Of a DNA stretch of 64,000 nucleotides, positions 1-64,000 are shown piece by piece (the first letter of the stretch is position 1; each line of letters opens with the position of its first letter). The stretch is from a virus. The notes below the pieces were generated by a model, which was given only the letters and a program-made list of their open reading frames with translations, made no database searches and was not told the DNA's origin. Where the stretch lies: the IMG/VR virus record IMGVR_UViG_3300028815_000061, positions 7,032 through 71,031 of that record; one strand, 5' to 3'. Position numbers and translations under genes: made by a program.

Positions 1-84
1 ACTAGACCTAATCAAAGTAACTGGACGTCAACAGCATATGCCACACGTGTTGGAGGGCTTGGCCGGTCCAAAAGAAGGACTATC

Positions 85-894
85 ATGAATTTGCCATATC
101 CGATGTCAAATACTCTGGTCAGCAACTTGAGATGGATTCATCTCGACCGGCCAATATTCGATCGCATCGAGCTATCCTGGGCATGCGCCTTGTTCAGATC
201 ATTCGTGCGAGAATTTCCAGTAGACTTTAGCGATGTCGATCATCTAAAGCATGCCACGAGAGAAGATATCTCCAGGGCAGTGGACAAGTTGTCGAAGTAC
301 TACGATGCCGAACTTGGATACAGGCCAACAAGATCGAAAACTTTGATAGATATGGCAGACTTTATACGCGATGGGGCCAGATACGACATGCGTGTCATTA
401 CTGGATCTGATACGGTCAATTCGGCCATGAAGAAATCGGTTGACATTCACAGGGGAATGGCCAGGCAGGATGACATATATCGCATGCTAAACGCATACAA
501 AGCTCAACAAATCGATCCAAGCACCGAAACAAAGAAGCCACCGATCGATTTACTGGACGATGACTGCATTAGGTTCTTGTCCACGGTAGAGGAGGTGTGG
601 GCGGAAGGTGCGCTAATGAATCACTGCATAGACTCCTACGCAGACAGTGCGGTACGTGGTTTCTACTACATCTTTCACATTGATTACCAAGGAGAGAGTG
701 CGACAGCAGCGGTAGAGAATAGCGGCCGATATGTCCAGTGCCTTGGGCCATACAATCGAGTAAACAAGGCGTCTGAGTATGGCCAGGCAGTGCTAAGTAG
801 ATGGATGAAGGGGTTCGCTCACCCACCTAGCTCTGTCAACTTTAACACACACTGGGTAGAGGATGCGGCTCTAGCATTACCACAAGGAGTGTAA
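85..894 (+). CDS. PcfJ-like domain protein
   Basis: C-terminal EGALMNHCIDSY...YIFHI...AT...VQCLGPYN matches the PcfJ EGxxMxHCVxSY pattern; SD AAGGA. Confidence 0.75.
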   Translation: MNLPYPMSNTLVSNLRWIHLDRPIFDRIELSWACALFRSFVREFPVDFSDVDHLKHATREDISRAVDKLSKYYDAELGYRPTRSKTLIDMADFIRDGARYDMRVITGSDTVNSAMKKSVDIHRGMARQDDIYRMLNAYKAQQIDPSTETKKPPIDLLDDDCIRFLSTVEEVWAEGALMNHCIDSYADSAVRGFYYIFHIDYQGESATAAVENSGRYVQCLGPYNRVNKASEYGQAVLSRWMKGFAHPPSSVNFNTHWVEDAALALPQGV

Positions 895-900
895 CATTAC

Positions 901-1161
901 ATGGAAAAGATAAAGACATTGAGCAATAGCCAGAGAGCGGCACTTAATACACGTAAGTTTAAGTACCAATGCAAGGACGATGGTAGCAATTGGGAATGGT
1001 ACGACATTAGTAATCCTGATGGATTGGTCAGGATGTACAACCGTTTGTATGCCGCATACATAAAACCAAATGACATCGTCCAGGCTATGAAGAAGGGCTT
1101 GGAAGCAAGGACACCATTCGCACGGTTCCGGGCAGTTCCTATTGACGGAGAAAAAAGCTAG
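901..1161 (+). CDS. Hypothetical protein
   Basis: 86-aa ORF with AGGAG upstream, tightly packed. Confidence 0.7.
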   Translation: MEKIKTLSNSQRAALNTRKFKYQCKDDGSNWEWYDISNPDGLVRMYNRLYAAYIKPNDIVQAMKKGLEARTPFARFRAVPIDGEKS

Positions 1162-2077
1162 TGCTAGTATCTTTGATGGGCACGGCGTAAAGGAGAATAG
1201 TGTGAGTCAACTTCTGGAGTTTCCTGGATGGGATGCTCCGTCCCAAAATTGGTCAAAGCTACCGCATGCTTTCATCGATCTAATATCGAGGATGAAAGAG
1301 AGCGAGCTAAAGGTAACCCTGTATATCCTCCGTCACACATGGGGATATGGTAATTACGGGGACTATCAATTCATGACAACGGATGAGATCATGAACGGCC
1401 GGTTCATGAAGGGTGGGAGTCGAATTGATTCTGGTACAGGCCTATCTAAGAACTCTGTTATCTCGGGAATTAGAGCAGGTATTGAACGTAAAACCCTGGA
1501 AGAGGTAGTAATAGATAAGGATCAATCAAGAATCCGTAAGGGTTATAGATTAAAAGCAAAACCAGAACAGGACCCGGGGTTCAAAATTTGCACCTCTGGG
1601 GTTCAAAATTTGAACATCGATCACAATAAAGATACCTATAAAGAAAAAGAAGATCCTCAGCCTTCGGCTGATGAGGGAGAGCAGAAACCAAAGAAAGATA
1701 GCAAGCCCAGTATCCTTGCTGTTTACAATTCCAGGATGGAGGACAAGTTTCATGAACTGACTAACTTGCCACTTCCAAAACGTATTACGGCTGCGGATCG
1801 CAAGGCGGCAGGAGCACGATGGAACAGGCCCTTATGGGAAATCTATGACATGTTCCGCCCGGATGAGGAGAGGTTAAACATTGAAGTCAAACGTGTATAC
1901 GAGGAAGAGACTCTTGACAATGCACTTGCCCTAATCGAGCTTGCCGTGAGCAGAATGAGGAACGAGAAACTAACAATGGATTCACCGGCAAGTATTATCA
2001 AAGTCGCTCGATCTATCTATGCAAACGAATTCGTCAATGCAGCAACGTCCAGCGACTTTTGGGAAAAGCATCTATGA
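1142..2077 (+). CDS. Phage replication initiator (lambda O-like N-terminal winged helix)
   Basis: NWSKLPHAFID..M..SELKVTLYILRHTWGY...TGLSKNSV; internal iterons; lies upstream of primase and helicase. Confidence 0.8.
   Translation: MTEKKASASIFDGHGVKENSVSQLLEFPGWDAPSQNWSKLPHAFIDLISRMKESELKVTLYILRHTWGYGNYGDYQFMTTDEIMNGRFMKGGSRIDSGTGLSKNSVISGIRAGIERKTLEEVVIDKDQSRIRKGYRLKAKPEQDPGFKICTSGVQNLNIDHNKDTYKEKEDPQPSADEGEQKPKKDSKPSILAVYNSRMEDKFHELTNLPLPKRITAADRKAAGARWNRPLWEIYDMFRPDEERLNIEVKRVYEEETLDNALALIELAVSRMRNEKLTMDSPASIIKVARSIYANEFVNAATSSDFWEKHL
1576..1655. repeat. Putative replication origin: two iterons plus A-rich tract
   Basis: GGGGTTCAAAATTTG at 1576-1590 and 1598-1612 (22-bp period), followed by an A-rich stretch, inside the initiator gene. 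Confidence 0.7.
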
Positions 2078-2373
2078 GTGGACTAAGTAGCAGGTTTATC
2101 ATGTACAAGGAAATGGAGGGCGAGGACACAACCAATCGACCAACCATCTACGAAGGAAGAAAGTATCACGATCTCATCGAAGAAATGCTGTCCGATGAAG
2201 ATTTTGTCAGGGAGAGATTACCTGATGCCGTGGTCCAGGCAATGATTGTGGCGCGGGACACATTGTGCTGGACATTAGGACATGACAGCAATGAGAGCTT
2301 TCCAATAAATCTTAACAAGTGGGCGAATGACTTTACCGACTTCAGGGGTTTAGAGGATATATACGATAACTAG
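2074..2373 (+). CDS. Hypothetical protein
   Basis: ATGA overlap with the initiator stop codon. Confidence 0.7.
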   Translation: MSGLSSRFIMYKEMEGEDTTNRPTIYEGRKYHDLIEEMLSDEDFVRERLPDAVVQAMIVARDTLCWTLGHDSNESFPINLNKWANDFTDFRGLEDIYDN

Positions 2374-2387
2374 CAGGAGTGTGAGTC

Positions 2388-3431
2388 ATGAGAGACAGGC
2401 CTTTACCATCGGAGTTAGCTGCGGTATGGGGACATAATGCCGACCTTGCATACCGTGGTAATGATGAGTGGTCATCGGCTTGCCCACGCTGCAACCCGGC
2501 CGGGCGGGGAGGGAACGATCCGTCCGACCGGTTTCGCATGTTCAATCGCGACGGTCCACCTAGAGGCTGGTGCCGCTCATGTGATATCAAGCTGTTTGCC
2601 AACGCAGATCCCAGAAGGAAATACAGCGACGGGGAAATTGAACAGGCCAGGGCAAGCCATTACAAGTGGTTACAGGAAGAGAACAAGCGACTACGTTCCA
2701 AGATACGCTGGCTGAAAGAGCAAGACTTCTGGCGTCGATGGCATGAGGACATGGGCGAAGAAGCTAGGGAAATCTGGCACAAGGCCGGGATAAGTGACAC
2801 GCTAATCGAAGTTCACAAACTTGGTTACACGATCGATAGGTACGCGGCAAATGGTGGGGCCTTGTCTATTCCCTATATCCATTACGTGGATGGCTCGCTC
2901 GATCTGCAGACCATCCAGTTTAGATTACTGGTACCTCCAGACAAAGGAGACAAGTACAGGTTCTTCAAAGGCACAAAGGCCAACTGGTTTTACCCATGGC
3001 CACACGACACCATTAAAGATGTCGTCCTCGTTACAGAGGGTGCTAAGAAATCCATGGTGCTCTGGCAAACAATTGCCAATCTAAGCAAGTTTACCTATCG
3101 TGGGGTTGACATCACGGTCGTAGCCTCGCCAAGTAAATATGTGCCAGGTAGCATGCTAGAAGAGTTGGGCCAGGCGGAGCTAGTCATCTGGATGCTGGAC
3201 CCGGACGCCTACGATAGGCCGCAACCAGGCAAGGAAACGGTTATCGAGCGCAATGCCAGTATTGTCGGGGAAGAGAAATGTAGACACGTTAAAACAATGG
3301 GCAAGATCGACGACATGATCTTGAATAGTTCATATGGCATTGATGGACACTGGATACAAAGCGTCGTCGAACAGGCCGAGCCGGTCATACCTTATAACCC
3401 GAATCGTCGGCCGACAACCAGGTACTTGTAG
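2388..3431 (+). CDS. DNA primase (Zn ribbon + TOPRIM)
   Basis: CPRC...DRF...WCRSC zinc ribbon; TOPRIM VLVTEG and LDPD (DxD); SD AGGAG. Confidence 0.85.
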   Translation: MRDRPLPSELAAVWGHNADLAYRGNDEWSSACPRCNPAGRGGNDPSDRFRMFNRDGPPRGWCRSCDIKLFANADPRRKYSDGEIEQARASHYKWLQEENKRLRSKIRWLKEQDFWRRWHEDMGEEAREIWHKAGISDTLIEVHKLGYTIDRYAANGGALSIPYIHYVDGSLDLQTIQFRLLVPPDKGDKYRFFKGTKANWFYPWPHDTIKDVVLVTEGAKKSMVLWQTIANLSKFTYRGVDITVVASPSKYVPGSMLEELGQAELVIWMLDPDAYDRPQPGKETVIERNASIVGEEKCRHVKTMGKIDDMILNSSYGIDGHWIQSVVEQAEPVIPYNPNRRPTTRYL

Positions 3432-3439
3432 GAGGTACA

Positions 3440-3802
3440 ATGAAACTACATTTCACTAATCATGAGGCTGTCGACATTGCATACGAGGCCCTTGAAAAAG
3501 CGACGATAGCGTACGTTGATGCACAGGTTAATTTGTTTGGGGCACAATCGGCGCTTGATGCTTCGGAAAAGAACTACATTGCCCTTGACAAGGTCAAAGG
3601 CAACAACGCAGAGCAACGTAAAGCCAATCTATATACGCAATTGTCGCACCATCACGGCAGGGTATATGCCGCACAAAAGGGACTCTTGAAAGCACAGCTA
3701 GACTACGACCTGGCCAAGCTGCAGATTGCTAAGATCAAATTACATCTACAGCTACAGGGCCAGATGATCGAGGTCGAGAATATGTTGTCGCACGTGTCCT
3801 GA
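3440..3802 (+). CDS. Hypothetical coiled-coil protein
   Basis: SD GGAGG; helical heptad-like sequence. Confidence 0.7.
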   Translation: MKLHFTNHEAVDIAYEALEKATIAYVDAQVNLFGAQSALDASEKNYIALDKVKGNNAEQRKANLYTQLSHHHGRVYAAQKGLLKAQLDYDLAKLQIAKIKLHLQLQGQMIEVENMLSHVS

Positions 3803-3826
3803 CAAGGGCATGTTTATCTCCTTGAT

Positions 3827-3853
3827 GAGGGGTTGTTGTGTAGGCAACCCCTC
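3827..3853 (+). promoter_or_regulatory. Stem-loop upstream of helicase start
   Basis: GAGGGGTTG...CAACCCCTC inverted repeat. Confidence 0.45.
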
Positions 3854-3862
3854 CATATTCCT

Positions 3863-4876
3863 ATGGCTAATATAAATACGATCAAGTTAGACGACACAGA
3901 GGAAATAGCGCTAGAGAAGTTTGTCCACACCCCATATCAATCTGGCCAGGCGCTAATCAAATTGGCAGAGCAATTGTACGGTACTGAAGGTATCTCCTTG
4001 GGCACTCCATTGCTTGATTACTTTATCCCACCGACCAGGCCGCACTGGACCAGGGTAATGATCGCCAGGCCCGGCGAACTCAAGTCAACCTGGCTGCGCA
4101 TCATGGCAAAGATCGAGGCACAAAAGAACAATGACAATGGGTGGAACGATAAGTGTGTGGTTATCGTGACCTACGAGGCAGGGATAGATACACAAGAACT
4201 GTACTTCACTGACCTGGATAAGGAAAAATTCTGGAAGGGCATGCTTGAGCCAGAGACAGTACAGGTTTCTGTCAACAGGCGTCAGGAATTAAAAATCTTT
4301 TGGATTGGCGAATCGTCACTAAAGACATCCGTCACTGACGCACGTATGTCACCCAATATGGTGATGGCAGGTATCAGCGCAATCAAGAAAGCGTACGGCA
4401 TGGCACCAAGCCTCGTGCTTTGGGATTACATTCAAGAGACTCAGGTAGATCGTGCCTCACTGGACAGGAAGCAAAAGATCATAGACGCGATGGGTGATGT
4501 TATCCGCATGTGCGACTTGCTTGCTATCCCATTCGAGGTAGCAAGCCAAGCCAAACAAACTAGCTTAGAACGCTTGCCGTGGCCAATACCAGAAAAAGGC
4601 GATAGCGAGTACAGCTTCTATCCAGAGCAGAAGGGTAGCACGGCCGTTGGATCGTGGCGTGTATGGGAAACCCACCGTGACAATGAGAATGTTCAGAGGA
4701 ACGGGATTAAATTACAGGGGTGGAAAGAACCATTCGAGATGCACCCGAACCTGACCATACTCAGGTCGAGTAAGGCCAGATACGGGAAGCAACGCATGGC
4801 AGTCCCCGCCCTGGTGGATCCGGTAGCGATGACTGTGAGTGATTTACCGAAGGCCAGATGGCAACTTGAGAGGTGA
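3863..4876 (+). CDS. DnaB-like (SF4) replicative helicase, C-terminal domain only
   Basis: ARPGELKST (Walker A variant), LVLWDYIQ (Walker B), ASQ motif, KARYG arginine finger. Confidence 0.8.
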   Translation: MANINTIKLDDTEEIALEKFVHTPYQSGQALIKLAEQLYGTEGISLGTPLLDYFIPPTRPHWTRVMIARPGELKSTWLRIMAKIEAQKNNDNGWNDKCVVIVTYEAGIDTQELYFTDLDKEKFWKGMLEPETVQVSVNRRQELKIFWIGESSLKTSVTDARMSPNMVMAGISAIKKAYGMAPSLVLWDYIQETQVDRASLDRKQKIIDAMGDVIRMCDLLAIPFEVASQAKQTSLERLPWPIPEKGDSEYSFYPEQKGSTAVGSWRVWETHRDNENVQRNGIKLQGWKEPFEMHPNLTILRSSKARYGKQRMAVPALVDPVAMTVSDLPKARWQLER

Positions 4877-4880
4877 TAGT

Positions 4881-5384
4881 ATGTATCATTACGACGATTA
4901 CGACGATTACTACGACGACAGTGATTATGACATGCGCACGTACAACCAGAAGGTGCGTGACGACAACACCTGGCAAAAAGACAATGGATTACTAGAATTC
5001 GACGGCGAACCTTTTTTGCAATGGTGCGAAGAATGCAAGCGTGTAGTAACGGTTCGCGAGGTCGAGGGTAGCACAGTATTTGATAGGTATAGCTACATTT
5101 ACTGTAACTTCTGTGGAGTGGGAGAGGATCAACTTAGAGCCCCAACTAACGAGGAGTTAGAATCTTATGATCCAAATACACCCCCGGACAACTGTATGGA
5201 TTGCAAAATCAAAGCAAAGGATGTGCCTGATCCAAGAAACTTTAGACTTTATCGAATACCTAGACTCGATATGTGGGTATGCTTCGAGTGTTTTTTACGA
5301 GTCGAGAACATCCAGACATCTGGCCCCATATCCCCGGAAGAGGAACTTAAACGAGCAGCATTAGATCATAGTGGCAGACCATAA
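4881..5384 (+). CDS. Hypothetical protein with four CxxC pairs and acidic D/Y-rich N-terminus
   Basis: CEEC, CNFC, CMDC, CFEC; SD GAGGTG. Confidence 0.7.
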   Translation: MYHYDDYDDYYDDSDYDMRTYNQKVRDDNTWQKDNGLLEFDGEPFLQWCEECKRVVTVREVEGSTVFDRYSYIYCNFCGVGEDQLRAPTNEELESYDPNTPPDNCMDCKIKAKDVPDPRNFRLYRIPRLDMWVCFECFLRVENIQTSGPISPEEELKRAALDHSGRP

Positions 5385-5395
5385 TAGGAGATACA

Positions 5396-5974
5396 GTGAA
5401 CAAGATAATTTTCTTTTTAGTACTAGCGATTTTGCTATTGGCAATTGGCGCTCCAATTCAAGCACAGGAACAAACACCAGAAGTCAAGCCAGGTATGGTG
5501 TACTACGGCCAGATCGATCCTGATCCTGGACCAGTGCCACTGTACGCGCCGGACAGCCCAAATTGGGAGCCAGGGCAACCAATCCCTTATTCCTGGTCTA
5601 ACATAGCATTGTACCTGTGGTGGCCAAACTCATTCACCGCAAGGGCGAAAGATTGGAAGTGTTTAGCAAAGGCACGGAACCTTGAGGATTTGAAATCATA
5701 CACACTGGAGTTTCAAGACTCATCTATCCCGACAAGTCTTGAGCACAGATATATGTTGGCCATATTTAACTTCACCTACTTGCCAAGGGATACGTCCAGG
5801 TGGACCCTCTACGACGGTTCGTGTTTCGTTCTTAACCGGAGCGGCAGTGTCATGTACACGGCCGAGATCGGGTTTCTGCCGTGGACTGTTACGCTGGAAA
5901 AAGGACATGAGGTTTTCCTTCCAAGTTTGAAGGGAGGATTCCATTACGTGATTGCTGGCAATGAACAAGAATAA
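5396..5974 (+). CDS. Secreted protein with signal peptide
   Basis: MNKIIFFLVLAILLLAIGAPIQA signal; C-terminal EVFLPSLK; SD AGGAG. Confidence 0.75.
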   Translation: MNKIIFFLVLAILLLAIGAPIQAQEQTPEVKPGMVYYGQIDPDPGPVPLYAPDSPNWEPGQPIPYSWSNIALYLWWPNSFTARAKDWKCLAKARNLEDLKSYTLEFQDSSIPTSLEHRYMLAIFNFTYLPRDTSRWTLYDGSCFVLNRSGSVMYTAEIGFLPWTVTLEKGHEVFLPSLKGGFHYVIAGNEQE

Positions 5975-6167
5975 CCAACTACCTCTTGGAACGAAAGTGT
6001 ACCTGAAGAACGGCCACGTGTGGCGAGGAAAAAAGGCAGAGATTATCGGGTACTCTGACAGTAGGCTTGGCCCATACTATGTGCTATGGGTAGAGGTTAC
6101 CGATACGAAACGCAAGGCCGGAGGCCTATTCGTCAACGATACAGATAAGTACGAGGTGGTAGAGTAA
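5961..6167 (+). CDS. Small KOW/SH3-like protein
   Basis: LPLGTKVYLKNG..WRGKKAEIIG pattern. Confidence 0.5.
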   Translation: MNKNNQLPLGTKVYLKNGHVWRGKKAEIIGYSDSRLGPYYVLWVEVTDTKRKAGGLFVNDTDKYEVVE

Positions 6168-6169
6168 CA

Positions 6170-6592
6170 ATGCCTCAAGTAGATACAATCTTAGAATACA
6201 AGGGTTATCCGTCACACAGATTCATGAGCAAGTGCCGCATACGTATTTGGATATACGGCCGTGTGGAATTGTCTGCACTTGTTATTATGAGTGACATGGC
6301 AGAACCAGGCTCATGGAACCTATCGGTTACAAATGGCAGTGATAGAATCGCGACCACGGTCGTCGAGACAATCCTTATGCCAAAGTACAAGATAGAACCA
6401 GGCCGCGTGATATGGGTAGAGCACTACGAACATGATGGCGAAAATGCTCGCGATCCGATTAGGCGCACCTCGTACGATACCGTGACCTACAAGTGGCAAC
6501 AGGTAAACGGCCACAACTACCAGGCAACAGGCCCATCGTGGCAAAGAGTGACCAGACAATGGATCGAAGAGTTGATCAAGGAGACGATATGA
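6170..6592 (+). CDS. Hypothetical protein
   Basis: 140-aa ORF packed in the + strand operon. Confidence 0.7.
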   Translation: MPQVDTILEYKGYPSHRFMSKCRIRIWIYGRVELSALVIMSDMAEPGSWNLSVTNGSDRIATTVVETILMPKYKIEPGRVIWVEHYEHDGENARDPIRRTSYDTVTYKWQQVNGHNYQATGPSWQRVTRQWIEELIKETI

Positions 6593-6852
6593 GTGTAGCA
6601 GAAAACGAGATAGTCCAGTACGTGACGATAGCCGCAGATGACTTCGTCGAGCTTGAAAATCTAGCTGTAGATGCGCGTATCCTTAAACCGCTATTCAAGC
6701 GCCTTCAGGAACTCGTGCAAAATAATCAGGCGTTCTTCGGCGACCCGCCTGCAGGCGTCCATGCTGCAGTAATTGCGGTAAACAAGCTGGAGGACCTGGT
6801 TGAATTCTACAACTACAAACACGAAATGGACACAGAGCGGCCCAAGGCCTAA
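6589..6852 (+). CDS. Hypothetical protein
   Basis: ATGA overlap, SD AGGAG. Confidence 0.7.
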   Translation: MSVAENEIVQYVTIAADDFVELENLAVDARILKPLFKRLQELVQNNQAFFGDPPAGVHAAVIAVNKLEDLVEFYNYKHEMDTERPKA

Positions 6853-6864
6853 GATAACGCGGGC

Positions 6865-7119
6865 GTGATGTTTGTTCGTATGCTACCAGTCAATCGCTGC
6901 CCCATATGCCCCGTATGTGGAGTGCTCGTGAGAGAGTTTGCGATTGTCGGTAGTGATGCACCTGGTCACCCAGAATCCCCGGCTTTTTGGCCACCGGGTG
7001 ACCGGGTGCTTGTACATCAGAGGGGTGCATGGTGCCATTTCAGAATAGGCCCTATGCACAAATTGGCCTACCTAACTAAATTGGCCGTTGTTCCTGGCTT
7101 GACCAGAAACGGAGGGTAA
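6865..7119 (+). CDS. Hypothetical protein (doubtful)
   Basis: Fills a gap in the operon, CPVC motif, no clear SD. Confidence 0.35.
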   Translation: MMFVRMLPVNRCPICPVCGVLVREFAIVGSDAPGHPESPAFWPPGDRVLVHQRGAWCHFRIGPMHKLAYLTKLAVVPGLTRNGG

Positions 7120-7140
7120 CATGCTGTTACGGAGTTTTAT

Positions 7141-7488
7141 ATGGATTGCCAGTACAAATCATTCAAGACGGCCCTTGAACACTTGCGCAAGGCATATTTT
7201 GGGCGCAAGCTAAGTTATAGGGAAATGGCAGAGTTACTCACGGCATATAGCGGTAGAGAAATAAATAAGTCCCACGTTTGGAATGCCAGGTATAGATCCA
7301 AGCGTTGCCCAAAGGATATCAGGGCGGGCCTTGAAAACATAGGCCTGCTACAATGCAGGCCAAAGCGTTGGCGATTTTTCTTTGAAGTTGACGAGGAGGA
7401 ATATTCAGTGATAGAGCAATGGTTACAGGTGAAGAACATCACTTTCACCCAGTATATGAAAGAGAGAGGTGGTCCATGGGTGGTGTAA
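7141..7488 (+). CDS. Putative HTH DNA-binding protein
   Basis: LSYREMAELL....EINKSHVW helix-turn-helix pattern; SD GGAG. Confidence 0.6.
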   Translation: MDCQYKSFKTALEHLRKAYFGRKLSYREMAELLTAYSGREINKSHVWNARYRSKRCPKDIRAGLENIGLLQCRPKRWRFFFEVDEEEYSVIEQWLQVKNITFTQYMKERGGPWVV

Positions 7489-7988
7489 GGTGGACAGAAG
7501 ATGAGTTAGCAAGGTACCTTCAAAGGCACCCTGACGCTGCAGACGTGCAGACTGCCAGGTTTATCAATGCAGTCAACTCGGGTATGAGCCTTGCACAAGC
7601 AGTCGATAACTTCAGTAAGGCAATGGAACCGCACGCTAGGATATTGGCCATTGAGGACGGAGATGAGCCAGGACCAGACTTCAAGTCAAAGACTGAGGAG
7701 CGCGCCTGGCAGGAGTGGGTACCTACGACAAATTGCGTAGGAGCATACTATGAGCCTTTCAGGGTGTATCTGAATAGCGGATCTTATCGGCCGGACATCG
7801 TGCTCCGCATGCCTGACCGGGAGCTATGGCTAATCGAGGTCAAGGGATCTTGGAATGCCTACCAGTCCGGCCGGTCGAGTAAGAAGTCGTTGCTTGAAGC
7901 GGCGAAAATGTATTGGTGGTTAGGACGTTGGTTCTCCCTCCTCCCAGAGAAGAAGGGTGGGGGGTGGAACCTGGAGGAAATAAAGTGA
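7476..7988 (+). CDS. PD-(D/E)xK endonuclease (DUF1064-like, possible resolvase)
   Basis: FKSKTE...YEP...YRPDIV...IEVKG. Confidence 0.75.
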   Translation: MGGVRWTEDELARYLQRHPDAADVQTARFINAVNSGMSLAQAVDNFSKAMEPHARILAIEDGDEPGPDFKSKTEERAWQEWVPTTNCVGAYYEPFRVYLNSGSYRPDIVLRMPDRELWLIEVKGSWNAYQSGRSSKKSLLEAAKMYWWLGRWFSLLPEKKGGGWNLEEIK

Positions 7989-7992
7989 CACG

Positions 7993-8208
7993 TTGGTTAA
8001 GTCTCCGTTTACTGACGACTGGTCCCCCGGCAAACTGTACAGGGTATCGCTCAATGGTGATCACATAGGCGCTGCCTCTTACGGTTTCCGGGGGAGTAGT
8101 CGATCACAAGAAAGATACTTCAAGGATCAGGAAGCGATAGACGCATACATTGGAGAGTTGTGGCTTAATGGCCTCGACGATATAACAATTGAGGAAATGA
8201 AAGAATGA
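7993..8208 (+). CDS. Hypothetical protein
   Basis: Packed ORF, ATGA overlap with next gene. Confidence 0.55.
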   Translation: MVKSPFTDDWSPGKLYRVSLNGDHIGAASYGFRGSSRSQERYFKDQEAIDAYIGELWLNGLDDITIEEMKE

Positions 8209-8516
8209 GACCCTTAGATTTTCCAGAAGCAAATATAACATTAAAAGCACCAGACGTGGACAATATTGAAATACTCGATCTTAGGGTATGGTCCGACAGT
8301 CACCAGTGCGTTTCGTTGTGGAAGCCGACGCTCAGGGAAAGGTTGTCGATCCTATTGTTCGGTCGTGTATGGCTCGCGCTACTGAGCGGATCATCACAAC
8401 CGCCAGCGTACATCTCGGGGCATAGAACTTATTTTATCCCTCGTGAAGAGATGGTCCGACAGTCACCAGTGCGTTTCGTTGTGGAAGATGACGCTCTAGG
8501 AGACCAGAAACAATGA
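8205..8516 (+). CDS. Hypothetical phage protein
   Basis: ATGA overlaps at both ends. Confidence 0.7.
   Translation: MRPLDFPEANITLKAPDVDNIEILDLRVWSDSHQCVSLWKPTLRERLSILLFGRVWLALLSGSSQPPAYISGHRTYFIPREEMVRQSPVRFVVEDDALGDQKQ
8288..8487 (+). repeat. 37-bp exact direct repeat, two copies
   Basis: ATGGTCCGACAGTCACCAGTGCGTTTCGTTGTGGAAG at 8288-8324 and 8451-8487. Confidence 0.95.
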
Positions 8517-8767
8517 AAGTTCACATTGAAACTACCATAATCAAGCAAAGCGTAGAGGACTACAAAGCTGGCCTGGGACCTGTTGGCCCAGCAGTCGAGG
8601 CTGACGTGATATTGACATATGCTGTTGGTGGATATTGCCGGATAATCGTGCTAACGCATGGAGACAGGATGCCAGCCATGGTTTTCGACGTGGACGCAGG
8701 CGAGATTGCATCCGCCGCTAACGCAATCCTAGACATTGCCAAGCACAGTGGGCACTTCAATGGATAA
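8513..8767 (+). CDS. Hypothetical protein
   Basis: SD AGGAG, ATGA overlap. Confidence 0.65.
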   Translation: MKVHIETTIIKQSVEDYKAGLGPVGPAVEADVILTYAVGGYCRIIVLTHGDRMPAMVFDVDAGEIASAANAILDIAKHSGHFNG

Positions 8768-9032
8768 TGCACGTGTGATACCTGATTGCCCAGAATGCGA
8801 TGGCGAAGGCGATGTCATGGTCGGCATATGGCCTCATCCTAATCCATATGACTACAGCAGTTATGATGAAGTGTGGGAACCATGCCCGGTTTGCGCTGGT
8901 AAAATTGGCTATGCTTATTACTCGCAAGTTTCGTGGGAACGGTGTGTGCACTGCGGTAGAGTTTGTTACGGTATTTGCGACTGTAGGTCTGAGATAGTAA
9001 GGGTAGAGCGAATAACCTCATACTTAATCTAA
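8760..9032 (+). CDS. Zinc-finger protein (DnaJ-type CxxCxGxG)
   Basis: CPECDGEG, CPVCAG and further Cys pairs. Confidence 0.6.
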   Translation: MDNARVIPDCPECDGEGDVMVGIWPHPNPYDYSSYDEVWEPCPVCAGKIGYAYYSQVSWERCVHCGRVCYGICDCRSEIVRVERITSYLI

Positions 9033-9054
9033 TAAGGATTAGCTAAAGTAAACT

Positions 9055-9270
9055 ATGAAGTGGATTGTAAGGCAAGAAACTAAATATCTGGAGCTCGATC
9101 ACGATGCGTTCGCGATACCTGGTGCTATCACGTTCTTTTCTCCGGCAAGCCCGGAAGAGGGATTCTACGACGATCGCGAGCTTAGGCCAGAAGAAGTAGC
9201 AGAGATACTGACAAGACTGGATGAAGTGTACACAATGATAAAGAGGTGGAATAATGCAAGAGCCGAATGA
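9055..9270 (+). CDS. Hypothetical protein
   Basis: Packed ORF. Confidence 0.6.
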   Translation: MKWIVRQETKYLELDHDAFAIPGAITFFSPASPEEGFYDDRELRPEEVAEILTRLDEVYTMIKRWNNARAE

Positions 9271-9580
9271 GATAATAAAAGAATCTCCCCCGAAAGTAAT
9301 CTATCTACAATGGAACGTGCCACCTGACCCTGAGTTTGGCGTGACATGGTGCCGGGATAAACTCAACGATAATGACGTTGAGTATGTGCCAACCGCCAAC
9401 GCCAAACGGCTAGAAGCGGCGCTGAAACAATCCTTAGATGCTATGATATGGTCAACAGGTAGCGGGGATTTTACGCCAGAAGGCCTAGCATATCAGGGAT
9501 ATTTGAAAGTTCTGGAACCCGCAATAGAAGCCGCAAAGCAAGCATTGTTTGAGTGCACGATTATGAAAGGACTTGGATAA
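9254..9580 (+). CDS. Hypothetical phage protein
   Basis: SD GAGG; TAATG overlap with next gene. Confidence 0.7.
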   Translation: MQEPNEIIKESPPKVIYLQWNVPPDPEFGVTWCRDKLNDNDVEYVPTANAKRLEAALKQSLDAMIWSTGSGDFTPEGLAYQGYLKVLEPAIEAAKQALFECTIMKGLG

Positions 9581-10047
9581 TGCCAACGATACAATTTTAC
9601 GAACTAGAGGATATGATCCCTGAGTTAAGCGCAGTCGACCCGATCCGCATGACCAGGATAGTTAACCCGCTCGGATTCAAGACAAGGGATATCGCGATTA
9701 GCCAGGTATTAGTGATCGTGCGCCAGCATCAACACATGAGTGGTAACACCTTATCCTGGATGATGTCTACTGGCGAATACGAAACGATCAACGGACAGCC
9801 CGTCGAAGTAGTAGATGACGAAATCCGGGTCATGGCATGGGAAGAGGCAGAGTACGTCATCGACTTTATCTACAGTAGACTCCTGGCTCAGGACAATGGC
9901 TACGAGATCAAGCAGGGCCTTATATCAATCAACGACACCCCGTTACTTGGTTCGTGGTCATATCTCGATGTCGAGAATGTGGACGCGCACGAACTGTTAG
10001 AAAAGCACGTTCCTGACCAGGACATTGACGAGGAGCCTGCCTTCTAG
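9580..10047 (+). CDS. Hypothetical acidic protein
   Basis: TAATG overlap; last gene of the + strand operon. Confidence 0.7.
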   Translation: MPTIQFYELEDMIPELSAVDPIRMTRIVNPLGFKTRDIAISQVLVIVRQHQHMSGNTLSWMMSTGEYETINGQPVEVVDDEIRVMAWEEAEYVIDFIYSRLLAQDNGYEIKQGLISINDTPLLGSWSYLDVENVDAHELLEKHVPDQDIDEEPAF

Positions 10048-10075
10048 TATCCTTACCATAATAGCAAGGGTATTA
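10045..10075. terminator. Hairpin between convergent operons
   Basis: TAGTATCCTT / AAGGGTATTA stem with G-U pairs; no clear U tract. Confidence 0.35.
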
Positions 10076-10096
10076 GTCGGAGGGTAAGTGACAAAC

Positions 10097-11176
10097 CTAG
10101 TGATACATAGCCTTCATGTACATGGAAGCGGCGTCCAGGTTATTAGTGCCAAACACCGAACCATCATCATTAACAATTAGGGCGACCGCTGCGGCCTCGT
10201 TAGGTTCTGGGTATCCCATCTTTACGGCATACTCATCGTAGAACTTATACGAGCCACAAACTACGGCGTGTCCTGTCCTGCCACCATTATTAAACTGACG
10301 GTACAGGCCAGATACGTGTGTGTGGGCGGCGATGCCGACGTCGAAGTGCCTACCTTCCGCGTGGTCAAACTTCGCCGCCCACTCCACTCCATGAGTGGGG
10401 TTGTATTGAGAATACCCTTTCCACTTATGGCGCGCCCGCAAGATGAACCTCTCTTCACCCACTTGCAACGATACCTGGTTATCATACTTTGCATACAAAA
10501 TGTCCGGGTTCATGCGCGCGTGAACTTCTTCCAGGTAATCAACCCCGGTCAACGCAAAGGTCCACAAGTCATGATTACCAGCCACGCTAAGTACCAACTT
10601 GGGTGCTAGTGCCTTGAGCACGCGCTTTACCATCACCCATTCCTCAGATATCGAGAACTCAGAACCAAGACGTAGATCCTTCAATCTGCCAACGATGTAA
10701 TTGTTGAGCATATCGCCGATCGCGCATACATACATGCCAGGTGTACCGACGATTGTCTCGATATCCTCATCAAGGCGCTCGTAGTCGACATGTACATCGC
10801 CCACGTGTAAGTCAGCAAGAAAGACCAAGCATACAGGCCCATGAGAGAACTCTATTGATTGCTTATTGCCCTGATCCTTTTGAAACTTCTTGCGCCTACT
10901 CTTTACGATTGCCTGTTGCCAGACCTCATCCTCATCATACTCGCTGTACACCGGTTTCACACCATGTACCTGGAGAGATGGTTGAGTTCTGGCCTGTGCA
11001 CCTTCTTGCTTCAGGCGTTCTCTATAAAAGATTTTCCTTACTTGATTCTTGGGGATACTCGGGAACTCATCGTAAATTTGCGCCCACTCTTTCACACCTT
11101 GTAATTCTAACTGCTTCCGTATTGCATAGATCCGGTGTCGCTCGCTTGCAGTTGGCAAGGTTCTTCTCCTTTCCAT
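10097..11176 (-). CDS. Calcineurin-like metallophosphoesterase with N-terminal helical domain
   Basis: DLH, GD, GNHD, H and HTH(V) metal-ligand motifs in the canonical order. Confidence 0.9.
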   Translation of the reverse strand: MERRRTLPTASERHRIYAIRKQLELQGVKEWAQIYDEFPSIPKNQVRKIFYRERLKQEGAQARTQPSLQVHGVKPVYSEYDEDEVWQQAIVKSRRKKFQKDQGNKQSIEFSHGPVCLVFLADLHVGDVHVDYERLDEDIETIVGTPGMYVCAIGDMLNNYIVGRLKDLRLGSEFSISEEWVMVKRVLKALAPKLVLSVAGNHDLWTFALTGVDYLEEVHARMNPDILYAKYDNQVSLQVGEERFILRARHKWKGYSQYNPTHGVEWAAKFDHAEGRHFDVGIAAHTHVSGLYRQFNNGGRTGHAVVCGSYKFYDEYAVKMGYPEPNEAAAVALIVNDDGSVFGTNNLDAASMYMKAMYH

Positions 11177-11192
11177 AGCCGCAGAACATTAC

Positions 11193-13547
11193 TTACAAAC
11201 ACCGAATGACCTCACGTACATTGTCTGGACGGGAGCCAGGTTGATGGATCTCACTAATAGCTGCGCGCCTATCACGGCCCTCCCAAGCAACCAGGCCATA
11301 GCCTATAGCATAATAGTACCTTTCAATTGGGTTGTGGTCCATGTCTGTCCAAACAAATCTTATGACATTCTTCAGGGTTATTCCCGTGTAGAACGTCATC
11401 TCTTTCATTATGTCCTCTAACACCAACAGAGAAAGCTGACGGCCGTCTGATACAAGCGAGCAATCTCCCTTGTTGTAGAACCGTACGTACGGATACCTTT
11501 GATATGATTGTCCCTTATACATATATCTCGGGCACCACACCGACCAGGATGCACTCAACGTGTCACGTAATTCGTAGTACTTATCATCGCCCGGACTGGT
11601 GTCCACGCCACGATAGCAGTACTGCAAGTCAAACATGATCTGCTCCCACTCTGCGTGCTTTGCCTCGCCGTCTCCTCCCTTAGTATGGTAGACGATACCG
11701 TCATCGAAGTGTGTTTGGTGCCTTTGTTGTGGGCCTGGTGCCCACGCATTGCCATTGTCGACGGCGATCTCCGTACGAACCTCGTATAAAACACCCCTCT
11801 GTTCTTGATCAGTGAAGTATGGCATGATGTCGATCTTGGCCGGGGTTGGCGGAGGTGGTTGAGTTTTCGACGGATAATAGAACAAGGCCTCTAGCACATC
11901 ATCACCAGTAATTGGGTAGGCCTCAGACAGCAAGCCGACTTTGCCCGTCCATGGATCTGCAATAGTGAAATCGCTATCTGAATATCCGATAATTAGAACC
12001 CAGTGTTGTTCCCATGCCTCTGTCGCTGGCTTGAAGTCGACACGGGCAGGCACCGGCCAACCACTGTCTATGTACCTATGAATCATGGGAATCATAGCCT
12101 CGTTATCACGGCTTTTATATCCCTCGTAAATCACTTCATATGGGTATGCTTTCTTGAATGCTCCGTTAACAAGGTACTGCCCACTGAAACCGCCAGAATC
12201 AACCATGAAATCGTTGAACTCATCGGGCAGCATGGTAGTGAACTTATAATACCTGGCAATCATGTTGTAAGCGGTTAGCAGACATCCCCAGTTACCAATC
12301 GTTTTGTCGTGACCGGTATCCTGGCCAAGTGTTTGACTCGCCCATCTAGCATCGCGCTGGGATAGAGGCTCGACGTCGAGTTGATCGGGCTTGAGATAGT
12401 GAGCCTCCCATGAATAACCATTTGCATCTAACAAAGCGATTGATTCTTTCTGACTAGGCTCATCCGGCTCAAACACCTTGGTGTACGATTCATCATTACC
12501 GGCTCTCATTATTGCCAGCATGGTGTGATGACTGGCAGTCATGTCATGCCTGAAATCATATGAGTAGTCAGCTATCTTCCCCCACTCTTCCCTTGTCACT
12601 TCTTGCGGTGCCTTGACTACAATGGCCTTATAATCGCCTGGATCTGGATTAGGCGGCACATAGTCTATTGGTTTCCATTTTTCAGATGGATTAGCAGCAA
12701 GATACGCGGCCAAGTCCTCTGACATTATCTCTAGGTTTACACCACCACCCACACCGTCCCAGTCGCCATAAGTCCACCATGCTGCACCTACAATATACGC
12801 CTCGTAAGCCTTCATCAGAGAATCGTACTTGGCCATTTGGTCCAGGACAACGACTTTGTCTGGTTGATATTCACCACCATGCAAGCCACACTCAGTTAGC
12901 GCCACGCCAAGTGGTATGCCCTGCTCTATGAGCCATTCAATTTCTCTAAACGGCCGATCTGAGTTGTGGTCCAGTGGCACAAGCATTGGATACCCATAGA
13001 CATGACGGCCGTAAATGTGACCACCCTCGTAACCACGAGCAAGCAATGGGCCATACAGGTTTTTCCAATGTTCCATCCCACCAGTAGGTGGGTTGCCAGC
13101 AACGGAACCATCGTCTGGTGTGCCGGAAAATAGATTACAGAGGCAGAGTTTATAGCCTTCTTGCTCCGCCAATTCCATCATGCGCCATTCGTAGTTAATG
13201 TAATTTGGGATAACGGTTATGTCGTTGGCACCGGACTCATTGATGACGGAGTAAAAATCCGCTGGGTTAAGCTCCCATTGTTCTTCAAGCAACGGGAAGA
13301 ACATGTCGGCTATGCCATAAGCCTCCTCTTTCGTAAGGCCTGGATCATTTAATCCCATGCCTTCAGGGTGATTGTTGTAGTACTTGATGTCACGAAAGAC
13401 TCCCCACGTGTATCCCTGACTCTCCATCTTTGCCTCGGGGACCGCACCTCCCTCCCCTGTCGAAAAGGCTATGGCCGGTTTAGCCTTGCATACCAGACCA
13501 TAGCCACCTCTGGGTCCGGTCTTGACGTGTACTCCAATTCGAGACAT
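11193..13547 (-). CDS. Putative modular endolysin: clan-A-like glycoside hydrolase + C39-like peptidase + unknown C-terminal domain
   Basis: INE, HVY and TECG motifs; SQRD..W...GC...HWVLIIG...IADPW; Pro-rich linkers; next to holin-like genes. Confidence 0.75.
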   Translation of the reverse strand: MSRIGVHVKTGPRGGYGLVCKAKPAIAFSTGEGGAVPEAKMESQGYTWGVFRDIKYYNNHPEGMGLNDPGLTKEEAYGIADMFFPLLEEQWELNPADFYSVINESGANDITVIPNYINYEWRMMELAEQEGYKLCLCNLFSGTPDDGSVAGNPPTGGMEHWKNLYGPLLARGYEGGHIYGRHVYGYPMLVPLDHNSDRPFREIEWLIEQGIPLGVALTECGLHGGEYQPDKVVVLDQMAKYDSLMKAYEAYIVGAAWWTYGDWDGVGGGVNLEIMSEDLAAYLAANPSEKWKPIDYVPPNPDPGDYKAIVVKAPQEVTREEWGKIADYSYDFRHDMTASHHTMLAIMRAGNDESYTKVFEPDEPSQKESIALLDANGYSWEAHYLKPDQLDVEPLSQRDARWASQTLGQDTGHDKTIGNWGCLLTAYNMIARYYKFTTMLPDEFNDFMVDSGGFSGQYLVNGAFKKAYPYEVIYEGYKSRDNEAMIPMIHRYIDSGWPVPARVDFKPATEAWEQHWVLIIGYSDSDFTIADPWTGKVGLLSEAYPITGDDVLEALFYYPSKTQPPPPTPAKIDIMPYFTDQEQRGVLYEVRTEIAVDNGNAWAPGPQQRHQTHFDDGIVYHTKGGDGEAKHAEWEQIMFDLQYCYRGVDTSPGDDKYYELRDTLSASWSVWCPRYMYKGQSYQRYPYVRFYNKGDCSLVSDGRQLSLLVLEDIMKEMTFYTGITLKNVIRFVWTDMDHNPIERYYYAIGYGLVAWEGRDRRAAISEIHQPGSRPDNVREVIRCL

Positions 13548-13567
13548 ATGTTCTCCTAGTAAGATAA

Positions 13568-13945
13568 TTGGCAGGGACAGGGACCGATATTATTTTGGTA
13601 CTAGACCGGTGTCCAGGATGAGAGTTTTTGCCTGATCCCCAAGTCCCCATCCAGCTAGATAAGCGCCGAACGGAGGCATTAGGTTGATTGCCTCAATGTT
13701 AGGTGTCAGTATCGGGACAACCAACACGACGATAGCAAAAGCAACTAACTGCGGCCAAAAATAGCGCCAGTTCCATTTTGAGTCCGGGGCATCTGGATCG
13801 CGGTATCTTTTTAGGAGCCAGGGTAAAATGAGTTTTGCGAATGCGCCCAGGCCGAAAGCACCTACAGCTAACCAATTTATGTCCATAATCATTCTCCTTG
13901 TTAGCAACTTCCTAGCGGGCAACTGCTAAACCCTGCCCCTGCCAA
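13568..13945. repeat. 15-bp inverted repeat flanking the holin-like gene
   Basis: TTGGCAGGGACAGGG (13568-13582) and CCCTGCCCCTGCCAA (13931-13945), 14/15 complementary. Confidence 0.85.
13590..13886 (-). CDS. Putative holin
   Basis: About 98 aa with 2-3 hydrophobic helices, directly upstream of the lysin; SD AGGAG; ATG-ATT-ATG double start (13892/13886). Confidence 0.65.
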   Translation of the reverse strand: MDINWLAVGAFGLGAFAKLILPWLLKRYRDPDAPDSKWNWRYFWPQLVAFAIVVLVVPILTPNIEAINLMPPFGAYLAGWGLGDQAKTLILDTGLVPK

Positions 13946-13999
13946 ACCAATAAACAAGAATACAAGGTTATTTTAAGAATTTCAAGTACATTGCTATTT

Positions 14000-14320
14000 T
14001 TAACGGTCGTTGAAATAGCCCTTACAGAGAGCAAACTGAACAAACGCTACCAAAAACAACAGTATCCAAATGGCAATGTTTGCCGGGTAATGTGGCGGGA
14101 TAAGCAATCTTAAAAAGTACCAGGTAGATCGAAGATACAACGCCAAGACTATTAGTATCATCAGCGCATCTATCAAAAAAAGCGCGTGGGCCGCACCAGA
14201 TTCTTTAACGCGCCATCCTCTATACCACGTTCTTATTCCAATCACTAGAAGAATTAGTGTTGGCAAACTAAGAAGGGTTGTCAGAATCAACGCCAGCGGC
14301 ATTATTTGCTTCCTTGACAA
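14000..14320 (-). CDS. Small membrane protein (3 TM)
   Basis: Three hydrophobic segments; in the lysis cassette. Confidence 0.65.
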   Translation of the reverse strand: MSRKQIMPLALILTTLLSLPTLILLVIGIRTWYRGWRVKESGAAHALFLIDALMILIVLALYLRSTWYFLRLLIPPHYPANIAIWILLFLVAFVQFALCKGYFNDR

Positions 14321-14507
14321 TGTTCCTCATCGCCCTTGTATCCTGTTCCATGAACGAACTAATCCTGATAATTCTTTTCCTATCTATGCGTATACACCGC
14401 AACACATCGTCAAGTTCACTTGATGCTTTTCGCCCATTAGTAGGCTTGCTTACTATCATGCTATAGTGCCTTTGTAACCAAGAACCAAATCTATTTTTTA
14501 TCTGCAT
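14268..14507 (-). CDS. Hypothetical protein
   Basis: Overlaps both neighbours in the same orientation. Confidence 0.5.
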   Translation of the reverse strand: MQIKNRFGSWLQRHYSMIVSKPTNGRKASSELDDVLRCIRIDRKRIIRISSFMEQDTRAMRNIVKEANNAAGVDSDNPS

Positions 14508-14793
14508 TCACGATATCATTACGCAGTTTTTCAAAGTCCTGTCTTAGAGAACTTTGCTCACGCAATGCCTCCATTGCGTCGGCCAGACCTCTTATAGCCG
14601 CGCTGTTGTCATTAAGCGCTTCCAGAGTTTTCTCTCGCCACTCGATATCTTTCCTCGTTGATTCCTCGTATTCCTTTCGAGATTGACGATAGAGATATGC
14701 TACCGCACTAGCCAGTGCCAGAATCACGATCCACTGCAGCGCCATTACATCAGTCGGTTGTGGGGGCGATACTTGTAAAAATCCTAATAACAT
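14491..14793 (-). CDS. Single-TM coiled-coil protein (holin-like or lysis accessory)
   Basis: N-terminal TM WIVILALASAVAYLY followed by a coiled coil. Confidence 0.6.
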   Translation of the reverse strand: MLLGFLQVSPPQPTDVMALQWIVILALASAVAYLYRQSRKEYEESTRKDIEWREKTLEALNDNSAAIRGLADAMEALREQSSLRQDFEKLRNDIVNADKK

Positions 14794-14876
14794 TGCCTAC
14801 TTATTTAAGGTGCCCCTTGCACCATGTATCAACTTTTCTTTTCGTTACTCTGTAAAAGTGAACATCTTCTCCCTCC

Positions 14877-14908
14877 AGGCCCGGTCACCTTCTAAGGTAG
14901 CCGGGCCT
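14877..14908. terminator. Hairpin after tail operon
   Basis: AGGCCCGG..ACCTT / AAGGT..CCGGGCCT; no U tract on the - strand. Confidence 0.4.
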
Positions 14909-14913
14909 TAAAT

Positions 14914-16269
14914 TTAGTTGTACCTCATCTGTGTGATCTTCATGTGCGCTATCCATCGAATGCTGTAGTTGCTTCCACCATTACGGCGTACCTGAATCTT
15001 TAGCGCATCATTCGTATCGTCGGCCACGACCTGAGCTTCATAAGCGGCGTCGGATTCGGCATTCGCAGTTACCGTACCTGAACTGAGTAATGTCGTCGTC
15101 CCTCCGTCATTTATGATGCTCACCCCTTCTATCGAGTAATCCCACCTCTGTGGCGCTCCAGAGGTAAGACCAAGTATCCTGATGTCAACCCCCCACAATG
15201 CGTTACCAGGAATGACCGGAAGTTCTGAACTCCCGTCAACGTACAAATCAAACCATGTTGTATCCGTATGTGTAGCGATGCTCCTTATGCAGAACACCAT
15301 TGAACCCTGGCAATCTCCTGTGGTCCCGTACCCTACACCACCAAAGGCAAGTTCACCAGTAAGTGTAGTCCACACTCTCTCACCACAAATGATCGCCGAA
15401 TTGTATCCATCACAATCGTTCTGGTTTCCGCCAAGAATAACCGCATTAAGGGCAGCAGAGTCTATCTGGTTATCCCATCCAGCAAATATGCCAGAATAAT
15501 AAGCAGCGGGCACATGGGTTGCTGCGCTTCGTTCTAGCTGCAAGTCAACAGAACTGCCTCCCCTGGCATTACCGGCCGCAACACCTGGAGCAACATCATT
15601 AGCAGTCAGTACAAATGCCTCAGCCAATGAGCCATCACCCATGATTGCAACAGTAAACACGGCGTCCTTGTTCGTCGGGTCTGCCCACTCTGCAATGAAC
15701 TCTGAGGCTATTTGCTCTGTGTCGGAAGCATCCTCTAGTATAAGGGCAACTCTCAGCCCAAAACCAGCAGCAACAGTAGAAGAGCATCTCTTTACAAAAT
15801 CCCATATACTAGTAGCGACACTGGTTAGGGCACTGGTCACAGTGACGATTGTGAAACCATCGTCTCCAACTTCAATGGTGCTATCCTGAATGTTGGATGT
15901 GCCATTCCACCTAACCAGGTTGTTATCTGCACCAGATCCAGTAGGCCCACCGGCCGGAGCGTCAATAAATTCCAGTCCATCCGGCGTTGAGTTCACGGCC
16001 ACCAACTTACCGGCCTGGCCCGAATAGCTAGATGGATCTACATCCGAAAGATTGAGAAACGAGGTGACAGCACCCGTGCTGGTTATCTCTGCCCATGTTG
16101 GCGTAGTGGCAGTCAATACCCAAAAGGAATTGTTATCCTCTTGCCTGGCAATCTTACCTATATCAGCAGCTACAAACCCACTTGCCCCAGTCCTTGCTGA
16201 AGCATTGGCATAAGACCATTGATAGACAATGTGGATTTCACCCGCTGGTATGTTTGCATGTTCTGTCAT
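14914..16269 (-). CDS. Tail fibre / receptor-binding protein
   Basis: Gly/Ser/Thr-rich; GSGADNNLVRWNGTSNIQDS fibre-type motif; last gene of the tail module. Confidence 0.7.
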   Translation of the reverse strand: MTEHANIPAGEIHIVYQWSYANASARTGASGFVAADIGKIARQEDNNSFWVLTATTPTWAEITSTGAVTSFLNLSDVDPSSYSGQAGKLVAVNSTPDGLEFIDAPAGGPTGSGADNNLVRWNGTSNIQDSTIEVGDDGFTIVTVTSALTSVATSIWDFVKRCSSTVAAGFGLRVALILEDASDTEQIASEFIAEWADPTNKDAVFTVAIMGDGSLAEAFVLTANDVAPGVAAGNARGGSSVDLQLERSAATHVPAAYYSGIFAGWDNQIDSAALNAVILGGNQNDCDGYNSAIICGERVWTTLTGELAFGGVGYGTTGDCQGSMVFCIRSIATHTDTTWFDLYVDGSSELPVIPGNALWGVDIRILGLTSGAPQRWDYSIEGVSIINDGGTTTLLSSGTVTANAESDAAYEAQVVADDTNDALKIQVRRNGGSNYSIRWIAHMKITQMRYN

Positions 16270-16281
16270 GTTATCTACCTG

Positions 16282-18720
16282 TTATCTAAATACTATCAAA
16301 CCAGTAACCCCTCTGTCCACTCTATGGTTTAAGGTAACATCTGTCCACGAGGTCCACGGGGGTGCAGCAATGGCCACGATATTCACGTCAGCCGATCCAG
16401 CGGCGACGGCAAAGGTATTGTCTAACGTATCCACGTCCATAACATTACCATAGTTAGCATCATCTAAAGGTAAATCTGATACATAGACCATGTTCGCGCC
16501 ATCGTCAGCCATGGTAGCTTTGGCCTCATACAGCTTCAGCACGGTCGCAGATTGAGCTACGGCATACAATCTACCGCCAATATCGACGATTGCCCTACAT
16601 GGATCAACAAAACCATTCACTCCCCAAATGTAAAACTCTCCCTGCGCAGCCGAATAACCGTATATCTGGTCTGGCCATGTCGGGAAGTTAACCCCATAGG
16701 GCAGGCCAAAGAACAGAACACCATCTGGTGCTTCATCAACCCACGGCATAACACCAACATACGTGTCACCGGCCAGGTACTCCGCCTTAGTAAATGAATA
16801 GTCCCAGTCTGACCAGTAGTAAAGTGTGTAATCGTCAAGGTAATCTACCCTGCCAGTCTGACCATTTGGTTCTCTGTACAAGATATCGACGACATGAGCC
16901 ATCCCGTCAACCCCATCAGAATAGGACGGCAAGCAAATAAAAACCCGGTTCCCATCAGGCTGATAGCAGATGGATGGATTGTGGCCAAACCTTGAAAATA
17001 TATCGTCTGGTGGTTTATCTGGTATTGTGACAATGGAAGCATCAAGCAAATAATTTGGACTGGAGAAGCTCTCTACTACCCTGATGTACCTGGACAGATC
17101 CCCGAAACCGCACTTGATATTGGTGATAGCGGGGTCAGTTATCTGTACGGATTTCTCTGGGAATAACGAGTCATCAGACCAGTGCATGTGATCACCGACG
17201 AAACCCAGAATGCTGGCCGGATCCTCCCTGATACACCGCGCTGATGCTCCACTTGCTGAGTCCCCATTATCTGCAGAGACAGTGTACGGTATTCTGTCCA
17301 ACGTATTGTTGACAGAGTCATACGAGAACATGTAGGCAGTGGCACCCTGTGACCTGGTATGGTAAAAGCACCAGCGATTGTCTGACCATAGCTTTGATGC
17401 GCCAACTATCTGGAACCATCCTAACGTCTCATCTTCCTCATCTAGCCATTGCGTTTTGTCTAGTTGTGTCCAGGTACCAATCTCCATAATGAAGGTGTAA
17501 CCGAAGTAATCGTCCTGGAGACGGTTGGTCCAGTTGAGATTTTCAATGTAGTTAAAGGCGCACTTATTCCCGCCATCTATGGCGTTGCATGACACGTCTA
17601 TTCCCCAGGGTATACCACCACCAGCAGTGCCGTCCAGGAACTTGTACGGTGTCGAGTAGTTGTTAGTCAGGATGTCAAAGTAAAACCAATGCCACATTCT
17701 GACATCATTGCTGTATGGCGGCCCTCCGCCACTATCATAGTTGTAATAGATAAATGCGAATCTGCCTGATGGAGTAAGGTAGAATGCGTATCCACTTCCA
17801 AAGTGCGTGGTCGTGTTGTAATCTGGCAACCACGAACTTGTGTATCTGGCCGTGCGCGATGGTGTGGTACCAGAGCAATCCCACTTATCTACTTCAGCAA
17901 AGTACCTTCTCTTTCCGCCATCATCCTCATTGTTAATCCGGCCAATATAGACGTTGCCATTTGAGTCTGCCCACAGGTTGCCCCATACGCCACCCGACTG
18001 GGATGCTGTATTGTGCTTAGTAAGTGTGCCCACACTCTCGGACATCATCGTACAATACACTGTGGTACCTAATCTATAGAACACAGCATACAGATTCGTG
18101 TCAGTCTTGATAGCATCGTGGCCACTCGGGTTAGTCGTATTTGTGTACACATTTGTGGCGGAGCTAGATTGTGGGGCACCCTTGCCACGATCGACGTTCA
18201 TGATTACTTGTTGCCAATCATGCGTTGCCCAGTCATTAAACGTCGATAGCACCCATGCGACACTGAGTTCATTATTGTAGTTGGCCTGATCGAGGTAGCC
18301 AGCGGAGTTTGCTGCGGTATAGGTTACAAGCACACAGTGCTCGCCTGACCTGGTCTTGCTACTGGTGTAGCCATGATAAGTCAATGCAGAAGCAACCGGT
18401 GCCGGGATCTCGTTGTTGTAAGAAGGCTCGCCATTTGCCGGTCTAGGCAGTGGCTCGTAAGGATCATGAACACTAGTCCACATGGCCCCGGACACAAACC
18501 ATGGCGGGTTTGTACTTGGAAGTATGCTACTCCAGTTAACACCACCATCCGTCGAGCGCTCTAGGAATCCCTGCCCTCCCCTATATAGAATGGCATCCAT
18601 TGGGCTTGAGCTACCAGTCTTTGTTTTCCAGAACGGGTCCAATGTCATAAACAGGATGTTCGGTTTAGCACTGGTCTCAAACCACTGGTTTTCGCCTTCT
18701 GGCAGTATCTCTATCGGCAT
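16282..18720 (-). CDS. Tail-associated beta-propeller protein
   Basis: Asp-box STDGGVNW; aromatic beta-rich sequence; position. Confidence 0.6.
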   Translation of the reverse strand: MPIEILPEGENQWFETSAKPNILFMTLDPFWKTKTGSSSPMDAILYRGGQGFLERSTDGGVNWSSILPSTNPPWFVSGAMWTSVHDPYEPLPRPANGEPSYNNEIPAPVASALTYHGYTSSKTRSGEHCVLVTYTAANSAGYLDQANYNNELSVAWVLSTFNDWATHDWQQVIMNVDRGKGAPQSSSATNVYTNTTNPSGHDAIKTDTNLYAVFYRLGTTVYCTMMSESVGTLTKHNTASQSGGVWGNLWADSNGNVYIGRINNEDDGGKRRYFAEVDKWDCSGTTPSRTARYTSSWLPDYNTTTHFGSGYAFYLTPSGRFAFIYYNYDSGGGPPYSNDVRMWHWFYFDILTNNYSTPYKFLDGTAGGGIPWGIDVSCNAIDGGNKCAFNYIENLNWTNRLQDDYFGYTFIMEIGTWTQLDKTQWLDEEDETLGWFQIVGASKLWSDNRWCFYHTRSQGATAYMFSYDSVNNTLDRIPYTVSADNGDSASGASARCIREDPASILGFVGDHMHWSDDSLFPEKSVQITDPAITNIKCGFGDLSRYIRVVESFSSPNYLLDASIVTIPDKPPDDIFSRFGHNPSICYQPDGNRVFICLPSYSDGVDGMAHVVDILYREPNGQTGRVDYLDDYTLYYWSDWDYSFTKAEYLAGDTYVGVMPWVDEAPDGVLFFGLPYGVNFPTWPDQIYGYSAAQGEFYIWGVNGFVDPCRAIVDIGGRLYAVAQSATVLKLYEAKATMADDGANMVYVSDLPLDDANYGNVMDVDTLDNTFAVAAGSADVNIVAIAAPPWTSWTDVTLNHRVDRGVTGLIVFR

Positions 18721-19661
18721 TAGCTAGGACTCCATACAACATCACCGCCAGACACAACGACGTCGCCACCAGATGTGACTATCTTGCCTACTGTCCACTG
18801 CAGTGAAGAATTAGCAAACAACATCTCTCCCTCGTTACTTGGTAATGGGAGCGTGCCTCCCCCACCACCAGATAACCACGGCCTACCATCCTTGTAATCG
18901 TCAATCATACTCAGTGTCGTATACGTATCTTCTAGGTAAAAGAAGGATGACGGAATACCACCATACGGAACGTCTGGATAGGCCGGACTACCAGGTATAG
19001 TCACCTCCGCACTGCTTGCTACACCTAATACGCCAGACGACGTGTCCAAGTAAATCAACACCCTTACCGCATTACCGGCACTGGGTAGGTACGACGTTAA
19101 ATCTATCACGTCTGCACCAGAGCTTGCCGGAAACCACTTACGCTGCGTGCCATAGTAGTAAGTAAGTGGACCCACTGTAACTGTAAGGTCGGTTTCAGTG
19201 GCCACTGATTTGAATATCTGAATAGCAGAATGCCACACGAGAACCGGATCTGGACCTACCGTAGCCTCTGTCGGATACCAGTGATTAACACCATGTGGTG
19301 GACTTTGAGCACGGCGAATGTCAGTCACCGTATGATCCTCTAACGCGCGTGGGTACGGGCTGATATGCGCTTTGATGATCTCAAGTTCGTATGGATTCTT
19401 TGGGTTGCGAATCATGATGACGCCAGCGCCATCCCATACATTCATCCATGGAGGTAGATAGGCCTGAGCCTGGCTCGCGAGGGCACCCCACTCATGCACC
19501 CATACATAATTACCGGCCCGGTCTGCGAAAATGCTACCGCCGATTGAGAAAACAACTCCATGAACATAGTCCTGAACTGGCTCAAGAGTCAGCAGTTGCC
19601 TATTCCTCCTGTCCTGGAGTCTTACTCTTCGATTGAAATATCTACTGTCGTCTATACTCAT
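18720..19661 (-). CDS. Minor tail protein
   Basis: Position after hub-like gene; beta-rich. Confidence 0.55.
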   Translation of the reverse strand: MSIDDSRYFNRRVRLQDRRNRQLLTLEPVQDYVHGVVFSIGGSIFADRAGNYVWVHEWGALASQAQAYLPPWMNVWDGAGVIMIRNPKNPYELEIIKAHISPYPRALEDHTVTDIRRAQSPPHGVNHWYPTEATVGPDPVLVWHSAIQIFKSVATETDLTVTVGPLTYYYGTQRKWFPASSGADVIDLTSYLPSAGNAVRVLIYLDTSSGVLGVASSAEVTIPGSPAYPDVPYGGIPSSFFYLEDTYTTLSMIDDYKDGRPWLSGGGGGTLPLPSNEGEMLFANSSLQWTVGKIVTSGGDVVVSGGDVVWSPS

Positions 19662-19669
19662 ATCATGTC

Positions 19670-22087
19670 CTAGGATGACGTGATGATCGACCCTGGCAAT
19701 AGCGTCGGTATTTCAGACCAGTCAATTGGGGGCAATCCACCAAGAGTTAGATGTAACTCGGGGCAAACGGCCGTAACACCATCGAGGCCAAGGGCCTCCG
19801 GTTCCCACACGGTATTTAATGTCATGCTTCCAAGATGGACTTCTATAGTGCACTCTATACTGCGTAAGATCAGGGGTTGGTTAACAAAAATAAGAGCCTT
19901 CGGGTTATCTTCTGGCTCGATATTGATCGACCAGAACTCCTCAAAGTGCATGTTTAGAATGCCAAGGTAATCCCCACGCCAGGCGTGGCCTATGGTTGGA
20001 AATTGATTGTTCAGCTTTGCATACACTCGACCAGTTAGCTCATTCATGTGAGCCTGGCTACGAACTGTTTGGCGCTCGAAGTTGGATGTACCTTGCCCAC
20101 CTCCCCAGTGCGGTACATACCATGGTGCCAAAGAGCAATAAGCCTCGACCTCATCATCTCCGACATCGCCATCGCCATCAAAGGTTCCATGCCAATAAAT
20201 CCCGCTGCCATACACAAGAGCAATGTTTGGTTCTGGGCGCTCTTTGATTGATAACTCGCCACTCCTATCCTGAATATATACCTGACTGGCAGTTGGTAGA
20301 GAATCACGCTCTGAATCTGTAAGTAACTGTACGTCATACACCATGTGTAATCGGCCGTTACGGTCACACTTGAAGTGCGCCCTGATCCCCTCGTTTCTGA
20401 CTATACCATCAATCATGGCGTATAGATTCTGACCTTGGAATTCGCCATATGGTCTAAGGTCAGTGTCCTTGTCCAGGCCAACGACTGGTATCGTTTCCAT
20501 GGCAGTCGAATGAAAGTCCAACACGAACATCGCTGCCTTAGCTGTGGTCATCTGGCTATGATAATGGTGCCATTTTGTTGGACTTTGCTTGGCGTCAATC
20601 GGAATGGAGAACATGTAGTTGTTCTTTAGAATAGCATCAGCGCTAGACAGCTCATACGAATGAGTTCCCACACGCTTGGTAGTATCTTGGTCAACATCGT
20701 TTTCCCGAAGATAACCAACCAACATGTTAAACGGGTACGATAAAAAGCTGGATGGATAAATACTGCTAGAGCTTGACACCTTGCCAGGATAAACCGTAGT
20801 CGAGGCAAGCGTTACACCGTTGTACCTCCACTCCAGTACACCGCCATTGCAATCGACCAATGCAGAGTTAATTGTGGGCGATGTGGCCTGCAGTATCCCG
20901 CTTGTCACTGTCCCCGTAACAGGAGTCGGAGTACCGGCATTGATGACCACGTCGAGATCCACAGTTGTGCCATTAGACGGCACAGCATCTTGTATCCTTA
21001 ATCCAGCGGCAAAGGTAGTTACTACATCGCACGTGGTACTACTGGTCACACGAACTCCGACATCTGGTGCCACAAATAGGTGATCGCCTGAGCGAACCGT
21101 GGGAGTCCAGCGATGTTCGGTAAATTGACTACCCATCACGGTCTCTTTCCAAAGCACGGCGAAGGCCGTGTCAATCATATCTTCGCCAGATCGATCGCCA
21201 GTAAATATCTCGTCTAGCCTACGATTCATGTCGATACGTGCAGTTAGCCCGCCATTTTCAAAGTCATCTGAGAATTGACCGGACTCGAAACCCTTGATCG
21301 GATAGTTGCCGTTGGCACTAACTGGATCATGGGACATCACGCACGCATGATGCACACGACTATTGGCGTTGCTATCAGTAACAGTCATCTTCAGCCAGTA
21401 GTACTGTATGGTGGTATCGGTAACCACGACATAACCCTTTCCAGTCGAGGTGTTGAAAGTTACAGTGACGCCAGTAGTTGGATAGACGCTTAATGCGTAT
21501 GAAGAGATCGAGGCACCAGGTGCCATGGCGTAGCTAGGTGTCAGGTCTACCCAGAATGTTTGCTCCCCATTACGTATAAACCCAGCGCGATGCGAGATGA
21601 TATAGTCTACGACTGGCCTGATTTCATCAGCTTCAGTCTGGTTAACGTACGTGTCAAATACGTCCTTGTAGAACACCTCATCTGTGCCCATAAGCCCTGT
21701 CTGACCAAGCCACGGGTACTTAGCAGCAATCGGATAGTCATGAACAAATGTAAGAAAAGCGCCAGGCCCAAAGGCATAACCATGCCAGGCAACGTCGACC
21801 GTGCCTGTTACTCCCCCGTCCCCGGATGTGATACTCCTAATCCTAAGTACGCCAAGATCCTTTTTGCCACTGTTGGCACTGACCCAGACAACTTGACCGG
21901 CCTCAATAGCAGAAAAGTCAAGGCCACTACCAGTGTCGAAGCTAATTGACGTAATTCCCCTAGCTGCAGACGATGTGACCTTGGCCGTCCACAGCGTTCT
22001 GAACTTTGCGACGGATAGATAGAACGTATGTCTTGTGAAACCGGAGCGGATATTAACATAGTCGCCTGAAGCAATTGAAGTGGTCAT
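19670..22087 (-). CDS. Tail tip / hub-like protein
   Basis: 805 aa, second gene after the tape measure. Confidence 0.55.
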   Translation of the reverse strand: MTTSIASGDYVNIRSGFTRHTFYLSVAKFRTLWTAKVTSSAARGITSISFDTGSGLDFSAIEAGQVVWVSANSGKKDLGVLRIRSITSGDGGVTGTVDVAWHGYAFGPGAFLTFVHDYPIAAKYPWLGQTGLMGTDEVFYKDVFDTYVNQTEADEIRPVVDYIISHRAGFIRNGEQTFWVDLTPSYAMAPGASISSYALSVYPTTGVTVTFNTSTGKGYVVVTDTTIQYYWLKMTVTDSNANSRVHHACVMSHDPVSANGNYPIKGFESGQFSDDFENGGLTARIDMNRRLDEIFTGDRSGEDMIDTAFAVLWKETVMGSQFTEHRWTPTVRSGDHLFVAPDVGVRVTSSTTCDVVTTFAAGLRIQDAVPSNGTTVDLDVVINAGTPTPVTGTVTSGILQATSPTINSALVDCNGGVLEWRYNGVTLASTTVYPGKVSSSSSIYPSSFLSYPFNMLVGYLRENDVDQDTTKRVGTHSYELSSADAILKNNYMFSIPIDAKQSPTKWHHYHSQMTTAKAAMFVLDFHSTAMETIPVVGLDKDTDLRPYGEFQGQNLYAMIDGIVRNEGIRAHFKCDRNGRLHMVYDVQLLTDSERDSLPTASQVYIQDRSGELSIKERPEPNIALVYGSGIYWHGTFDGDGDVGDDEVEAYCSLAPWYVPHWGGGQGTSNFERQTVRSQAHMNELTGRVYAKLNNQFPTIGHAWRGDYLGILNMHFEEFWSINIEPEDNPKALIFVNQPLILRSIECTIEVHLGSMTLNTVWEPEALGLDGVTAVCPELHLTLGGLPPIDWSEIPTLLPGSIITSS

Positions 22088-22524
22088 AGATAAACGGCCG
22101 GATCATTAACTAAAACAACGTTATTAAGTTTAAGGGAGACAGTCGAGAATACCTGGATACCATAGGCGAACGCCGGAACATTTGGTGTCGGATCGGTAAC
22201 GTCTGGCTTACCCATCAGGTCAACCCACCTGACTACCGGGTTATTGGTATCCCACCATCTGCCCGTGAAGTACATATCCGATCCAATAGTAGCGGCAAAG
22301 ATTCTCTGGAATACGGCAAGTTGCTGTACATCCACTCTGGTCCACAGAACCTCATATGTCATGAATCCCTCGCGACTGATTCCACCCTCAGCGTCATTTG
22401 TCTTTTCTGAATAATCGCGCGGAAAGAACTGGACGACCGGGGGCAAGCCAATCACAGGAAGCGCGCCACGTTGCAAGCCAGCCAGCGTACTAGACATTCT
22501 CCAGTTATATAATAATGACGTCAT
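22084..22524 (-). CDS. Distal tail protein-like
   Basis: 146 aa immediately after the tape measure. Confidence 0.5.
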   Translation of the reverse strand: MTSLLYNWRMSSTLAGLQRGALPVIGLPPVVQFFPRDYSEKTNDAEGGISREGFMTYEVLWTRVDVQQLAVFQRIFAATIGSDMYFTGRWWDTNNPVVRWVDLMGKPDVTDPTPNVPAFAYGIQVFSTVSLKLNNVVLVNDPAVYL

Positions 22525-22526
22525 CT

Positions 22527-25500
22527 CTAAGCACCGTAGCTAAGTAACTCCTCAGTAACAATATGTCTCATCAAGGTTCTCTGGATAGGATTCATTTGTG
22601 TTGGATCACTCGCGTAAATATCCGCGTTAATTGTTTTGCTGTTGTCTATGCTTGATATCCCACCGTTCAACAATGGAGATGATAGGTAAGCCTCCCTAGA
22701 TGCAATGATACCGGCACGTGTAGCGTAGAATGGTTCTGCCCCACGCTCGTTAATGCCGTAAATATTTCCGCTTGTTACAAACCCGCCATGCTGCCTGTAG
22801 GTTAGACCATGGCTACCAGTAGTATAGCCTTGTGAAGCAACGTAGTCGGCATAATCACGACTGTATGGGTTATCCACTCTTTCGTTTATATTAGTGCGAT
22901 CGCCAAGCCCGCCACTCCCGTAACCGCTTTGAGTAAGAGACACGCCATTAGCACCAAATCCGAAATTGCTCTGGACCATGCTCCTGAACAGGCTACCTTC
23001 CCTGCGCCATATCTCATATTGCTGCTTGATGATATTTGTTTGCTCTTTCAGCTTAAGGGCCATGTAATCCGTTTCAGCATCCTTCCATTCTTTGACGATG
23101 TCGTACTCATCAGACAAGCTGTCATCGAGTTCCTCTCTTCTTTTCTGGAAGTTGTTATCTAAATCGTCCAGTGCACGAGACTCATTCCTCTCGATTGCCT
23201 CGCGCTGCCTGCGATATTGTTCGTCGATCTGGTTGTACTCAAAGTTATACTGGTCAATCAGTTCCTTGCGCCTTTGTTCGTCAGCCGCCCTGATATCATC
23301 TATCTTACGTTGCTCGGCAAGGTCGCTATCCCTGACTGCCCTATCAAGCCAGATTTTAGCCTCTTCCCTTCTATTCTCGGCCGAATCCTCGGCCTCCTCA
23401 TCCTGGCGCTTGCGCTGCTCTTTGGCCTGGTCGAGTTCAAGCTGCATTCGTCTACGAATCCTGAGCAAGGCAACCGCATCATTCCGACGAATAGCCTCTT
23501 CAGCATCTAGGTCGAACTTAGCCCGAATATCTTTTAGGCGCTCCCTGAATTTCTTCTCGATATCTAATTTCTTATCGTTGGTATCACGCTCGATATCGAG
23601 TAGCTTGTCATTGTACTTGGTTAAGTTGTCAATTTCCTTGCGATCAAAATTCAGTTCGTTTTGTGCAAGGTCAAAGTTCAGCTTATCAGTAAGCTGGAGC
23701 ATACGCTGCATATGCTTTTTGAAGAGATCCTCGCGCTGTTCAGAGCGCTTTATCTCCGCATCAATTTCCTGGCGGTCAAACCTGGTACGTAATTGCCCCT
23801 CTTGATGAGCCCGATCCCTGGCAAACTTACGCTCTGCCTCATCTATCTTTTCCTGAGCTTCAGTAGCCTTAATCTGTAATTGCTCGTATTCCCTTGCCTG
23901 GGCAACAAGTTGCTGGCGCTCATCAATTAGCTCGCGAGTTGCATCGGAACTTTCATCCATGGATTGCCCGGCCCGCTCCTCTGCCTCCGCCAGTCTATCA
24001 GCGGCGTCTGCAGCGTCATCAGTGGATTCGTGCAACTCATCCATATAGGCGATAAGAGCACCAATACCTGGTGCTGCCTCAGATGCTTCTTGCAAGCTCT
24101 CCAGGAATTCAGACCTGGTCAACCCCTCCTCTGATCTCAACTTGCCTACCATCGTTATTAAATCACCAATAGCTCCGATAGGCCCGGTGGTTTGTGCTTG
24201 CGTGGCTCTTGTCGCAGCCTCGCTGAACTGCCCAAGATCGACATCAGTACCAGGAATCTTGATAGCCGCAATGTCTGCGCCTATGCTTGTGATACCGTCA
24301 AGTATTTGAAGGACTTCCCCCAGTTTTTCAGCCAGGTCACCGACAGCAGCGGTTAAATCGACCATCACGTCAACAACCGATCTGTCATCTGAACTTAGTA
24401 AGTTGCCTACCTGCTCAAGGGCATCGCCAATTCTCTCGCCAAGTGTTTCAAACTCTATACTGAGTTCCTGTATATCTGTATCCGTCACATCGCCGACAAT
24501 ACCTTCTAAAATCGTTCCGATTTCGTCGACGACGTTTGCCACAGTTGTGCCAAGACTCTCGAAGAATGATGTTATTGCCTCGCGCCTGTCCTCGAATATA
24601 TCGAATAGCTTACCAAGCGATTCACCAAGTGCATCAGCAACCGGCTCACCAAACGTGATTTTGACTTGCTCTTTAATAACCTCGAATCTACCTTGTAGTA
24701 ATTGAAGAGAATTCGATAGCGTATCTATGCTTAGGCCCCTAAACTCTAGTGCTTCCCCTAAACCTTTTAAGACACCAGTAAACTCGCCATACGTTTCCTG
24801 GTATGCCTGTATTTTACTAATCTCGAATTCCGTTAAACCAAATCGCTCAATTAGTGGTCTGAAATGCCCGCCAGCAGCTTGTTTAATTGCATTGGCTATA
24901 GCATCCTCTGTCTCCTGGAAAGCATGGGCCAAGGTACCAGCGATTTCAGCAGCAGTCTCGACCTCTTCTACATCCTTTGCCAGTGGAACGATTACCCTTG
25001 CAAAGTCTTTGGTTAGATTCAGCCCAACTTGTTCGGATAAACCGAACAGAAGATTCCGATAGCCTTCGCCAAGGTCTGGGGTACGTAGGAAACTACCTAA
25101 CTGAATATCAGTTACTTCAACCGCCCTAGCTGATTCAACAGAACTCTTGGTAAACTGCGCGAATGCACTAGCTGCTTTCTTGGCAAGCTCTGCTAAGGTT
25201 TGTATCAACTTAACTACTGCGGCGGTAACAGCAGCAATCGCCACAACGCCAGCAATAGCAGCGGGCGGGATACCACGAAAGGCATCGGCGATCCTGATTG
25301 CTCCGCCTACACCTCGCACGCCAACACGGTCAACGGCATTACCCAGCTTCCATATGGATACCTGTGCCCTATCCGCATTGGATGGGATATCCTGGCCGTA
25401 CAGGTCGGCCACTCTCCTGGTCGAGTCTTTTAGTTTATCCTGGGCATCCTTGAATTCTAGCGCGGAGGTCTCACCTCTATCGTAAGCGTCTTTTGCCTCA

Positions 25501-27095
25501 GTTCCAAGGCGCTTGAGTTCTGATGCAATGGCCCTGACTTCTGCATTGTTACTCTTTAGCAAGGCATCAGCGTCTTTCGTGTTCGATTTAAGTGTTTCGT
25601 ACGCTTGTTTGGCATCGAGTTTTTTGTCGATACTCTCAATAGCTGATACTTGCTTAGAAGTTTGCTCGACGCTTTCTGTAACCTCTTCCGCAGCTTTGGC
25701 CTGGTCTTGATAGGCTTTAACCTGTAACCTTGACTTAGCGAGCGCATCATTTGCAATTTGTAGCGCCTCCTTCTCTGTCTTGGTTGCGGTCTCTTTATTC
25801 TTTGCCGCATCTATCGCGGCCTGTGCCCGTTTCTCCTCTGCCTCAATATTCTTTTGCGTTGTTTCATCAAGTTCACCGGCCGTCGCCGCTTGTATAGCAC
25901 GTATCTGCTCTAACTTTGCCTCAGCAGCCTTTAGATTGCTGAGGCCTTCGCTTGTAAAAATCTCTGGCTCTTTAATTCTCTCGAACTTGGCAACTTCCGC
26001 CCTGAGTTTTTCAAACTCTGCTAGGATCTCTGGCTCTTCGCCAGGCACATCAAAAAGAGAATCAAGTCTTGCCCTTATGTTACGGCCAGCCTCGGCAACA
26101 ATGTCATCGACACTATTCATCAAGCGTTGTGTTCGCTCCCGAAGTTCTGGCTCGCCAGCCTCGGCAAGCAATGCCTGGTTTCGGCGAACCAAGGCCTGTC
26201 TAGGACCACCTACACCAGGTTGGCCCATTGCGCCAACAAACTGCACTTGTTGCTGGTGCGTTGCTTTCTTGACAAGGTTATCCATCTCCACGCCAAGCTG
26301 CTTTAGTTCCTCCTCTAGCTGATCAACCGGCGTTAAGTTGTCGGTCATGGCTTGCCTAAGCTGCTCTCTTAGTACGAGAGCACGCGCACTTACCTCACCA
26401 AGGCCACGTTCAGCCAATCGCGTGAGCCTATCCTCAAGTGCTTTAGCATCGCCCTGCCAATCAGAAAACCTGCGTTGTCCAGCCGGTTCCATACGCTGTG
26501 CCTGCGCAGCAGCAATAGCACGCTCCTCGACCTGCCTCCAGCTATCGGCTAGTTTCGCAATCTCTTTCCTGAGTTCGTCACCACTTATTGAGCGGTCATT
26601 AAGCAAGGCAATTAGATCGGCACGTATTTCTGCAGCACGCGCGGCAACTTCTCCCCTGCCCCGTTGCATCATGTCAGCTAATTTCTTTTTCAGGGTTTCA
26701 GCGTCTATCTGAGCAATATCGCGATCTATGATGTCGCGTAAAACGTTTCTCGGTACGTTTACTTTTACATCGCCATAGTCTATCCTGATGTCCTCGATAT
26801 CCCTCAGTTCTTTTTCGAGCACGTCTAGCGACTTCGCGGTTTCGAGTATAGTCTCCTTGAACTTGTCGTAACTCTTGCGCATCTCAGGTGTCATCTGAGA
26901 TTCACTCATGCTTTCCAGGGACTCGATTAACTCCTTGCCAGTTCTGATAATCTCATCGAAAGATTCGCCCATCTTCTTTATGCGATCGTCAGACGCCTTT
27001 ACCATTTGTTCCGTGCGAACAACGATGCGCTGTAAGGCATTCTCGACTTCACTGATATCTAATGTTGCACTTAGTGTAAGTTCTTCACCGGCCAT
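22527..27095 (-). CDS. Tail tape measure protein
   Basis: 1522 aa, helical A/E/K/R-rich, central hydrophobic stretch, C-terminal RQHGGFV...YGINERGAEPF motif. Confidence 0.92.
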   Translation of the reverse strand: MAGEELTLSATLDISEVENALQRIVVRTEQMVKASDDRIKKMGESFDEIIRTGKELIESLESMSESQMTPEMRKSYDKFKETILETAKSLDVLEKELRDIEDIRIDYGDVKVNVPRNVLRDIIDRDIAQIDAETLKKKLADMMQRGRGEVAARAAEIRADLIALLNDRSISGDELRKEIAKLADSWRQVEERAIAAAQAQRMEPAGQRRFSDWQGDAKALEDRLTRLAERGLGEVSARALVLREQLRQAMTDNLTPVDQLEEELKQLGVEMDNLVKKATHQQQVQFVGAMGQPGVGGPRQALVRRNQALLAEAGEPELRERTQRLMNSVDDIVAEAGRNIRARLDSLFDVPGEEPEILAEFEKLRAEVAKFERIKEPEIFTSEGLSNLKAAEAKLEQIRAIQAATAGELDETTQKNIEAEEKRAQAAIDAAKNKETATKTEKEALQIANDALAKSRLQVKAYQDQAKAAEEVTESVEQTSKQVSAIESIDKKLDAKQAYETLKSNTKDADALLKSNNAEVRAIASELKRLGTEAKDAYDRGETSALEFKDAQDKLKDSTRRVADLYGQDIPSNADRAQVSIWKLGNAVDRVGVRGVGGAIRIADAFRGIPPAAIAGVVAIAAVTAAVVKLIQTLAELAKKAASAFAQFTKSSVESARAVEVTDIQLGSFLRTPDLGEGYRNLLFGLSEQVGLNLTKDFARVIVPLAKDVEEVETAAEIAGTLAHAFQETEDAIANAIKQAAGGHFRPLIERFGLTEFEISKIQAYQETYGEFTGVLKGLGEALEFRGLSIDTLSNSLQLLQGRFEVIKEQVKITFGEPVADALGESLGKLFDIFEDRREAITSFFESLGTTVANVVDEIGTILEGIVGDVTDTDIQELSIEFETLGERIGDALEQVGNLLSSDDRSVVDVMVDLTAAVGDLAEKLGEVLQILDGITSIGADIAAIKIPGTDVDLGQFSEAATRATQAQTTGPIGAIGDLITMVGKLRSEEGLTRSEFLESLQEASEAAPGIGALIAYMDELHESTDDAADAADRLAEAEERAGQSMDESSDATRELIDERQQLVAQAREYEQLQIKATEAQEKIDEAERKFARDRAHQEGQLRTRFDRQEIDAEIKRSEQREDLFKKHMQRMLQLTDKLNFDLAQNELNFDRKEIDNLTKYNDKLLDIERDTNDKKLDIEKKFRERLKDIRAKFDLDAEEAIRRNDAVALLRIRRRMQLELDQAKEQRKRQDEEAEDSAENRREEAKIWLDRAVRDSDLAEQRKIDDIRAADEQRRKELIDQYNFEYNQIDEQYRRQREAIERNESRALDDLDNNFQKRREELDDSLSDEYDIVKEWKDAETDYMALKLKEQTNIIKQQYEIWRREGSLFRSMVQSNFGFGANGVSLTQSGYGSGGLGDRTNINERVDNPYSRDYADYVASQGYTTGSHGLTYRQHGGFVTSGNIYGINERGAEPFYATRAGIIASREAYLSSPLLNGGISSIDNSKTINADIYASDPTQMNPIQRTLMRHIVTEELLSYGA

Positions 27096-27465
27096 CGACT
27101 AAATACCCCATAAGTGTATCCGCAGCTTCCATCTGCTCTTGTAGATAATTTATTTCTTTAACTAGCGGTTGTGTGGCACCGTACTCTCTTACATACGAAA
27201 CCAACGATTCCATTTCTTTTGCGCTAGACTTAACCACCTCTTGGAGTCCAATGATATGCGAGCCAGCGTCAATTGGGCCAAACCCCCCGGCAACCCACAT
27301 CAAGAAGTTAACCAGTTCGCGAACCTCTGGTGGATCTATCTTTGTTTTTAGTATACCCTGAGCACGAACGTCAAAAGACCAGCGATGATATCTTATAAGG
27401 CATTTTGCAAGATAGATTTCGCTTGGCCTTAAATCACTGTTCTCAACTTTTGGGAGCTTGTTCAT
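27085..27465 (-). CDS. Hypothetical protein
   Basis: Packed in the tail operon. Confidence 0.65.
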   Translation of the reverse strand: MNKLPKVENSDLRPSEIYLAKCLIRYHRWSFDVRAQGILKTKIDPPEVRELVNFLMWVAGGFGPIDAGSHIIGLQEVVKSSAKEMESLVSYVREYGATQPLVKEINYLQEQMEAADTLMGYLVDGR

Positions 27466-28321
27466 AGTATTTTGTCCCTCGACGCCAGCCAGACCTCACC
27501 CATGAACGAAACGTACGTACACCAGGCCAGATTTTCCCCATGCCAAAGGTGTCACTTCCCGTAGCCATCATTGCAAGCAAACCTGTGGTAAAGTTCCTGG
27601 CCTCGATATCGCCCAGGGTTACCTGGTACATGTACGGGATTGCCTTCCACTCTGCCCCACCAGGAACCTTCTCGGCAGGGAAGTATGTGCCAGGGCCAGT
27701 GATCATCCCACCCTTGCCAGTACGTGGGTTATATACACGCATTGGCATGCGCTTATCCCTCTCGAATTTTTGTATCGCCTGTCCACGTGGGCTAATTTCC
27801 GTAGTGTATTTCGCTATTATGCCCTTGACGTATTTATTGTACTCCTTCATAAATTCGTCATATTCGCCCTTAGACATGGTACCAATTGGCTTGGACCCGA
27901 TCTCCTCCGCATAAGCACGCTTTCCTTTTTGCGCACCCTGTGGAATTGGGAGAGGTCTCTTGAGAACAGGATACTTGATTCCTTTAATGCCGACCTTGCT
28001 TGGGGTGATATTTCCCTCGACATCGGCTTTTCCACTTCTCCTGGCACCAAAGTCAATGGCATTAAACCTTGCAATCAAGTCATCATCGCCGATGATCTGT
28101 ACCCTGACAAAGAAACGTTTCGTGCTGGGATAGTAACGCACACGACCGGCAAAGCGCGGAGCGTTTTCCCAGGATGCAACGATCGCGTTGTATCCACGCT
28201 CCCAGATACCGACCAACTTTGTCATCTCCTCCTCTTCTCCGCGAAGGAAACTTTCATTGAACCGCTTCATGTTTCTTCTAAAAGCTGTTCGCTTCCACTT
28301 TATCTGGGTCTTTACCGTCAT
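27443..28321 (-). CDS. Basic virion morphogenesis protein (HK97 gp10-like, tentative)
   Basis: Very basic; W...PRF, IDFG and EARNF segments; position. Confidence 0.45.
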   Translation of the reverse strand: MTVKTQIKWKRTAFRRNMKRFNESFLRGEEEEMTKLVGIWERGYNAIVASWENAPRFAGRVRYYPSTKRFFVRVQIIGDDDLIARFNAIDFGARRSGKADVEGNITPSKVGIKGIKYPVLKRPLPIPQGAQKGKRAYAEEIGSKPIGTMSKGEYDEFMKEYNKYVKGIIAKYTTEISPRGQAIQKFERDKRMPMRVYNPRTGKGGMITGPGTYFPAEKVPGGAEWKAIPYMYQVTLGDIEARNFTTGLLAMMATGSDTFGMGKIWPGVRTFRSWVRSGWRRGTKYYEQAPKS

Positions 28322-29052
28322 CTACCGGCCTTGGCCTTTGCCTCTTCTACTTGTGCATTAGTCTCTAGTGCTTCTAGCATTTTTGGCAAAGCAACGCTTG
28401 CTACCTTGCGCAAGCGTTCGTCGAGTGGTAAATCGCCCCACTCATCCTCGGTTCTGTAGCTATACCTAGCCATCGCATCATGTTCCCACTGGCGCAAGAG
28501 ATCGGCTTTACCATAACCTTTGCTCAAACTATCGACTGCGTCGAATATCTCCTGGTCCTTAAACGATGCACTGAAGTGATCGCGAAACACTTGGGCCAAA
28601 AGTTCTTTACTTATTTGCGGAATACAGGCAGCGTGATATATCTTTGCCCAGTCCTCCTCCGTCGAGATACGATCTATGTCCTCTGGATCTATGCAGTTTT
28701 CAGCAATGAACCGGGAGCGTTCCCGGATGAACTCGATCGTAGTCGGGAGACGGGCAATCACCTCGTAACCTACCGCAGCTTTGTAGGTCTCGAACTCCAG
28801 GAGATCCCACCACTCTGGCGATTCAGGTTCTATCTCGCTCTTCGGTACACCAGGATGCTTGGGCGGAGTTGACCTGGCAGATGTGTCATACGTATCCTCG
28901 ACCATCTGCGCGTGTGGACCGCCAGAACCTATCTCGTACGAATAGCGAAAGGGGCCGGGCAACACCGGCCCCACACCATCTAACCCAAAAACACTAAGCC
29001 TGCGTACCTTACAAGGTTTGCCATCAGATAGCGTAACCTCGCTATAAGGCAT
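28318..29052 (-). CDS. Putative tail assembly chaperone
   Basis: Directly downstream of the tail tube-like gene; acidic and helical. Confidence 0.5.
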   Translation of the reverse strand: MPYSEVTLSDGKPCKVRRLSVFGLDGVGPVLPGPFRYSYEIGSGGPHAQMVEDTYDTSARSTPPKHPGVPKSEIEPESPEWWDLLEFETYKAAVGYEVIARLPTTIEFIRERSRFIAENCIDPEDIDRISTEEDWAKIYHAACIPQISKELLAQVFRDHFSASFKDQEIFDAVDSLSKGYGKADLLRQWEHDAMARYSYRTEDEWGDLPLDERLRKVASVALPKMLEALETNAQVEEAKAKAGR

Positions 29053-29055
29053 GGT

Positions 29056-30621
29056 TTAGCAGCCGACTGATGTTGGGGAGGCCCGGTGAATTTGGCCGTA
29101 GCCACCGCTGGCATCGCCGACCATGTAGTACAGGTTATCATCCTCATCCGACTTGTAGCCACGGTTGAACCCGGCATTTGCCGGAGCAGCCGAAACCACG
29201 CGCCAAGAATTACCAGCGTCGTTTGAGTGATAGAGATATCCAGTACCAGGCGCAGTGTCGTCGGTAACCACGTAAATGTGATTGCTGTCACCTTCTGGCA
29301 TGAAGATGTCAACCACCTTCGCCGTTGCAGCAATGCTGGTGAAGTCTTTCAGCAATGTCCATCCACCTGCGGTTGCACCCTTATCCGTTGAAACGTATAG
29401 GTCAGTACCATTTGCGGCATACAGATTGCCCTCGTTGTCGATAGCAAGTGCGCTGAAGTCACCACCACCGCTCGGGCCATTCAGTAGCTCGAAAGTACCA
29501 GACCGACCACGATCAACCATGATTAAGTTAGTCTCGCCAGCAATGTAGACGTCCTCGCAATCCTGGCCGAAACCCTTGGCAATCGCGGTAATCGCATCAC
29601 CAGACCCGGTGACTAACTGTGTCCAGGTCTCGCCTTGGTCAGTGGATATATAAAGGTCATCAGCAGTGGCACCGCCAGAAACATACAGGCCATCGTACCA
29701 CAGCCAGGCAACACGCCCGACAATGTCAGAGGCAGTCGCGTTAATGGCTACCGTGGTCCACGTTGTTGCGGCCTCATTACCGAACTGGACATCACCGTAG
29801 GCGATCTCCAGGCCAGCGGTTCCAACACCGTTGCCCCAAATGACGCGCGGGTTTGATCCAGCAAGCATCAGGACAGCGCCATCAGCGATGTGCTCATCGT
29901 TACCAAATGGCTTATTGGTGAAAACCGTCCAGCTACCTCCACCATTTCGGCTAAAGTGAATTTCGGCCGGAACACCGGTATCTGCGGCAGAACCAATGAA
30001 CAGGTGCTCATCAGGCCCAAGATAACCAGGCGCACAGCCAGGTACTATAGGCTCTTTAATACCGAAGATGGTATTGATGTTCTGAGTGTTGGTTGCAATT
30101 TGTGGCGTAACTGATGCAATTGCCAGTGGTCGTAAAGCAATGTCGTATTCCCAGGTCACGTCAGCCGAAGCAACAACAGTCGTGGCCGTACCATCCCTGG
30201 CCGGAGCATCACCACCATTGAAACCATTCACCGACATTTGCCCGTGGAAGTCTAATCGCCCACCCTCTAACCAGGAATAGGGATTGTCTCGACGACCACA
30301 TGGAGATGACATTTCCCATACACCGAAGCGTTGCTGGTCCTTGCGTCGCTTTTCCAAAAAGTCGATATCAACCTGCTTGTCGAATTCGATGGTCGCTGTC
30401 TGCAAACCACCAGGTGGTTCCTGGAAGGTATTCTTGACTCGGATACGGCCATACACATCGTAGCCATAATCCTGGCCACGGCCTGGGATTGTAGCATCCG
30501 ACTTACCTGTCATTGAGTGTTTGTCAACCGACAGGGGACTTAGGCCAGTTCCTTTGCCGTCCACCCTCCCATTCCTCATGACAAAGAGGTTTACTTTGTT
30601 CATGAAAATGGTTTGTGCCAT
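29056..30621 (-). CDS. Putative major tail protein fused to an Asp-box beta-propeller
   Basis: About 180-aa beta-rich N-terminal domain; SRNGGGSW, STDQGETW, STDKGAT..GW and SNDAGNSW Asp boxes; position. Confidence 0.6.
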   Translation of the reverse strand: MAQTIFMNKVNLFVMRNGRVDGKGTGLSPLSVDKHSMTGKSDATIPGRGQDYGYDVYGRIRVKNTFQEPPGGLQTATIEFDKQVDIDFLEKRRKDQQRFGVWEMSSPCGRRDNPYSWLEGGRLDFHGQMSVNGFNGGDAPARDGTATTVVASADVTWEYDIALRPLAIASVTPQIATNTQNINTIFGIKEPIVPGCAPGYLGPDEHLFIGSAADTGVPAEIHFSRNGGGSWTVFTNKPFGNDEHIADGAVLMLAGSNPRVIWGNGVGTAGLEIAYGDVQFGNEAATTWTTVAINATASDIVGRVAWLWYDGLYVSGGATADDLYISTDQGETWTQLVTGSGDAITAIAKGFGQDCEDVYIAGETNLIMVDRGRSGTFELLNGPSGGGDFSALAIDNEGNLYAANGTDLYVSTDKGATAGGWTLLKDFTSIAATAKVVDIFMPEGDSNHIYVVTDDTAPGTGYLYHSNDAGNSWRVVSAAPANAGFNRGYKSDEDDNLYYMVGDASGGYGQIHRASPTSVGC

Positions 30622-30929
30622 TATTCATCACTCCTTTCTTCAATTTCTTCCTCTACCTCTTCCGGTTCCGGTTCCGGTTCCGGTTCAGGTACAGGGACTT
30701 TGATTTCTTCAGGTTCCCCGTATAAGACAACATCAATGGCGGCCTCGCGTATGTAGCGTACCAACTGAAGTGAGCTATAGCCAAGCGTATTTAAGCCAAG
30801 TGCTTTCGGGGAATTGTCCAGATCATTTAGCGTCTTGATACCAAGATTGTTGAACACTTCCTCTATTTCATTGGCGTGCTCTTCATACTTGGAACCTGAC
30901 AGCAGTTTACTTATTGAGCCTAGTTCCAT
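30621..30929 (-). CDS. Hypothetical acidic protein with (PE)n tract
   Basis: SD GGAGG; CCGGTT hexamer repeats at about 30662-30685. Confidence 0.7.
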   Translation of the reverse strand: MELGSISKLLSGSKYEEHANEIEEVFNNLGIKTLNDLDNSPKALGLNTLGYSSLQLVRYIREAAIDVVLYGEPEEIKVPVPEPEPEPEPEEVEEEIEERSDE

Positions 30930-30937
30930 ATTGCCTC

Positions 30938-32272
30938 CTAAAAGACTCCTACATCGGGGGATATGTCGCCGTCCTTAATGCGATTTTTTACGATGTTCCA
31001 CGCATCCACCTCACCAAGCCGTGTGCCAAACGGATTACGCAAAATGTTAACAGTCACAAACCGAACATCGCCGGTTGTGCCGTCTACACTGTACGCGAGA
31101 TCCGTTCTCAATCTTTTCTCCTTTGCCTTGATATTCTCGCATGACGTGCAAAGTGGGCGCGACAGCCTGGCCGTCGCCATCCATGCAATTGCCTGTGCCA
31201 AGTCGTGTGGTACGATGCGCATGCCACGTCGGAAGTCCTCGTAGTAATCACCGCCTTGATAAGCAAGCTCGACGTAATCAGGTTCTCGGGGAACAGTGAA
31301 TTGCTCGACCGTGAATTCTTCTGTGCCAGAATCATAGGACGCTGGCGTTACTGAAACATCGCTTACCGTACGATGTACCACTACGCCCTCAACCGCTGCT
31401 AATTGTGTGGTATGCGTTGTGTCGTCGACAAGTTGATTAGATTCATTCCAGTGAAACAGATTCCCTTGTGAAGGATCGGCCGTCTCGTAATAGACGTCCA
31501 CTGCCTCGACCAGATTGTTGACATTACTTGGATCGATGTCCGTAAATCCATCTTCGCCAGGAAGCGCGGCTAACAGTTCGGGCTTGAACAGTAACCAGAC
31601 CGGTACCCGCATCTCCAAATAACCACCTGAAACACTTTTCGTCGTAGCTGGGCGAAGCTCCCACTCTTCACCGCCATCCATGCCTGAGTAATATAGCTTG
31701 TGCTCATATGGCGATGTGTAGGTCGTCGACACCGTAATAACACAGGTCTCATCAAACCCATCACCATCGTCATCGGTCAAAACCATAGAACCCGCAGCAA
31801 ATGAAGCGGAGTTTACGTAGGTAGCTGAACGCAAGCCAGCAACAAAGAGCTTGCCGTGCTTCAGTTTCACGCTCTTATAGCGCCCGTTCACCTGTCTACC
31901 TTGGACGGTAGTCCAGGCTCGCTTGTAGTATTTTGGATAGCTTATGAGCTGTCCATCGTACCAAGTCAGGCCAGGCATGTAGCCAAGAGCAGCAGCAATG
32001 TCTAACTCAGCTTGCCTGATTTCTCTCGCAAGCTCATCACGACTGGTCTTGTCCTCATCCTGCCAGGCATACTGCCTCCAGCGATCGGTACAACCGGTGC
32101 TGGGGAAGTACCCGGCCGAATTGCCGGACATGAATTGAACGGGGTTAATGCCCATAATTTCCGCGTACTCAAGTAATGAAAGCGCAGTTACCTCTGGTGG
32201 TATGAAGTTTGGCGTTACAGCAAGTGAAGGGGAACCAGGAACAATGGGCACCATCTGGCCAGTGTTGCTCAT
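30938..32272 (-). CDS. Putative head-tail adaptor with large insertion
   Basis: EIRQAELDIAAALGY and VELAYQGG...VPHDLAQAIAWMA resemble gp6/gp15-type adaptor ends. Confidence 0.55.
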   Translation of the reverse strand: MSNTGQMVPIVPGSPSLAVTPNFIPPEVTALSLLEYAEIMGINPVQFMSGNSAGYFPSTGCTDRWRQYAWQDEDKTSRDELAREIRQAELDIAAALGYMPGLTWYDGQLISYPKYYKRAWTTVQGRQVNGRYKSVKLKHGKLFVAGLRSATYVNSASFAAGSMVLTDDDGDGFDETCVITVSTTYTSPYEHKLYYSGMDGGEEWELRPATTKSVSGGYLEMRVPVWLLFKPELLAALPGEDGFTDIDPSNVNNLVEAVDVYYETADPSQGNLFHWNESNQLVDDTTHTTQLAAVEGVVVHRTVSDVSVTPASYDSGTEEFTVEQFTVPREPDYVELAYQGGDYYEDFRRGMRIVPHDLAQAIAWMATARLSRPLCTSCENIKAKEKRLRTDLAYSVDGTTGDVRFVTVNILRNPFGTRLGEVDAWNIVKNRIKDGDISPDVGVF

Positions 32273-32805
32273 ATCACGACCTCCAGATCAGGATTATCTA
32301 CATCTTGCCAGCCAGGTTTAGCTTTCCAGAAATAGACGTTCCCTAATGGCACAAGCGGGTTTCTGCCTTTCGTGTCCTTGGCGTACCCGTTTGAGTCGGT
32401 ATAGCCTTCCCATACAGTTAGCGAATTCTCGGCGCTCGCAAGAGTTACCCAGACATACGCACCAGGCACAGGATTGCCCGCACCACCAGGCTGATCGGTG
32501 ACCCGGTATTCCCAGAACTTCCAACCAGGTGTACGCTGCTCACATACATATTCGAGGTTTTGCTGAACGGCACCAGAAGCGGTAGCGATTACGGAGATGG
32601 GGCCTACTACGGCCTCCGCTGCGGTGCACGTGTAAGAGTACCAGCCATTGCTGATCTCCAGTATCGTGCCTGCCACAGCTTGGAATGACTGCCCGGTCAC
32701 CCGAATTTGCATAGACAAAGTCAACCCGGAGAGTTCATCACCGTTATCATCTGTCATGACGAAACTTACTTCGTTCGGGACACCTGCCAACCATTCCCCA
32801 CTCAT
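32269..32805 (-). CDS. Virion structural protein (Ig-like)
   Basis: Beta-rich; EISNGWYSY, PVPGAYVWV and YTDSNG motifs. Confidence 0.55.
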   Translation of the reverse strand: MSGEWLAGVPNEVSFVMTDDNGDELSGLTLSMQIRVTGQSFQAVAGTILEISNGWYSYTCTAAEAVVGPISVIATASGAVQQNLEYVCEQRTPGWKFWEYRVTDQPGGAGNPVPGAYVWVTLASAENSLTVWEGYTDSNGYAKDTKGRNPLVPLGNVYFWKAKPGWQDVDNPDLEVVI

Positions 32806-32810
32806 AGTCG

Positions 32811-33428
32811 CTACACTCCTAGCATCTCGTGGTTAACGAAAACTTTAAGCGTGTCGCTCGCCGTCTTGTCGAAGGATGCGGCAAACAGGAAGTGAGTGAG
32901 CGCTGCAGTTGGTGTGGCCCGGTCGTCGACGATTGCCCCTTCTTGTATCCCGGTGATGTTTGCTTCAGCAGTCGTGTAGCTAACTCGCCAGGTTACAATA
33001 TCCACGCCCGCTCCAGTATTATCACCATCTGGATCGTCTGTTCGTGGATAGGTTGCATCCGTCGCCTTTCGGCCAGCACTATCCTCTGTCGTCACATCAG
33101 TATCCGACTTCGTTGGCGCAGTGTTATCGGTACCTAAACGAAAACCGGCACCGGCCGCATCAAAGTCATCTGTAGGCGTCTCCGCCACGGACGACTGAGC
33201 GTAATACACATCGCCGTCATTGGTTACGATGTTCAGACCAGGTATAACCAACTCGCGCTCTAGCTCAGGGTTGCGAAGAATAGCCACGATCTTTCCCGTC
33301 AGCACAATGCGGTCATCGAGCGCTGCCTGTTGTTTTTCAACAAGGCGATCGAGCCAGTACTGGCCAACGGAGGCCATGGTTCTACTTTTACGCTGCTCAA
33401 ACTCTGAGATCAAGCGTAGAAAGTTCAT
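32811..33428 (-). CDS. Virion structural protein (fibre-anchoring type)
   Basis: NIVTNDG...LGTDNTAP..SDT...EGAI...KTASDTLKV pattern; next to the fibre gene. Confidence 0.6.
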   Translation of the reverse strand: MNFLRLISEFEQRKSRTMASVGQYWLDRLVEKQQAALDDRIVLTGKIVAILRNPELERELVIPGLNIVTNDGDVYYAQSSVAETPTDDFDAAGAGFRLGTDNTAPTKSDTDVTTEDSAGRKATDATYPRTDDPDGDNTGAGVDIVTWRVSYTTAEANITGIQEGAIVDDRATPTAALTHFLFAASFDKTASDTLKVFVNHEMLGV

Positions 33429-33430
33429 GA

Positions 33431-33622
33431 TTAACCTCCTATGAACTTCTTTTCATTATCAGTAATGAGAATCGCGATGACTTGTTCCCCCGTATTTACT
33501 GGATCGTTCGCACCTCTTAACTTGGCACGCACGGTCGCTCGGAATCCGGGGCTGAAGAGAAACAGTAGCGCTCCGATTGCTAGGTAAAATGGAAATTTCA
33601 CTATATCACGGATAAGCGTCAT
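33431..33622 (-). CDS. Small membrane protein
   Basis: N-terminal hydrophobic helix; ATGA overlap. Confidence 0.55.
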   Translation of the reverse strand: MTLIRDIVKFPFYLAIGALLFLFSPGFRATVRAKLRGANDPVNTGEQVIAILITDNEKKFIGG

Positions 33623-36600
33623 CGCTGCATCCTCTTTTTCATATACCGGTACATACCCTTGAAGGTTGGACCCAGGAATTTTCTCGCGGGAATACCGATA
33701 GTATGCAATATTGACTCAACGAGGTTCACACCTTCGTTGATGATTTTAACCAGGCCGGTGATAGCATCGGCCGATTCAACAATAGATAATTGCTCGTTTA
33801 TAATCCTGGCGAGGCCCCTTACGCGGAGCGTCAGTTCCGTAACATTAACGGCCTCGACAATTATTCTGACCATACTTCTCGCGCGAAGTACGGTCTCGCT
33901 GATGTTAATTGTTTCCGCAACCACCCTGGTCAAGGCTACGGTCCTGATCGCTACCTCATTTATACCAACTGAATCAGCCACTTGTCTACTCATTGCCATA
34001 AGACGTGTGATGACCTCATCAATATTGACTGTTTCGGTAATGATTTTTATAAGGCCAACGATATTTGCGGCGGTCTCATCGACGTTAACTGTCTCGTTGA
34101 TAATCCTAATATAGTCATTGGCAATCGCGGTTAGCTTCCTGACAATGTCCTCGACAATGTTCACGGTCTCATTGACGACCCTTGTCATGGACTTGAGACG
34201 CGCGATGCTTTCGTCTATGTTTACCGTTTCTGCCAGGACCCTTACCAGAACACGGGGGTTAACGATTGTTTCCTGGATATTGATTGACTCAACTATCGCC
34301 CGAACCATCACGCGCGCGTTAACGATTGTTTCGTTGATGTTTACAGTCTCATTAGCTTGGCGCAAGAGGCCCCGTAAATAGCTGTTACTTTCGTCTATGT
34401 TGATTGTTTCACCAATCACACGCACGAAACCAAGCAAACGCAAAATCGTTTCGTCGATGTTCACGGTTTCGCTAATCAACTTAACAATCGCTTTGAGCCT
34501 AGTCGCATTTTCATCAATGTTTACCGTTTCTGAAACTATCCTGGCAATAGCCATGAGTCTGACAATAGCCTCATCAACATTGACAGTTTCAGCAATCAGC
34601 CTGACCATGGCCTTTGACCTGACAATGGCCTCATCGACGTTAATAGTTTCATCAATGACCTTGATAATCTGTGCACCAACATTTACCAGGTGCCTGACAA
34701 TATCTTCGACGATGTTAATGGTCTCGCTAACTACGCGCGTCATTGACATTCGCCTAACAATGCTTTCATCTAGGTTGACCGTCTCGGCAATCAGTCTGAT
34801 AAGCACACGAGGATTCAGGATTGATTCATCGACGTTGATTGTTTCTGCTACCGCCCTGACCATGGCCATTCTACGGGAGATGACTTCGTCCACATTCACC
34901 GTCTCGCCAACTACCTGGACCTTACCAAGCAGCCTGGCCACAGCCTCATCAATGTTTATGGTCTCATTTACCGTACGTACCATGGCCTTTAGACGATTGA
35001 CCGTTTCTCCAATATTGACCGTCTCTGCAATTTGGCGTACAAGCGTCCTTGCCCGAACAACGGTCTCATCTATATTCACAGTTTCGTCAATCGACTTGAC
35101 CATGGACATCAAACGTGTGATTACTTCGTCGATATTCACAGTTTCGTTAACGGTGCGGGTTAACGACATAAACCTAGTAATGACCTCATCGACATCGACA
35201 GTCTCATCTATCACGCGCACAAAACCACGTGCAGTGACGACAGCTTCGTCTATGTTCACGGTCTCCGCAATTGCCCGCACCATGGCCTTTAGCCTGGCAA
35301 CTGCCTCATCTACGTTAACTGTCTCGCTAATGACTCTTAGCATAGACAAGCGACGGATAACGCTTTCGTCGATATTGATTGTCTCGCCCACTACCCTGGC
35401 CAGTATGCGTGGATTGAGAATTGTTTCGTCGACATTCACAGTCTCATTTATTACCCTGAGAATGTTTTTAAGCCTGACGATAACTTCGTCGACATTTACC
35501 GTTTCGCTAATGATGCGCAGCAGGCCTGCGTACTTTTGGATATCCTCATCGACATTAACGGTTTCATTTCGTACACGAACCATCGCCATAAGCCTGGCGA
35601 TAACTTCGTCTATATTCACGGCTTCACTAATGACCTTGATCATTGTCAACAAACGCGCGATGCTTTCATCAATGTTGACAGTCTCGCCGATTATCCTGGC
35701 CAGCACACGCGGGTTAAGAATGGATTCGTCGATGTTTACGGTTTCGCTAATCCATTTGACGATCATCAATGCCCTGACAATAACTTCATCGACATTGACG
35801 GTCTCGGATATAACGCGCATCAAGCCACGGTATCTTTGAATATCCTCATCAATATTGACTGTTTCGTTTCGCACGCGGGTCATTGTCATGAGTCTGGTAA
35901 TGACCTCGTCAACGTTAACAGTCTCGTTAATGGCCCTGGTCATAGCCATTAGCCTGACGATGACCTCGTCAATATTGACGTCCTCGTCAATCACCCTGGT
36001 CATAGATAGCAGGCGCACGATAGTCTCATCGACATTAACGGCCTCGTCGATTATCTTGTTGATCGGGTTTGCCCCGGTCCCAGCCGTAACCGTCATGGCC
36101 TGCGGGCTCAGTACCAGGGTAACGGGATCGATAGTCTCTATGCTGGTCGGAGTGTATGTCGGAATATCTGGAGAGGGATTCCAGAGACCACGATAATACG
36201 GCCACAGCTCAAAGTCACCCGCTCGCATCGAGTCCATGAAGTTAATCGGATGATCGTTGTCATACCAGAATTCAAAGCTAGGATCGAACAGTCTTTGAAC
36301 ACTCATATCTTGCGGAGTAAGAGTGAGTGTTACAGCGTTCATAGTTGCCGTGTCAGCGGGGAACTGCAAGAAATCATAATAAACCGTAGGGCCTGTAGAG
36401 ATACTGTATATGTAGTCGATCCCGCCGCCCTCGTTTAAGTTGTAGTAGGTCCACCCGGTACGAATCCCCCATCCGTCGCTGGCAAGATCGTTCAGTATCC
36501 CCCCATCCGTCCAGCCAGATCCGCTGTTGTAGATGTACCTGACATCTCTACCGGTATTGTCTATGTAAAATATGTAGCGTATTGGCGTAGCGCCATACAA

Positions 36601-37416
36601 ATGAATCTGCGCTGTTTTTCTGAAATCAACAACACTCCACGTATCGTATGACGTGTCGGACAGGCCACCTAAACTCGTGCCCTCTGAGATGTCTCCTGGT
36701 GCAGCATTATCGACACCAATGATATACGGTGTTGTACCAAAGGCGGCGATATCCATTTGACCACCAGTGCCGCGATCGGACTCTGTGCCCCATGAACCGC
36801 TGGTTCTCTTTCTGTAATGGTCTGCCCCATCAATGCCATAAAGAACATGAACGTCATTAGCGGAATCAACCGTAATAGCCTTCGCTCCAGAATTGACATT
36901 AGGTTCATTCGATACTAGCTCAGGCGTTATCCACCCAGAACTGTTGTTTGTGTAGTAAACCTGGTCATATATTGTGCCTTTCTCTTTGACGGCATCAGTC
37001 CAGAGCACATGAACAACATCCGAACTATCAATTGTGCATTGGGTGTATGCTCTCGTTATTCCTGCTTCTGCATAAGCGGATACGATTGTCGCCCACGTAC
37101 CCCAGGCAGGAGTGGCATCAGGATCGGAGATCGTGTTGTAGGCCAAAATTCGAGTAGCACCCCCGGTGCCTTGTGCGACGACATGAATCACGTCATCGCT
37201 GCCTATACAGGCACCAAACATCTCTAGCGTACCACCTGTGCCAAAAATCGTTGCTCCAGTTTGTGCGCTACCAATCAAACTCGGAGAGGTACTGGCATTA
37301 TTGTAAGCAGTAATAGAACCAGAATTGTTATCAATTATGGCTACCTTCGTACCACCGGTAGTGGTAAGAATTGCACCACCAATATTCAGATTACCGGTCC
37401 CTATTGATACGGCCAT
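33619..37416 (-). CDS. Long fibre protein: N-terminal propeller-like domain + about 39 tandem 20-aa repeats
   Basis: Repeat consensus R-V-I-x-E-T-V-N-I/V-D-E-x-I-x-R-L-x-x-M-x. Confidence 0.75.
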   Translation of the reverse strand: MAVSIGTGNLNIGGAILTTTGGTKVAIIDNNSGSITAYNNASTSPSLIGSAQTGATIFGTGGTLEMFGACIGSDDVIHVVAQGTGGATRILAYNTISDPDATPAWGTWATIVSAYAEAGITRAYTQCTIDSSDVVHVLWTDAVKEKGTIYDQVYYTNNSSGWITPELVSNEPNVNSGAKAITVDSANDVHVLYGIDGADHYRKRTSGSWGTESDRGTGGQMDIAAFGTTPYIIGVDNAAPGDISEGTSLGGLSDTSYDTWSVVDFRKTAQIHLYGATPIRYIFYIDNTGRDVRYIYNSGSGWTDGGILNDLASDGWGIRTGWTYYNLNEGGGIDYIYSISTGPTVYYDFLQFPADTATMNAVTLTLTPQDMSVQRLFDPSFEFWYDNDHPINFMDSMRAGDFELWPYYRGLWNPSPDIPTYTPTSIETIDPVTLVLSPQAMTVTAGTGANPINKIIDEAVNVDETIVRLLSMTRVIDEDVNIDEVIVRLMAMTRAINETVNVDEVITRLMTMTRVRNETVNIDEDIQRYRGLMRVISETVNVDEVIVRALMIVKWISETVNIDESILNPRVLARIIGETVNIDESIARLLTMIKVISEAVNIDEVIARLMAMVRVRNETVNVDEDIQKYAGLLRIISETVNVDEVIVRLKNILRVINETVNVDETILNPRILARVVGETINIDESVIRRLSMLRVISETVNVDEAVARLKAMVRAIAETVNIDEAVVTARGFVRVIDETVDVDEVITRFMSLTRTVNETVNIDEVITRLMSMVKSIDETVNIDETVVRARTLVRQIAETVNIGETVNRLKAMVRTVNETINIDEAVARLLGKVQVVGETVNVDEVISRRMAMVRAVAETINVDESILNPRVLIRLIAETVNLDESIVRRMSMTRVVSETINIVEDIVRHLVNVGAQIIKVIDETINVDEAIVRSKAMVRLIAETVNVDEAIVRLMAIARIVSETVNIDENATRLKAIVKLISETVNIDETILRLLGFVRVIGETINIDESNSYLRGLLRQANETVNINETIVNARVMVRAIVESINIQETIVNPRVLVRVLAETVNIDESIARLKSMTRVVNETVNIVEDIVRKLTAIANDYIRIINETVNVDETAANIVGLIKIITETVNIDEVITRLMAMSRQVADSVGINEVAIRTVALTRVVAETINISETVLRARSMVRIIVEAVNVTELTLRVRGLARIINEQLSIVESADAITGLVKIINEGVNLVESILHTIGIPARKFLGPTFKGMYRYMKKRMQR
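33700..36060 (-). repeat. Degenerate 60-bp coding tandem repeat array
   Basis: 60-nt periodicity encoding the 20-aa unit. Confidence 0.9.
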
Positions 37417-37895
37417 TATTCTTTCACGTATTCAAACGAACATCTTGGGTGGTTTTCAAACCACTCGTTTACCTGTTTTTCCGTGAACTCATCTGGTGGA
37501 AATGGCTTGCACGTGATCATCCATACGTGCTCGTGCTCGGTTCCAACTAATGCACACGGCCTTGTTTCATCACCCGGATCTGGCATAAGGAACGGGCACT
37601 CGATATTGTTCTCTACCTTGCATACCGCATGCCCTGGCACCCAGACCCATGGATATTCCTTGTCACCTATTCTAGTTGCGCCACTTCGCTCGAATAAGAA
37701 AACATTCCCAGTGTTCGGGTTAGGGATAATTCCAAAGAACTTGGCCAGTGGCCATCTCCCGGCAAAATTATCGTACTTCCATGTCCTGACCGACTCCGGC
37801 CAACTACCATTCCATGGATTGGCCTGGTTTGGACTGCCCTCTGCACCACAGCATTGCCCACATAAATTGCACTCGCCGATCCTCTTGAACATCAT
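37416..37895 (-). CDS. YkgJ-like CxxCxxCC cysteine-cluster protein
   Basis: CNLCGQCC...CPFL...CAL...CKPFP. Confidence 0.75.
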   Translation of the reverse strand: MMFKRIGECNLCGQCCGAEGSPNQANPWNGSWPESVRTWKYDNFAGRWPLAKFFGIIPNPNTGNVFLFERSGATRIGDKEYPWVWVPGHAVCKVENNIECPFLMPDPGDETRPCALVGTEHEHVWMITCKPFPPDEFTEKQVNEWFENHPRCSFEYVKE

Positions 37896-39301
37896 AGTGG
37901 CGTCTGGCTCACTGCTATATCTGAAAAGCGTACGTAGCGCGCCTTTCTCTTAGTATTGTTGTTTCTAAACTCAATCGTGATGTACGGATAAGTCGGTGTG
38001 ATATTGCCGTTTATGGCATTCCACGAATTCACTGCCCCACTATCGGTGACTACAACATCGGAGACGCCCGGCGACTTCAGCACCATTTGCGGGTTTGTGC
38101 CAGCGTAGCCAGACTCGCGTTTGACATCGCAAGACACAGTCACCTGACTGTTGGGTGCACAAGCAATACGAATTGAATCGGCCGACGCATCAGGTAGCTC
38201 TATACTCGTACTACTACCTACGGGCGCATCAGATGTATTTCGACCAACTTGCCTGAACTGGACTGCGCCGATTGTTTTCTTGTACTGAGGCTGAACGTTA
38301 AAACCCCAGATATCCTCGCCTGGATCAGCGCCGACAGCCCCGCCATAAGCGCCTTGGAAGTATGACTCTGGTATACCAGCAATCCACGGATACCGAATCC
38401 CCTCGTACAAAATAGGCATAATCATATGAGCCGGAGCTACCCTTTGATTAGGACCAACGGTAACTGTGCCAGTCACATTGTTGTATGGGTAACTATAGTT
38501 GTTATCCGCGTACACAGTTGCGCTTCCACTCTGGTGGTTAAGTCCTTCGCCAGATGTGTGAGTCCATAGTATTAAGTTGTTATACACATAAATTGTTCCA
38601 CCAGATGGTGTTGTGTCTAGGTGTAGCCAGGCCCCATTGTGAGCAAATATTGTATTGTTCCTAAAATAGCAATCTGCGATATCGTAGAAAATCACAGCTT
38701 CTTCATTGGCATATGGGAATAAATAGCAATTCTCGACAACAACCGTCACGCCAGTTGTCGAGTGACCCGTGGTACCAAATACTAGACAGCTTTTACTGCC
38801 GTTAACCAGGAAAGCGCACCTACGAAACGTAATGGTATTACTGACTTCAGATAGGTTGACGTTTCCCTCCGTCCCATTATCTCCATTCAGAAAGACACAG
38901 GCCTCTACCGTTAAGTTGCTGAAGATAGCATCCGTAGCCTGGTTGTAGATAAATGGATTGGTCGATTGGCCATGAAAAACAAACCCCTTGAATATGCGAT
39001 AGTCCACCGTTGTGGCAGTCTGCGGGGTTAAGCCATAGGTACTATTAGACTTGTAAATAACCGGACCCCCTATTCCATCGGTTTTCTCGCCAGTAACATC
39101 ACCAATCCACTGTATCTCACTACCAGAAGATCCACTCTTAGTTAAAACAAGGCCATTTTCCGTATACGTTCCTGGACCAAAGTACATGATGTCCCCAGCA
39201 GAGCCAATGCTTTCGGCCTCGCCAAGCGTCAGCTTTCTATTACCCCAGGTAAGACCATCGTTGACGTCAGCCCCACCAGGTCCAAAGTAATAAGTTGTCA
39301 T
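37892..39301 (-). CDS. Right-handed beta-helix (pectin lyase-like) protein with C-terminal jelly-roll domain
   Basis: TTYYFGPGGADVNDGLTW...GDIMYFGPGTY.E start; ENC/NNT repeats. Confidence 0.8.
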   Translation of the reverse strand: MTTYYFGPGGADVNDGLTWGNRKLTLGEAESIGSAGDIMYFGPGTYTENGLVLTKSGSSGSEIQWIGDVTGEKTDGIGGPVIYKSNSTYGLTPQTATTVDYRIFKGFVFHGQSTNPFIYNQATDAIFSNLTVEACVFLNGDNGTEGNVNLSEVSNTITFRRCAFLVNGSKSCLVFGTTGHSTTGVTVVVENCYLFPYANEEAVIFYDIADCYFRNNTIFAHNGAWLHLDTTPSGGTIYVYNNLILWTHTSGEGLNHQSGSATVYADNNYSYPYNNVTGTVTVGPNQRVAPAHMIMPILYEGIRYPWIAGIPESYFQGAYGGAVGADPGEDIWGFNVQPQYKKTIGAVQFRQVGRNTSDAPVGSSTSIELPDASADSIRIACAPNSQVTVSCDVKRESGYAGTNPQMVLKSPGVSDVVVTDSGAVNSWNAINGNITPTYPYITIEFRNNNTKRKARYVRFSDIAVSQTPL

Positions 39302-40713
39302 TACGCAACTCTCAAGTTATCGAATCGAACAGTAGAGTCATTGTTAGTACCATTCTCTAGTTCGATGACAATGTATGGTGGAGTAGCAGACGGTGTAAGA
39401 GTGCGGCTCAGTACATTCCATTGATTCGCCGCATTTGTATCCACATCTAGTAATGTTGACTGACCAGGTTGCTTGATTCGCATTCTTGGATTGTTGCCAG
39501 CAAAAGCGCTCTCGCGCCATACGCTAATCGAGACCGTTATTTCCGTACCGTCGACGGGCCAGATAAATTGTTCTATGCCAGCACTAGCAAACTCAAGCGT
39601 GTATGTACCAAATGCAGGATTGGTTGTACCTTGTGCTGGCCATGACTCATCATTCGGTTGCCCAAAGCAACCACGAACCATCTCGGTGTTATTGCCAACA
39701 CGATCAATGCCAAATATATCTTGCGTGGGGAGATCCGTTGCGGAACAACTATGCACGCTTACATCAGTCAATCTGCTAGGAGAACCTGGATACCATGGGC
39801 CTATCCAGTGGCCGTCATCCCTGATCAGCGGAAATGCGGGATAGAACGCGCTCGTAGTGAATGAGCCAGTATAGTCACTGCCGCTTCCGCCATTTGCCGT
39901 ACAGCTATCAATCGCAAACTCGCCAGCGGAACTGGAAAATGATATGCACCAATTAGTGGTATTCAGAAAAACGGAATTGACAATGTCTATATCAACCCAC
40001 CCGGTCTGAGTGTCGAGTGATACAACCGCATTGTCTATATCAAGAAATGTGCAATTTTTTACCTTCCATCCCCTGTGGCAATAATCGGTAAGAATAATCG
40101 CGCGACTGTTTGGGGAGTTGTGTCCAGGACCAACAAAGTAGCAATTTTCTATAAGTGCTGCAGTCGTTGGCCCGGTTGTGCCCCCGGCCCTTATAACGAT
40201 CCCGTAGTCACACTGCCAAAAAATACACCTTCTAACGGTGAACGGTGAATTGTTTATCCTGTAAAAGTAAATTGCCCCTTTAGTGGGCGCGGAGTATGAG
40301 AATACGCAGTCCTCAACAATTGTGTTGTGACCCCAGTCCAGAAACATGATGTAGTCAGTGGTGCACATGTCCATGTGCAGGCCTCTAAATACCCTCCAAT
40401 CACCGTCGCCATTGGCACCGTAGACACAGTTTAATCTAGTGGCCGTGATATCGTTGTCTGAACCAGTTATCCTGACTGGTCCCCCTATCCCGTCAGTTTG
40501 AGCGCCAGTAACATCGCCGATCCACGTTATGGGATTGCCACTTGTCCCACCATTAAGCAATACTACTCGCTCGCGATATATGCCAGGCCCAATGATCAGG
40601 GTGTCATTTGCTGATAGTAAGTTCTCGCCTGCCTGAACTGTTAGCTTTCTCAATGCCCAGGTCGAACCATCATTACTGTCACTTCCACCCTTACCTACGT
40701 AGTAAGTGGTCAT
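39301..40713 (-). CDS. Right-handed beta-helix protein, paralogue of 37892-39301
   Basis: TTYYVGKGGSDSNDGSTW...GPGIYRE; shared WIGDVTG..TDGIGGPV; ATGA overlap. Confidence 0.8.
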   Translation of the reverse strand: MTTYYVGKGGSDSNDGSTWALRKLTVQAGENLLSANDTLIIGPGIYRERVVLLNGGTSGNPITWIGDVTGAQTDGIGGPVRITGSDNDITATRLNCVYGANGDGDWRVFRGLHMDMCTTDYIMFLDWGHNTIVEDCVFSYSAPTKGAIYFYRINNSPFTVRRCIFWQCDYGIVIRAGGTTGPTTAALIENCYFVGPGHNSPNSRAIILTDYCHRGWKVKNCTFLDIDNAVVSLDTQTGWVDIDIVNSVFLNTTNWCISFSSSAGEFAIDSCTANGGSGSDYTGSFTTSAFYPAFPLIRDDGHWIGPWYPGSPSRLTDVSVHSCSATDLPTQDIFGIDRVGNNTEMVRGCFGQPNDESWPAQGTTNPAFGTYTLEFASAGIEQFIWPVDGTEITVSISVWRESAFAGNNPRMRIKQPGQSTLLDVDTNAANQWNVLSRTLTPSATPPYIVIELENGTNNDSTVRFDNLRVA

Positions 40714-41159
40714 GTCAGTAAGAAGATCCCGGCCGTGGCCCACTCAATAGCGTAGTTGCCCCCAGTTGTAGCAGTCGAGCCAATCTCCCAGTAGGCCATG
40801 AGCGGATCGGCCGGACTGCTCGGGGTGTTATCGTACATGATACAGTGACTAGGCGTAGCTGGAGACAATGTTCCCAATGCAGCCCAGACGACATCCTCTG
40901 CATCGAACACTCCACGATCATTCGTATTGTCCTGTACGGTCGACTTTCCTGTTAATGATTGCCCACCGGCCGTGTAGCCACTGCCAGTGCTATACTCACT
41001 AGCAGATACGTGTGAGTACAAAGTGTGGGTATCAATATTGGGTGTATAACTGCTTACAAGAATTAACTTTACGTCGTTACCACCGCTATCAATATCGTGA
41101 ACCCCATCCATGAGGTTCTTTTTGAAGCAGTTGTATGCAACGCCATCACCTTCGGCCAT
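40710..41159 (-). CDS. Virion structural protein
   Basis: YNCFK..L......D....VKLIL...GYTAGG..L...FDA.DV.W pattern; SD AGGAG. Confidence 0.65.
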   Translation of the reverse strand: MAEGDGVAYNCFKKNLMDGVHDIDSGGNDVKLILVSSYTPNIDTHTLYSHVSASEYSTGSGYTAGGQSLTGKSTVQDNTNDRGVFDAEDVVWAALGTLSPATPSHCIMYDNTPSSPADPLMAYWEIGSTATTGGNYAIEWATAGIFLLT

Positions 41160-41162
41160 AGC

Positions 41163-41498
41163 CTACTCCTTTCCTGGTGCCCTAGAAAAGATCCGAATTG
41201 GCTTCATCTTCACCACAACATCCTTATCGGTCGGAACTATTGCGGGCGGTCGCCATGCAGCCACTTCGTCCAAGCCCATGTTTCGCCTGGCTACCTCTTC
41301 TTCCACATACCTTTTGCCTTCAGACCAGTGCGCTCGCCTTTCGTCAACACGCTCCTGGGGATAATTACCCTCTTTTTCTATCTGGTCTATTTGGGCCAGG
41401 CTAAACCTAATGTAAAAGTACTTTGAACATAATTGCTGTTCCGTGAGTTCTTCTAGCTCTTTTCTAAAGGCCTCGAAACTAAAATGTCTATTACTCAT
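41163..41498 (-). CDS. Hypothetical protein
   Basis: ATGA overlap. Confidence 0.65.
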   Translation of the reverse strand: MSNRHFSFEAFRKELEELTEQQLCSKYFYIRFSLAQIDQIEKEGNYPQERVDERRAHWSEGKRYVEEEVARRNMGLDEVAAWRPPAIVPTDKDVVVKMKPIRIFSRAPGKE

Positions 41499-41845
41499 CT
41501 ACTCATCACCTTTTGAAAAAACGAGATGGTCGCGGCTAATGCGAATGGCATGGCCAAGATAATCAATACGTCCCTGTACTCCATTGGAACAGCAAACCAA
41601 ATAATGGTCGCTGCCAAGCCATACCAGATTGACATGCAGTAAGGGCAGTTGTGCATCGAGGCAAGTTCCCGCTTCCAGACCGGCTTGGCCACAACAGCAC
41701 GTCGACTGCGCTCATCGTACCTGATACCAATTGCGTACCTGAGCTTGTGAAGTAGATCGAATGGACCTGCCCACTTATCGTCGTAGATATAATTGACAAT
41801 GCGCCATGTTGCCAGGCCAATCACGACAAAATCAAAGAAATCCAT
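41495..41845 (-). CDS. DUF1360-like membrane protein
   Basis: LATWR...D..GPF..LR...CPYCMSIW; SD GGAG. Confidence 0.75.
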   Translation of the reverse strand: MDFFDFVVIGLATWRIVNYIYDDKWAGPFDLLHKLRYAIGIRYDERSRRAVVAKPVWKRELASMHNCPYCMSIWYGLAATIIWFAVPMEYRDVLIILAMPFALAATISFFQKVMSR

Positions 41846-41852
41846 AACGTCT

Positions 41853-41916
41853 CCAAACAAAAAGGGCCTAGAAAAATCTAGGCCCTGTCAGAGCGATGCG
41901 TGCACGCATTATAGCA
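41853..41916 (-). promoter_or_regulatory. Late promoter + boxA-like element + intrinsic terminator (copy 1)
   Basis: TGCTATAAT, 12 nt, then CGCTCTGAC, a 10-bp stem and TTTTTGTTT. Confidence 0.75.
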
Positions 41917-41941
41917 TGGCTAAATGCGCGGATTCAAAAAA

Positions 41942-42559
41942 TCACAAATCGTATTTGCTCTTCATGCTATACAAGCTACGAACAGTAGCCGGACCAACGC
42001 CGCTAATACGCAGCAAGTCAGCCTGACTCGTGTTGTCGAGATCGGATAATTTATTTATCCCGTTGTCCTTTAGTAGCTTGATATGCCCGGCATTTACCTT
42101 GGTCTTTGACCAATCCAATTCCTCAATCGGCCACTCCATTTTATTATCCGGCATTTTCTTGAGCACATGTACGACACTTTCGCCGTGCTTGACTTCATCT
42201 CGATCAATTGCCTCTGGCGGAGGAGGTGGTGGGGGTGCCGGTACCGCGCCAGGTGGCTTGCCTTGTCTTTCCTCTATGATCCTGGCAACACGTTGCTGCC
42301 TATCAGCGCGATCGCTACGCATCGCGACAACTCGTTTCGGCTGCACTATCGGGTTGACTGGTCGAAAGAGATCGGGCCTTACTCGCATATCGGCCTCGTA
42401 CACCTCGAATCTGTCACCACCCTTTCTGTAGCCGTAAGATTGCTTTGTCGCAGAACCGGTAACCATATGCTTGCCAGCGTTACGGGTGTTGTAAATGATT
42501 AAAACCTTTTTGCCTGTTGCTTGCTCCACTGTGTACTCCTGTTGACAATTACATGGCAT
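41942..42559 (-). CDS. Protein with Pro-rich linker and C-terminal helix-hairpin-helix
   Basis: GINKLSDL......LLRISGVGPATV. Confidence 0.7.
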   Translation of the reverse strand: MPCNCQQEYTVEQATGKKVLIIYNTRNAGKHMVTGSATKQSYGYRKGGDRFEVYEADMRVRPDLFRPVNPIVQPKRVVAMRSDRADRQQRVARIIEERQGKPPGAVPAPPPPPPPEAIDRDEVKHGESVVHVLKKMPDNKMEWPIEELDWSKTKVNAGHIKLLKDNGINKLSDLDNTSQADLLRISGVGPATVRSLYSMKSKYDL

Positions 42560-45098
42560 AGGATATAGCCTCTTGCTCGGGTTGATGCACAGCATCGTAC
42601 TCGTTTTGAAGATAGGCCATTAACTCTGCCTCATGTCCTACGCTTTTATCTCTCCTGGCCCCGTCAGTAAAGCTATATACCCATAATGGCATATCAACCC
42701 TGTGAAACGGGTATCCCTGCCATGCCAGGCGATACAGGTATAAGCAATCCTCCCATGTCTTTATCTCCTCATCAAATCCGCCAATAGCCTCATGCCACAT
42801 CTTCGGTAGCAGGATATTAACTCCTGACCACACATATGGCCGATCCCCATCTGGTCTGAGCATGGCACGTTCCCGGTCGAATGGACGGAAACTATAATCC
42901 ACGATAACGTGATCGCCTTCTTCCTTGACAACGTGTCCTTGCAGACGAGGTAGCATATTCTTACTCATCTTTGAGTAGTACTTGCTGTACACGATTGACT
43001 TTGTTTGCTTGCTTATTTCTGGATTCACGTAGGTTAAGAACTCTGGTCCATAACAGTCGTCTGCATCAAGGAATGTGACAAAATCGGCGCTGGCCATGCG
43101 CACACCAATGTTTCTTGCGTGGCCCGGTCCACCAGGCACTAGCTCGCCAGTCCAGTAGCTATGTGCGTATGCTTCAGCGTACCGCACAAATGGAAAGGCG
43201 TTTTGGTAATAGTCCATGATATCGTAATCAAAGTTGTAATCCCAAACAACAATCGCCTCCCAATTCCTGTACTCCTGTGCTTCAATGCTATGCAAGGCAG
43301 TTGCAAGGACAATCTCGTGACCCTTGCCGACTGGGATAATGATAGAGACCTTTGGTTCGTACGAGCGTACTGGATGCGACAGGTTCTTCGGTGTAGCAAC
43401 AGCAGCAAACGGGAATCTGTAATCCCGCGTATATGGTTGCCACGCTCGCCAATTAACTTCGGTGAAATCGCTTGCACCAGATACATGGCCTAATCCATGA
43501 GTATGTACCCACAAGTTATTTGGCGTTGGCTTCACCATCTGTGGTTTCCATCCATGCGCCAGCAATCTCAGATACAGGTTTGCATCTTCAGTGCCAGCAC
43601 CTCTCGGAGCGTAGCGAGCCATATACCCACCCGCCTCTATCAAGGCCTTGCGCCTGAACATCACGCACGCGGGAAACTGGTTGGCCAAACCCTCGATAAA
43701 TTGCTTGTTAACATCCATTGTTGGCCATGGCTTATGGGCTCGTAAACCCATTTCTTTTGCCAGACCAGGTGGTGCAAGATGCTCGCCGCCCTTCTGGTAA
43801 TCAATAACCTCGCTGCCAGAATAAGAAAAGCCAATCGTCTTATCACCCACGAGTGGTTTAAGGCAATCCTTCACAAAGTCAGGCTTGATCTGGTCGTCTC
43901 CATCAAGAACAACGACAAAGTTGCAATCCGTACGGTATATTCCGGCATTCCTGGCAAGAGCAACGTTTTGTAGGTCAACCCGCAAATATTCAATGCTCGA
44001 TATTGTCTTGGTGTACTTCTCGACAACGTCTTTCGTATTGTCGGTTGAGGAGTCATCAACAACGATAATGTGGTCGGGCATCCTTGTTTGAGCTAGTACA
44101 CTGTCGATAGCCTTTCCCACTACGTCGCCATAATTATGCGATGTTATAACCACGGCCACCGTGTCCAATTTGCCAGCCTGGTACAATTTATCCTTGTAGA
44201 CCACTTCATCGTACACGTTATGAATGATCGTGGCCAGCATGCTGATGCTGTATTTCCAGTCAAGTTCCTTCTTGGCCACCCACCTGGCGTTTTGCCCAAG
44301 GATGCTGCCATGCTTCAGGCAATACTTTATACCCTGTATCGCATCGTTTAGGTTGTGATCTCTGTAGATATAACCCGTTCGCCCGTGTTCCACGAAATCC
44401 TTAACCGCTCCAGCACTCGTGCTACATACAGGAACACCAGAGGCCAGGGCCTCAGCCGCAGCTATGCCCCAGGTCTCGCGATCGGGCATAAAGATCACAC
44501 CCGCTTCCTGGATATGGCGCTTCATCTCTTCAAATGGAACCGTGCCTCCATACGTAACGACGTTTGGCGGCGAATCCCTAGTCGCAAATGTAGTATAAAA
44601 CGTCGTGTGTGGCATGGCCCTGGCAACATCGTTAATCTGTCCAGGATCTAGGCCATCAGATGTACGATTCTTTGTGTATAGCACATAATCGCCACGCCTG
44701 TAATTGTGCTCCCACTCATTTGGGTTTATGCCATGCCCGACCACGTGCACATGCTTGTGTAAGTCGCGACGGTAAACATCGGCAACCCATCGCGACGGCG
44801 CGATTATAGTGTGAGCATTCACTGCAGCTTTAGCAAGATTCGCATTAACCCCATAAGCGTACTTGCCAAGTTTAATTTCCTCTGTCCACAGCAAGCCATG
44901 TGTGACATGTATATCTGCATCCAAGTTGGACACTATATGCCCTATCGAAAGATCGGCCGGTTCACCTGGAGCGACTAGGTCAATCCCATATTTTGGCAAA
45001 TGTTTAGACCAATTGATGACTACCTGAGCAATGCCAGAGTGCTCCTTCCCTCGCATATCATCAGCGTGTGGTGTCATTGATACTTTGACTCGACTCAT
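42549..45098 (-). CDS. Three-domain glycosyltransferase (GT4-like + two GT2-like)
   Basis: ETWGIAAAEALASGVPV (E-x7-E); VVDDSSTD, LDGDD and TED; SIIIP, LDADD and WED. Confidence 0.92.
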   Translation of the reverse strand: MSRVKVSMTPHADDMRGKEHSGIAQVVINWSKHLPKYGIDLVAPGEPADLSIGHIVSNLDADIHVTHGLLWTEEIKLGKYAYGVNANLAKAAVNAHTIIAPSRWVADVYRRDLHKHVHVVGHGINPNEWEHNYRRGDYVLYTKNRTSDGLDPGQINDVARAMPHTTFYTTFATRDSPPNVVTYGGTVPFEEMKRHIQEAGVIFMPDRETWGIAAAEALASGVPVCSTSAGAVKDFVEHGRTGYIYRDHNLNDAIQGIKYCLKHGSILGQNARWVAKKELDWKYSISMLATIIHNVYDEVVYKDKLYQAGKLDTVAVVITSHNYGDVVGKAIDSVLAQTRMPDHIIVVDDSSTDNTKDVVEKYTKTISSIEYLRVDLQNVALARNAGIYRTDCNFVVVLDGDDQIKPDFVKDCLKPLVGDKTIGFSYSGSEVIDYQKGGEHLAPPGLAKEMGLRAHKPWPTMDVNKQFIEGLANQFPACVMFRRKALIEAGGYMARYAPRGAGTEDANLYLRLLAHGWKPQMVKPTPNNLWVHTHGLGHVSGASDFTEVNWRAWQPYTRDYRFPFAAVATPKNLSHPVRSYEPKVSIIIPVGKGHEIVLATALHSIEAQEYRNWEAIVVWDYNFDYDIMDYYQNAFPFVRYAEAYAHSYWTGELVPGGPGHARNIGVRMASADFVTFLDADDCYGPEFLTYVNPEISKQTKSIVYSKYYSKMSKNMLPRLQGHVVKEEGDHVIVDYSFRPFDRERAMLRPDGDRPYVWSGVNILLPKMWHEAIGGFDEEIKTWEDCLYLYRLAWQGYPFHRVDMPLWVYSFTDGARRDKSVGHEAELMAYLQNEYDAVHQPEQEAISYAM

Positions 45099-45246
45099 TT
45101 ATTTCTCCAACGTTTATTACGTTTTGCTGGTTTCCACCTGGGAGGCCATCTACCCTCCTCCTTGGCCTTCATAATGCGCCATGCCCACCAAGCGTCCAGT
45201 TCCAACATTTCATTCTTGGTAAATCTAGGTCGACCAAATGACACGA

Positions 45247-45441
45247 TTAACCACCTCTTACCTTGGCCAGCCTGCTATAAAAGTCCTGGTCAAGGTCCTG
45301 TATCTTGTCAGCTAATTTCTTCTCAGTCCACTTCTCGCCAGCGCACTTCTCGTAGATGTCGCTTTTCTTTTGAGCGTACCAGTCGTAGATGTCGTCTAAT
45401 TGCTGGCTTTTCATATAGCACCTAGTAGTTTGAGTGCGCAC
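45247..45441 (-). CDS. Hypothetical protein
   Basis: Small packed ORF. Confidence 0.5.
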   Translation of the reverse strand: MRTQTTRCYMKSQQLDDIYDWYAQKKSDIYEKCAGEKWTEKKLADKIQDLDQDFYSRLAKVRGG

Positions 45442-45974
45442 AAAACAATTGCCGGACCAACTATCATCAACCAGATAATTCGCCTTCTTTGCTTCGGCAT
45501 GACCACGACCTTCCCAGCGTTGTCGATTGCACTATCGACAAAGTCAAGATATGCCTCAAATATAGGCATGAACGGATCCCCGATCTGATAGGCGTAACTG
45601 ATATTAGGCTCAGGTCGATCTGGCACCTTGCTTTCTGGGTACATGTAAGACGTGTTCAATCTATCAATTGCTTTTTCTTGGCCATATAATCTCAGCCTTT
45701 GTCTAAGTGCGTCCCGGCTCCTGGCCTGCAGCCTGTTATGCTCCTGAACAAGCATCGCGGCCTCGCTTGGATCTATGCTTCCATCACGCAGGCACGCCTG
45801 AACAAGCCTATCGAATCTCTCGGAAGCGCTTTTCGCTAGGTCTACAAATCTCCTGTCTCGCTCATCCAGAGAGTCCACAAGGTAACGACTCAGCGAAGGT
45901 ATTGGCTTCTCCTCCTCAAGAACAACCTCGGAAACATCAACACGACGCCTACTATTCTTCTTCATCAACCTCAT
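45411..45974 (-). CDS. Protein with C-terminal TM anchor
   Basis: RRRIIWLMIVGPAIVLCALKLLG. Confidence 0.65.
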   Translation of the reverse strand: MRLMKKNSRRRVDVSEVVLEEEKPIPSLSRYLVDSLDERDRRFVDLAKSASERFDRLVQACLRDGSIDPSEAAMLVQEHNRLQARSRDALRQRLRLYGQEKAIDRLNTSYMYPESKVPDRPEPNISYAYQIGDPFMPIFEAYLDFVDSAIDNAGKVVVMPKQRRRIIWLMIVGPAIVLCALKLLGAI

Positions 45975-46392
45975 TACCTGAGTCGAATATTGAGGCCCCA
46001 GATATCCTCGCCTGGATCATCGCCGAACTGGTCATAATGTCCCTTAACTCATCCTCGGTATACTTGCTCATATCAACATCTTCCTTGAGCAAGAAGATGC
46101 GATCCTTGTGAATATAGCCAACACTCGCCATTGCTTCCTCGTCAAGAACCTTGAGATCACCCCAGTTCTCGACACCAACAACAATGGTTCTGACATTAAA
46201 CCTGGCAAGGATTTGGTGAGCAGCCGTATTTATGAACCTACTAAACTCCTCTTCGGGCATGTTCTTTGGTTTCCTGTATGCCACAAGTGCCCTGTCAGGC
46301 AATGACAGCGTGCGACTTTTAACCTTTGGAAACCTGCCCTCTGGTGTTTTTGGTACCGGTTGAATACCAAGTGACGGCCTAGGATCGCCCAT
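45952..46392 (-). CDS. Hypothetical protein
   Basis: SD GGAGG; packed. Confidence 0.65.
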   Translation of the reverse strand: MGDPRPSLGIQPVPKTPEGRFPKVKSRTLSLPDRALVAYRKPKNMPEEEFSRFINTAAHQILARFNVRTIVVGVENWGDLKVLDEEAMASVGYIHKDRIFLLKEDVDMSKYTEDELRDIMTSSAMIQARISGASIFDSGNEVDEEE

Positions 46393-46951
46393 GCGTCATC
46401 CTCCGGTTGCCACTCGTGCGTTGAATCTGGTTACGCTGTATGCCAAGCTGACTGATAACATGTGGCCAGATAGCCAGAAGAACGCCAACAGTAGCACTTA
46501 GAAATAGCTCTGAACCAATCGTAATAAATGTGAGCGTGTAAGCTGCGCCGATCGCGATTGCTGGCGTAAACAAATGTGGCCCACTTCCATCCAACGGAAA
46601 CATCTGTCGACCAGAGCGGTCCTGAACATCGCTTACAAAGTCGATTGTGAAGAACAAGGCAACGATTGCTAGTGCCCAGTAGTTTTTCTTTGTATCCATC
46701 ATGAACAGGTACATGAAAAACACTTGGGCGACTTGCGGTATAAAGCCAATCACCCAGTAGGTAATGGGCCAGTTCCCGAACTCGACGCCAAATGCAATTT
46801 CTAGGGCCTCGAATCCATCACGAGACGACTTAGCATCCTCCATGAATAGGATTATGCCAGACAAGAAAAGAAATAGGGCAAGTCCAAACACATACATAAT
46901 GTACGGGCTGTCTTGCCACTTTACCCTAATTTGCTCGAATACGTTCGTCAT
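46379..46951 (-). CDS. Multi-pass membrane protein
   Basis: About 4-5 hydrophobic segments; SD GGAG. Confidence 0.75.
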   Translation of the reverse strand: MTNVFEQIRVKWQDSPYIMYVFGLALFLFLSGIILFMEDAKSSRDGFEALEIAFGVEFGNWPITYWVIGFIPQVAQVFFMYLFMMDTKKNYWALAIVALFFTIDFVSDVQDRSGRQMFPLDGSGPHLFTPAIAIGAAYTLTFITIGSELFLSATVGVLLAIWPHVISQLGIQRNQIQRTSGNRRMTHGRS

Positions 46952-47552
46952 ATTTCACTCCAGTGGTTTGAGTTAGAAAAGCCTTTAAGCGCTCCGTCAC
47001 AGCGTACTGGCTATTTCCGATGTCATCCACCAGGTTATGTGAAACCAGGTAATCAATGATTATATCCCCGCTTGTCGAAAATCTATCCGGTATGACACCA
47101 TAAGATTCTAATTGACGCTTGGATATCTTGTCCATGCCCTCCTCAATGGCGTGCGCTAGAGAAATTAGCTTCGATAGCACACTAACTTCTTCTGAAGCAG
47201 AAGGCGTCATGGGTTTGCCATCAGCGGTTACGCCAATAGGTGCGTAAGCGTTGCCCATGTCTGCGGGCACCTCGACGATAGCTCCGCGATCTTTTATGAT
47301 GCGCTTCATTTCGTCGACCGGATGTTCCTCGCCTGTCATCCAGTACGGCCGTTTCATGCGGCCGGACTCATATAGATACTGTTCGGCAACGTAGACGACA
47401 ACATAAGTAATCGCCCAAATAAAGACGCCAAGAACAATAGCACGGCCAAATTCAAGCCATGTCAAATCCCCATCAAGAAGAGAGGCAGCAAGCGCACTGG
47501 CCCATGCTGCAGCGCCTATCCTGAATGCTATTGGTGGTGCGTGCTCGGTCAT
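46926..47552 (-). CDS. 2-TM membrane protein with possible C-terminal winged helix
   Basis: N-terminal TMs; IIDYLVSHNLV....QYAVTE ending. Confidence 0.6.
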   Translation of the reverse strand: MTEHAPPIAFRIGAAAWASALAASLLDGDLTWLEFGRAIVLGVFIWAITYVVVYVAEQYLYESGRMKRPYWMTGEEHPVDEMKRIIKDRGAIVEVPADMGNAYAPIGVTADGKPMTPSASEEVSVLSKLISLAHAIEEGMDKISKRQLESYGVIPDRFSTSGDIIIDYLVSHNLVDDIGNSQYAVTERLKAFLTQTTGVKYDERIRAN

Positions 47553-47553
47553 T

Positions 47554-48411
47554 TTATAACCCTTTTTTCTGCCAGCTATCTCCCACGTGCATCCATTGTC
47601 CAAGATTAAGGCCAAACATAGGAATCACAACCCATGGCATAATGTTCCACTCTGGTTGTTCCCTTCTCATGGCCTTGTAATTCGCACACCATCTTACTTC
47701 TGTTTGGCCTAATTTCACACTCTGGTCATACATGCCGTAAACCCAGTGAAACCTCATGTGCTTGATATGTGGCCTATTTGAGGCCAGGTATAGCTCAGGC
47801 CCTTCCACGTCCAGGTACCAGTATGGTCCATAGTTAGCAGCCTTGAATTTGTAGTACTTGCCCAGATTGTACGCATCTTTTTCCTCGCCCATAAATAGGC
47901 GTATCCAACCTATGTTGAGTTCCTCTGTAAACAAGTCTCGTGCATAATCGGTGATGTCGAGATGGTCGATAAGGTGATGATCGTCGTCGAGTTGCATAAC
48001 CAACGGTGTTTCAACCTTACTGAGCAACATATTGAGATTAGCGCCAAGACCCCTACCAGGACCTTTATAGATGCGGATCTCGCCACGATCGCTTAACAGA
48101 TATTTTGGGTCAAAATCATCTCCGTCATTCCCAATGAATACGTGAACATCTGGTTCTCTATTACCTTGCTCGTCGAAGTACACGAGATTACTAAGCAGTA
48201 AATCAACTGTTTCGACAAGAATTTCAGGCCGATTGTACGTTGGTATGATAATTGTCAGATCCCTGCTTGTATTGCTTTGCACCAAAATGCCTCCTTTTGT
48301 CCTTTGGCACCCATAATGGATGCTCTGATAAAGACTCGTACTCAACCTCTTTCCAGTACGACAAGTAGTCACGAACGTATGTTTCCCAGTAGTCGTACTT
48401 AGCAGTAGCAA
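47554..48411 (-). CDS. GT2-like glycosyltransferase (start probably near 48282)
   Basis: IIIPTYNRP, NDG, GLGANLN, QLDDD. Confidence 0.88.
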   Translation of the reverse strand: MLLLSTTTGKHTFVTTCRTGKRLSTSLYQSIHYGCQRTKGGILVQSNTSRDLTIIIPTYNRPEILVETVDLLLSNLVYFDEQGNREPDVHVFIGNDGDDFDPKYLLSDRGEIRIYKGPGRGLGANLNMLLSKVETPLVMQLDDDHHLIDHLDITDYARDLFTEELNIGWIRLFMGEEKDAYNLGKYYKFKAANYGPYWYLDVEGPELYLASNRPHIKHMRFHWVYGMYDQSVKLGQTEVRWCANYKAMRREQPEWNIMPWVVIPMFGLNLGQWMHVGDSWQKKGL

Positions 48412-48796
48412 CCCACACAGCAGCTTCCGTCAGTATATGGGAATCAGGCAGCAAATTAACATAGTACTGTATCTCGCGCTCTGCCCAAATGTTCCATCCA
48501 ATCCTACTTTGACTGGCGATGATATCCTCTACATCACGCTTCATTAAGACAACGCAGCAATTCGGATCGCTAAAACGCAGCGCATCTTTTAAGATCCCAG
48601 GACCTTGCAAGATACAGGGTTGGCGCTCATCTGCTAAATCCCTGGCTTTTTCGCCGTCCCATACCTGCCATAACCCCTCATCAAGATGCGTGTATCCATC
48701 AAGATCGTGCTCTATCATCCTAGAGCAGATGACAGTGCCCGAACGTTGCGGGCCAGTAACTAGGATAATTGGCCAGGAAGATAAGTACTCAAACAC
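48224..48796 (-). CDS. Sulfotransferase-like P-loop protein
   Basis: ILVTGPQRSGT (5'-PSB loop), MKRDVEDIIAS (3'-PB R..S), VEYESL. Confidence 0.8.
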   Translation of the reverse strand: MFEYLSSWPIILVTGPQRSGTVICSRMIEHDLDGYTHLDEGLWQVWDGEKARDLADERQPCILQGPGILKDALRFSDPNCCVVLMKRDVEDIIASQSRIGWNIWAEREIQYYVNLLPDSHILTEAAVWVATAKYDYWETYVRDYLSYWKEVEYESLSEHPLWVPKDKRRHFGAKQYKQGSDNYHTNVQSA

Positions 48797-49364
48797 AGCT
48801 CAACCTCTTGAAAATCCGCATAGTTCCCACAGATCCTTGTTCTCTCCAGCAATTGCTGAAACTGGTATACCACTCTGATACAGCTTGGTTAACACCAGGA
48901 ACCAGGTCATGCACACGAGGCTCGCCAGCACTATTGTATGGACGGTGAAAATCGTAACAATCATGGAAGATAACATAGCCTCCAATGTCCACCAGGTGCG
49001 TGTAAGACGTATCGGCGATCACACCCTGGTACGTGTGATCTCCGTCGATAAACAAAACGTCTACAACCGGGTAAGCCCTTCCAAATAGCTCGAACAATTT
49101 TGAACTATCGCCAGTTATGAACTCAACACCTAGGCTGTCCGGTGCCTTTGAATTGTCCAGGTCCATCCCACAGATAATGCACGTAGGGTTTCCTTCTCTG
49201 AAGCAAACGAGTGATGCGCCATGCTCTGTACCTATATTCAAAATAACTCCTAAATTCCCCGCTGACTTAGCAATATGATGAAGGAACTCACGCTCCTCCG
49301 GCCTCAGAAATCCCTTGGCCGTCCTGTAATTCAATCCCACCATCCTTCCTCCACTTGCTTTCAA
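48789..49364 (-). CDS. Class I SAM-dependent methyltransferase (Methyltransf_24-like)
   Basis: NIGTEHGAS, GDS, LFIDGDHTYQGV..D, GGYVIFHD. Confidence 0.88.
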   Translation of the reverse strand: MKASGGRMVGLNYRTAKGFLRPEEREFLHHIAKSAGNLGVILNIGTEHGASLVCFREGNPTCIICGMDLDNSKAPDSLGVEFITGDSSKLFELFGRAYPVVDVLFIDGDHTYQGVIADTSYTHLVDIGGYVIFHDCYDFHRPYNSAGEPRVHDLVPGVNQAVSEWYTSFSNCWREQGSVGTMRIFKRLSCV

Positions 49365-49587
49365 GTTTTATTAGCTCATCACGACTTATCTTTAGCGCAA
49401 CAATCCCACCCACATTCGGATCAAAACGCGGATCAATCACAAAGTCGGCGGAGACATGCACTGTATTTAGGTACTCCTCCAAGGCATAGATAGTCAATAG
49501 GGCCATCGAGATGCCTCGCTCCTCTGCCTCTGCCTTAACGCGCGCGTGAAGTTCCTCGGGGATTCTTGCTAGTAAATTCTTTGTCAC
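49288..49587 (-). CDS. Arc/CopG-type ribbon-helix-helix regulator, probably leaderless (GTG)
   Basis: KNLLARIPEELHARVKAEAEERGISMALLTIYALEEYL; GTG lies 7 nt after the -10. Confidence 0.8.
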   Translation of the reverse strand: MTKNLLARIPEELHARVKAEAEERGISMALLTIYALEEYLNTVHVSADFVIDPRFDPNVGGIVALKISRDELIKLESKWRKDGGIELQDGQGISEAGGA

Positions 49588-49593
49588 GCCAAC

Positions 49594-49645
49594 ATGATAA
49601 CACATTGCAATCTGGCTTGCAATATGCAATCAAAAGTGTTATAGT
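49594..49645. promoter_or_regulatory. Back-to-back sigma70-type promoters sharing one palindromic -35
   Basis: TTGCAA 49617-49622; + strand 17 nt then TATAGT (49640-49645); - strand 17 nt then TATCAT (49599-49594); both have a TGn extension. Confidence 0.75.
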
Positions 49646-49650
49646 ACTTT

Positions 49651-49755
49651 CAGGTCCCTGTGACCTCATGACTCACACACACGGGGCAGTCGTCCCCAAA
49701 CGCTCTGCCTCGTGCACTTGCGCCCAGGCCCCCGGCCCGTATCCGGGGGCCTTAG
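49651..49755 (+). ncRNA. Candidate structured small RNA or leader
   Basis: Downstream of the + promoter; three hairpins (49652-49666, 49683-49697, 49726-49752). Confidence 0.45.
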
Positions 49756-49768
49756 CATATAAAGTCAG

Positions 49769-50014
49769 GTGACACCAATGATAATAGAACAATTGACGGT
49801 CGAGATAATACCTATTAAGGATGGGCCAAGCCTAGATCCAAACTATCTGAAGATCAGGGTGGGGACTCATGCCAGCGGAATGAGGTTTTACTACGAGGAT
49901 TACGTAAAGCCTAGCAGCTTCGTAAGTGAATTTGACGTCATGCTAGAGCGCGCAGCCAAGGAAATCAAAAAGATGATCCGCGAGTACAAGGGAAAAGAAA
50001 AAGACTCCCCGTAG
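49769..50014 (+). CDS. Hypothetical protein
   Basis: 81-aa ORF with AGGTGA before ATG 49778, convergent with the capsid gene. Confidence 0.6.
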   Translation: MTPMIIEQLTVEIIPIKDGPSLDPNYLKIRVGTHASGMRFYYEDYVKPSSFVSEFDVMLERAAKEIKKMIREYKGKEKDSP

Positions 50015-50023
50015 GGAGCCTTT
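49993..50023 (-). terminator. Intrinsic terminator after capsid gene
   Basis: AAAGGCTCCC-TACG-GGGAGTCTTT followed by TTCTTTT. Confidence 0.85.
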
Positions 50024-50044
50024 CTCGGAAACATTGCGTGACTC

Positions 50045-51001
50045 TTATAGCCAGGGTGCGTTCTGCACAGGAACTGCAGTCGTCCTTTCGGACACACCAC
50101 CATCGACCCAGTAGTCACTCGCAGGATCAGGATCGCGGAGCGGTATATTGCGTGAATACTTAATGTCCTGGATTTTTCCAGCCAAGTGCGGCGTGCGAAG
50201 AACAACGCGCGGATCGGTCTCTGCTCGCAGCTTGAAGCAAGTATACACAGTTTTCCAACTCCACAAGAACCGGCCAGCATCCGTATACCACGTAGCCATG
50301 CCGGGTACCAGGTTAGATTGAGGAACACCCAGTTTATGATCCAGATACTCCCAATAGAGCACTGGCAAGTTGCCAACAATGGACAATGGCAGGAAGTAAA
50401 CGCTAGAAGCGAATTCGTTAACTGCCAATCCAGTGCCGGACTGATTGTTCTCTTCGACGATACCTGTGTCCAACACAACGTTGTACCTCTTTCCATTCAG
50501 GTCGAGGTAAAGGCCAGCGCGCATAGAATCGCGATCGCGCACGTTTTCACGCGCATCAAGGATGACACGATGTTCGCTACCGGCAAGTGTTGCGTAGTCA
50601 GGCTGCGTGTTGTACTGAATCGGCCACATGGACGATATAGCACGCCACGCCATCGGACGCATAACAATCACATGAGAAACTGGGTCTACGCCGGTATCCA
50701 TGGCCAGGTTATCCAAGTAGTCTGCGACTTCTTCCATCGCTCCTACAAGGTCTGCCCCACCATCTACCGCCTGATAACCAAAGTCCCAAATGGTGCTGTC
50801 GGCCGACGGCATCGGAGCGTTATTCTCAGCATCCGTGTAGCCTGTAGCAACCTGACTATCAATACCAGGGAATTCGACATAGCCTCTACCGGCCGTGTCG
50901 TTAGCACCGGATCCGTCGCCAGCCCACAGGAGTTTGGCGAGCTTGCGCTCGAACCGAACACCCATGGTAATCATTTCGGCCTTTGTCACCATGTCCAGCA
51001 A
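50045..51001 (-). CDS. Major capsid protein, C-terminal part (frameshifted)
   Basis: ERKLAKLLWAGDG....EFPGI and IVMRP HK97-fold-like segments; no SD; follows protease/scaffold. Confidence 0.75.
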   Translation of the reverse strand: MLDMVTKAEMITMGVRFERKLAKLLWAGDGSGANDTAGRGYVEFPGIDSQVATGYTDAENNAPMPSADSTIWDFGYQAVDGGADLVGAMEEVADYLDNLAMDTGVDPVSHVIVMRPMAWRAISSMWPIQYNTQPDYATLAGSEHRVILDARENVRDRDSMRAGLYLDLNGKRYNVVLDTGIVEENNQSGTGLAVNEFASSVYFLPLSIVGNLPVLYWEYLDHKLGVPQSNLVPGMATWYTDAGRFLWSWKTVYTCFKLRAETDPRVVLRTPHLAGKIQDIKYSRNIPLRDPDPASDYWVDGGVSERTTAVPVQNAPWL

Positions 51002-51402
51002 CCCGCCCTACGTATATCTTGTGAACCACGGGCCACACGACCGAACCTGGCGGTCAACGTGCCCGATTTAATATACCCACTGGGAGCGTCATCGCAGGGG
51101 TATATTGGTTCTGAACCAACATCATCGGAGAAGCCTGTCAGCAATCCATACCAGGGGTTTGTGCTTTGACTGGGGAATGCGGGTAGCAATTGGCCCAGGC
51201 CACGAGCACGTACGTGGGTGCTGATTAAGGCTTCATCCAATCCAGGTGTATTGAAGAGTCCACCCGGACCATGAAGCAGTGTACCAGTGTGTGTTTGAAG
51301 TGACGCTTTTTCTTTCTGGTAGTAGTTGTAAAACTGCTTCAGAACTTCCATTGGATCGCGCTCGCCTTGCTCTGCGGCCAGCGCGGGGTTAGCAATATTC
51401 AT
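50986..51402 (-). CDS. Major capsid protein, N-terminal part (frameshifted)
   Basis: Strong SD AGGAG; overlaps the downstream part by 16 nt in another frame. Confidence 0.7.
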   Translation of the reverse strand: MNIANPALAAEQGERDPMEVLKQFYNYYQKEKASLQTHTGTLLHGPGGLFNTPGLDEALISTHVRARGLGQLLPAFPSQSTNPWYGLLTGFSDDVGSEPIYPCDDAPSGYIKSGTLTARFGRVARGSQDIRRAGCWTW

Positions 51403-51425
51403 TATCTAATCTCCTACACTTAATA

Positions 51426-52880
51426 TTATTGGCCGTCTGCTGCACTACGGACACGAACCATTCCACGGGGGTTTGATTGCTGCCTAGTGATCATCTTCGA
51501 GATCATCGGGGCAACACCAGGTACTCGTACCTCTTCAGGCTCCTCGACCTTGGTCTTGTTATACAGCGCTCGATCGTCATTCCCGTGAATACGGGTCTTT
51601 TCTTTACCGATAACTGATCCAACCTCGGTCGCCAGCCAACCAGCCATGGAAGCGATGGGAGTTTCCGCAGCTTTGCGCGCGATCCGCTCCTCATCATTAC
51701 TCTTCAGTTTCGCGATTTGAGCACGCTGATCGTCTAGTTGCTTTTGCAACTCCGCTAGTTGGGCATTGTTTGCTTCCTGGATCTCAGTAACCACTTGTTT
51801 CATGGCTACTGCCATCTCTTTGGCAAACTGCTTGAAATCAGTCGGTACCTGGAATTTGACGGGGTCCATCGCCATACCGGTATCAACCTCTTCCTCGCCC
51901 TCTTCGGAGTCGGTTTCAGCTTCAGACTCATCAACGGCCTCATCTGCAGCGTCGGACTCGTCAACTTCAGTCTCTTCGGTTTCAACCTCTTCAGTTTCTA
52001 CCTCTTCGGTTTCTACCTCTTCAACTTCAGTCTCTTCGACTTGGCTATTTGCCGTTGTTTGCTCGCTCATAGCTTGCATCTCCTTTCTAGGAATTTCTGA
52101 ATCCTCAGCGAATATTTCCAACTCACTTAGCAGTGCATCGAAACGTTCCACTGTCTCTTCACCAAATACTTCAGTCATTCTTTGTGACTTGTGCTTAGGT
52201 ATGTTCATGATTGCCTCTTTCATGGTAATTGAAAATGCAGTACCCCAGTTCGCGGCCTGGTCGAAAGGCAAGGCCGTGAATTCTGTACTGAGGTACTCGT
52301 CTATAATTCGTTCATTGTCTGCGTTTAGCTTCAGGAAACTGGTTGGCATACCATGAGACATACCATGATCTATATCTGTTTCTGCTATAGCCTTAAAAAC
52401 GCTGGAATAGAATTCGCCTTCTTTTTGCTGACCCGCAGCAACCAAGTAGCCACGATCGTCGTAACCAACAAGGTACGAATATCCGATAGATATTGGCAAA
52501 TGCCAGTACCACAAGTCAGGTGTTCCACGCTTACCAATCTCCTTAAACATTTGCCCGACCTTGCCAGGCAAATCGACAAGCCAAGAGTTAAGAACCATTG
52601 GCCCATACTCGCCACTGTCTATCATCTCGACAAAGCGTTTATGAGCCTTGGCCGACACCCATTCAAGATGTTTGTCTATCCAATTATTAGAAACGATACC
52701 AAGCCAATGCCAGATCCCGTTTTTATCCTGCTTGACAGTAAAGCCCCGAATGCCTTTTTCTACATTTGCATTGATAGCACGCATATGGGCCAGGGCCTCC
52801 TCGTGCGTGTCGTGGCACTCAATCACCTTTCCAGAAGGCTCAACCACACACTTACCAGAATCGTCTAGTTTTACAGGCAT
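51426..52880 (-). CDS. Prohead protease-scaffold fusion
   Basis: LWYWH and GMSHG candidate catalytic motifs; acidic (VETEE)n linker and coiled coil; between portal and capsid. Confidence 0.75.
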   Translation of the reverse strand: MPVKLDDSGKCVVEPSGKVIECHDTHEEALAHMRAINANVEKGIRGFTVKQDKNGIWHWLGIVSNNWIDKHLEWVSAKAHKRFVEMIDSGEYGPMVLNSWLVDLPGKVGQMFKEIGKRGTPDLWYWHLPISIGYSYLVGYDDRGYLVAAGQQKEGEFYSSVFKAIAETDIDHGMSHGMPTSFLKLNADNERIIDEYLSTEFTALPFDQAANWGTAFSITMKEAIMNIPKHKSQRMTEVFGEETVERFDALLSELEIFAEDSEIPRKEMQAMSEQTTANSQVEETEVEEVETEEVETEEVETEETEVDESDAADEAVDESEAETDSEEGEEEVDTGMAMDPVKFQVPTDFKQFAKEMAVAMKQVVTEIQEANNAQLAELQKQLDDQRAQIAKLKSNDEERIARKAAETPIASMAGWLATEVGSVIGKEKTRIHGNDDRALYNKTKVEEPEEVRVPGVAPMISKMITRQQSNPRGMVRVRSAADGQ

Positions 52881-52883
52881 AAT

Positions 52884-52952
52884 AAACAAAAAAGGCCCAG
52901 CGACGATTGTCACTAGGCCCTGTCAGAGCGTCTCTAGTTAAAAACTATAGCA
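52884..52952 (-). promoter_or_regulatory. Late promoter + boxA-like element + intrinsic terminator (copy 2)
   Basis: TGCTATAGT, 13 nt, then CGCTCTGAC, an 11-bp stem with two G-U pairs and TTTTTTGTTT. Confidence 0.75.
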
Positions 52953-52969
52953 CATCAAAAAGTCAGGCG

Positions 52970-53329
52970 TCAACCCTCCTCATTCATGGCCATCAATGCC
53001 GCTGCAGTGGTAGAGGTAAATTTGTAGTCTGCCACACGCTTAGGACTAAGCATCAATAGATTATACTTTGCCCGCGTAGCCTCATCTTGCTCTATCTCGA
53101 CAACATCTGGAGGTGCCCAAAGGACAGGCTTGTTACGGTGCACGGAAACACTCAGGGTTAATTTTGCAAACCCGTTATTGTTCTTGCACGCGGCCTGGAG
53201 TGCCTTTATCACTTCTATCCATTCCCAGTGTACATCCTCTGGGACCGGATCATCATGCTTCAGGAATTGTCTCTTCTGATGATTCCTGGTCTGGCCGTTC
53301 TTCTTCTGTGGGTTCTTCGTCTGACTCAT
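52970..53329 (-). CDS. Hypothetical protein (candidate late regulator)
   Basis: Between the portal gene and the late promoter. Confidence 0.55.
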   Translation of the reverse strand: MSQTKNPQKKNGQTRNHQKRQFLKHDDPVPEDVHWEWIEVIKALQAACKNNNGFAKLTLSVSVHRNKPVLWAPPDVVEIEQDEATRAKYNLLMLSPKRVADYKFTSTTAAALMAMNEEG

Positions 53330-54869
53330 CTTCTTGTGCTTCCATTGTCATTTTTTGATATTGGCCTCTTAGCCACTCCAGCGCTGCCAGGGCCTCGCTT
53401 GCCCGGCGCTTCTTGGCCACACTATTACTCATCATTATCCTATAACATTCGGCCATCTGACCATGAATCGCCGCAATGACTGTAGCCGGATCATTTTGCT
53501 CGTACAGAAGGGGTTCTGGTATATCGCCGAATCTCAGTAATTTGGCAATCACCTTGTCGTCTGAGTAGAACAATGTCGCTATTGGCGATCCATCCTCCAA
53601 GAAACCGTCAGCTAATTGCTGGCGTATAAACTCCTCTCTGGAGATTTCGTTATTCTCCATCATAATCCTACGCTGCGCGGCCGCATCAATGATCTCGTAT
53701 TCAGATGTGCGAGCTACTGAGCGCGATCTGATATCACTGATGTTAGCTTGCATCATTTCTTGCTCATCGTCTTGCTCGTAAAACACAGGCTTGATAAATG
53801 GTGGGCACAACTTAAATTCCATTTGCTCTTGCAAATCGGCAATGAAGTCGGCGGGCAAGCGCCCACGTGATTGCATGTTGCTGATCTGATCGCTGGCACG
53901 GCTCCCGGAAACCGGCCAGATATCCTGGATTTTCAATCCCCAGGCATACGCAATCGCGTACATTGCCATCAACGTGCCTGTCTCTTCGTCGAATGGATCG
54001 AAGTTATTCAAGTCATGTGGTGTAACGCCAACCGCCTGCCCGCCTATGTAAACATTCATGCCAAAGTGTTCGAGACCAAGATTATCTTGCAAGGTGTTTG
54101 CTGCCATGAAAGCGGAGATCATTTCCTGCGCAGTAATTCCGTCGCCAACGAATAGCTTTGTGCCCGGCCGTCTACCCATCTTCTCCAGCTTATAGAGAAT
54201 CTGCCCGCTTAACACTTCACCAAGCAAATGGCTCCTGGACACGCTTGATAAGCCAACACCATTTCTACGAGTAAGTCCCATGGTCATCTGAGACATGTAA
54301 ATAACACGGCTAAAATGCAGTTTGTAACGCTTTCCATCATCTGGATGTATGTACCCAACGGGGAATTCCAGGACCCCTGTCCTTCTGCAGCGCATGGATT
54401 CGAGATGCCTGACACCCCACGGCATTCCCATGATCGGGCCATCCTCTGGCCCCTCGCCCATTATCTCCATAAATCCTCCATTATCTGTCACAAGATAATC
54501 TAGGATAAAACGCTTCATAGCCGTGCGAAGGCCCTCGCCACCTTCAGATAAACCACGCACCATCATCTCAAAGGTCTCTGCGCGATCTACTTGGGAGGTG
54601 ACGTTTCTGTCTCGGGCGACAAATTGTAGGGGAATGTTAGCTAGTTTCGTAAGTGCGGTATAAGCCAGGCCAGACAAATGGTTTGACCCGATCATCATCT
54701 GGTAAAGGCGCTTGTCTCTCGACGGACTCCACCAAGGCGGTAAAGAGTCTCCTGTATCTACAAGAGCAATCTCTATTGGATTGCCAACGTCATAAAGACG
54801 TCGGCCGTTTTTACTAAAGTATTTGCTCTGTACCTTTTCCAGATTGTCCAAATATACTGCTGTAGTCAT
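53253..54869 (-). CDS. Portal protein
   Basis: 538 aa after terminase; DYLVTDNGGFMEI, GVGLSSV and IAYAWGL segments typical of portals. Confidence 0.85.
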   Translation of the reverse strand: MTTAVYLDNLEKVQSKYFSKNGRRLYDVGNPIEIALVDTGDSLPPWWSPSRDKRLYQMMIGSNHLSGLAYTALTKLANIPLQFVARDRNVTSQVDRAETFEMMVRGLSEGGEGLRTAMKRFILDYLVTDNGGFMEIMGEGPEDGPIMGMPWGVRHLESMRCRRTGVLEFPVGYIHPDDGKRYKLHFSRVIYMSQMTMGLTRRNGVGLSSVSRSHLLGEVLSGQILYKLEKMGRRPGTKLFVGDGITAQEMISAFMAANTLQDNLGLEHFGMNVYIGGQAVGVTPHDLNNFDPFDEETGTLMAMYAIAYAWGLKIQDIWPVSGSRASDQISNMQSRGRLPADFIADLQEQMEFKLCPPFIKPVFYEQDDEQEMMQANISDIRSRSVARTSEYEIIDAAAQRRIMMENNEISREEFIRQQLADGFLEDGSPIATLFYSDDKVIAKLLRFGDIPEPLLYEQNDPATVIAAIHGQMAECYRIMMSNSVAKKRRASEALAALEWLRGQYQKMTMEAQEDESDEEPTEEERPDQESSEETIPEA

Positions 54870-56295
54870 GGCCTGATTTCCTTAGAAATTCCTGTATCAC
54901 CTTGTCTGATTTCGCTTGAGCTTCAGCCATGACCCTGCGTACTGTTTCCTGGATCTCCTCCATGTCCACGCCCGGTGCCCTGATATCCACCGGTAATGGT
55001 TCACCGTCTGAGATGTATCGGGTAAGATATCGCAAACCATCGAGCCCATGATTAAACGCATCAATTGGCACATTCGGTTTTGTAATATCGTAAACCCAGC
55101 TTCCAAATTCCCATCTCAATTGCTTGCACCTTGGATGTACAATGAGTTTGCGAACTCCATTGGTATCCGCGCCGACCCAGTTGCGGAGTTCGTCAATACC
55201 TTCCTGTATCTTGACCCGGTATGCTGTCCCATTAAAACCGAAACCTTTCAAGTAATTACCTAACGTGGGTGAAGATACATCATGTAAAACATACTCTGGC
55301 GCTGGATAACCTTTCTGATTACACATTCTAATCACCTGGAGTATGTGTGGTTGATATAGTAACTTAACGGCATAGTGCTCGTCAAAAACTGCTAGTTGAC
55401 CGTTCTGTCGTTTCTGCGCCATGACGAATGCGCGGGGACTCGACTTAGCACTAAAGTATCCTGTCTTTGTATCTTGCTCGCCCGCGTAGCCATCGTCGAC
55501 AACCCACACGACTGGCCCACCACCCGGAATATAATCAGCGCTCGGGGTGACATTCCCGGTCCTTGGATCAGGCGATGTAATCTTGTTATACCTGTCCTCC
55601 CAACTATCAATAACAAGACCAACACCGTCAGTCCACTGGCCATCCCACATTCTCGCGCGCGTGATACCACGTTTCCTACTCATTCTCTGCGTGTACTTTT
55701 CCCGATCGATATGAGGATTCATGGTCCAGTCAGAGTAATAGTACGCAGCCTCACCACCAAGAATCAATCGCACGTTTATCCAGTGCATCCTAGTATCTGG
55801 ATTGCATGATAATATAAATTGCTCCCAGTCAGCAGCAGTGCCTCTGATACGTGTATCAGCTAGATCGTAATCTTCTTCCTCAAACTCCGTGGCCTCCTCG
55901 AACCATACCCCGTCTGCACTACCCTTCATGCCAATAGACTTCCAGCCCTCCCTTTCCTTCTTGCCGTGCATACCCTTAAACAACAGCTCAGAAACCTGGC
56001 CATTAGGATGTTCGTACACCACGCGATCCGCCCTTGTATGAAACCAGCAACGAGGCTCGTGCTTGATATGAATGACGTCATCAAGTAACAATGGTATAGT
56101 GGATTGGTCCATGTCACTGCGAACTTTACGGGCAACAACCCAGGTAGCACCCGCGTATTTCAAAAGGAACGCATGCACCTTGTTAGCCGCCAGGTTAGAC
56201 TTTCCCCCACCCGGTTTGCCAGACAACAGCATAACCGGGTTACGATCCAGGAATGGTGCCCATTGCCAATCAGTAGCCTCAAACGGTAGAATCAT
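54814..56295 (-). CDS. terL: Terminase large subunit (PBSX/Terminase_3-like)
   Basis: GKPGGGKS Walker A, WFEEATE Walker B, SCNP coupling motif, HGLDGLRY nuclease motif. Confidence 0.93.
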   Translation of the reverse strand: MILPFEATDWQWAPFLDRNPVMLLSGKPGGGKSNLAANKVHAFLLKYAGATWVVARKVRSDMDQSTIPLLLDDVIHIKHEPRCWFHTRADRVVYEHPNGQVSELLFKGMHGKKEREGWKSIGMKGSADGVWFEEATEFEEEDYDLADTRIRGTAADWEQFILSCNPDTRMHWINVRLILGGEAAYYYSDWTMNPHIDREKYTQRMSRKRGITRARMWDGQWTDGVGLVIDSWEDRYNKITSPDPRTGNVTPSADYIPGGGPVVWVVDDGYAGEQDTKTGYFSAKSSPRAFVMAQKRQNGQLAVFDEHYAVKLLYQPHILQVIRMCNQKGYPAPEYVLHDVSSPTLGNYLKGFGFNGTAYRVKIQEGIDELRNWVGADTNGVRKLIVHPRCKQLRWEFGSWVYDITKPNVPIDAFNHGLDGLRYLTRYISDGEPLPVDIRAPGVDMEEIQETVRRVMAEAQAKSDKVIQEFLRKSGHDYSSIFGQSGKGTEQIL

Positions 56296-56323
56296 GGTAT
56301 AATGTGATTACACAGTGTAATCA
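56295..56323. promoter_or_regulatory. Extended -10 (TGGTATAAT, +) and perfect palindrome TGATTACAC-A-GTGTAATCA
   Basis: -10 at 56298-56303; palindrome at 56305-56323 between divergent starts. Confidence 0.75.
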
Positions 56324-56334
56324 AAGGAGTCATA

Positions 56335-56616
56335 ATGTCTGCACAAACATTTCGTTGTTACGTGGTATACACCAGGGAGCACAAGTGGCGGAATCGAGAC
56401 GGTAAATTCAACAAGAGCATCAGGAAACGAAAGAGTAAATATATTTGGATCACAGCCAACAACAGGGACTCTGCTATCGACCTGGTAACTAAAGCTCATG
56501 TAAAACCTCGTGAAAATGAAGAGGTAGAAAAAATCGTGGCCACGCCCTGGAAAGAGGATCGGGCGCTCCGGGCAATGGGCGCAAAAGAGTTGCCCCTAAG
56601 ATTCGACAAATCATAG
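56335..56616 (+). CDS. Small basic hypothetical protein, divergent from terL
   Basis: Own promoter and SD AAGGAG. Confidence 0.7.
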   Translation: MSAQTFRCYVVYTREHKWRNRDGKFNKSIRKRKSKYIWITANNRDSAIDLVTKAHVKPRENEEVEKIVATPWKEDRALRAMGAKELPLRFDKS

Positions 56617-56847
56617 CAGTTTCGACAACAGGAAGAGGGTGAACAGTGTCATAAAGAACATCGTAAACGCGATGATCCTGTACGAATAAACACGCTGCTT
56701 GCGCAGAAACTCTTTGTTTATCTCCTCCTGCTTTTTCAAGACTAACTCCATAACCCTCTTTTCTGAGTGCATGATCTCACTTATGAACATGTCGCGCACC
56801 TCGTTATCGAGTTCAACTGTCACTTTCATGTCCGGCATTGTCGCCAT
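56611..56847 (-). CDS. Small protein with C-terminal TM
   Basis: IIAFTMFFMTLFTLFLL. Confidence 0.6.
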   Translation of the reverse strand: MATMPDMKVTVELDNEVRDMFISEIMHSEKRVMELVLKKQEEINKEFLRKQRVYSYRIIAFTMFFMTLFTLFLLSKLL

Positions 56848-57529
56848 TTTGTCCCTCTTCTAAATACAAAACCTGGCCGTCAATGATCTCGACCGGCCGT
56901 CCATCCTTCATAATCCTACCATCAATCACCTGGACTGACGGGTCATCCCACATCATTGGCGAAACATTACCATACATCTTGTAGGTAACTTCCTTTTCTT
57001 CATGCACGTCAATCCCGATCTGGTACTTTGTCGTATACATGCCGTGAAGTTTCGCCCGCTTATCCCAACAATCGAGGACAACACGCAGAAACTTCTCATC
57101 ACCGACCTGGCCCTTAATCAGCTTCTCGACTGACTCTGTTGCAAGGATCCGGTCAACGACACTCCCGGTCTTTGGATCGTAGATATCAATGAGCTTCTGC
57201 ACTTCCCTAACCTGTTCGGCCGGATCTTTCGACCGCTCCCACGCGGCCCAGGCCTCGACCTCGACCAGGCGTAGGCGCTCCTCTTGCGCCTGGATATCTG
57301 CGCCTGTTGGCGTCAAGGCCTGTTCATTCCAGACCTCGATATTAGTTTGGTAATCCCGGCGTACAGTTTCGGCCGATAGCGTATAGGGCACGCCATGCCT
57401 ATTGTTTAACTCATTGGCTATCTGTGCAAAAGATAATCCCTTGAGATGGTATTCGGCTACGAGGGCACGATCTCTCGCACGCTCGTGATCATCCCTCTTT
57501 CCCCCGCCCTTTATCTTTCTGGTCGACAT
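56813..57529 (-). CDS. terS: Terminase small subunit
   Basis: N-terminal HTH (GLSFAQIANEL...SAETVRRD); GD.KFL.......RAKLHG; upstream of terL. Confidence 0.75.
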   Translation of the reverse strand: MSTRKIKGGGKRDDHERARDRALVAEYHLKGLSFAQIANELNNRHGVPYTLSAETVRRDYQTNIEVWNEQALTPTGADIQAQEERLRLVEVEAWAAWERSKDPAEQVREVQKLIDIYDPKTGSVVDRILATESVEKLIKGQVGDEKFLRVVLDCWDKRAKLHGMYTTKYQIGIDVHEEKEVTYKMYGNVSPMMWDDPSVQVIDGRIMKDGRPVEIIDGQVLYLEEGQNGDNAGHESDS

Positions 57530-57767
57530 ACTCTTTATTCAACCTCTTGGCGAAGTGATCGCTCACGTTAATCTGGAGCATCACGGCATCATCGTTGTAT
57601 TCTGCAGACACAACAGTCATATGAGCAATGTGCGGCACGCCCACAGTACGCCACTCGATGTACCCAGTCCTTACCGCTGCCTCGGTTAACTCCTCGTGTG
57701 ATTTCACGAAAGCAATGGCAAAGTCGCTAATTTCCTGAACTGCTGTTTTGTGGCCGTTTTTATTCAT
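57489..57767 (-). CDS. Hypothetical protein
   Basis: Packed ORF. Confidence 0.55.
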   Translation of the reverse strand: MNKNGHKTAVQEISDFAIAFVKSHEELTEAAVRTGYIEWRTVGVPHIAHMTVVSAEYNDDAVMLQINVSDHFAKRLNKEYVDQKDKGRGKEG

Positions 57768-57780
57768 GTTCTATCTGCTG

Positions 57781-57972
57781 CTACTTTTTGTTCAAAATCC
57801 TGTCGAACATCTCTTCAAAGGATTTTGCTGGTTCTTCTTTCTTCCTTTCTTCCTCCGCTTTTATTTTTACGAATATTGGGCAATTTTTTTCATGATTCCC
57901 AAAGATGTCTGGATTGCAGTAAAGACAGAAGTACCTATCCATCAATATCCCTCCGGTATGCACACGCGCCAA
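57781..57972 (-). CDS. Small Cys/His protein
   Basis: CLYC...H..NC. Confidence 0.5.
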   Translation of the reverse strand: MARVHTGGILMDRYFCLYCNPDIFGNHEKNCPIFVKIKAEEERKKEEPAKSFEEMFDRILNKK

Positions 57973-58208
57973 ATCTCCAAATCTCTTTTCCGCCTTGCTC
58001 GTAACAACGCAACCGCGTCATTGGTCATTGCTGCTAACCAGGCCTCGTGCTCGTATCTGTGCTGGATTTCGATGATAGCCAGGAGCCTCCTGATAATCTG
58101 CACTCGATACAGGATGTAAAGCGGAAAGACAATCGCTAGTAGACATAATGCAATATCAATCATCCCTATCCCCACAATCATGTATTGGCTTAGAAATATC
58201 GACGTCAA
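57942..58208 (-). CDS. Small membrane protein
   Basis: N-terminal hydrophobic helix. Confidence 0.5.
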   Translation of the reverse strand: MTSIFLSQYMIVGIGMIDIALCLLAIVFPLYILYRVQIIRRLLAIIEIQHRYEHEAWLAAMTNDAVALLRARRKRDLEIWRVCIPEGY

Positions 58209-58434
58209 TAAACCCGGATGCGATCAACTCATCAAGTCCGGGAAACTCATCGGTTTTTCCAGTGCCGTACCAGATAGCCACAGGCCCATAATTGGCTTGT
58301 GCATAGCCTGAAATATCATAGCCATGTTTATTCACGACCTCGCGAATATCTTCCAGTAACTCCTCGAACTCCGCTTTTGTCCTGGTTTCCCCAGTCTCGT
58401 CTGAGAACTCAAACCATAAATCAGCCACCTTCAA
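58156..58434 (-). CDS. Hypothetical acidic protein
   Basis: SD GGAGG, TTG start. Confidence 0.6.
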   Translation of the reverse strand: MKVADLWFEFSDETGETRTKAEFEELLEDIREVVNKHGYDISGYAQANYGPVAIWYGTGKTDEFPGLDELIASGFIDVDISKPIHDCGDRDD

Positions 58435-58861
58435 CCTCCGTGAACGTACCGACTAAGCCGATTGAGATTGAGGAGACCTGCCTGATCGCGCCATGCCCCA
58501 GGTAGATTGGATCATGCTCATCATGGATGAAAGCTGTAATGTGCCTCTTCTCGCCTCTTGTGGCAAAGATAGGCGTCCATCTCTTTGTCTCCCCGCATAG
58601 ATGACAGGGAAACGGACGGTTAGCCAAAACCTCAATGCCCCTCCAGCTAACATCCTTGAAAGCAAATACCTCGAAAGTTTTCAGGCACTCTGGATCATCC
58701 CACCCCTCCCCAAGCCAGACATCGTACATCCGGTCAAGTGGGGGTTTCGTGTCCTCCCAGATCCGCTCAATCTCTTCGTCGAAGTTTGGTTCATGCGTAT
58801 CCATAATGTGCCTACCTCCACAACTATCATAGCAGATAATAAACTGAAACTCAACGATCAC
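58421..58861 (-). CDS. Hypothetical protein
   Basis: Probable start near 58804 with SD GGAGG. Confidence 0.6.
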   Translation of the reverse strand: MIVEFQFIICYDSCGGRHIMDTHEPNFDEEIERIWEDTKPPLDRMYDVWLGEGWDDPECLKTFEVFAFKDVSWRGIEVLANRPFPCHLCGETKRWTPIFATRGEKRHITAFIHDEHDPIYLGHGAIRQVSSISIGLVGTFTEVEGG

Positions 58862-59243
58862 ACTATGAAAGCGGTACCCAGTACAAAAGTACCCTTTAAG
58901 TTTTTATAAAGTGTGCTACCATATCTCAGGCCAAATGACCTCGTGCCCGGTTCCGTCGTGCCCTCCCGGATGTAGCCGGGCACACCCTTTTCTGCTACAA
59001 TCCCATTGCGCTATACGGTACAATGCCGTCACTGGCATTTTTTACTCCGTTGGGTGCGGGTTGTGCAGCCCGCACCCACCTCCATCTAGTTGCATCCACC
59101 CGCTTAACTGGCTACACTTATCCCGTCACTTGATCGACGTGGCGGGTCTGGCAAACAACAAGTTCCTCAATCCCCCGTTGTTTGTCATCCTCTCCAAACT
59201 GGCACCCCGCCACGTCATTCTTCTTCATAGTTGTGTGCAAAAA

Positions 59244-59480
59244 CTACGGCCTGGCCGAAGGTTCCGCCCTCATCACCCATCCTACTATTAACCACCCACC
59301 CCATACCCAGTCAGGTACCAGGTCAAACCCCAGTTCGTCCAGGTGTGACCGTAATGGCCTTCCATCATCAGCTACCCACCATCTCCTAGTCATCACGGCC
59401 AGGTCCTTCCTTGGCGCGTGGATAATCACCAGGCCCCGTCCCCTGTAATAGGCGTACGCCATCCGGCCGTAATAAAACAT
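59244..59480 (-). CDS. Hypothetical protein
   Basis: 78-aa Trp-rich ORF near the start of the late operon. Confidence 0.45.
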   Translation of the reverse strand: MFYYGRMAYAYYRGRGLVIIHAPRKDLAVMTRRWWVADDGRPLRSHLDELGFDLVPDWVWGGWLIVGWVMRAEPSARP

Positions 59481-59545
59481 GTCCCTACGTGTCCATCACC
59501 GAAGAAAATAGTTTTCCTCGTTTTCCTCGTTTTCTTCGTTTTCCA

Positions 59546-59564
59546 TGATAACACAGTGTAATCA
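59546..59564. promoter_or_regulatory. Second copy of the 19-bp operator
   Basis: TGATAACACAGTGTAATCA, 18/19 identical to 56305-56323. Confidence 0.75.
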
Positions 59565-59656
59565 CCTGGTCCAGGCCAGTTTTTCGCCAGGCCCCCCGTG
59601 TGTGTGGAGAGGTGGACGATACAATGCCAGGAATTAGAACACATGTTCATGGGTCC

Positions 59657-59709
59657 CACCCCCATATATAGGGGGTAGATGGAAGGCACCCCCCACATAT
59701 AGGGTAGAT
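59657..59709. repeat. Imperfect tandem repeats CACCCCC..ATATAGGG..TAGAT at the divergence point
   Basis: Copies at 59657-59680 and 59687-59709; the first is internally palindromic. Confidence 0.65.
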
Positions 59710-60268
59710 TTTTGGTATCGTCTTGCTGTACAATGATGGTCAGAACGTTAACAGCGAAATCGACAGCGGAGTACCGGAGTTGTTCACCGGGTCACCCCGA
59801 AGGGGTGTGGTGAGGCATAGCCCTACGCTGATGGGAGTACCTTAACAATCAAGATCGGATAGCGCGCACATAGGGGTGGCACCCTTGGAGCGCACCACCG
59901 ACGAATACCACGCTAATACCACGCGGCAAACATGCGCGGCCCTCCTGTGAACGGTGTGTGGTGAGAATGTCCTACCGGACGATGCGTAGCTAGTGTACAC
60001 GAGCGCCACTCGGTACACCGGCGAGGCGGGGAGATGGTACAAGCGCGCGGGGCTAGGGATACGGGACCTAGGACCAGCGGTAGTCCGATAACATGCGGCC
60101 GGACGTGGGAGTGTAGGGACCAATCAACGGCTCGACCTGATAATCAACGAGCGCCAGCCCTGCCTAGGGGTGGTCCACGAGGGACTAGCAACCCCTCGCG
60201 CGAGCATAATGTGAGCGCGCGAGGGAGTGCTAGTGGTAGCACCAATACGCACACGTATGAGGTGATTT

Positions 60269-60601
60269 ATGAGTACGTTAATGTTTCACAATGGCAAGGG
60301 ATGGGAGCGCGCGGGTACATGCAAGGACGGCGACAATGTCGGGCACGCGGCCGACGGTATCGGGTTCTACGCCGGACCATTCGGGTACGTGAGTCTGGGT
60401 ATTGGCGACCAGGTGGAATGCCGTACACGAGCGCAAAAGAGAGCTGTCAACCAGGGCCTACACGCGGCCACGGGGTGGACAAGCTACTCCGCAACGTTTG
60501 ACGTCATCAAGCACGTGACAGGCGCGGTCATCCGCGTACACAGGCACGTGCGCAATGAGGACGGCGAGAAAATGTGGGCAGTATTCGAGCGAACAATGTA
60601 A
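60269..60601 (+). CDS. Hypothetical early protein
   Basis: SD GAGGTG. Confidence 0.7.
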   Translation: MSTLMFHNGKGWERAGTCKDGDNVGHAADGIGFYAGPFGYVSLGIGDQVECRTRAQKRAVNQGLHAATGWTSYSATFDVIKHVTGAVIRVHRHVRNEDGEKMWAVFERTM

Positions 60602-60733
60602 CACACGCGCCCACACGCATAGCAAGAGAGGTGAAATTGTAAGGACGACGAAACGCGCGGGTCTGGAGAAAGAGCCGCCCGCGTGTAGGGTGCCCGCCAG
60701 AGAGGTGCCCCTGATGAGTCATGAGGTGAACAG

Positions 60734-61168
60734 ATGAAAAAGTATCACAAGTCAAGGCGCGCGCGCAAGGCCCGCGCATCATGGGTAACATCCGACCACC
60801 GTACCACGCACCCGGATACGCGGGTATCGCCCGGGTGGACGCCCACAGCCAGGGTACCGCATGGGACAACACAGCCCGCGCGCCAAACACGCGAGGAACG
60901 CAGGCTCCTCCAGGCCTGGTCTGAGGACCGGGTAGTCTGGAAGGACGGCCGCACGCAGGAAACCCCAAGACCAGGAGAGTACACGCGCAAGGTCCCGGAC
61001 CTGGTGTACCGGTGCATGGAAAATGGCCAGGTGGTTGAGCGCAGGATTGCCCGCAAGATGGGCGAGTGCCCGGATGTGCGCCCGGTCGAGGGGCGCGCGC
61101 GGGACGTCGAGACTGGAAAATTGAGCTACACCCAGGCCGTCCAACACGGAATCGTGCGCGAGGAGTAG
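60734..61168 (+). CDS. Hypothetical early protein with Arg-rich N-terminus
   Basis: SD GAGGTG; MKKYHKSRRARKAR. Confidence 0.65.
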   Translation: MKKYHKSRRARKARASWVTSDHRTTHPDTRVSPGWTPTARVPHGTTQPARQTREERRLLQAWSEDRVVWKDGRTQETPRPGEYTRKVPDLVYRCMENGQVVERRIARKMGECPDVRPVEGRARDVETGKLSYTQAVQHGIVREE

Positions 61169-61355
61169 GCGCACGGGTACCCGGCATCACCCGGCCCGGT
61201 GGTGCCAGGTGCCCGCGTGCAGCGCGGCGTGTGTGCGTAGGGCGGGACGGTCCCCGACCTCCAACCGCCCACGGGCACAAGGTTTACCGATAGCACCGAC
61301 GTACCATGTACGCGGGTGCATAGCAGCGCCTATACTGGGCGCAAGGAGTAAAGTC

Positions 61356-61535
61356 ATGTTTCGCAGGACCAACAACAAGAACAAGCGCGGGTACGTACGT
61401 GACCAGGGCAACACGGACACCACGACCACGTACGCGAACACCCCACGATCCCGGCGCAACGTCAACACGAGTGTGAACAAGAAGCACGGGCGCTATCCGT
61501 CCGGGTGGTATTCGACTGGTTGCGAGGAGGAGTAA
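61356..61535 (+). CDS. Small basic protein
   Basis: SD AAGGAG. Confidence 0.55.
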   Translation: MFRRTNNKNKRGYVRDQGNTDTTTTYANTPRSRRNVNTSVNKKHGRYPSGWYSTGCEEE

Positions 61536-61625
61536 CCAGGCCAGACATCGGGGGCATTACGTGCGGGCGTAGTGCCTCCGGGTTTGTATTGGTTATACGG
61601 GCGCAAGCCCAAAGGAGATAGAGTC

Positions 61626-61811
61626 ATGAGTTTGTTAATCGCAGGTATCGTACTGGCAGGCGCGTTATTCGCGGTTGCCTGTTGGCTGTGGATTGCGGCC
61701 AACATGGGCGAGGCCGAGTTACCAGAGCGCGACGGCCTAGCCACTAATCGGAGCGGGAACGCGCATCCCGACTATTCTCCCCGGCGTCACAAGCTGATGC
61801 GGGACTGGTAG
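61626..61811 (+). CDS. Small single-TM protein
   Basis: SD AAGGAG; hydrophobic N-terminus. Confidence 0.65.
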   Translation: MSLLIAGIVLAGALFAVACWLWIAANMGEAELPERDGLATNRSGNAHPDYSPRRHKLMRDW

Positions 61812-61818
61812 GTGTAAC

Positions 61819-62217
61819 ATGGCACGCATATTCAAGCGCGAGATTGCCGCAGCACAGGGACCGTTTAGCACCAGGTATGGCGAGTACGGGGTGTTCGCAA
61901 TCGAGAAGATGAGCAGGAACGATTGCCCGTACCTGGTCATCAAGGGCACTGGTTGCCAGGTGCATGCCATGCCCGCCAAGGGGTTCCGCAAGACAGGCGA
62001 GGTTATTGTGTACTGGAATCACTGGGCAGCGCGCACAAACTACAGCTTGGGCGTGTTCAAGCGCGAGTGCCTGGTCGAGTTGATACTGGAGTTCGGCAAC
62101 ATGCAACCACGTGACATGTGGAAAGCGTTGAACAACATGGGCATGGTGCGTGAGGGCATGGAGCGTGGCGAGCCTGTTGGGTGGGGTGGATACCCCGACC
62201 CAGATGAGGAGGAGTAA
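61819..62217 (+). CDS. Hypothetical early protein
   Basis: SD AGGTG; packed. Confidence 0.7.
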   Translation: MARIFKREIAAAQGPFSTRYGEYGVFAIEKMSRNDCPYLVIKGTGCQVHAMPAKGFRKTGEVIVYWNHWAARTNYSLGVFKRECLVELILEFGNMQPRDMWKALNNMGMVREGMERGEPVGWGGYPDPDEEE

Positions 62218-62220
62218 GTC

Positions 62221-62370
62221 ATGGTCTGGATAGTCGTCGGCATCCTGCTCGTAATCGTAGGCGATAACATGCGCCAGATCGAGCGCGAGATAGCTGGAGT
62301 GTTGTCGTTTATGGCGACGGCATTAGGTGCCAGCATGATACTGGCACAGGTGTTGGCTTGGTTTAATTAG
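62221..62370 (+). CDS. 49-aa two-TM peptide (below ORF track cut-off)
   Basis: SD GGAGGAG; MVWIVVGILLVIVG...IAGVLSFMATALGASMILAQVLAWFN. Confidence 0.6.
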   Translation: MVWIVVGILLVIVGDNMRQIEREIAGVLSFMATALGASMILAQVLAWFN

Positions 62371-62398
62371 CGGGTGCCCGCCCGCAAAGGAGTGAGTC

Positions 62399-62848
62399 AT
62401 GGGCATTGTATTTACACTCGACTACGACGGGGATATGTACCTCAATGGGCGCATGGTCCTGCCGTGGGACGTGTGGGACGTGCCTGAGTGGAACTGGACG
62501 TACGAGTACGACTGGTTTGGCACGGTGCATGAAGGCGATGAGGACCCCGTGTACCCCACGTACCACGAGCAGAAGAACAAGCGCATCGAATACACCGGGC
62601 GATGCTCTTGCGAACACTGCCAGCGTTACTATCACCACACCGATCACGGGTTCCGCCAGCGTGGTCCCGCTCAGGTGTGGGAGATGCACGGGCATAGGCG
62701 CGAGAGCTACGGCCCATGCCGTGCGCGCCTGGTCGGTGCATTTAACTGCTGGAAACAACACCGGCATTATCAGGCGCATGGCCGGGTACGCATTCCTAAG
62801 CGGGTTGACCCTGTTGACCTACTGCATGGCATGTATCCGCTGCGGTAG
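62399..62848 (+). CDS. Hypothetical early protein
   Basis: SD AAGGAG. Confidence 0.6.
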   Translation: MGIVFTLDYDGDMYLNGRMVLPWDVWDVPEWNWTYEYDWFGTVHEGDEDPVYPTYHEQKNKRIEYTGRCSCEHCQRYYHHTDHGFRQRGPAQVWEMHGHRRESYGPCRARLVGAFNCWKQHRHYQAHGRVRIPKRVDPVDLLHGMYPLR

Positions 62849-62976
62849 CCAGGAGCCAGGGGCAGGACTATGCGGGCGCGGTCCTGCCTCCCCTCCTGCC
62901 TATGAGCAGGTTTATCGTCCACGTGTGGTGACCGGGACGACCACCACACATATCTCCGCGCATGCGGAAAGGAGTC

Positions 62977-63354
62977 ATGATGTCCGATCAAATCACCTAT
63001 GTACCCGCCAACGTAGTCCAGAAAAATCCTGCACTCGTTGGCCTCCTGCAAGAGCAGGGCTACACCGTCGTCATCGACGAGCCGAACGGCCAGAACGGGC
63101 GCGGCCAACAGGTTACACCTGTGCCCGAGACGAAGGCCGAAGGCTGGACCAATGTCGCCGGGTATCCGTGCAAGAGCAGGTTCACGGCCTACACCAGCAG
63201 CTTGAATATCGTCAAGCACCTGAATGGCCGGTGCAAGTGCGCTAGTGGGCAACCCGATGAGTGCCCCGCCGCTTCACGCTATGGGTACACACAAGAGCAG
63301 CTTGGTTCCGACACCGAGATTCAGGTACCCGACCACCTGAAAAAGCCTGCCTAA
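62977..63354 (+). CDS. Hypothetical early protein with Cys/His cluster
   Basis: SD AAGGAG. Confidence 0.7.
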   Translation: MMSDQITYVPANVVQKNPALVGLLQEQGYTVVIDEPNGQNGRGQQVTPVPETKAEGWTNVAGYPCKSRFTAYTSSLNIVKHLNGRCKCASGQPDECPAASRYGYTQEQLGSDTEIQVPDHLKKPA

Positions 63355-63599
63355 TCACGCGGGCGTGATATGTGAGTCAGGCCAATGGTCATGAGCCTGA
63401 CTCACACGTTATCATACGGCATGACCAGTACATAGGGACATAGCACAGCCATGATTTAACGGGTGGACCATGCCCACGTGCAATCAATACGCCGTTCAAG
63501 GCTAGGGCGAAGGACAGTAAGCCTGACCACGTGGTCATGGATGTGCCCATTAGAGAGTTGGCACAAACTAGGCACGCGGTGCGTGCAAGGAAGGTAGGC

Positions 63600-63941
63600 A
63601 TGTTAGGTGCATATATGCACGAGTGGAGACGGTCACCACCTAATGACCGTGTCGTGGCCAGGTATGAATGGGCACGACTGTATGCAGTTCAGGTTAACAC
63701 GGGCGCAGACCTCACGCCATTGTTAGATGAGCTAAACAAGGTCATCACAGGCACGGTACCGGCGCGCAAGTTGGCCGATATGATTGAGCAGGAGTTAGTG
63801 CACACGTGTGAACGTGCGCAGTTCAATGCCATGTTGGACCGGGGTGTTATGGACCGGGCAAAAGCACGAGCAATCAACTACCACTCAGTCAAGATCGCCA
63901 TGCACGGGCACATGATGCGCCTGTTTGGAGTCGTGTCATGA
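63600..63941 (+). CDS. Hypothetical early protein
   Basis: AAGGAAGG upstream; ATGA overlap with an ORF running off the window end. Confidence 0.55.
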   Translation: MLGAYMHEWRRSPPNDRVVARYEWARLYAVQVNTGADLTPLLDELNKVITGTVPARKLADMIEQELVHTCERAQFNAMLDRGVMDRAKARAINYHSVKIAMHGHMMRLFGVVS

Positions 63942-64000
63942 GCGAGTTGACATTCGAGGAACAGGTTGAACTAGCTTCATCGCTCAGGTACCTGGTTGAG

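Follow-up and report, generated by a model that had tools for sequence, protein, structure and literature searches.

A predicted structured 5' leader with complementarity to early-gene start regions in an uncultured marine-sediment phage

In the genome of an uncultured marine-sediment phage, a short rightward stretch within a block of leftward genes carries exact complements to the start region of the primase gene and to the start regions of several small genes in other transcription units; the question is what kind of RNA this stretch belongs to, and whether the complementarity has a function. A preliminary description of the locus had proposed a discrete small RNA of about 100 nt that silences a set of early and replication mRNAs through a shared start-codon address. 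The labels "early" and "late" are taken over from that description; they are based on sequence and imply no timing.

The window, as the whole 64,000-nt stretch of DNA under analysis is called here, covers bases 7032-71031 of a virus record; the record is 71,031 nt long, lacks end repeats and has an estimated completeness of 86%. The DNA sequencing runs that contain the window sequence come from marine sediment and estuary metagenomes, and among the 10 runs listed none is recorded as RNA. The + strand gene block begins near 59.4 kb, continues through the end and the start of the record to window position 10047, and contains small ORFs, the primase gene (ATG 2388; PHROG primase match to phrog_47, E 4e-9) and other proteins without assigned function. 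The - strand gene block extends from about 59.2 kb down to 10097 and includes TerL (54814-56295); the leader cassette sits in a variable segment of this block. None of the 10 + strand early and replication genes tried against Pfam and PHROG yielded a family, and among 20 other proteins from the flanks and the replication block only two had Pfam matches, a PcfJ-like match for the protein encoded at window positions 1-894 (33.3 bits, cut-off 25 bits) and two sub-threshold membrane-family matches for the protein encoded at 46379-46951. The protein encoded at 56813-57529 bears the PHROG label "Rnase E", to which Pfam gives no support. Neither an integrase nor a resolvase was found in the 71-kb record at its estimated completeness, and a lysogenic setting is for this reason unsupported.

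Promoters, leader and downstream gene

The stretch is preceded by a host-type promoter of the sigma-70 type (TTGCAA-17-TGtTATAGT, 49617-49645), which resembles two other intergenic promoters of the phage belonging to the same type. On the left, the divergent promoter of an adjacent regulator gene (TTGCAA-17-TATCAT) matches the consensus in 9 of 12 positions and is TG-extended. The two promoters have one palindromic -35 hexamer in common, and both -10 boxes are equidistant from its centre, so that the promoters are mirror images of each other; an operator-like inverted repeat that contains TTGCAAT words spans both (Table 1). The product of the divergent gene matches the Pfam HicB-family ribbon-helix-helix (RHH) profile (PF05534, E 4e-6, 27.1 bits, cut-off 21 bits) and an Arc-like repressor in PHROG, matches by which it is assigned to the RHH regulators (Arc/MetJ/CopG, HicB C-terminal type); its gene has a coding score of 0.27 per codon when read from GTG 49587. 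The RHH protein would be expected to bind the predicted operator-like repeat at 49595-49632, and in doing so it probably balances the leftward against the rightward promoter.

Since a good promoter lies directly upstream, a rightward RNA that carries the complementary segment is plausible, and to this extent the earlier small-RNA proposal stands. The predicted leader is strongly structured, with a fold z-score of -4.2 and none of 200 shuffles equally stable. In the 105-nt fold, 13 of the 16 bases of the segment complementary to start regions, hereafter the seed (ACCTCATGACTCACAC, + strand, 49663-49678), are unpaired, while its ACC lies in the first stem; the largest unpaired stretch is found here, in agreement with the earlier placement of the seed mostly between two hairpins. 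When longer stretches are folded, some of the seed pairs with the 3' part of the leader itself. Rfam yielded no family across the whole window at gathering scores, and a search of 49500-50100 at E values up to 10 returned weak matches on the - strand only and none on the + strand; the best of them, to ctRNA_p42d (29.7 bits against a cut-off of 50 bits), falls on a terminator.

The other part of the proposal, that of a separate small-RNA gene with a product of about 100 nt, is not borne out. The terminator scan called no site between 49652 and 49778, the hairpin at 49726-49752 included, and the other terminators called in the phage carry T runs, unlike this stem. Beginning 26 nt past the last leader hairpin, a gene for a 78-aa protein follows on the same transcript. 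The lack of a U tract or terminator-like site, together with this gene, argues that the stretch is not a separately terminated small-RNA gene; a stable leader fragment, produced by processing or by inefficient termination, is possible. The coding score of the 78-aa gene, 0.27 per codon, equals that of the RHH gene and compares with a median of 0.20 for the called genes. A HMMER search of 1.8 billion representatives recovered two small full-length homologues of the 78-aa protein, P0005 (42% identity) and P0004 (35% identity), and a word-indexed protein search recovered only the protein itself. Its AF2 model has a fold of three strands plus a helix (pLDDT 79.5); no Pfam or PHROG family was matched, comparison of the model with the PDB gave nothing at E <=0.001 (best E 0.2), and all look-alikes in the structure atlas scored below 0.9. 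The rightward transcript probably ends at the 49997-50026 hairpin, where the scan calls no + strand site and where the + strand tail after the stem is weak (TTTCTCGG only).

Table 1. Predicted features of the leader cassette and of the start regions complementary to the leader; energies are net of the opening costs of both partners.
Feature	Position in window	Strand	Basis or remark
RHH regulator gene	49288-49605	-	start uncertain: GTG 49587 or ATG 49605
-10 hexamer TATCAT of leftward RHH-gene promoter, TG present	49594-49599	-	consensus scan
Operator-like inverted repeat	49595-49632	both	16-nt arms 49595-49610/49617-49632, 81% complementary
Palindromic -35 TTGCAA, common to both divergent promoters	49617-49622	both	consensus scan
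Extended -10 TGtTATAGT, rightward promoter	49637-49645	+	consensus scan
5' leader, 126 nt, predicted	49652-49777	+	start near 49652 inferred from promoter position
5'-terminal hairpin AGGUC-CCUGU-GACCU	49652-49666	+	105-nt fold
Seed (49663-49678) and unpaired linker 1 (49667-49679)	49663-49679	+	complementary to start regions
Hairpin 2	49680-49714	+	contains CGCTCTG (49701-49707)
Linker 2, CTTGCGCC(C)	49715-49725	+	unpaired 49715-49721; complementary to GGCGCAAG
Hairpin 3, GC-only, 10 bp	49726-49752	+	no U tract; TAGCATATAAAG comes next
SD AGGTGA and 78-aa gene (ATG 49778; ORF 49778-50014)	49767-50014	+	coding score, homologues
Cassette-closing hairpin	49997-50026	both	canonical terminator with T run called on - strand only
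Start GTG 1202, 291-aa gene	1200-1209	+	10-nt complement; net -11.1 kcal/mol
Primase start region	2379-2392	+	14-nt exact seed complement; net -19.5 kcal/mol
SD region, gene 60734	60715-60727	+	13-nt exact complement; net -7.8 kcal/mol
Start region, gene 61356	61338-61358	+	11 nt against linker 2, AGTCATG against linker 1; net -11.2 kcal/mol
Start, 61-aa membrane-type ORF 61626	61621-61630	+	10-nt complement; net -15.2 kcal/mol
Start, gene 62399	62392-62401	+	10-nt complement; net -10.1 kcal/mol
Start, gene 62977	62972-62980	+	9-nt complement; net -7.8 kcal/mol
Start of gene at -3529 (left of window)		+	10-nt complement; net -13.8 kcal/mol

A promoter match upstream, a stable fold, the lack of any terminator-like site before the ORF, and a coding gene equipped with an SD were all found by computation, and it is fairly firm that the stretch constitutes the structured 5' leader of a protein-coding message. 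The reading that we favour, although with somewhat less than even confidence, is that of an ordinary structured leader whose mirroring of early-gene starts is coincidental. Rightward transcription would start at the host-type promoter near 49652, and the RNA would pass through three hairpins into the 78-aa gene, probably as far as the closing hairpin; the leader would act in cis, its 5'-end hairpin and its GC hairpin stabilizing the message or tuning its translation, and the complementarity of the unpaired linker to early starts would be a coincidence that entails no action in trans.

The folds of the leader also bear on a possible role of the seed toward its own message: as an anti-SD, ACCUCAUGACU would base-pair with AGUCAGGU in the same leader (49763-49770) and thereby gate 78-aa gene translation, a proposition that we regard as unlikely. 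Its likeness to other start regions would then, with similarly low probability, follow from its being an anti-SD, and the start region of the 78-aa gene (AGTCAGGTGA) does resemble that of gene 60734. In the minimum-energy folds of 49640-49790 and 49653-49800, 49660-49673 pairs with 49763-49773 at probabilities of up to 0.85; yet this pairing appears in two of four folding contexts, and otherwise the SD pairs with 49715-49721 or locally. Moreover, the accessibility of the SD is unremarkable (rank 25 among 104 genes), and the duplex of the seed with its own start is weak at -13.3 kcal/mol before opening costs. Such control in cis is possible, but it is not supported.

The preliminary description had also considered the start of a small - strand ORF. 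Either this ORF (ATG 49669, 44 aa) or a + strand upstream ORF (49668-49772, 34 aa) could in principle account for the stretch; both ATGs lie inside the palindrome TCATGA, and the stop of the + strand ORF overlaps the SD AGGTGA of the 78-aa gene. Yet the coding scores of the - strand and + strand ORFs, -0.09 and 0.005 per codon, compare with 0.27 for the real neighbouring genes, neither ATG has an SD, and the - strand ORF crosses both promoters and has no Pfam or PHROG match, so that a coding function here is highly improbable.

Complementarity to + strand start regions

Exact complements of 9-14 nt link the leader to eight start regions; six of these, matched by 10 nt or more, were in the original gene list, and 61626 (10 nt) and 62977 (9 nt) come in addition. 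The primase start (14 nt) and the SD of gene 60734 (13 nt) give the two longest matches of the preliminary description, and both are exact; when the reverse complement of the seed is compared with 2379-2394, both mismatches fall in the last two bases. The shorter matches described at 61626, 62399 and 62977 were recovered as well, whereas 63938 shares just TCATGAG (7 nt). Within the leader, the blocks that are complementary belong to linker 1, which is unpaired, to linker 2 and to the loop of hairpin 3.

These complements raise the possibility, tentative and on the whole doubtful, of a trans antisense regulator that is borne on the leader and acts within the mRNA or as a fragment, released by processing or by partial termination at the GC hairpin. 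As predicted from sequence, linker 1 and perhaps linker 2 would pair with early and replication starts and block ribosome binding, a mechanism that we consider rather less probable than its absence. Its candidate targets, with no greater confidence, would be the starts of the primase gene, 61626, 61356, 62399, 1202 and the gene at -3529, and the RHH-controlled promoter would set the timing. Under this scenario, which we do not favour, an RHH-switched leader would double as a multi-target antisense RNA that shuts off an early and replication regulon. 

How far the complementarity departs from chance was evaluated by exact matching and by duplex energy. In an exact-match ranking of 14,186 windows of 105 nt from both strands against 105 called start regions, the leader locus ranks first, as a trans regulator would lead one to expect; 9 start regions are matched by 9 nt or more and 7 by 10 nt or more, and any other locus matches at most 4 at the latter length. 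Against this stand 8 other loci that carry exact complements of 13-14 nt to some start region, two of them of 14 nt. Plain duplex energies of 49652-49685 against the start regions depart from chance only mildly: the minimum was reached by 4 of 200 dinucleotide shuffles and by 12 of 380 genomic 34-mers. The count of strong targets is not significant, since 42 of 200 shuffles and 68 of 380 genomic controls have as many, a further point in favour of coincidence.

The contrast with chance sharpens when the opening costs of both partners are included in net energies. A comparison of these energies with shuffled sequence, of the kind that the preliminary description had put forward as a check, gave 1 of 90 shuffles that equalled the leader in minimum, in top-5 mean and in the number of start regions at <=-10 kcal/mol. 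Among 895 sampled genomic 30-mers placed in the scaffold of the leader, the same three measures were reached by 1, 0 and 2 controls, respectively, and the count at <=-8 kcal/mol by 23. Six start regions lie at -10 to -19.5 kcal/mol by this accounting, all on the + strand and all with the pairing over the start codon, and this small number of comparably extreme controls, together with the unpaired position of the seed in the 105-nt form, argues for pairing in trans. For gene 60734, the net energy is modest in spite of its 13-nt complement because the site is structured. The partial pairing of the seed with the leader's 3' part in longer folds, and the want of a terminator that would release a discrete RNA, count against such pairing. 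Overall, the complementarity is unusual and may in part exceed chance; we put its significance at about 0.001-0.01 per sequence window tested, prior to any correction for a genome-wide search or for the choice of this locus as the most striking in 64 kb, and a level of this kind weighs against the antisense reading.

Two of the candidate targets invite a bipartite argument. Linker 2 mirrors GGCGCAAG, a word found upstream of three genes, 61356, 61626 and one at -4956, to the left of the window; at 61356 and 61626, the linker 1 and linker 2 blocks occur in the correct antiparallel order, in favour of a trans antisense RNA. However, GGCGCAAG is over-represented five-fold across the genome (10 occurrences against 2.0 expected), and since it is so common the bipartite argument carries little weight.

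Alternatively, the - strand of the leader may hold the remnant of a recombination event, a decayed and inverted early-gene boundary module (hairpin, GGGCGCAAG, AGTCATGAG) that is functionless now; we consider this quite improbable. Three colinear blocks of 8, 9 and 10 nt are common to the leader and the region upstream of 61626, and the cassette segment differs wholly from its counterpart in the nearest relative, as might be expected of a recombination remnant. However, 46 of 3000 controls attain the best colinear-block score of the leader (23, obtained with 61626), the - strand ATG lacks an SD, and its ORF lacks a coding signal. Furthermore, the similarity consists of short perfect cores and does not extend to an alignment with the primase or early-gene regions; since it stops at these cores, a decayed duplication is argued against, and short perfect blocks of this kind are better suited to selection for pairing.

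Shared start words and strain variation

The shared start-codon address of the preliminary description is real as a property of the + strand genes. The word GAGTCATG occurs 7 times against 2.5 expected, a number that none of 100 shuffles reached; a + strand gene start codon is included in four of the seven copies, and one more copy falls within the 60734 start region. Immediately before the start codon, AGTC occupies positions -4 to -1 in 6 of 51 + strand genes and in 0 of 54 - strand genes, and other 4-mers reach at most 2 among + strand genes; AGTCATG is present before 61356 and 62221 as originally described. This specificity for + strand starts is in keeping with a trans antisense address, which in its proposed form, itself possible rather than probable, would consist of GAGTCATG, preceded by a GT run or followed by AG and in some cases joined by an upstream GGGCGCAAG, at the primase gene and a few small early genes. 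As a caveat, targets that share words are not independent, and matching one start region brings others along; the - strand of the leader reads equally well as an early-type start region without an SD. Coincidental mirroring by an ordinary leader, our favoured reading, becomes easier to accept in view of the palindrome TCATGA, of a CA run, and of the over-representation of words of the GAGTCATG type at + strand starts.

The preliminary description had offered, as an alternative, that TGAGTCA is a DNA-binding site. The word, or the tandem TGACCTCA TGACTCA found at +9 to +24 from the inferred start near 49652, could be bound by a phage or host protein; its place just downstream of the predicted transcription start would be fitting, and TGAGTCA and TGACTCA do form the arms of a hairpin at 63373/63398, as had been pointed out. 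TGASTCA is not enriched, however (9.0 occurrences expected and 11 found, a number that 34 of 100 shuffles also attain), and the enriched form always includes ATG and stands at gene starts, a pattern that points to RNA and translation rather than to DNA binding; we therefore hold a protein-binding site to be very unlikely.

The heptamer CGCTCTG, which lies in hairpin 2 and had been linked to the late-promoter motif, occurs at chance level (10 in the window against about 7.8 expected). The late-type motif is an 18-nt leader word, CGCTCTGACAGGGCCTAG, with which CGCTCTG shares 7 of 18 nt, and it stands at a different distance from its promoter; the proposed link was dropped.

Strain variation bears on the antisense reading from another side. 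Two other assemblies of the phage, at least 99% identical, show no change across 48318-50061; a metagenome locus (L006) represents the same phage, and over the leader the contigs of 4 DNA sequencing runs show none but near-identical strains. One of the two assemblies, a sister strain with 99% identity, carries 1512 different bases in place of 59716-61139, the segment with the 60734 target; it has also lost 63600-63935 and, at 62219, one base of the AGTC that precedes 62221. The seed and the leader are unchanged in spite of these lost or altered targets. Changes of targets without a change of the seed constitute a weak point against a tightly co-adapted regulon.

More distant relatives are few. 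Neither megablast nor blastn matched a GenBank phage, no relatives of the 78-aa and RHH proteins were found in viral contigs, and relatives of TerL reach 40% identity at most. A complete relative at this level of TerL identity, G001, has no 78-aa gene and lacks the cassette; its equivalent segment consists of - strand genes only and differs wholly from the leader segment. GAGTCATG is absent throughout G001, a genome too distant to bear on the address.

Comparison with known systems and biological meaning

By its architecture, the leader resembles ordinary structured 5' leaders, with a terminal stem-loop and stable hairpins ahead of the SD; in leaders of this kind, for example that of ompA, a 5'-end hairpin and internal hairpins before the SD stabilize the message. 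Multi-site complementarity to the starts of other genes is not a known trait of such leaders.

Several regulatory systems of phages share individual traits with the locus. The P1/P7 c4 RNA targets the operon in which it is encoded (icd/ant), from whose transcript it is excised; in contrast, the leader finds its best complements at distances of 11-47 kb, in other transcription units, and it has no Rfam family match. In the outline given by one published account, c4 (immI) is a small, structured, promoter-proximal RNA encoded ahead of a small gene with which it shares a transcript, and blocks translation by pairing around the ribosome binding site (PMC12197685). On the points covered by that outline the leader is similar, being a promoter-proximal structured RNA before a small ORF with complementarity to ribosome binding regions. 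The sar RNA of the P22 immI region appears in the same outline as a small regulatory RNA read from the strand opposite its target ant, to which it shows full complementarity (PMC12197685); unlike sar as portrayed there, the leader is the sense RNA of its own gene, and its complements are short and in trans. Nor does the 78-aa protein have any match that would mark it as an antirepressor, be it to a family in Pfam or PHROG or to a PDB fold at E <=0.001.

The P22 immI region, with its Mnt and Arc RHH repressors, has a divergent promoter layout among late genes. To the extent that sar is characterized in the outline cited above, the combination of an RHH regulator, a divergent promoter pair and a candidate small regulatory RNA is common to both loci. 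The CI RNA of satellite phage P4, an RNA immunity factor, pairs with more than one site of the early transcript and keeps the replication (primase) operon off; it acts by premature transcription termination at sites in the same leader region, whereas the complementary sites of the present leader are start codons of scattered genes. In T4, the RegA protein recognizes a loosely shared element over many early start codons and shuts off their translation. RegA is the closest functional analogue of the multi-target idea, with the difference that RegA is a protein and the candidate here is an RNA.

If the leader did act in trans, a single RNA would decide when a whole group of early and replication genes is silenced through a shared start-codon word, an RNA counterpart of T4 RegA and a multi-gene extension, in trans, of the principle embodied by P1 c4 and P4 CI; regulators could then hide inside ordinary mRNA leaders, where small-RNA gene finders do not look. 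If the mirroring is coincidental, the reading that we rank first, the locus counsels caution, for an over-represented start word and a short palindrome can by chance yield a conspicuous multi-target mirror. Either way, the mirror-image promoters that are built on one palindromic -35 hexamer beside an RHH gene would form a compact either/or transcription switch.

Divergent promoters and the segment that holds them

The two divergent promoters at 49594-49645, adjoining the RHH (ribbon-helix-helix) gene, are mirror images of each other and have a single palindromic -35 element, TTGCAA, in common; since this one element belongs to both promoters, there should be room for just one polymerase at once. 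The pair has the look of a compact switch of the either/or type. Both the RHH gene and the neighboring 78-aa gene form part of a segment, 45098-50045, that is wholly different from its counterpart in the nearest relative (L007, 10136-13661); the flanks of this differing segment are a large glycosyltransferase gene and a 315-aa gene (see table).

Coordinates of sequence features in the window
Feature	Position	Strand	Remark
Tandem repeat GTTTTCCTC (3.8 copies), plus a CCCCC(A)CATATAGGG(GG)TAGAT-like word (two copies)	59511-59544 and 59655-59712		
Promoters with extended -10; TTGACG or TTGAAT, then TGCTATAGT or TGCTATAAT	52985-52880 and 41950-41845	-	
Differing segment	45098-50045		Small ORFs, family-2 glycosyltransferase, methyltransferase-like gene, RHH gene, 78-aa gene
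GC-rich hairpins before Shine-Dalgarno sequences	61329-61345, 62371-62386, 62957-62968, 63572-63586, 60687-60710		
Hairpin with 11-bp arms, GTGAGTCAGGC...GCCTGACTCAC	63371-63406		3' of gene 62977-63354
8-mer GGCGCAAG	7202, 10889, 23265, 28491, 34359, 43647, 49717, 57283, 61338, 61600	both	

Promoter-terminator pairs on the minus strand

Both minus strand promoters are followed, 12-13 nt downstream, by the identical 18-nt word CGCTCTGACAGGGCCTAG; in each case an intrinsic terminator that has a T run begins with this word. In the pair at 41.9 kb, the Shine-Dalgarno sequence of a gene comes directly after the terminator. The late operon of phage lambda, with PR'-tR' and Q, depends on an antiterminator, and the position of a terminator immediately after each of these promoters is reminiscent of late operons with such a requirement.

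Words, hairpins and turnover among the plus strand genes

The GTTTTCCTC tandem repeat and the accompanying CATATAGGG-containing words are located in the divergence region that separates the two gene blocks; after them come some 500 nt of GC-rich sequence (59740-60260) in which no gene is called. The word AGTC immediately precedes ATG in six of the 51 plus strand genes (60716-62979 and 2383-2390) vs. none of the 54 minus strand genes, and six plus strand copies of AGTCATG fall within 2.3 kb (60716-62979 region). Most of the small plus strand genes between 60.7 and 63.6 kb have a short GC-rich hairpin just 5' of the Shine-Dalgarno sequence; these hairpins may be processing or stability elements. 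The hairpin with 11-bp arms at 63371-63406, which has no T run, shares GTGAGTCA with the start-region word. The 8-mer GGCGCAAG is over-represented (10 occurrences, 2.0 expected) and lies mostly within genes.

In a 99%-identical strain, a sister assembly from another run, 1422 nt at 59716-61139 are swapped for 1512 other nucleotides, 334 nt at 63600-63935 (most of gene 63600-63941) are missing, and several small indels occur at 62181-62219, at the end of gene 61819-62217. These changes amount to mosaic turnover among the small plus strand genes.
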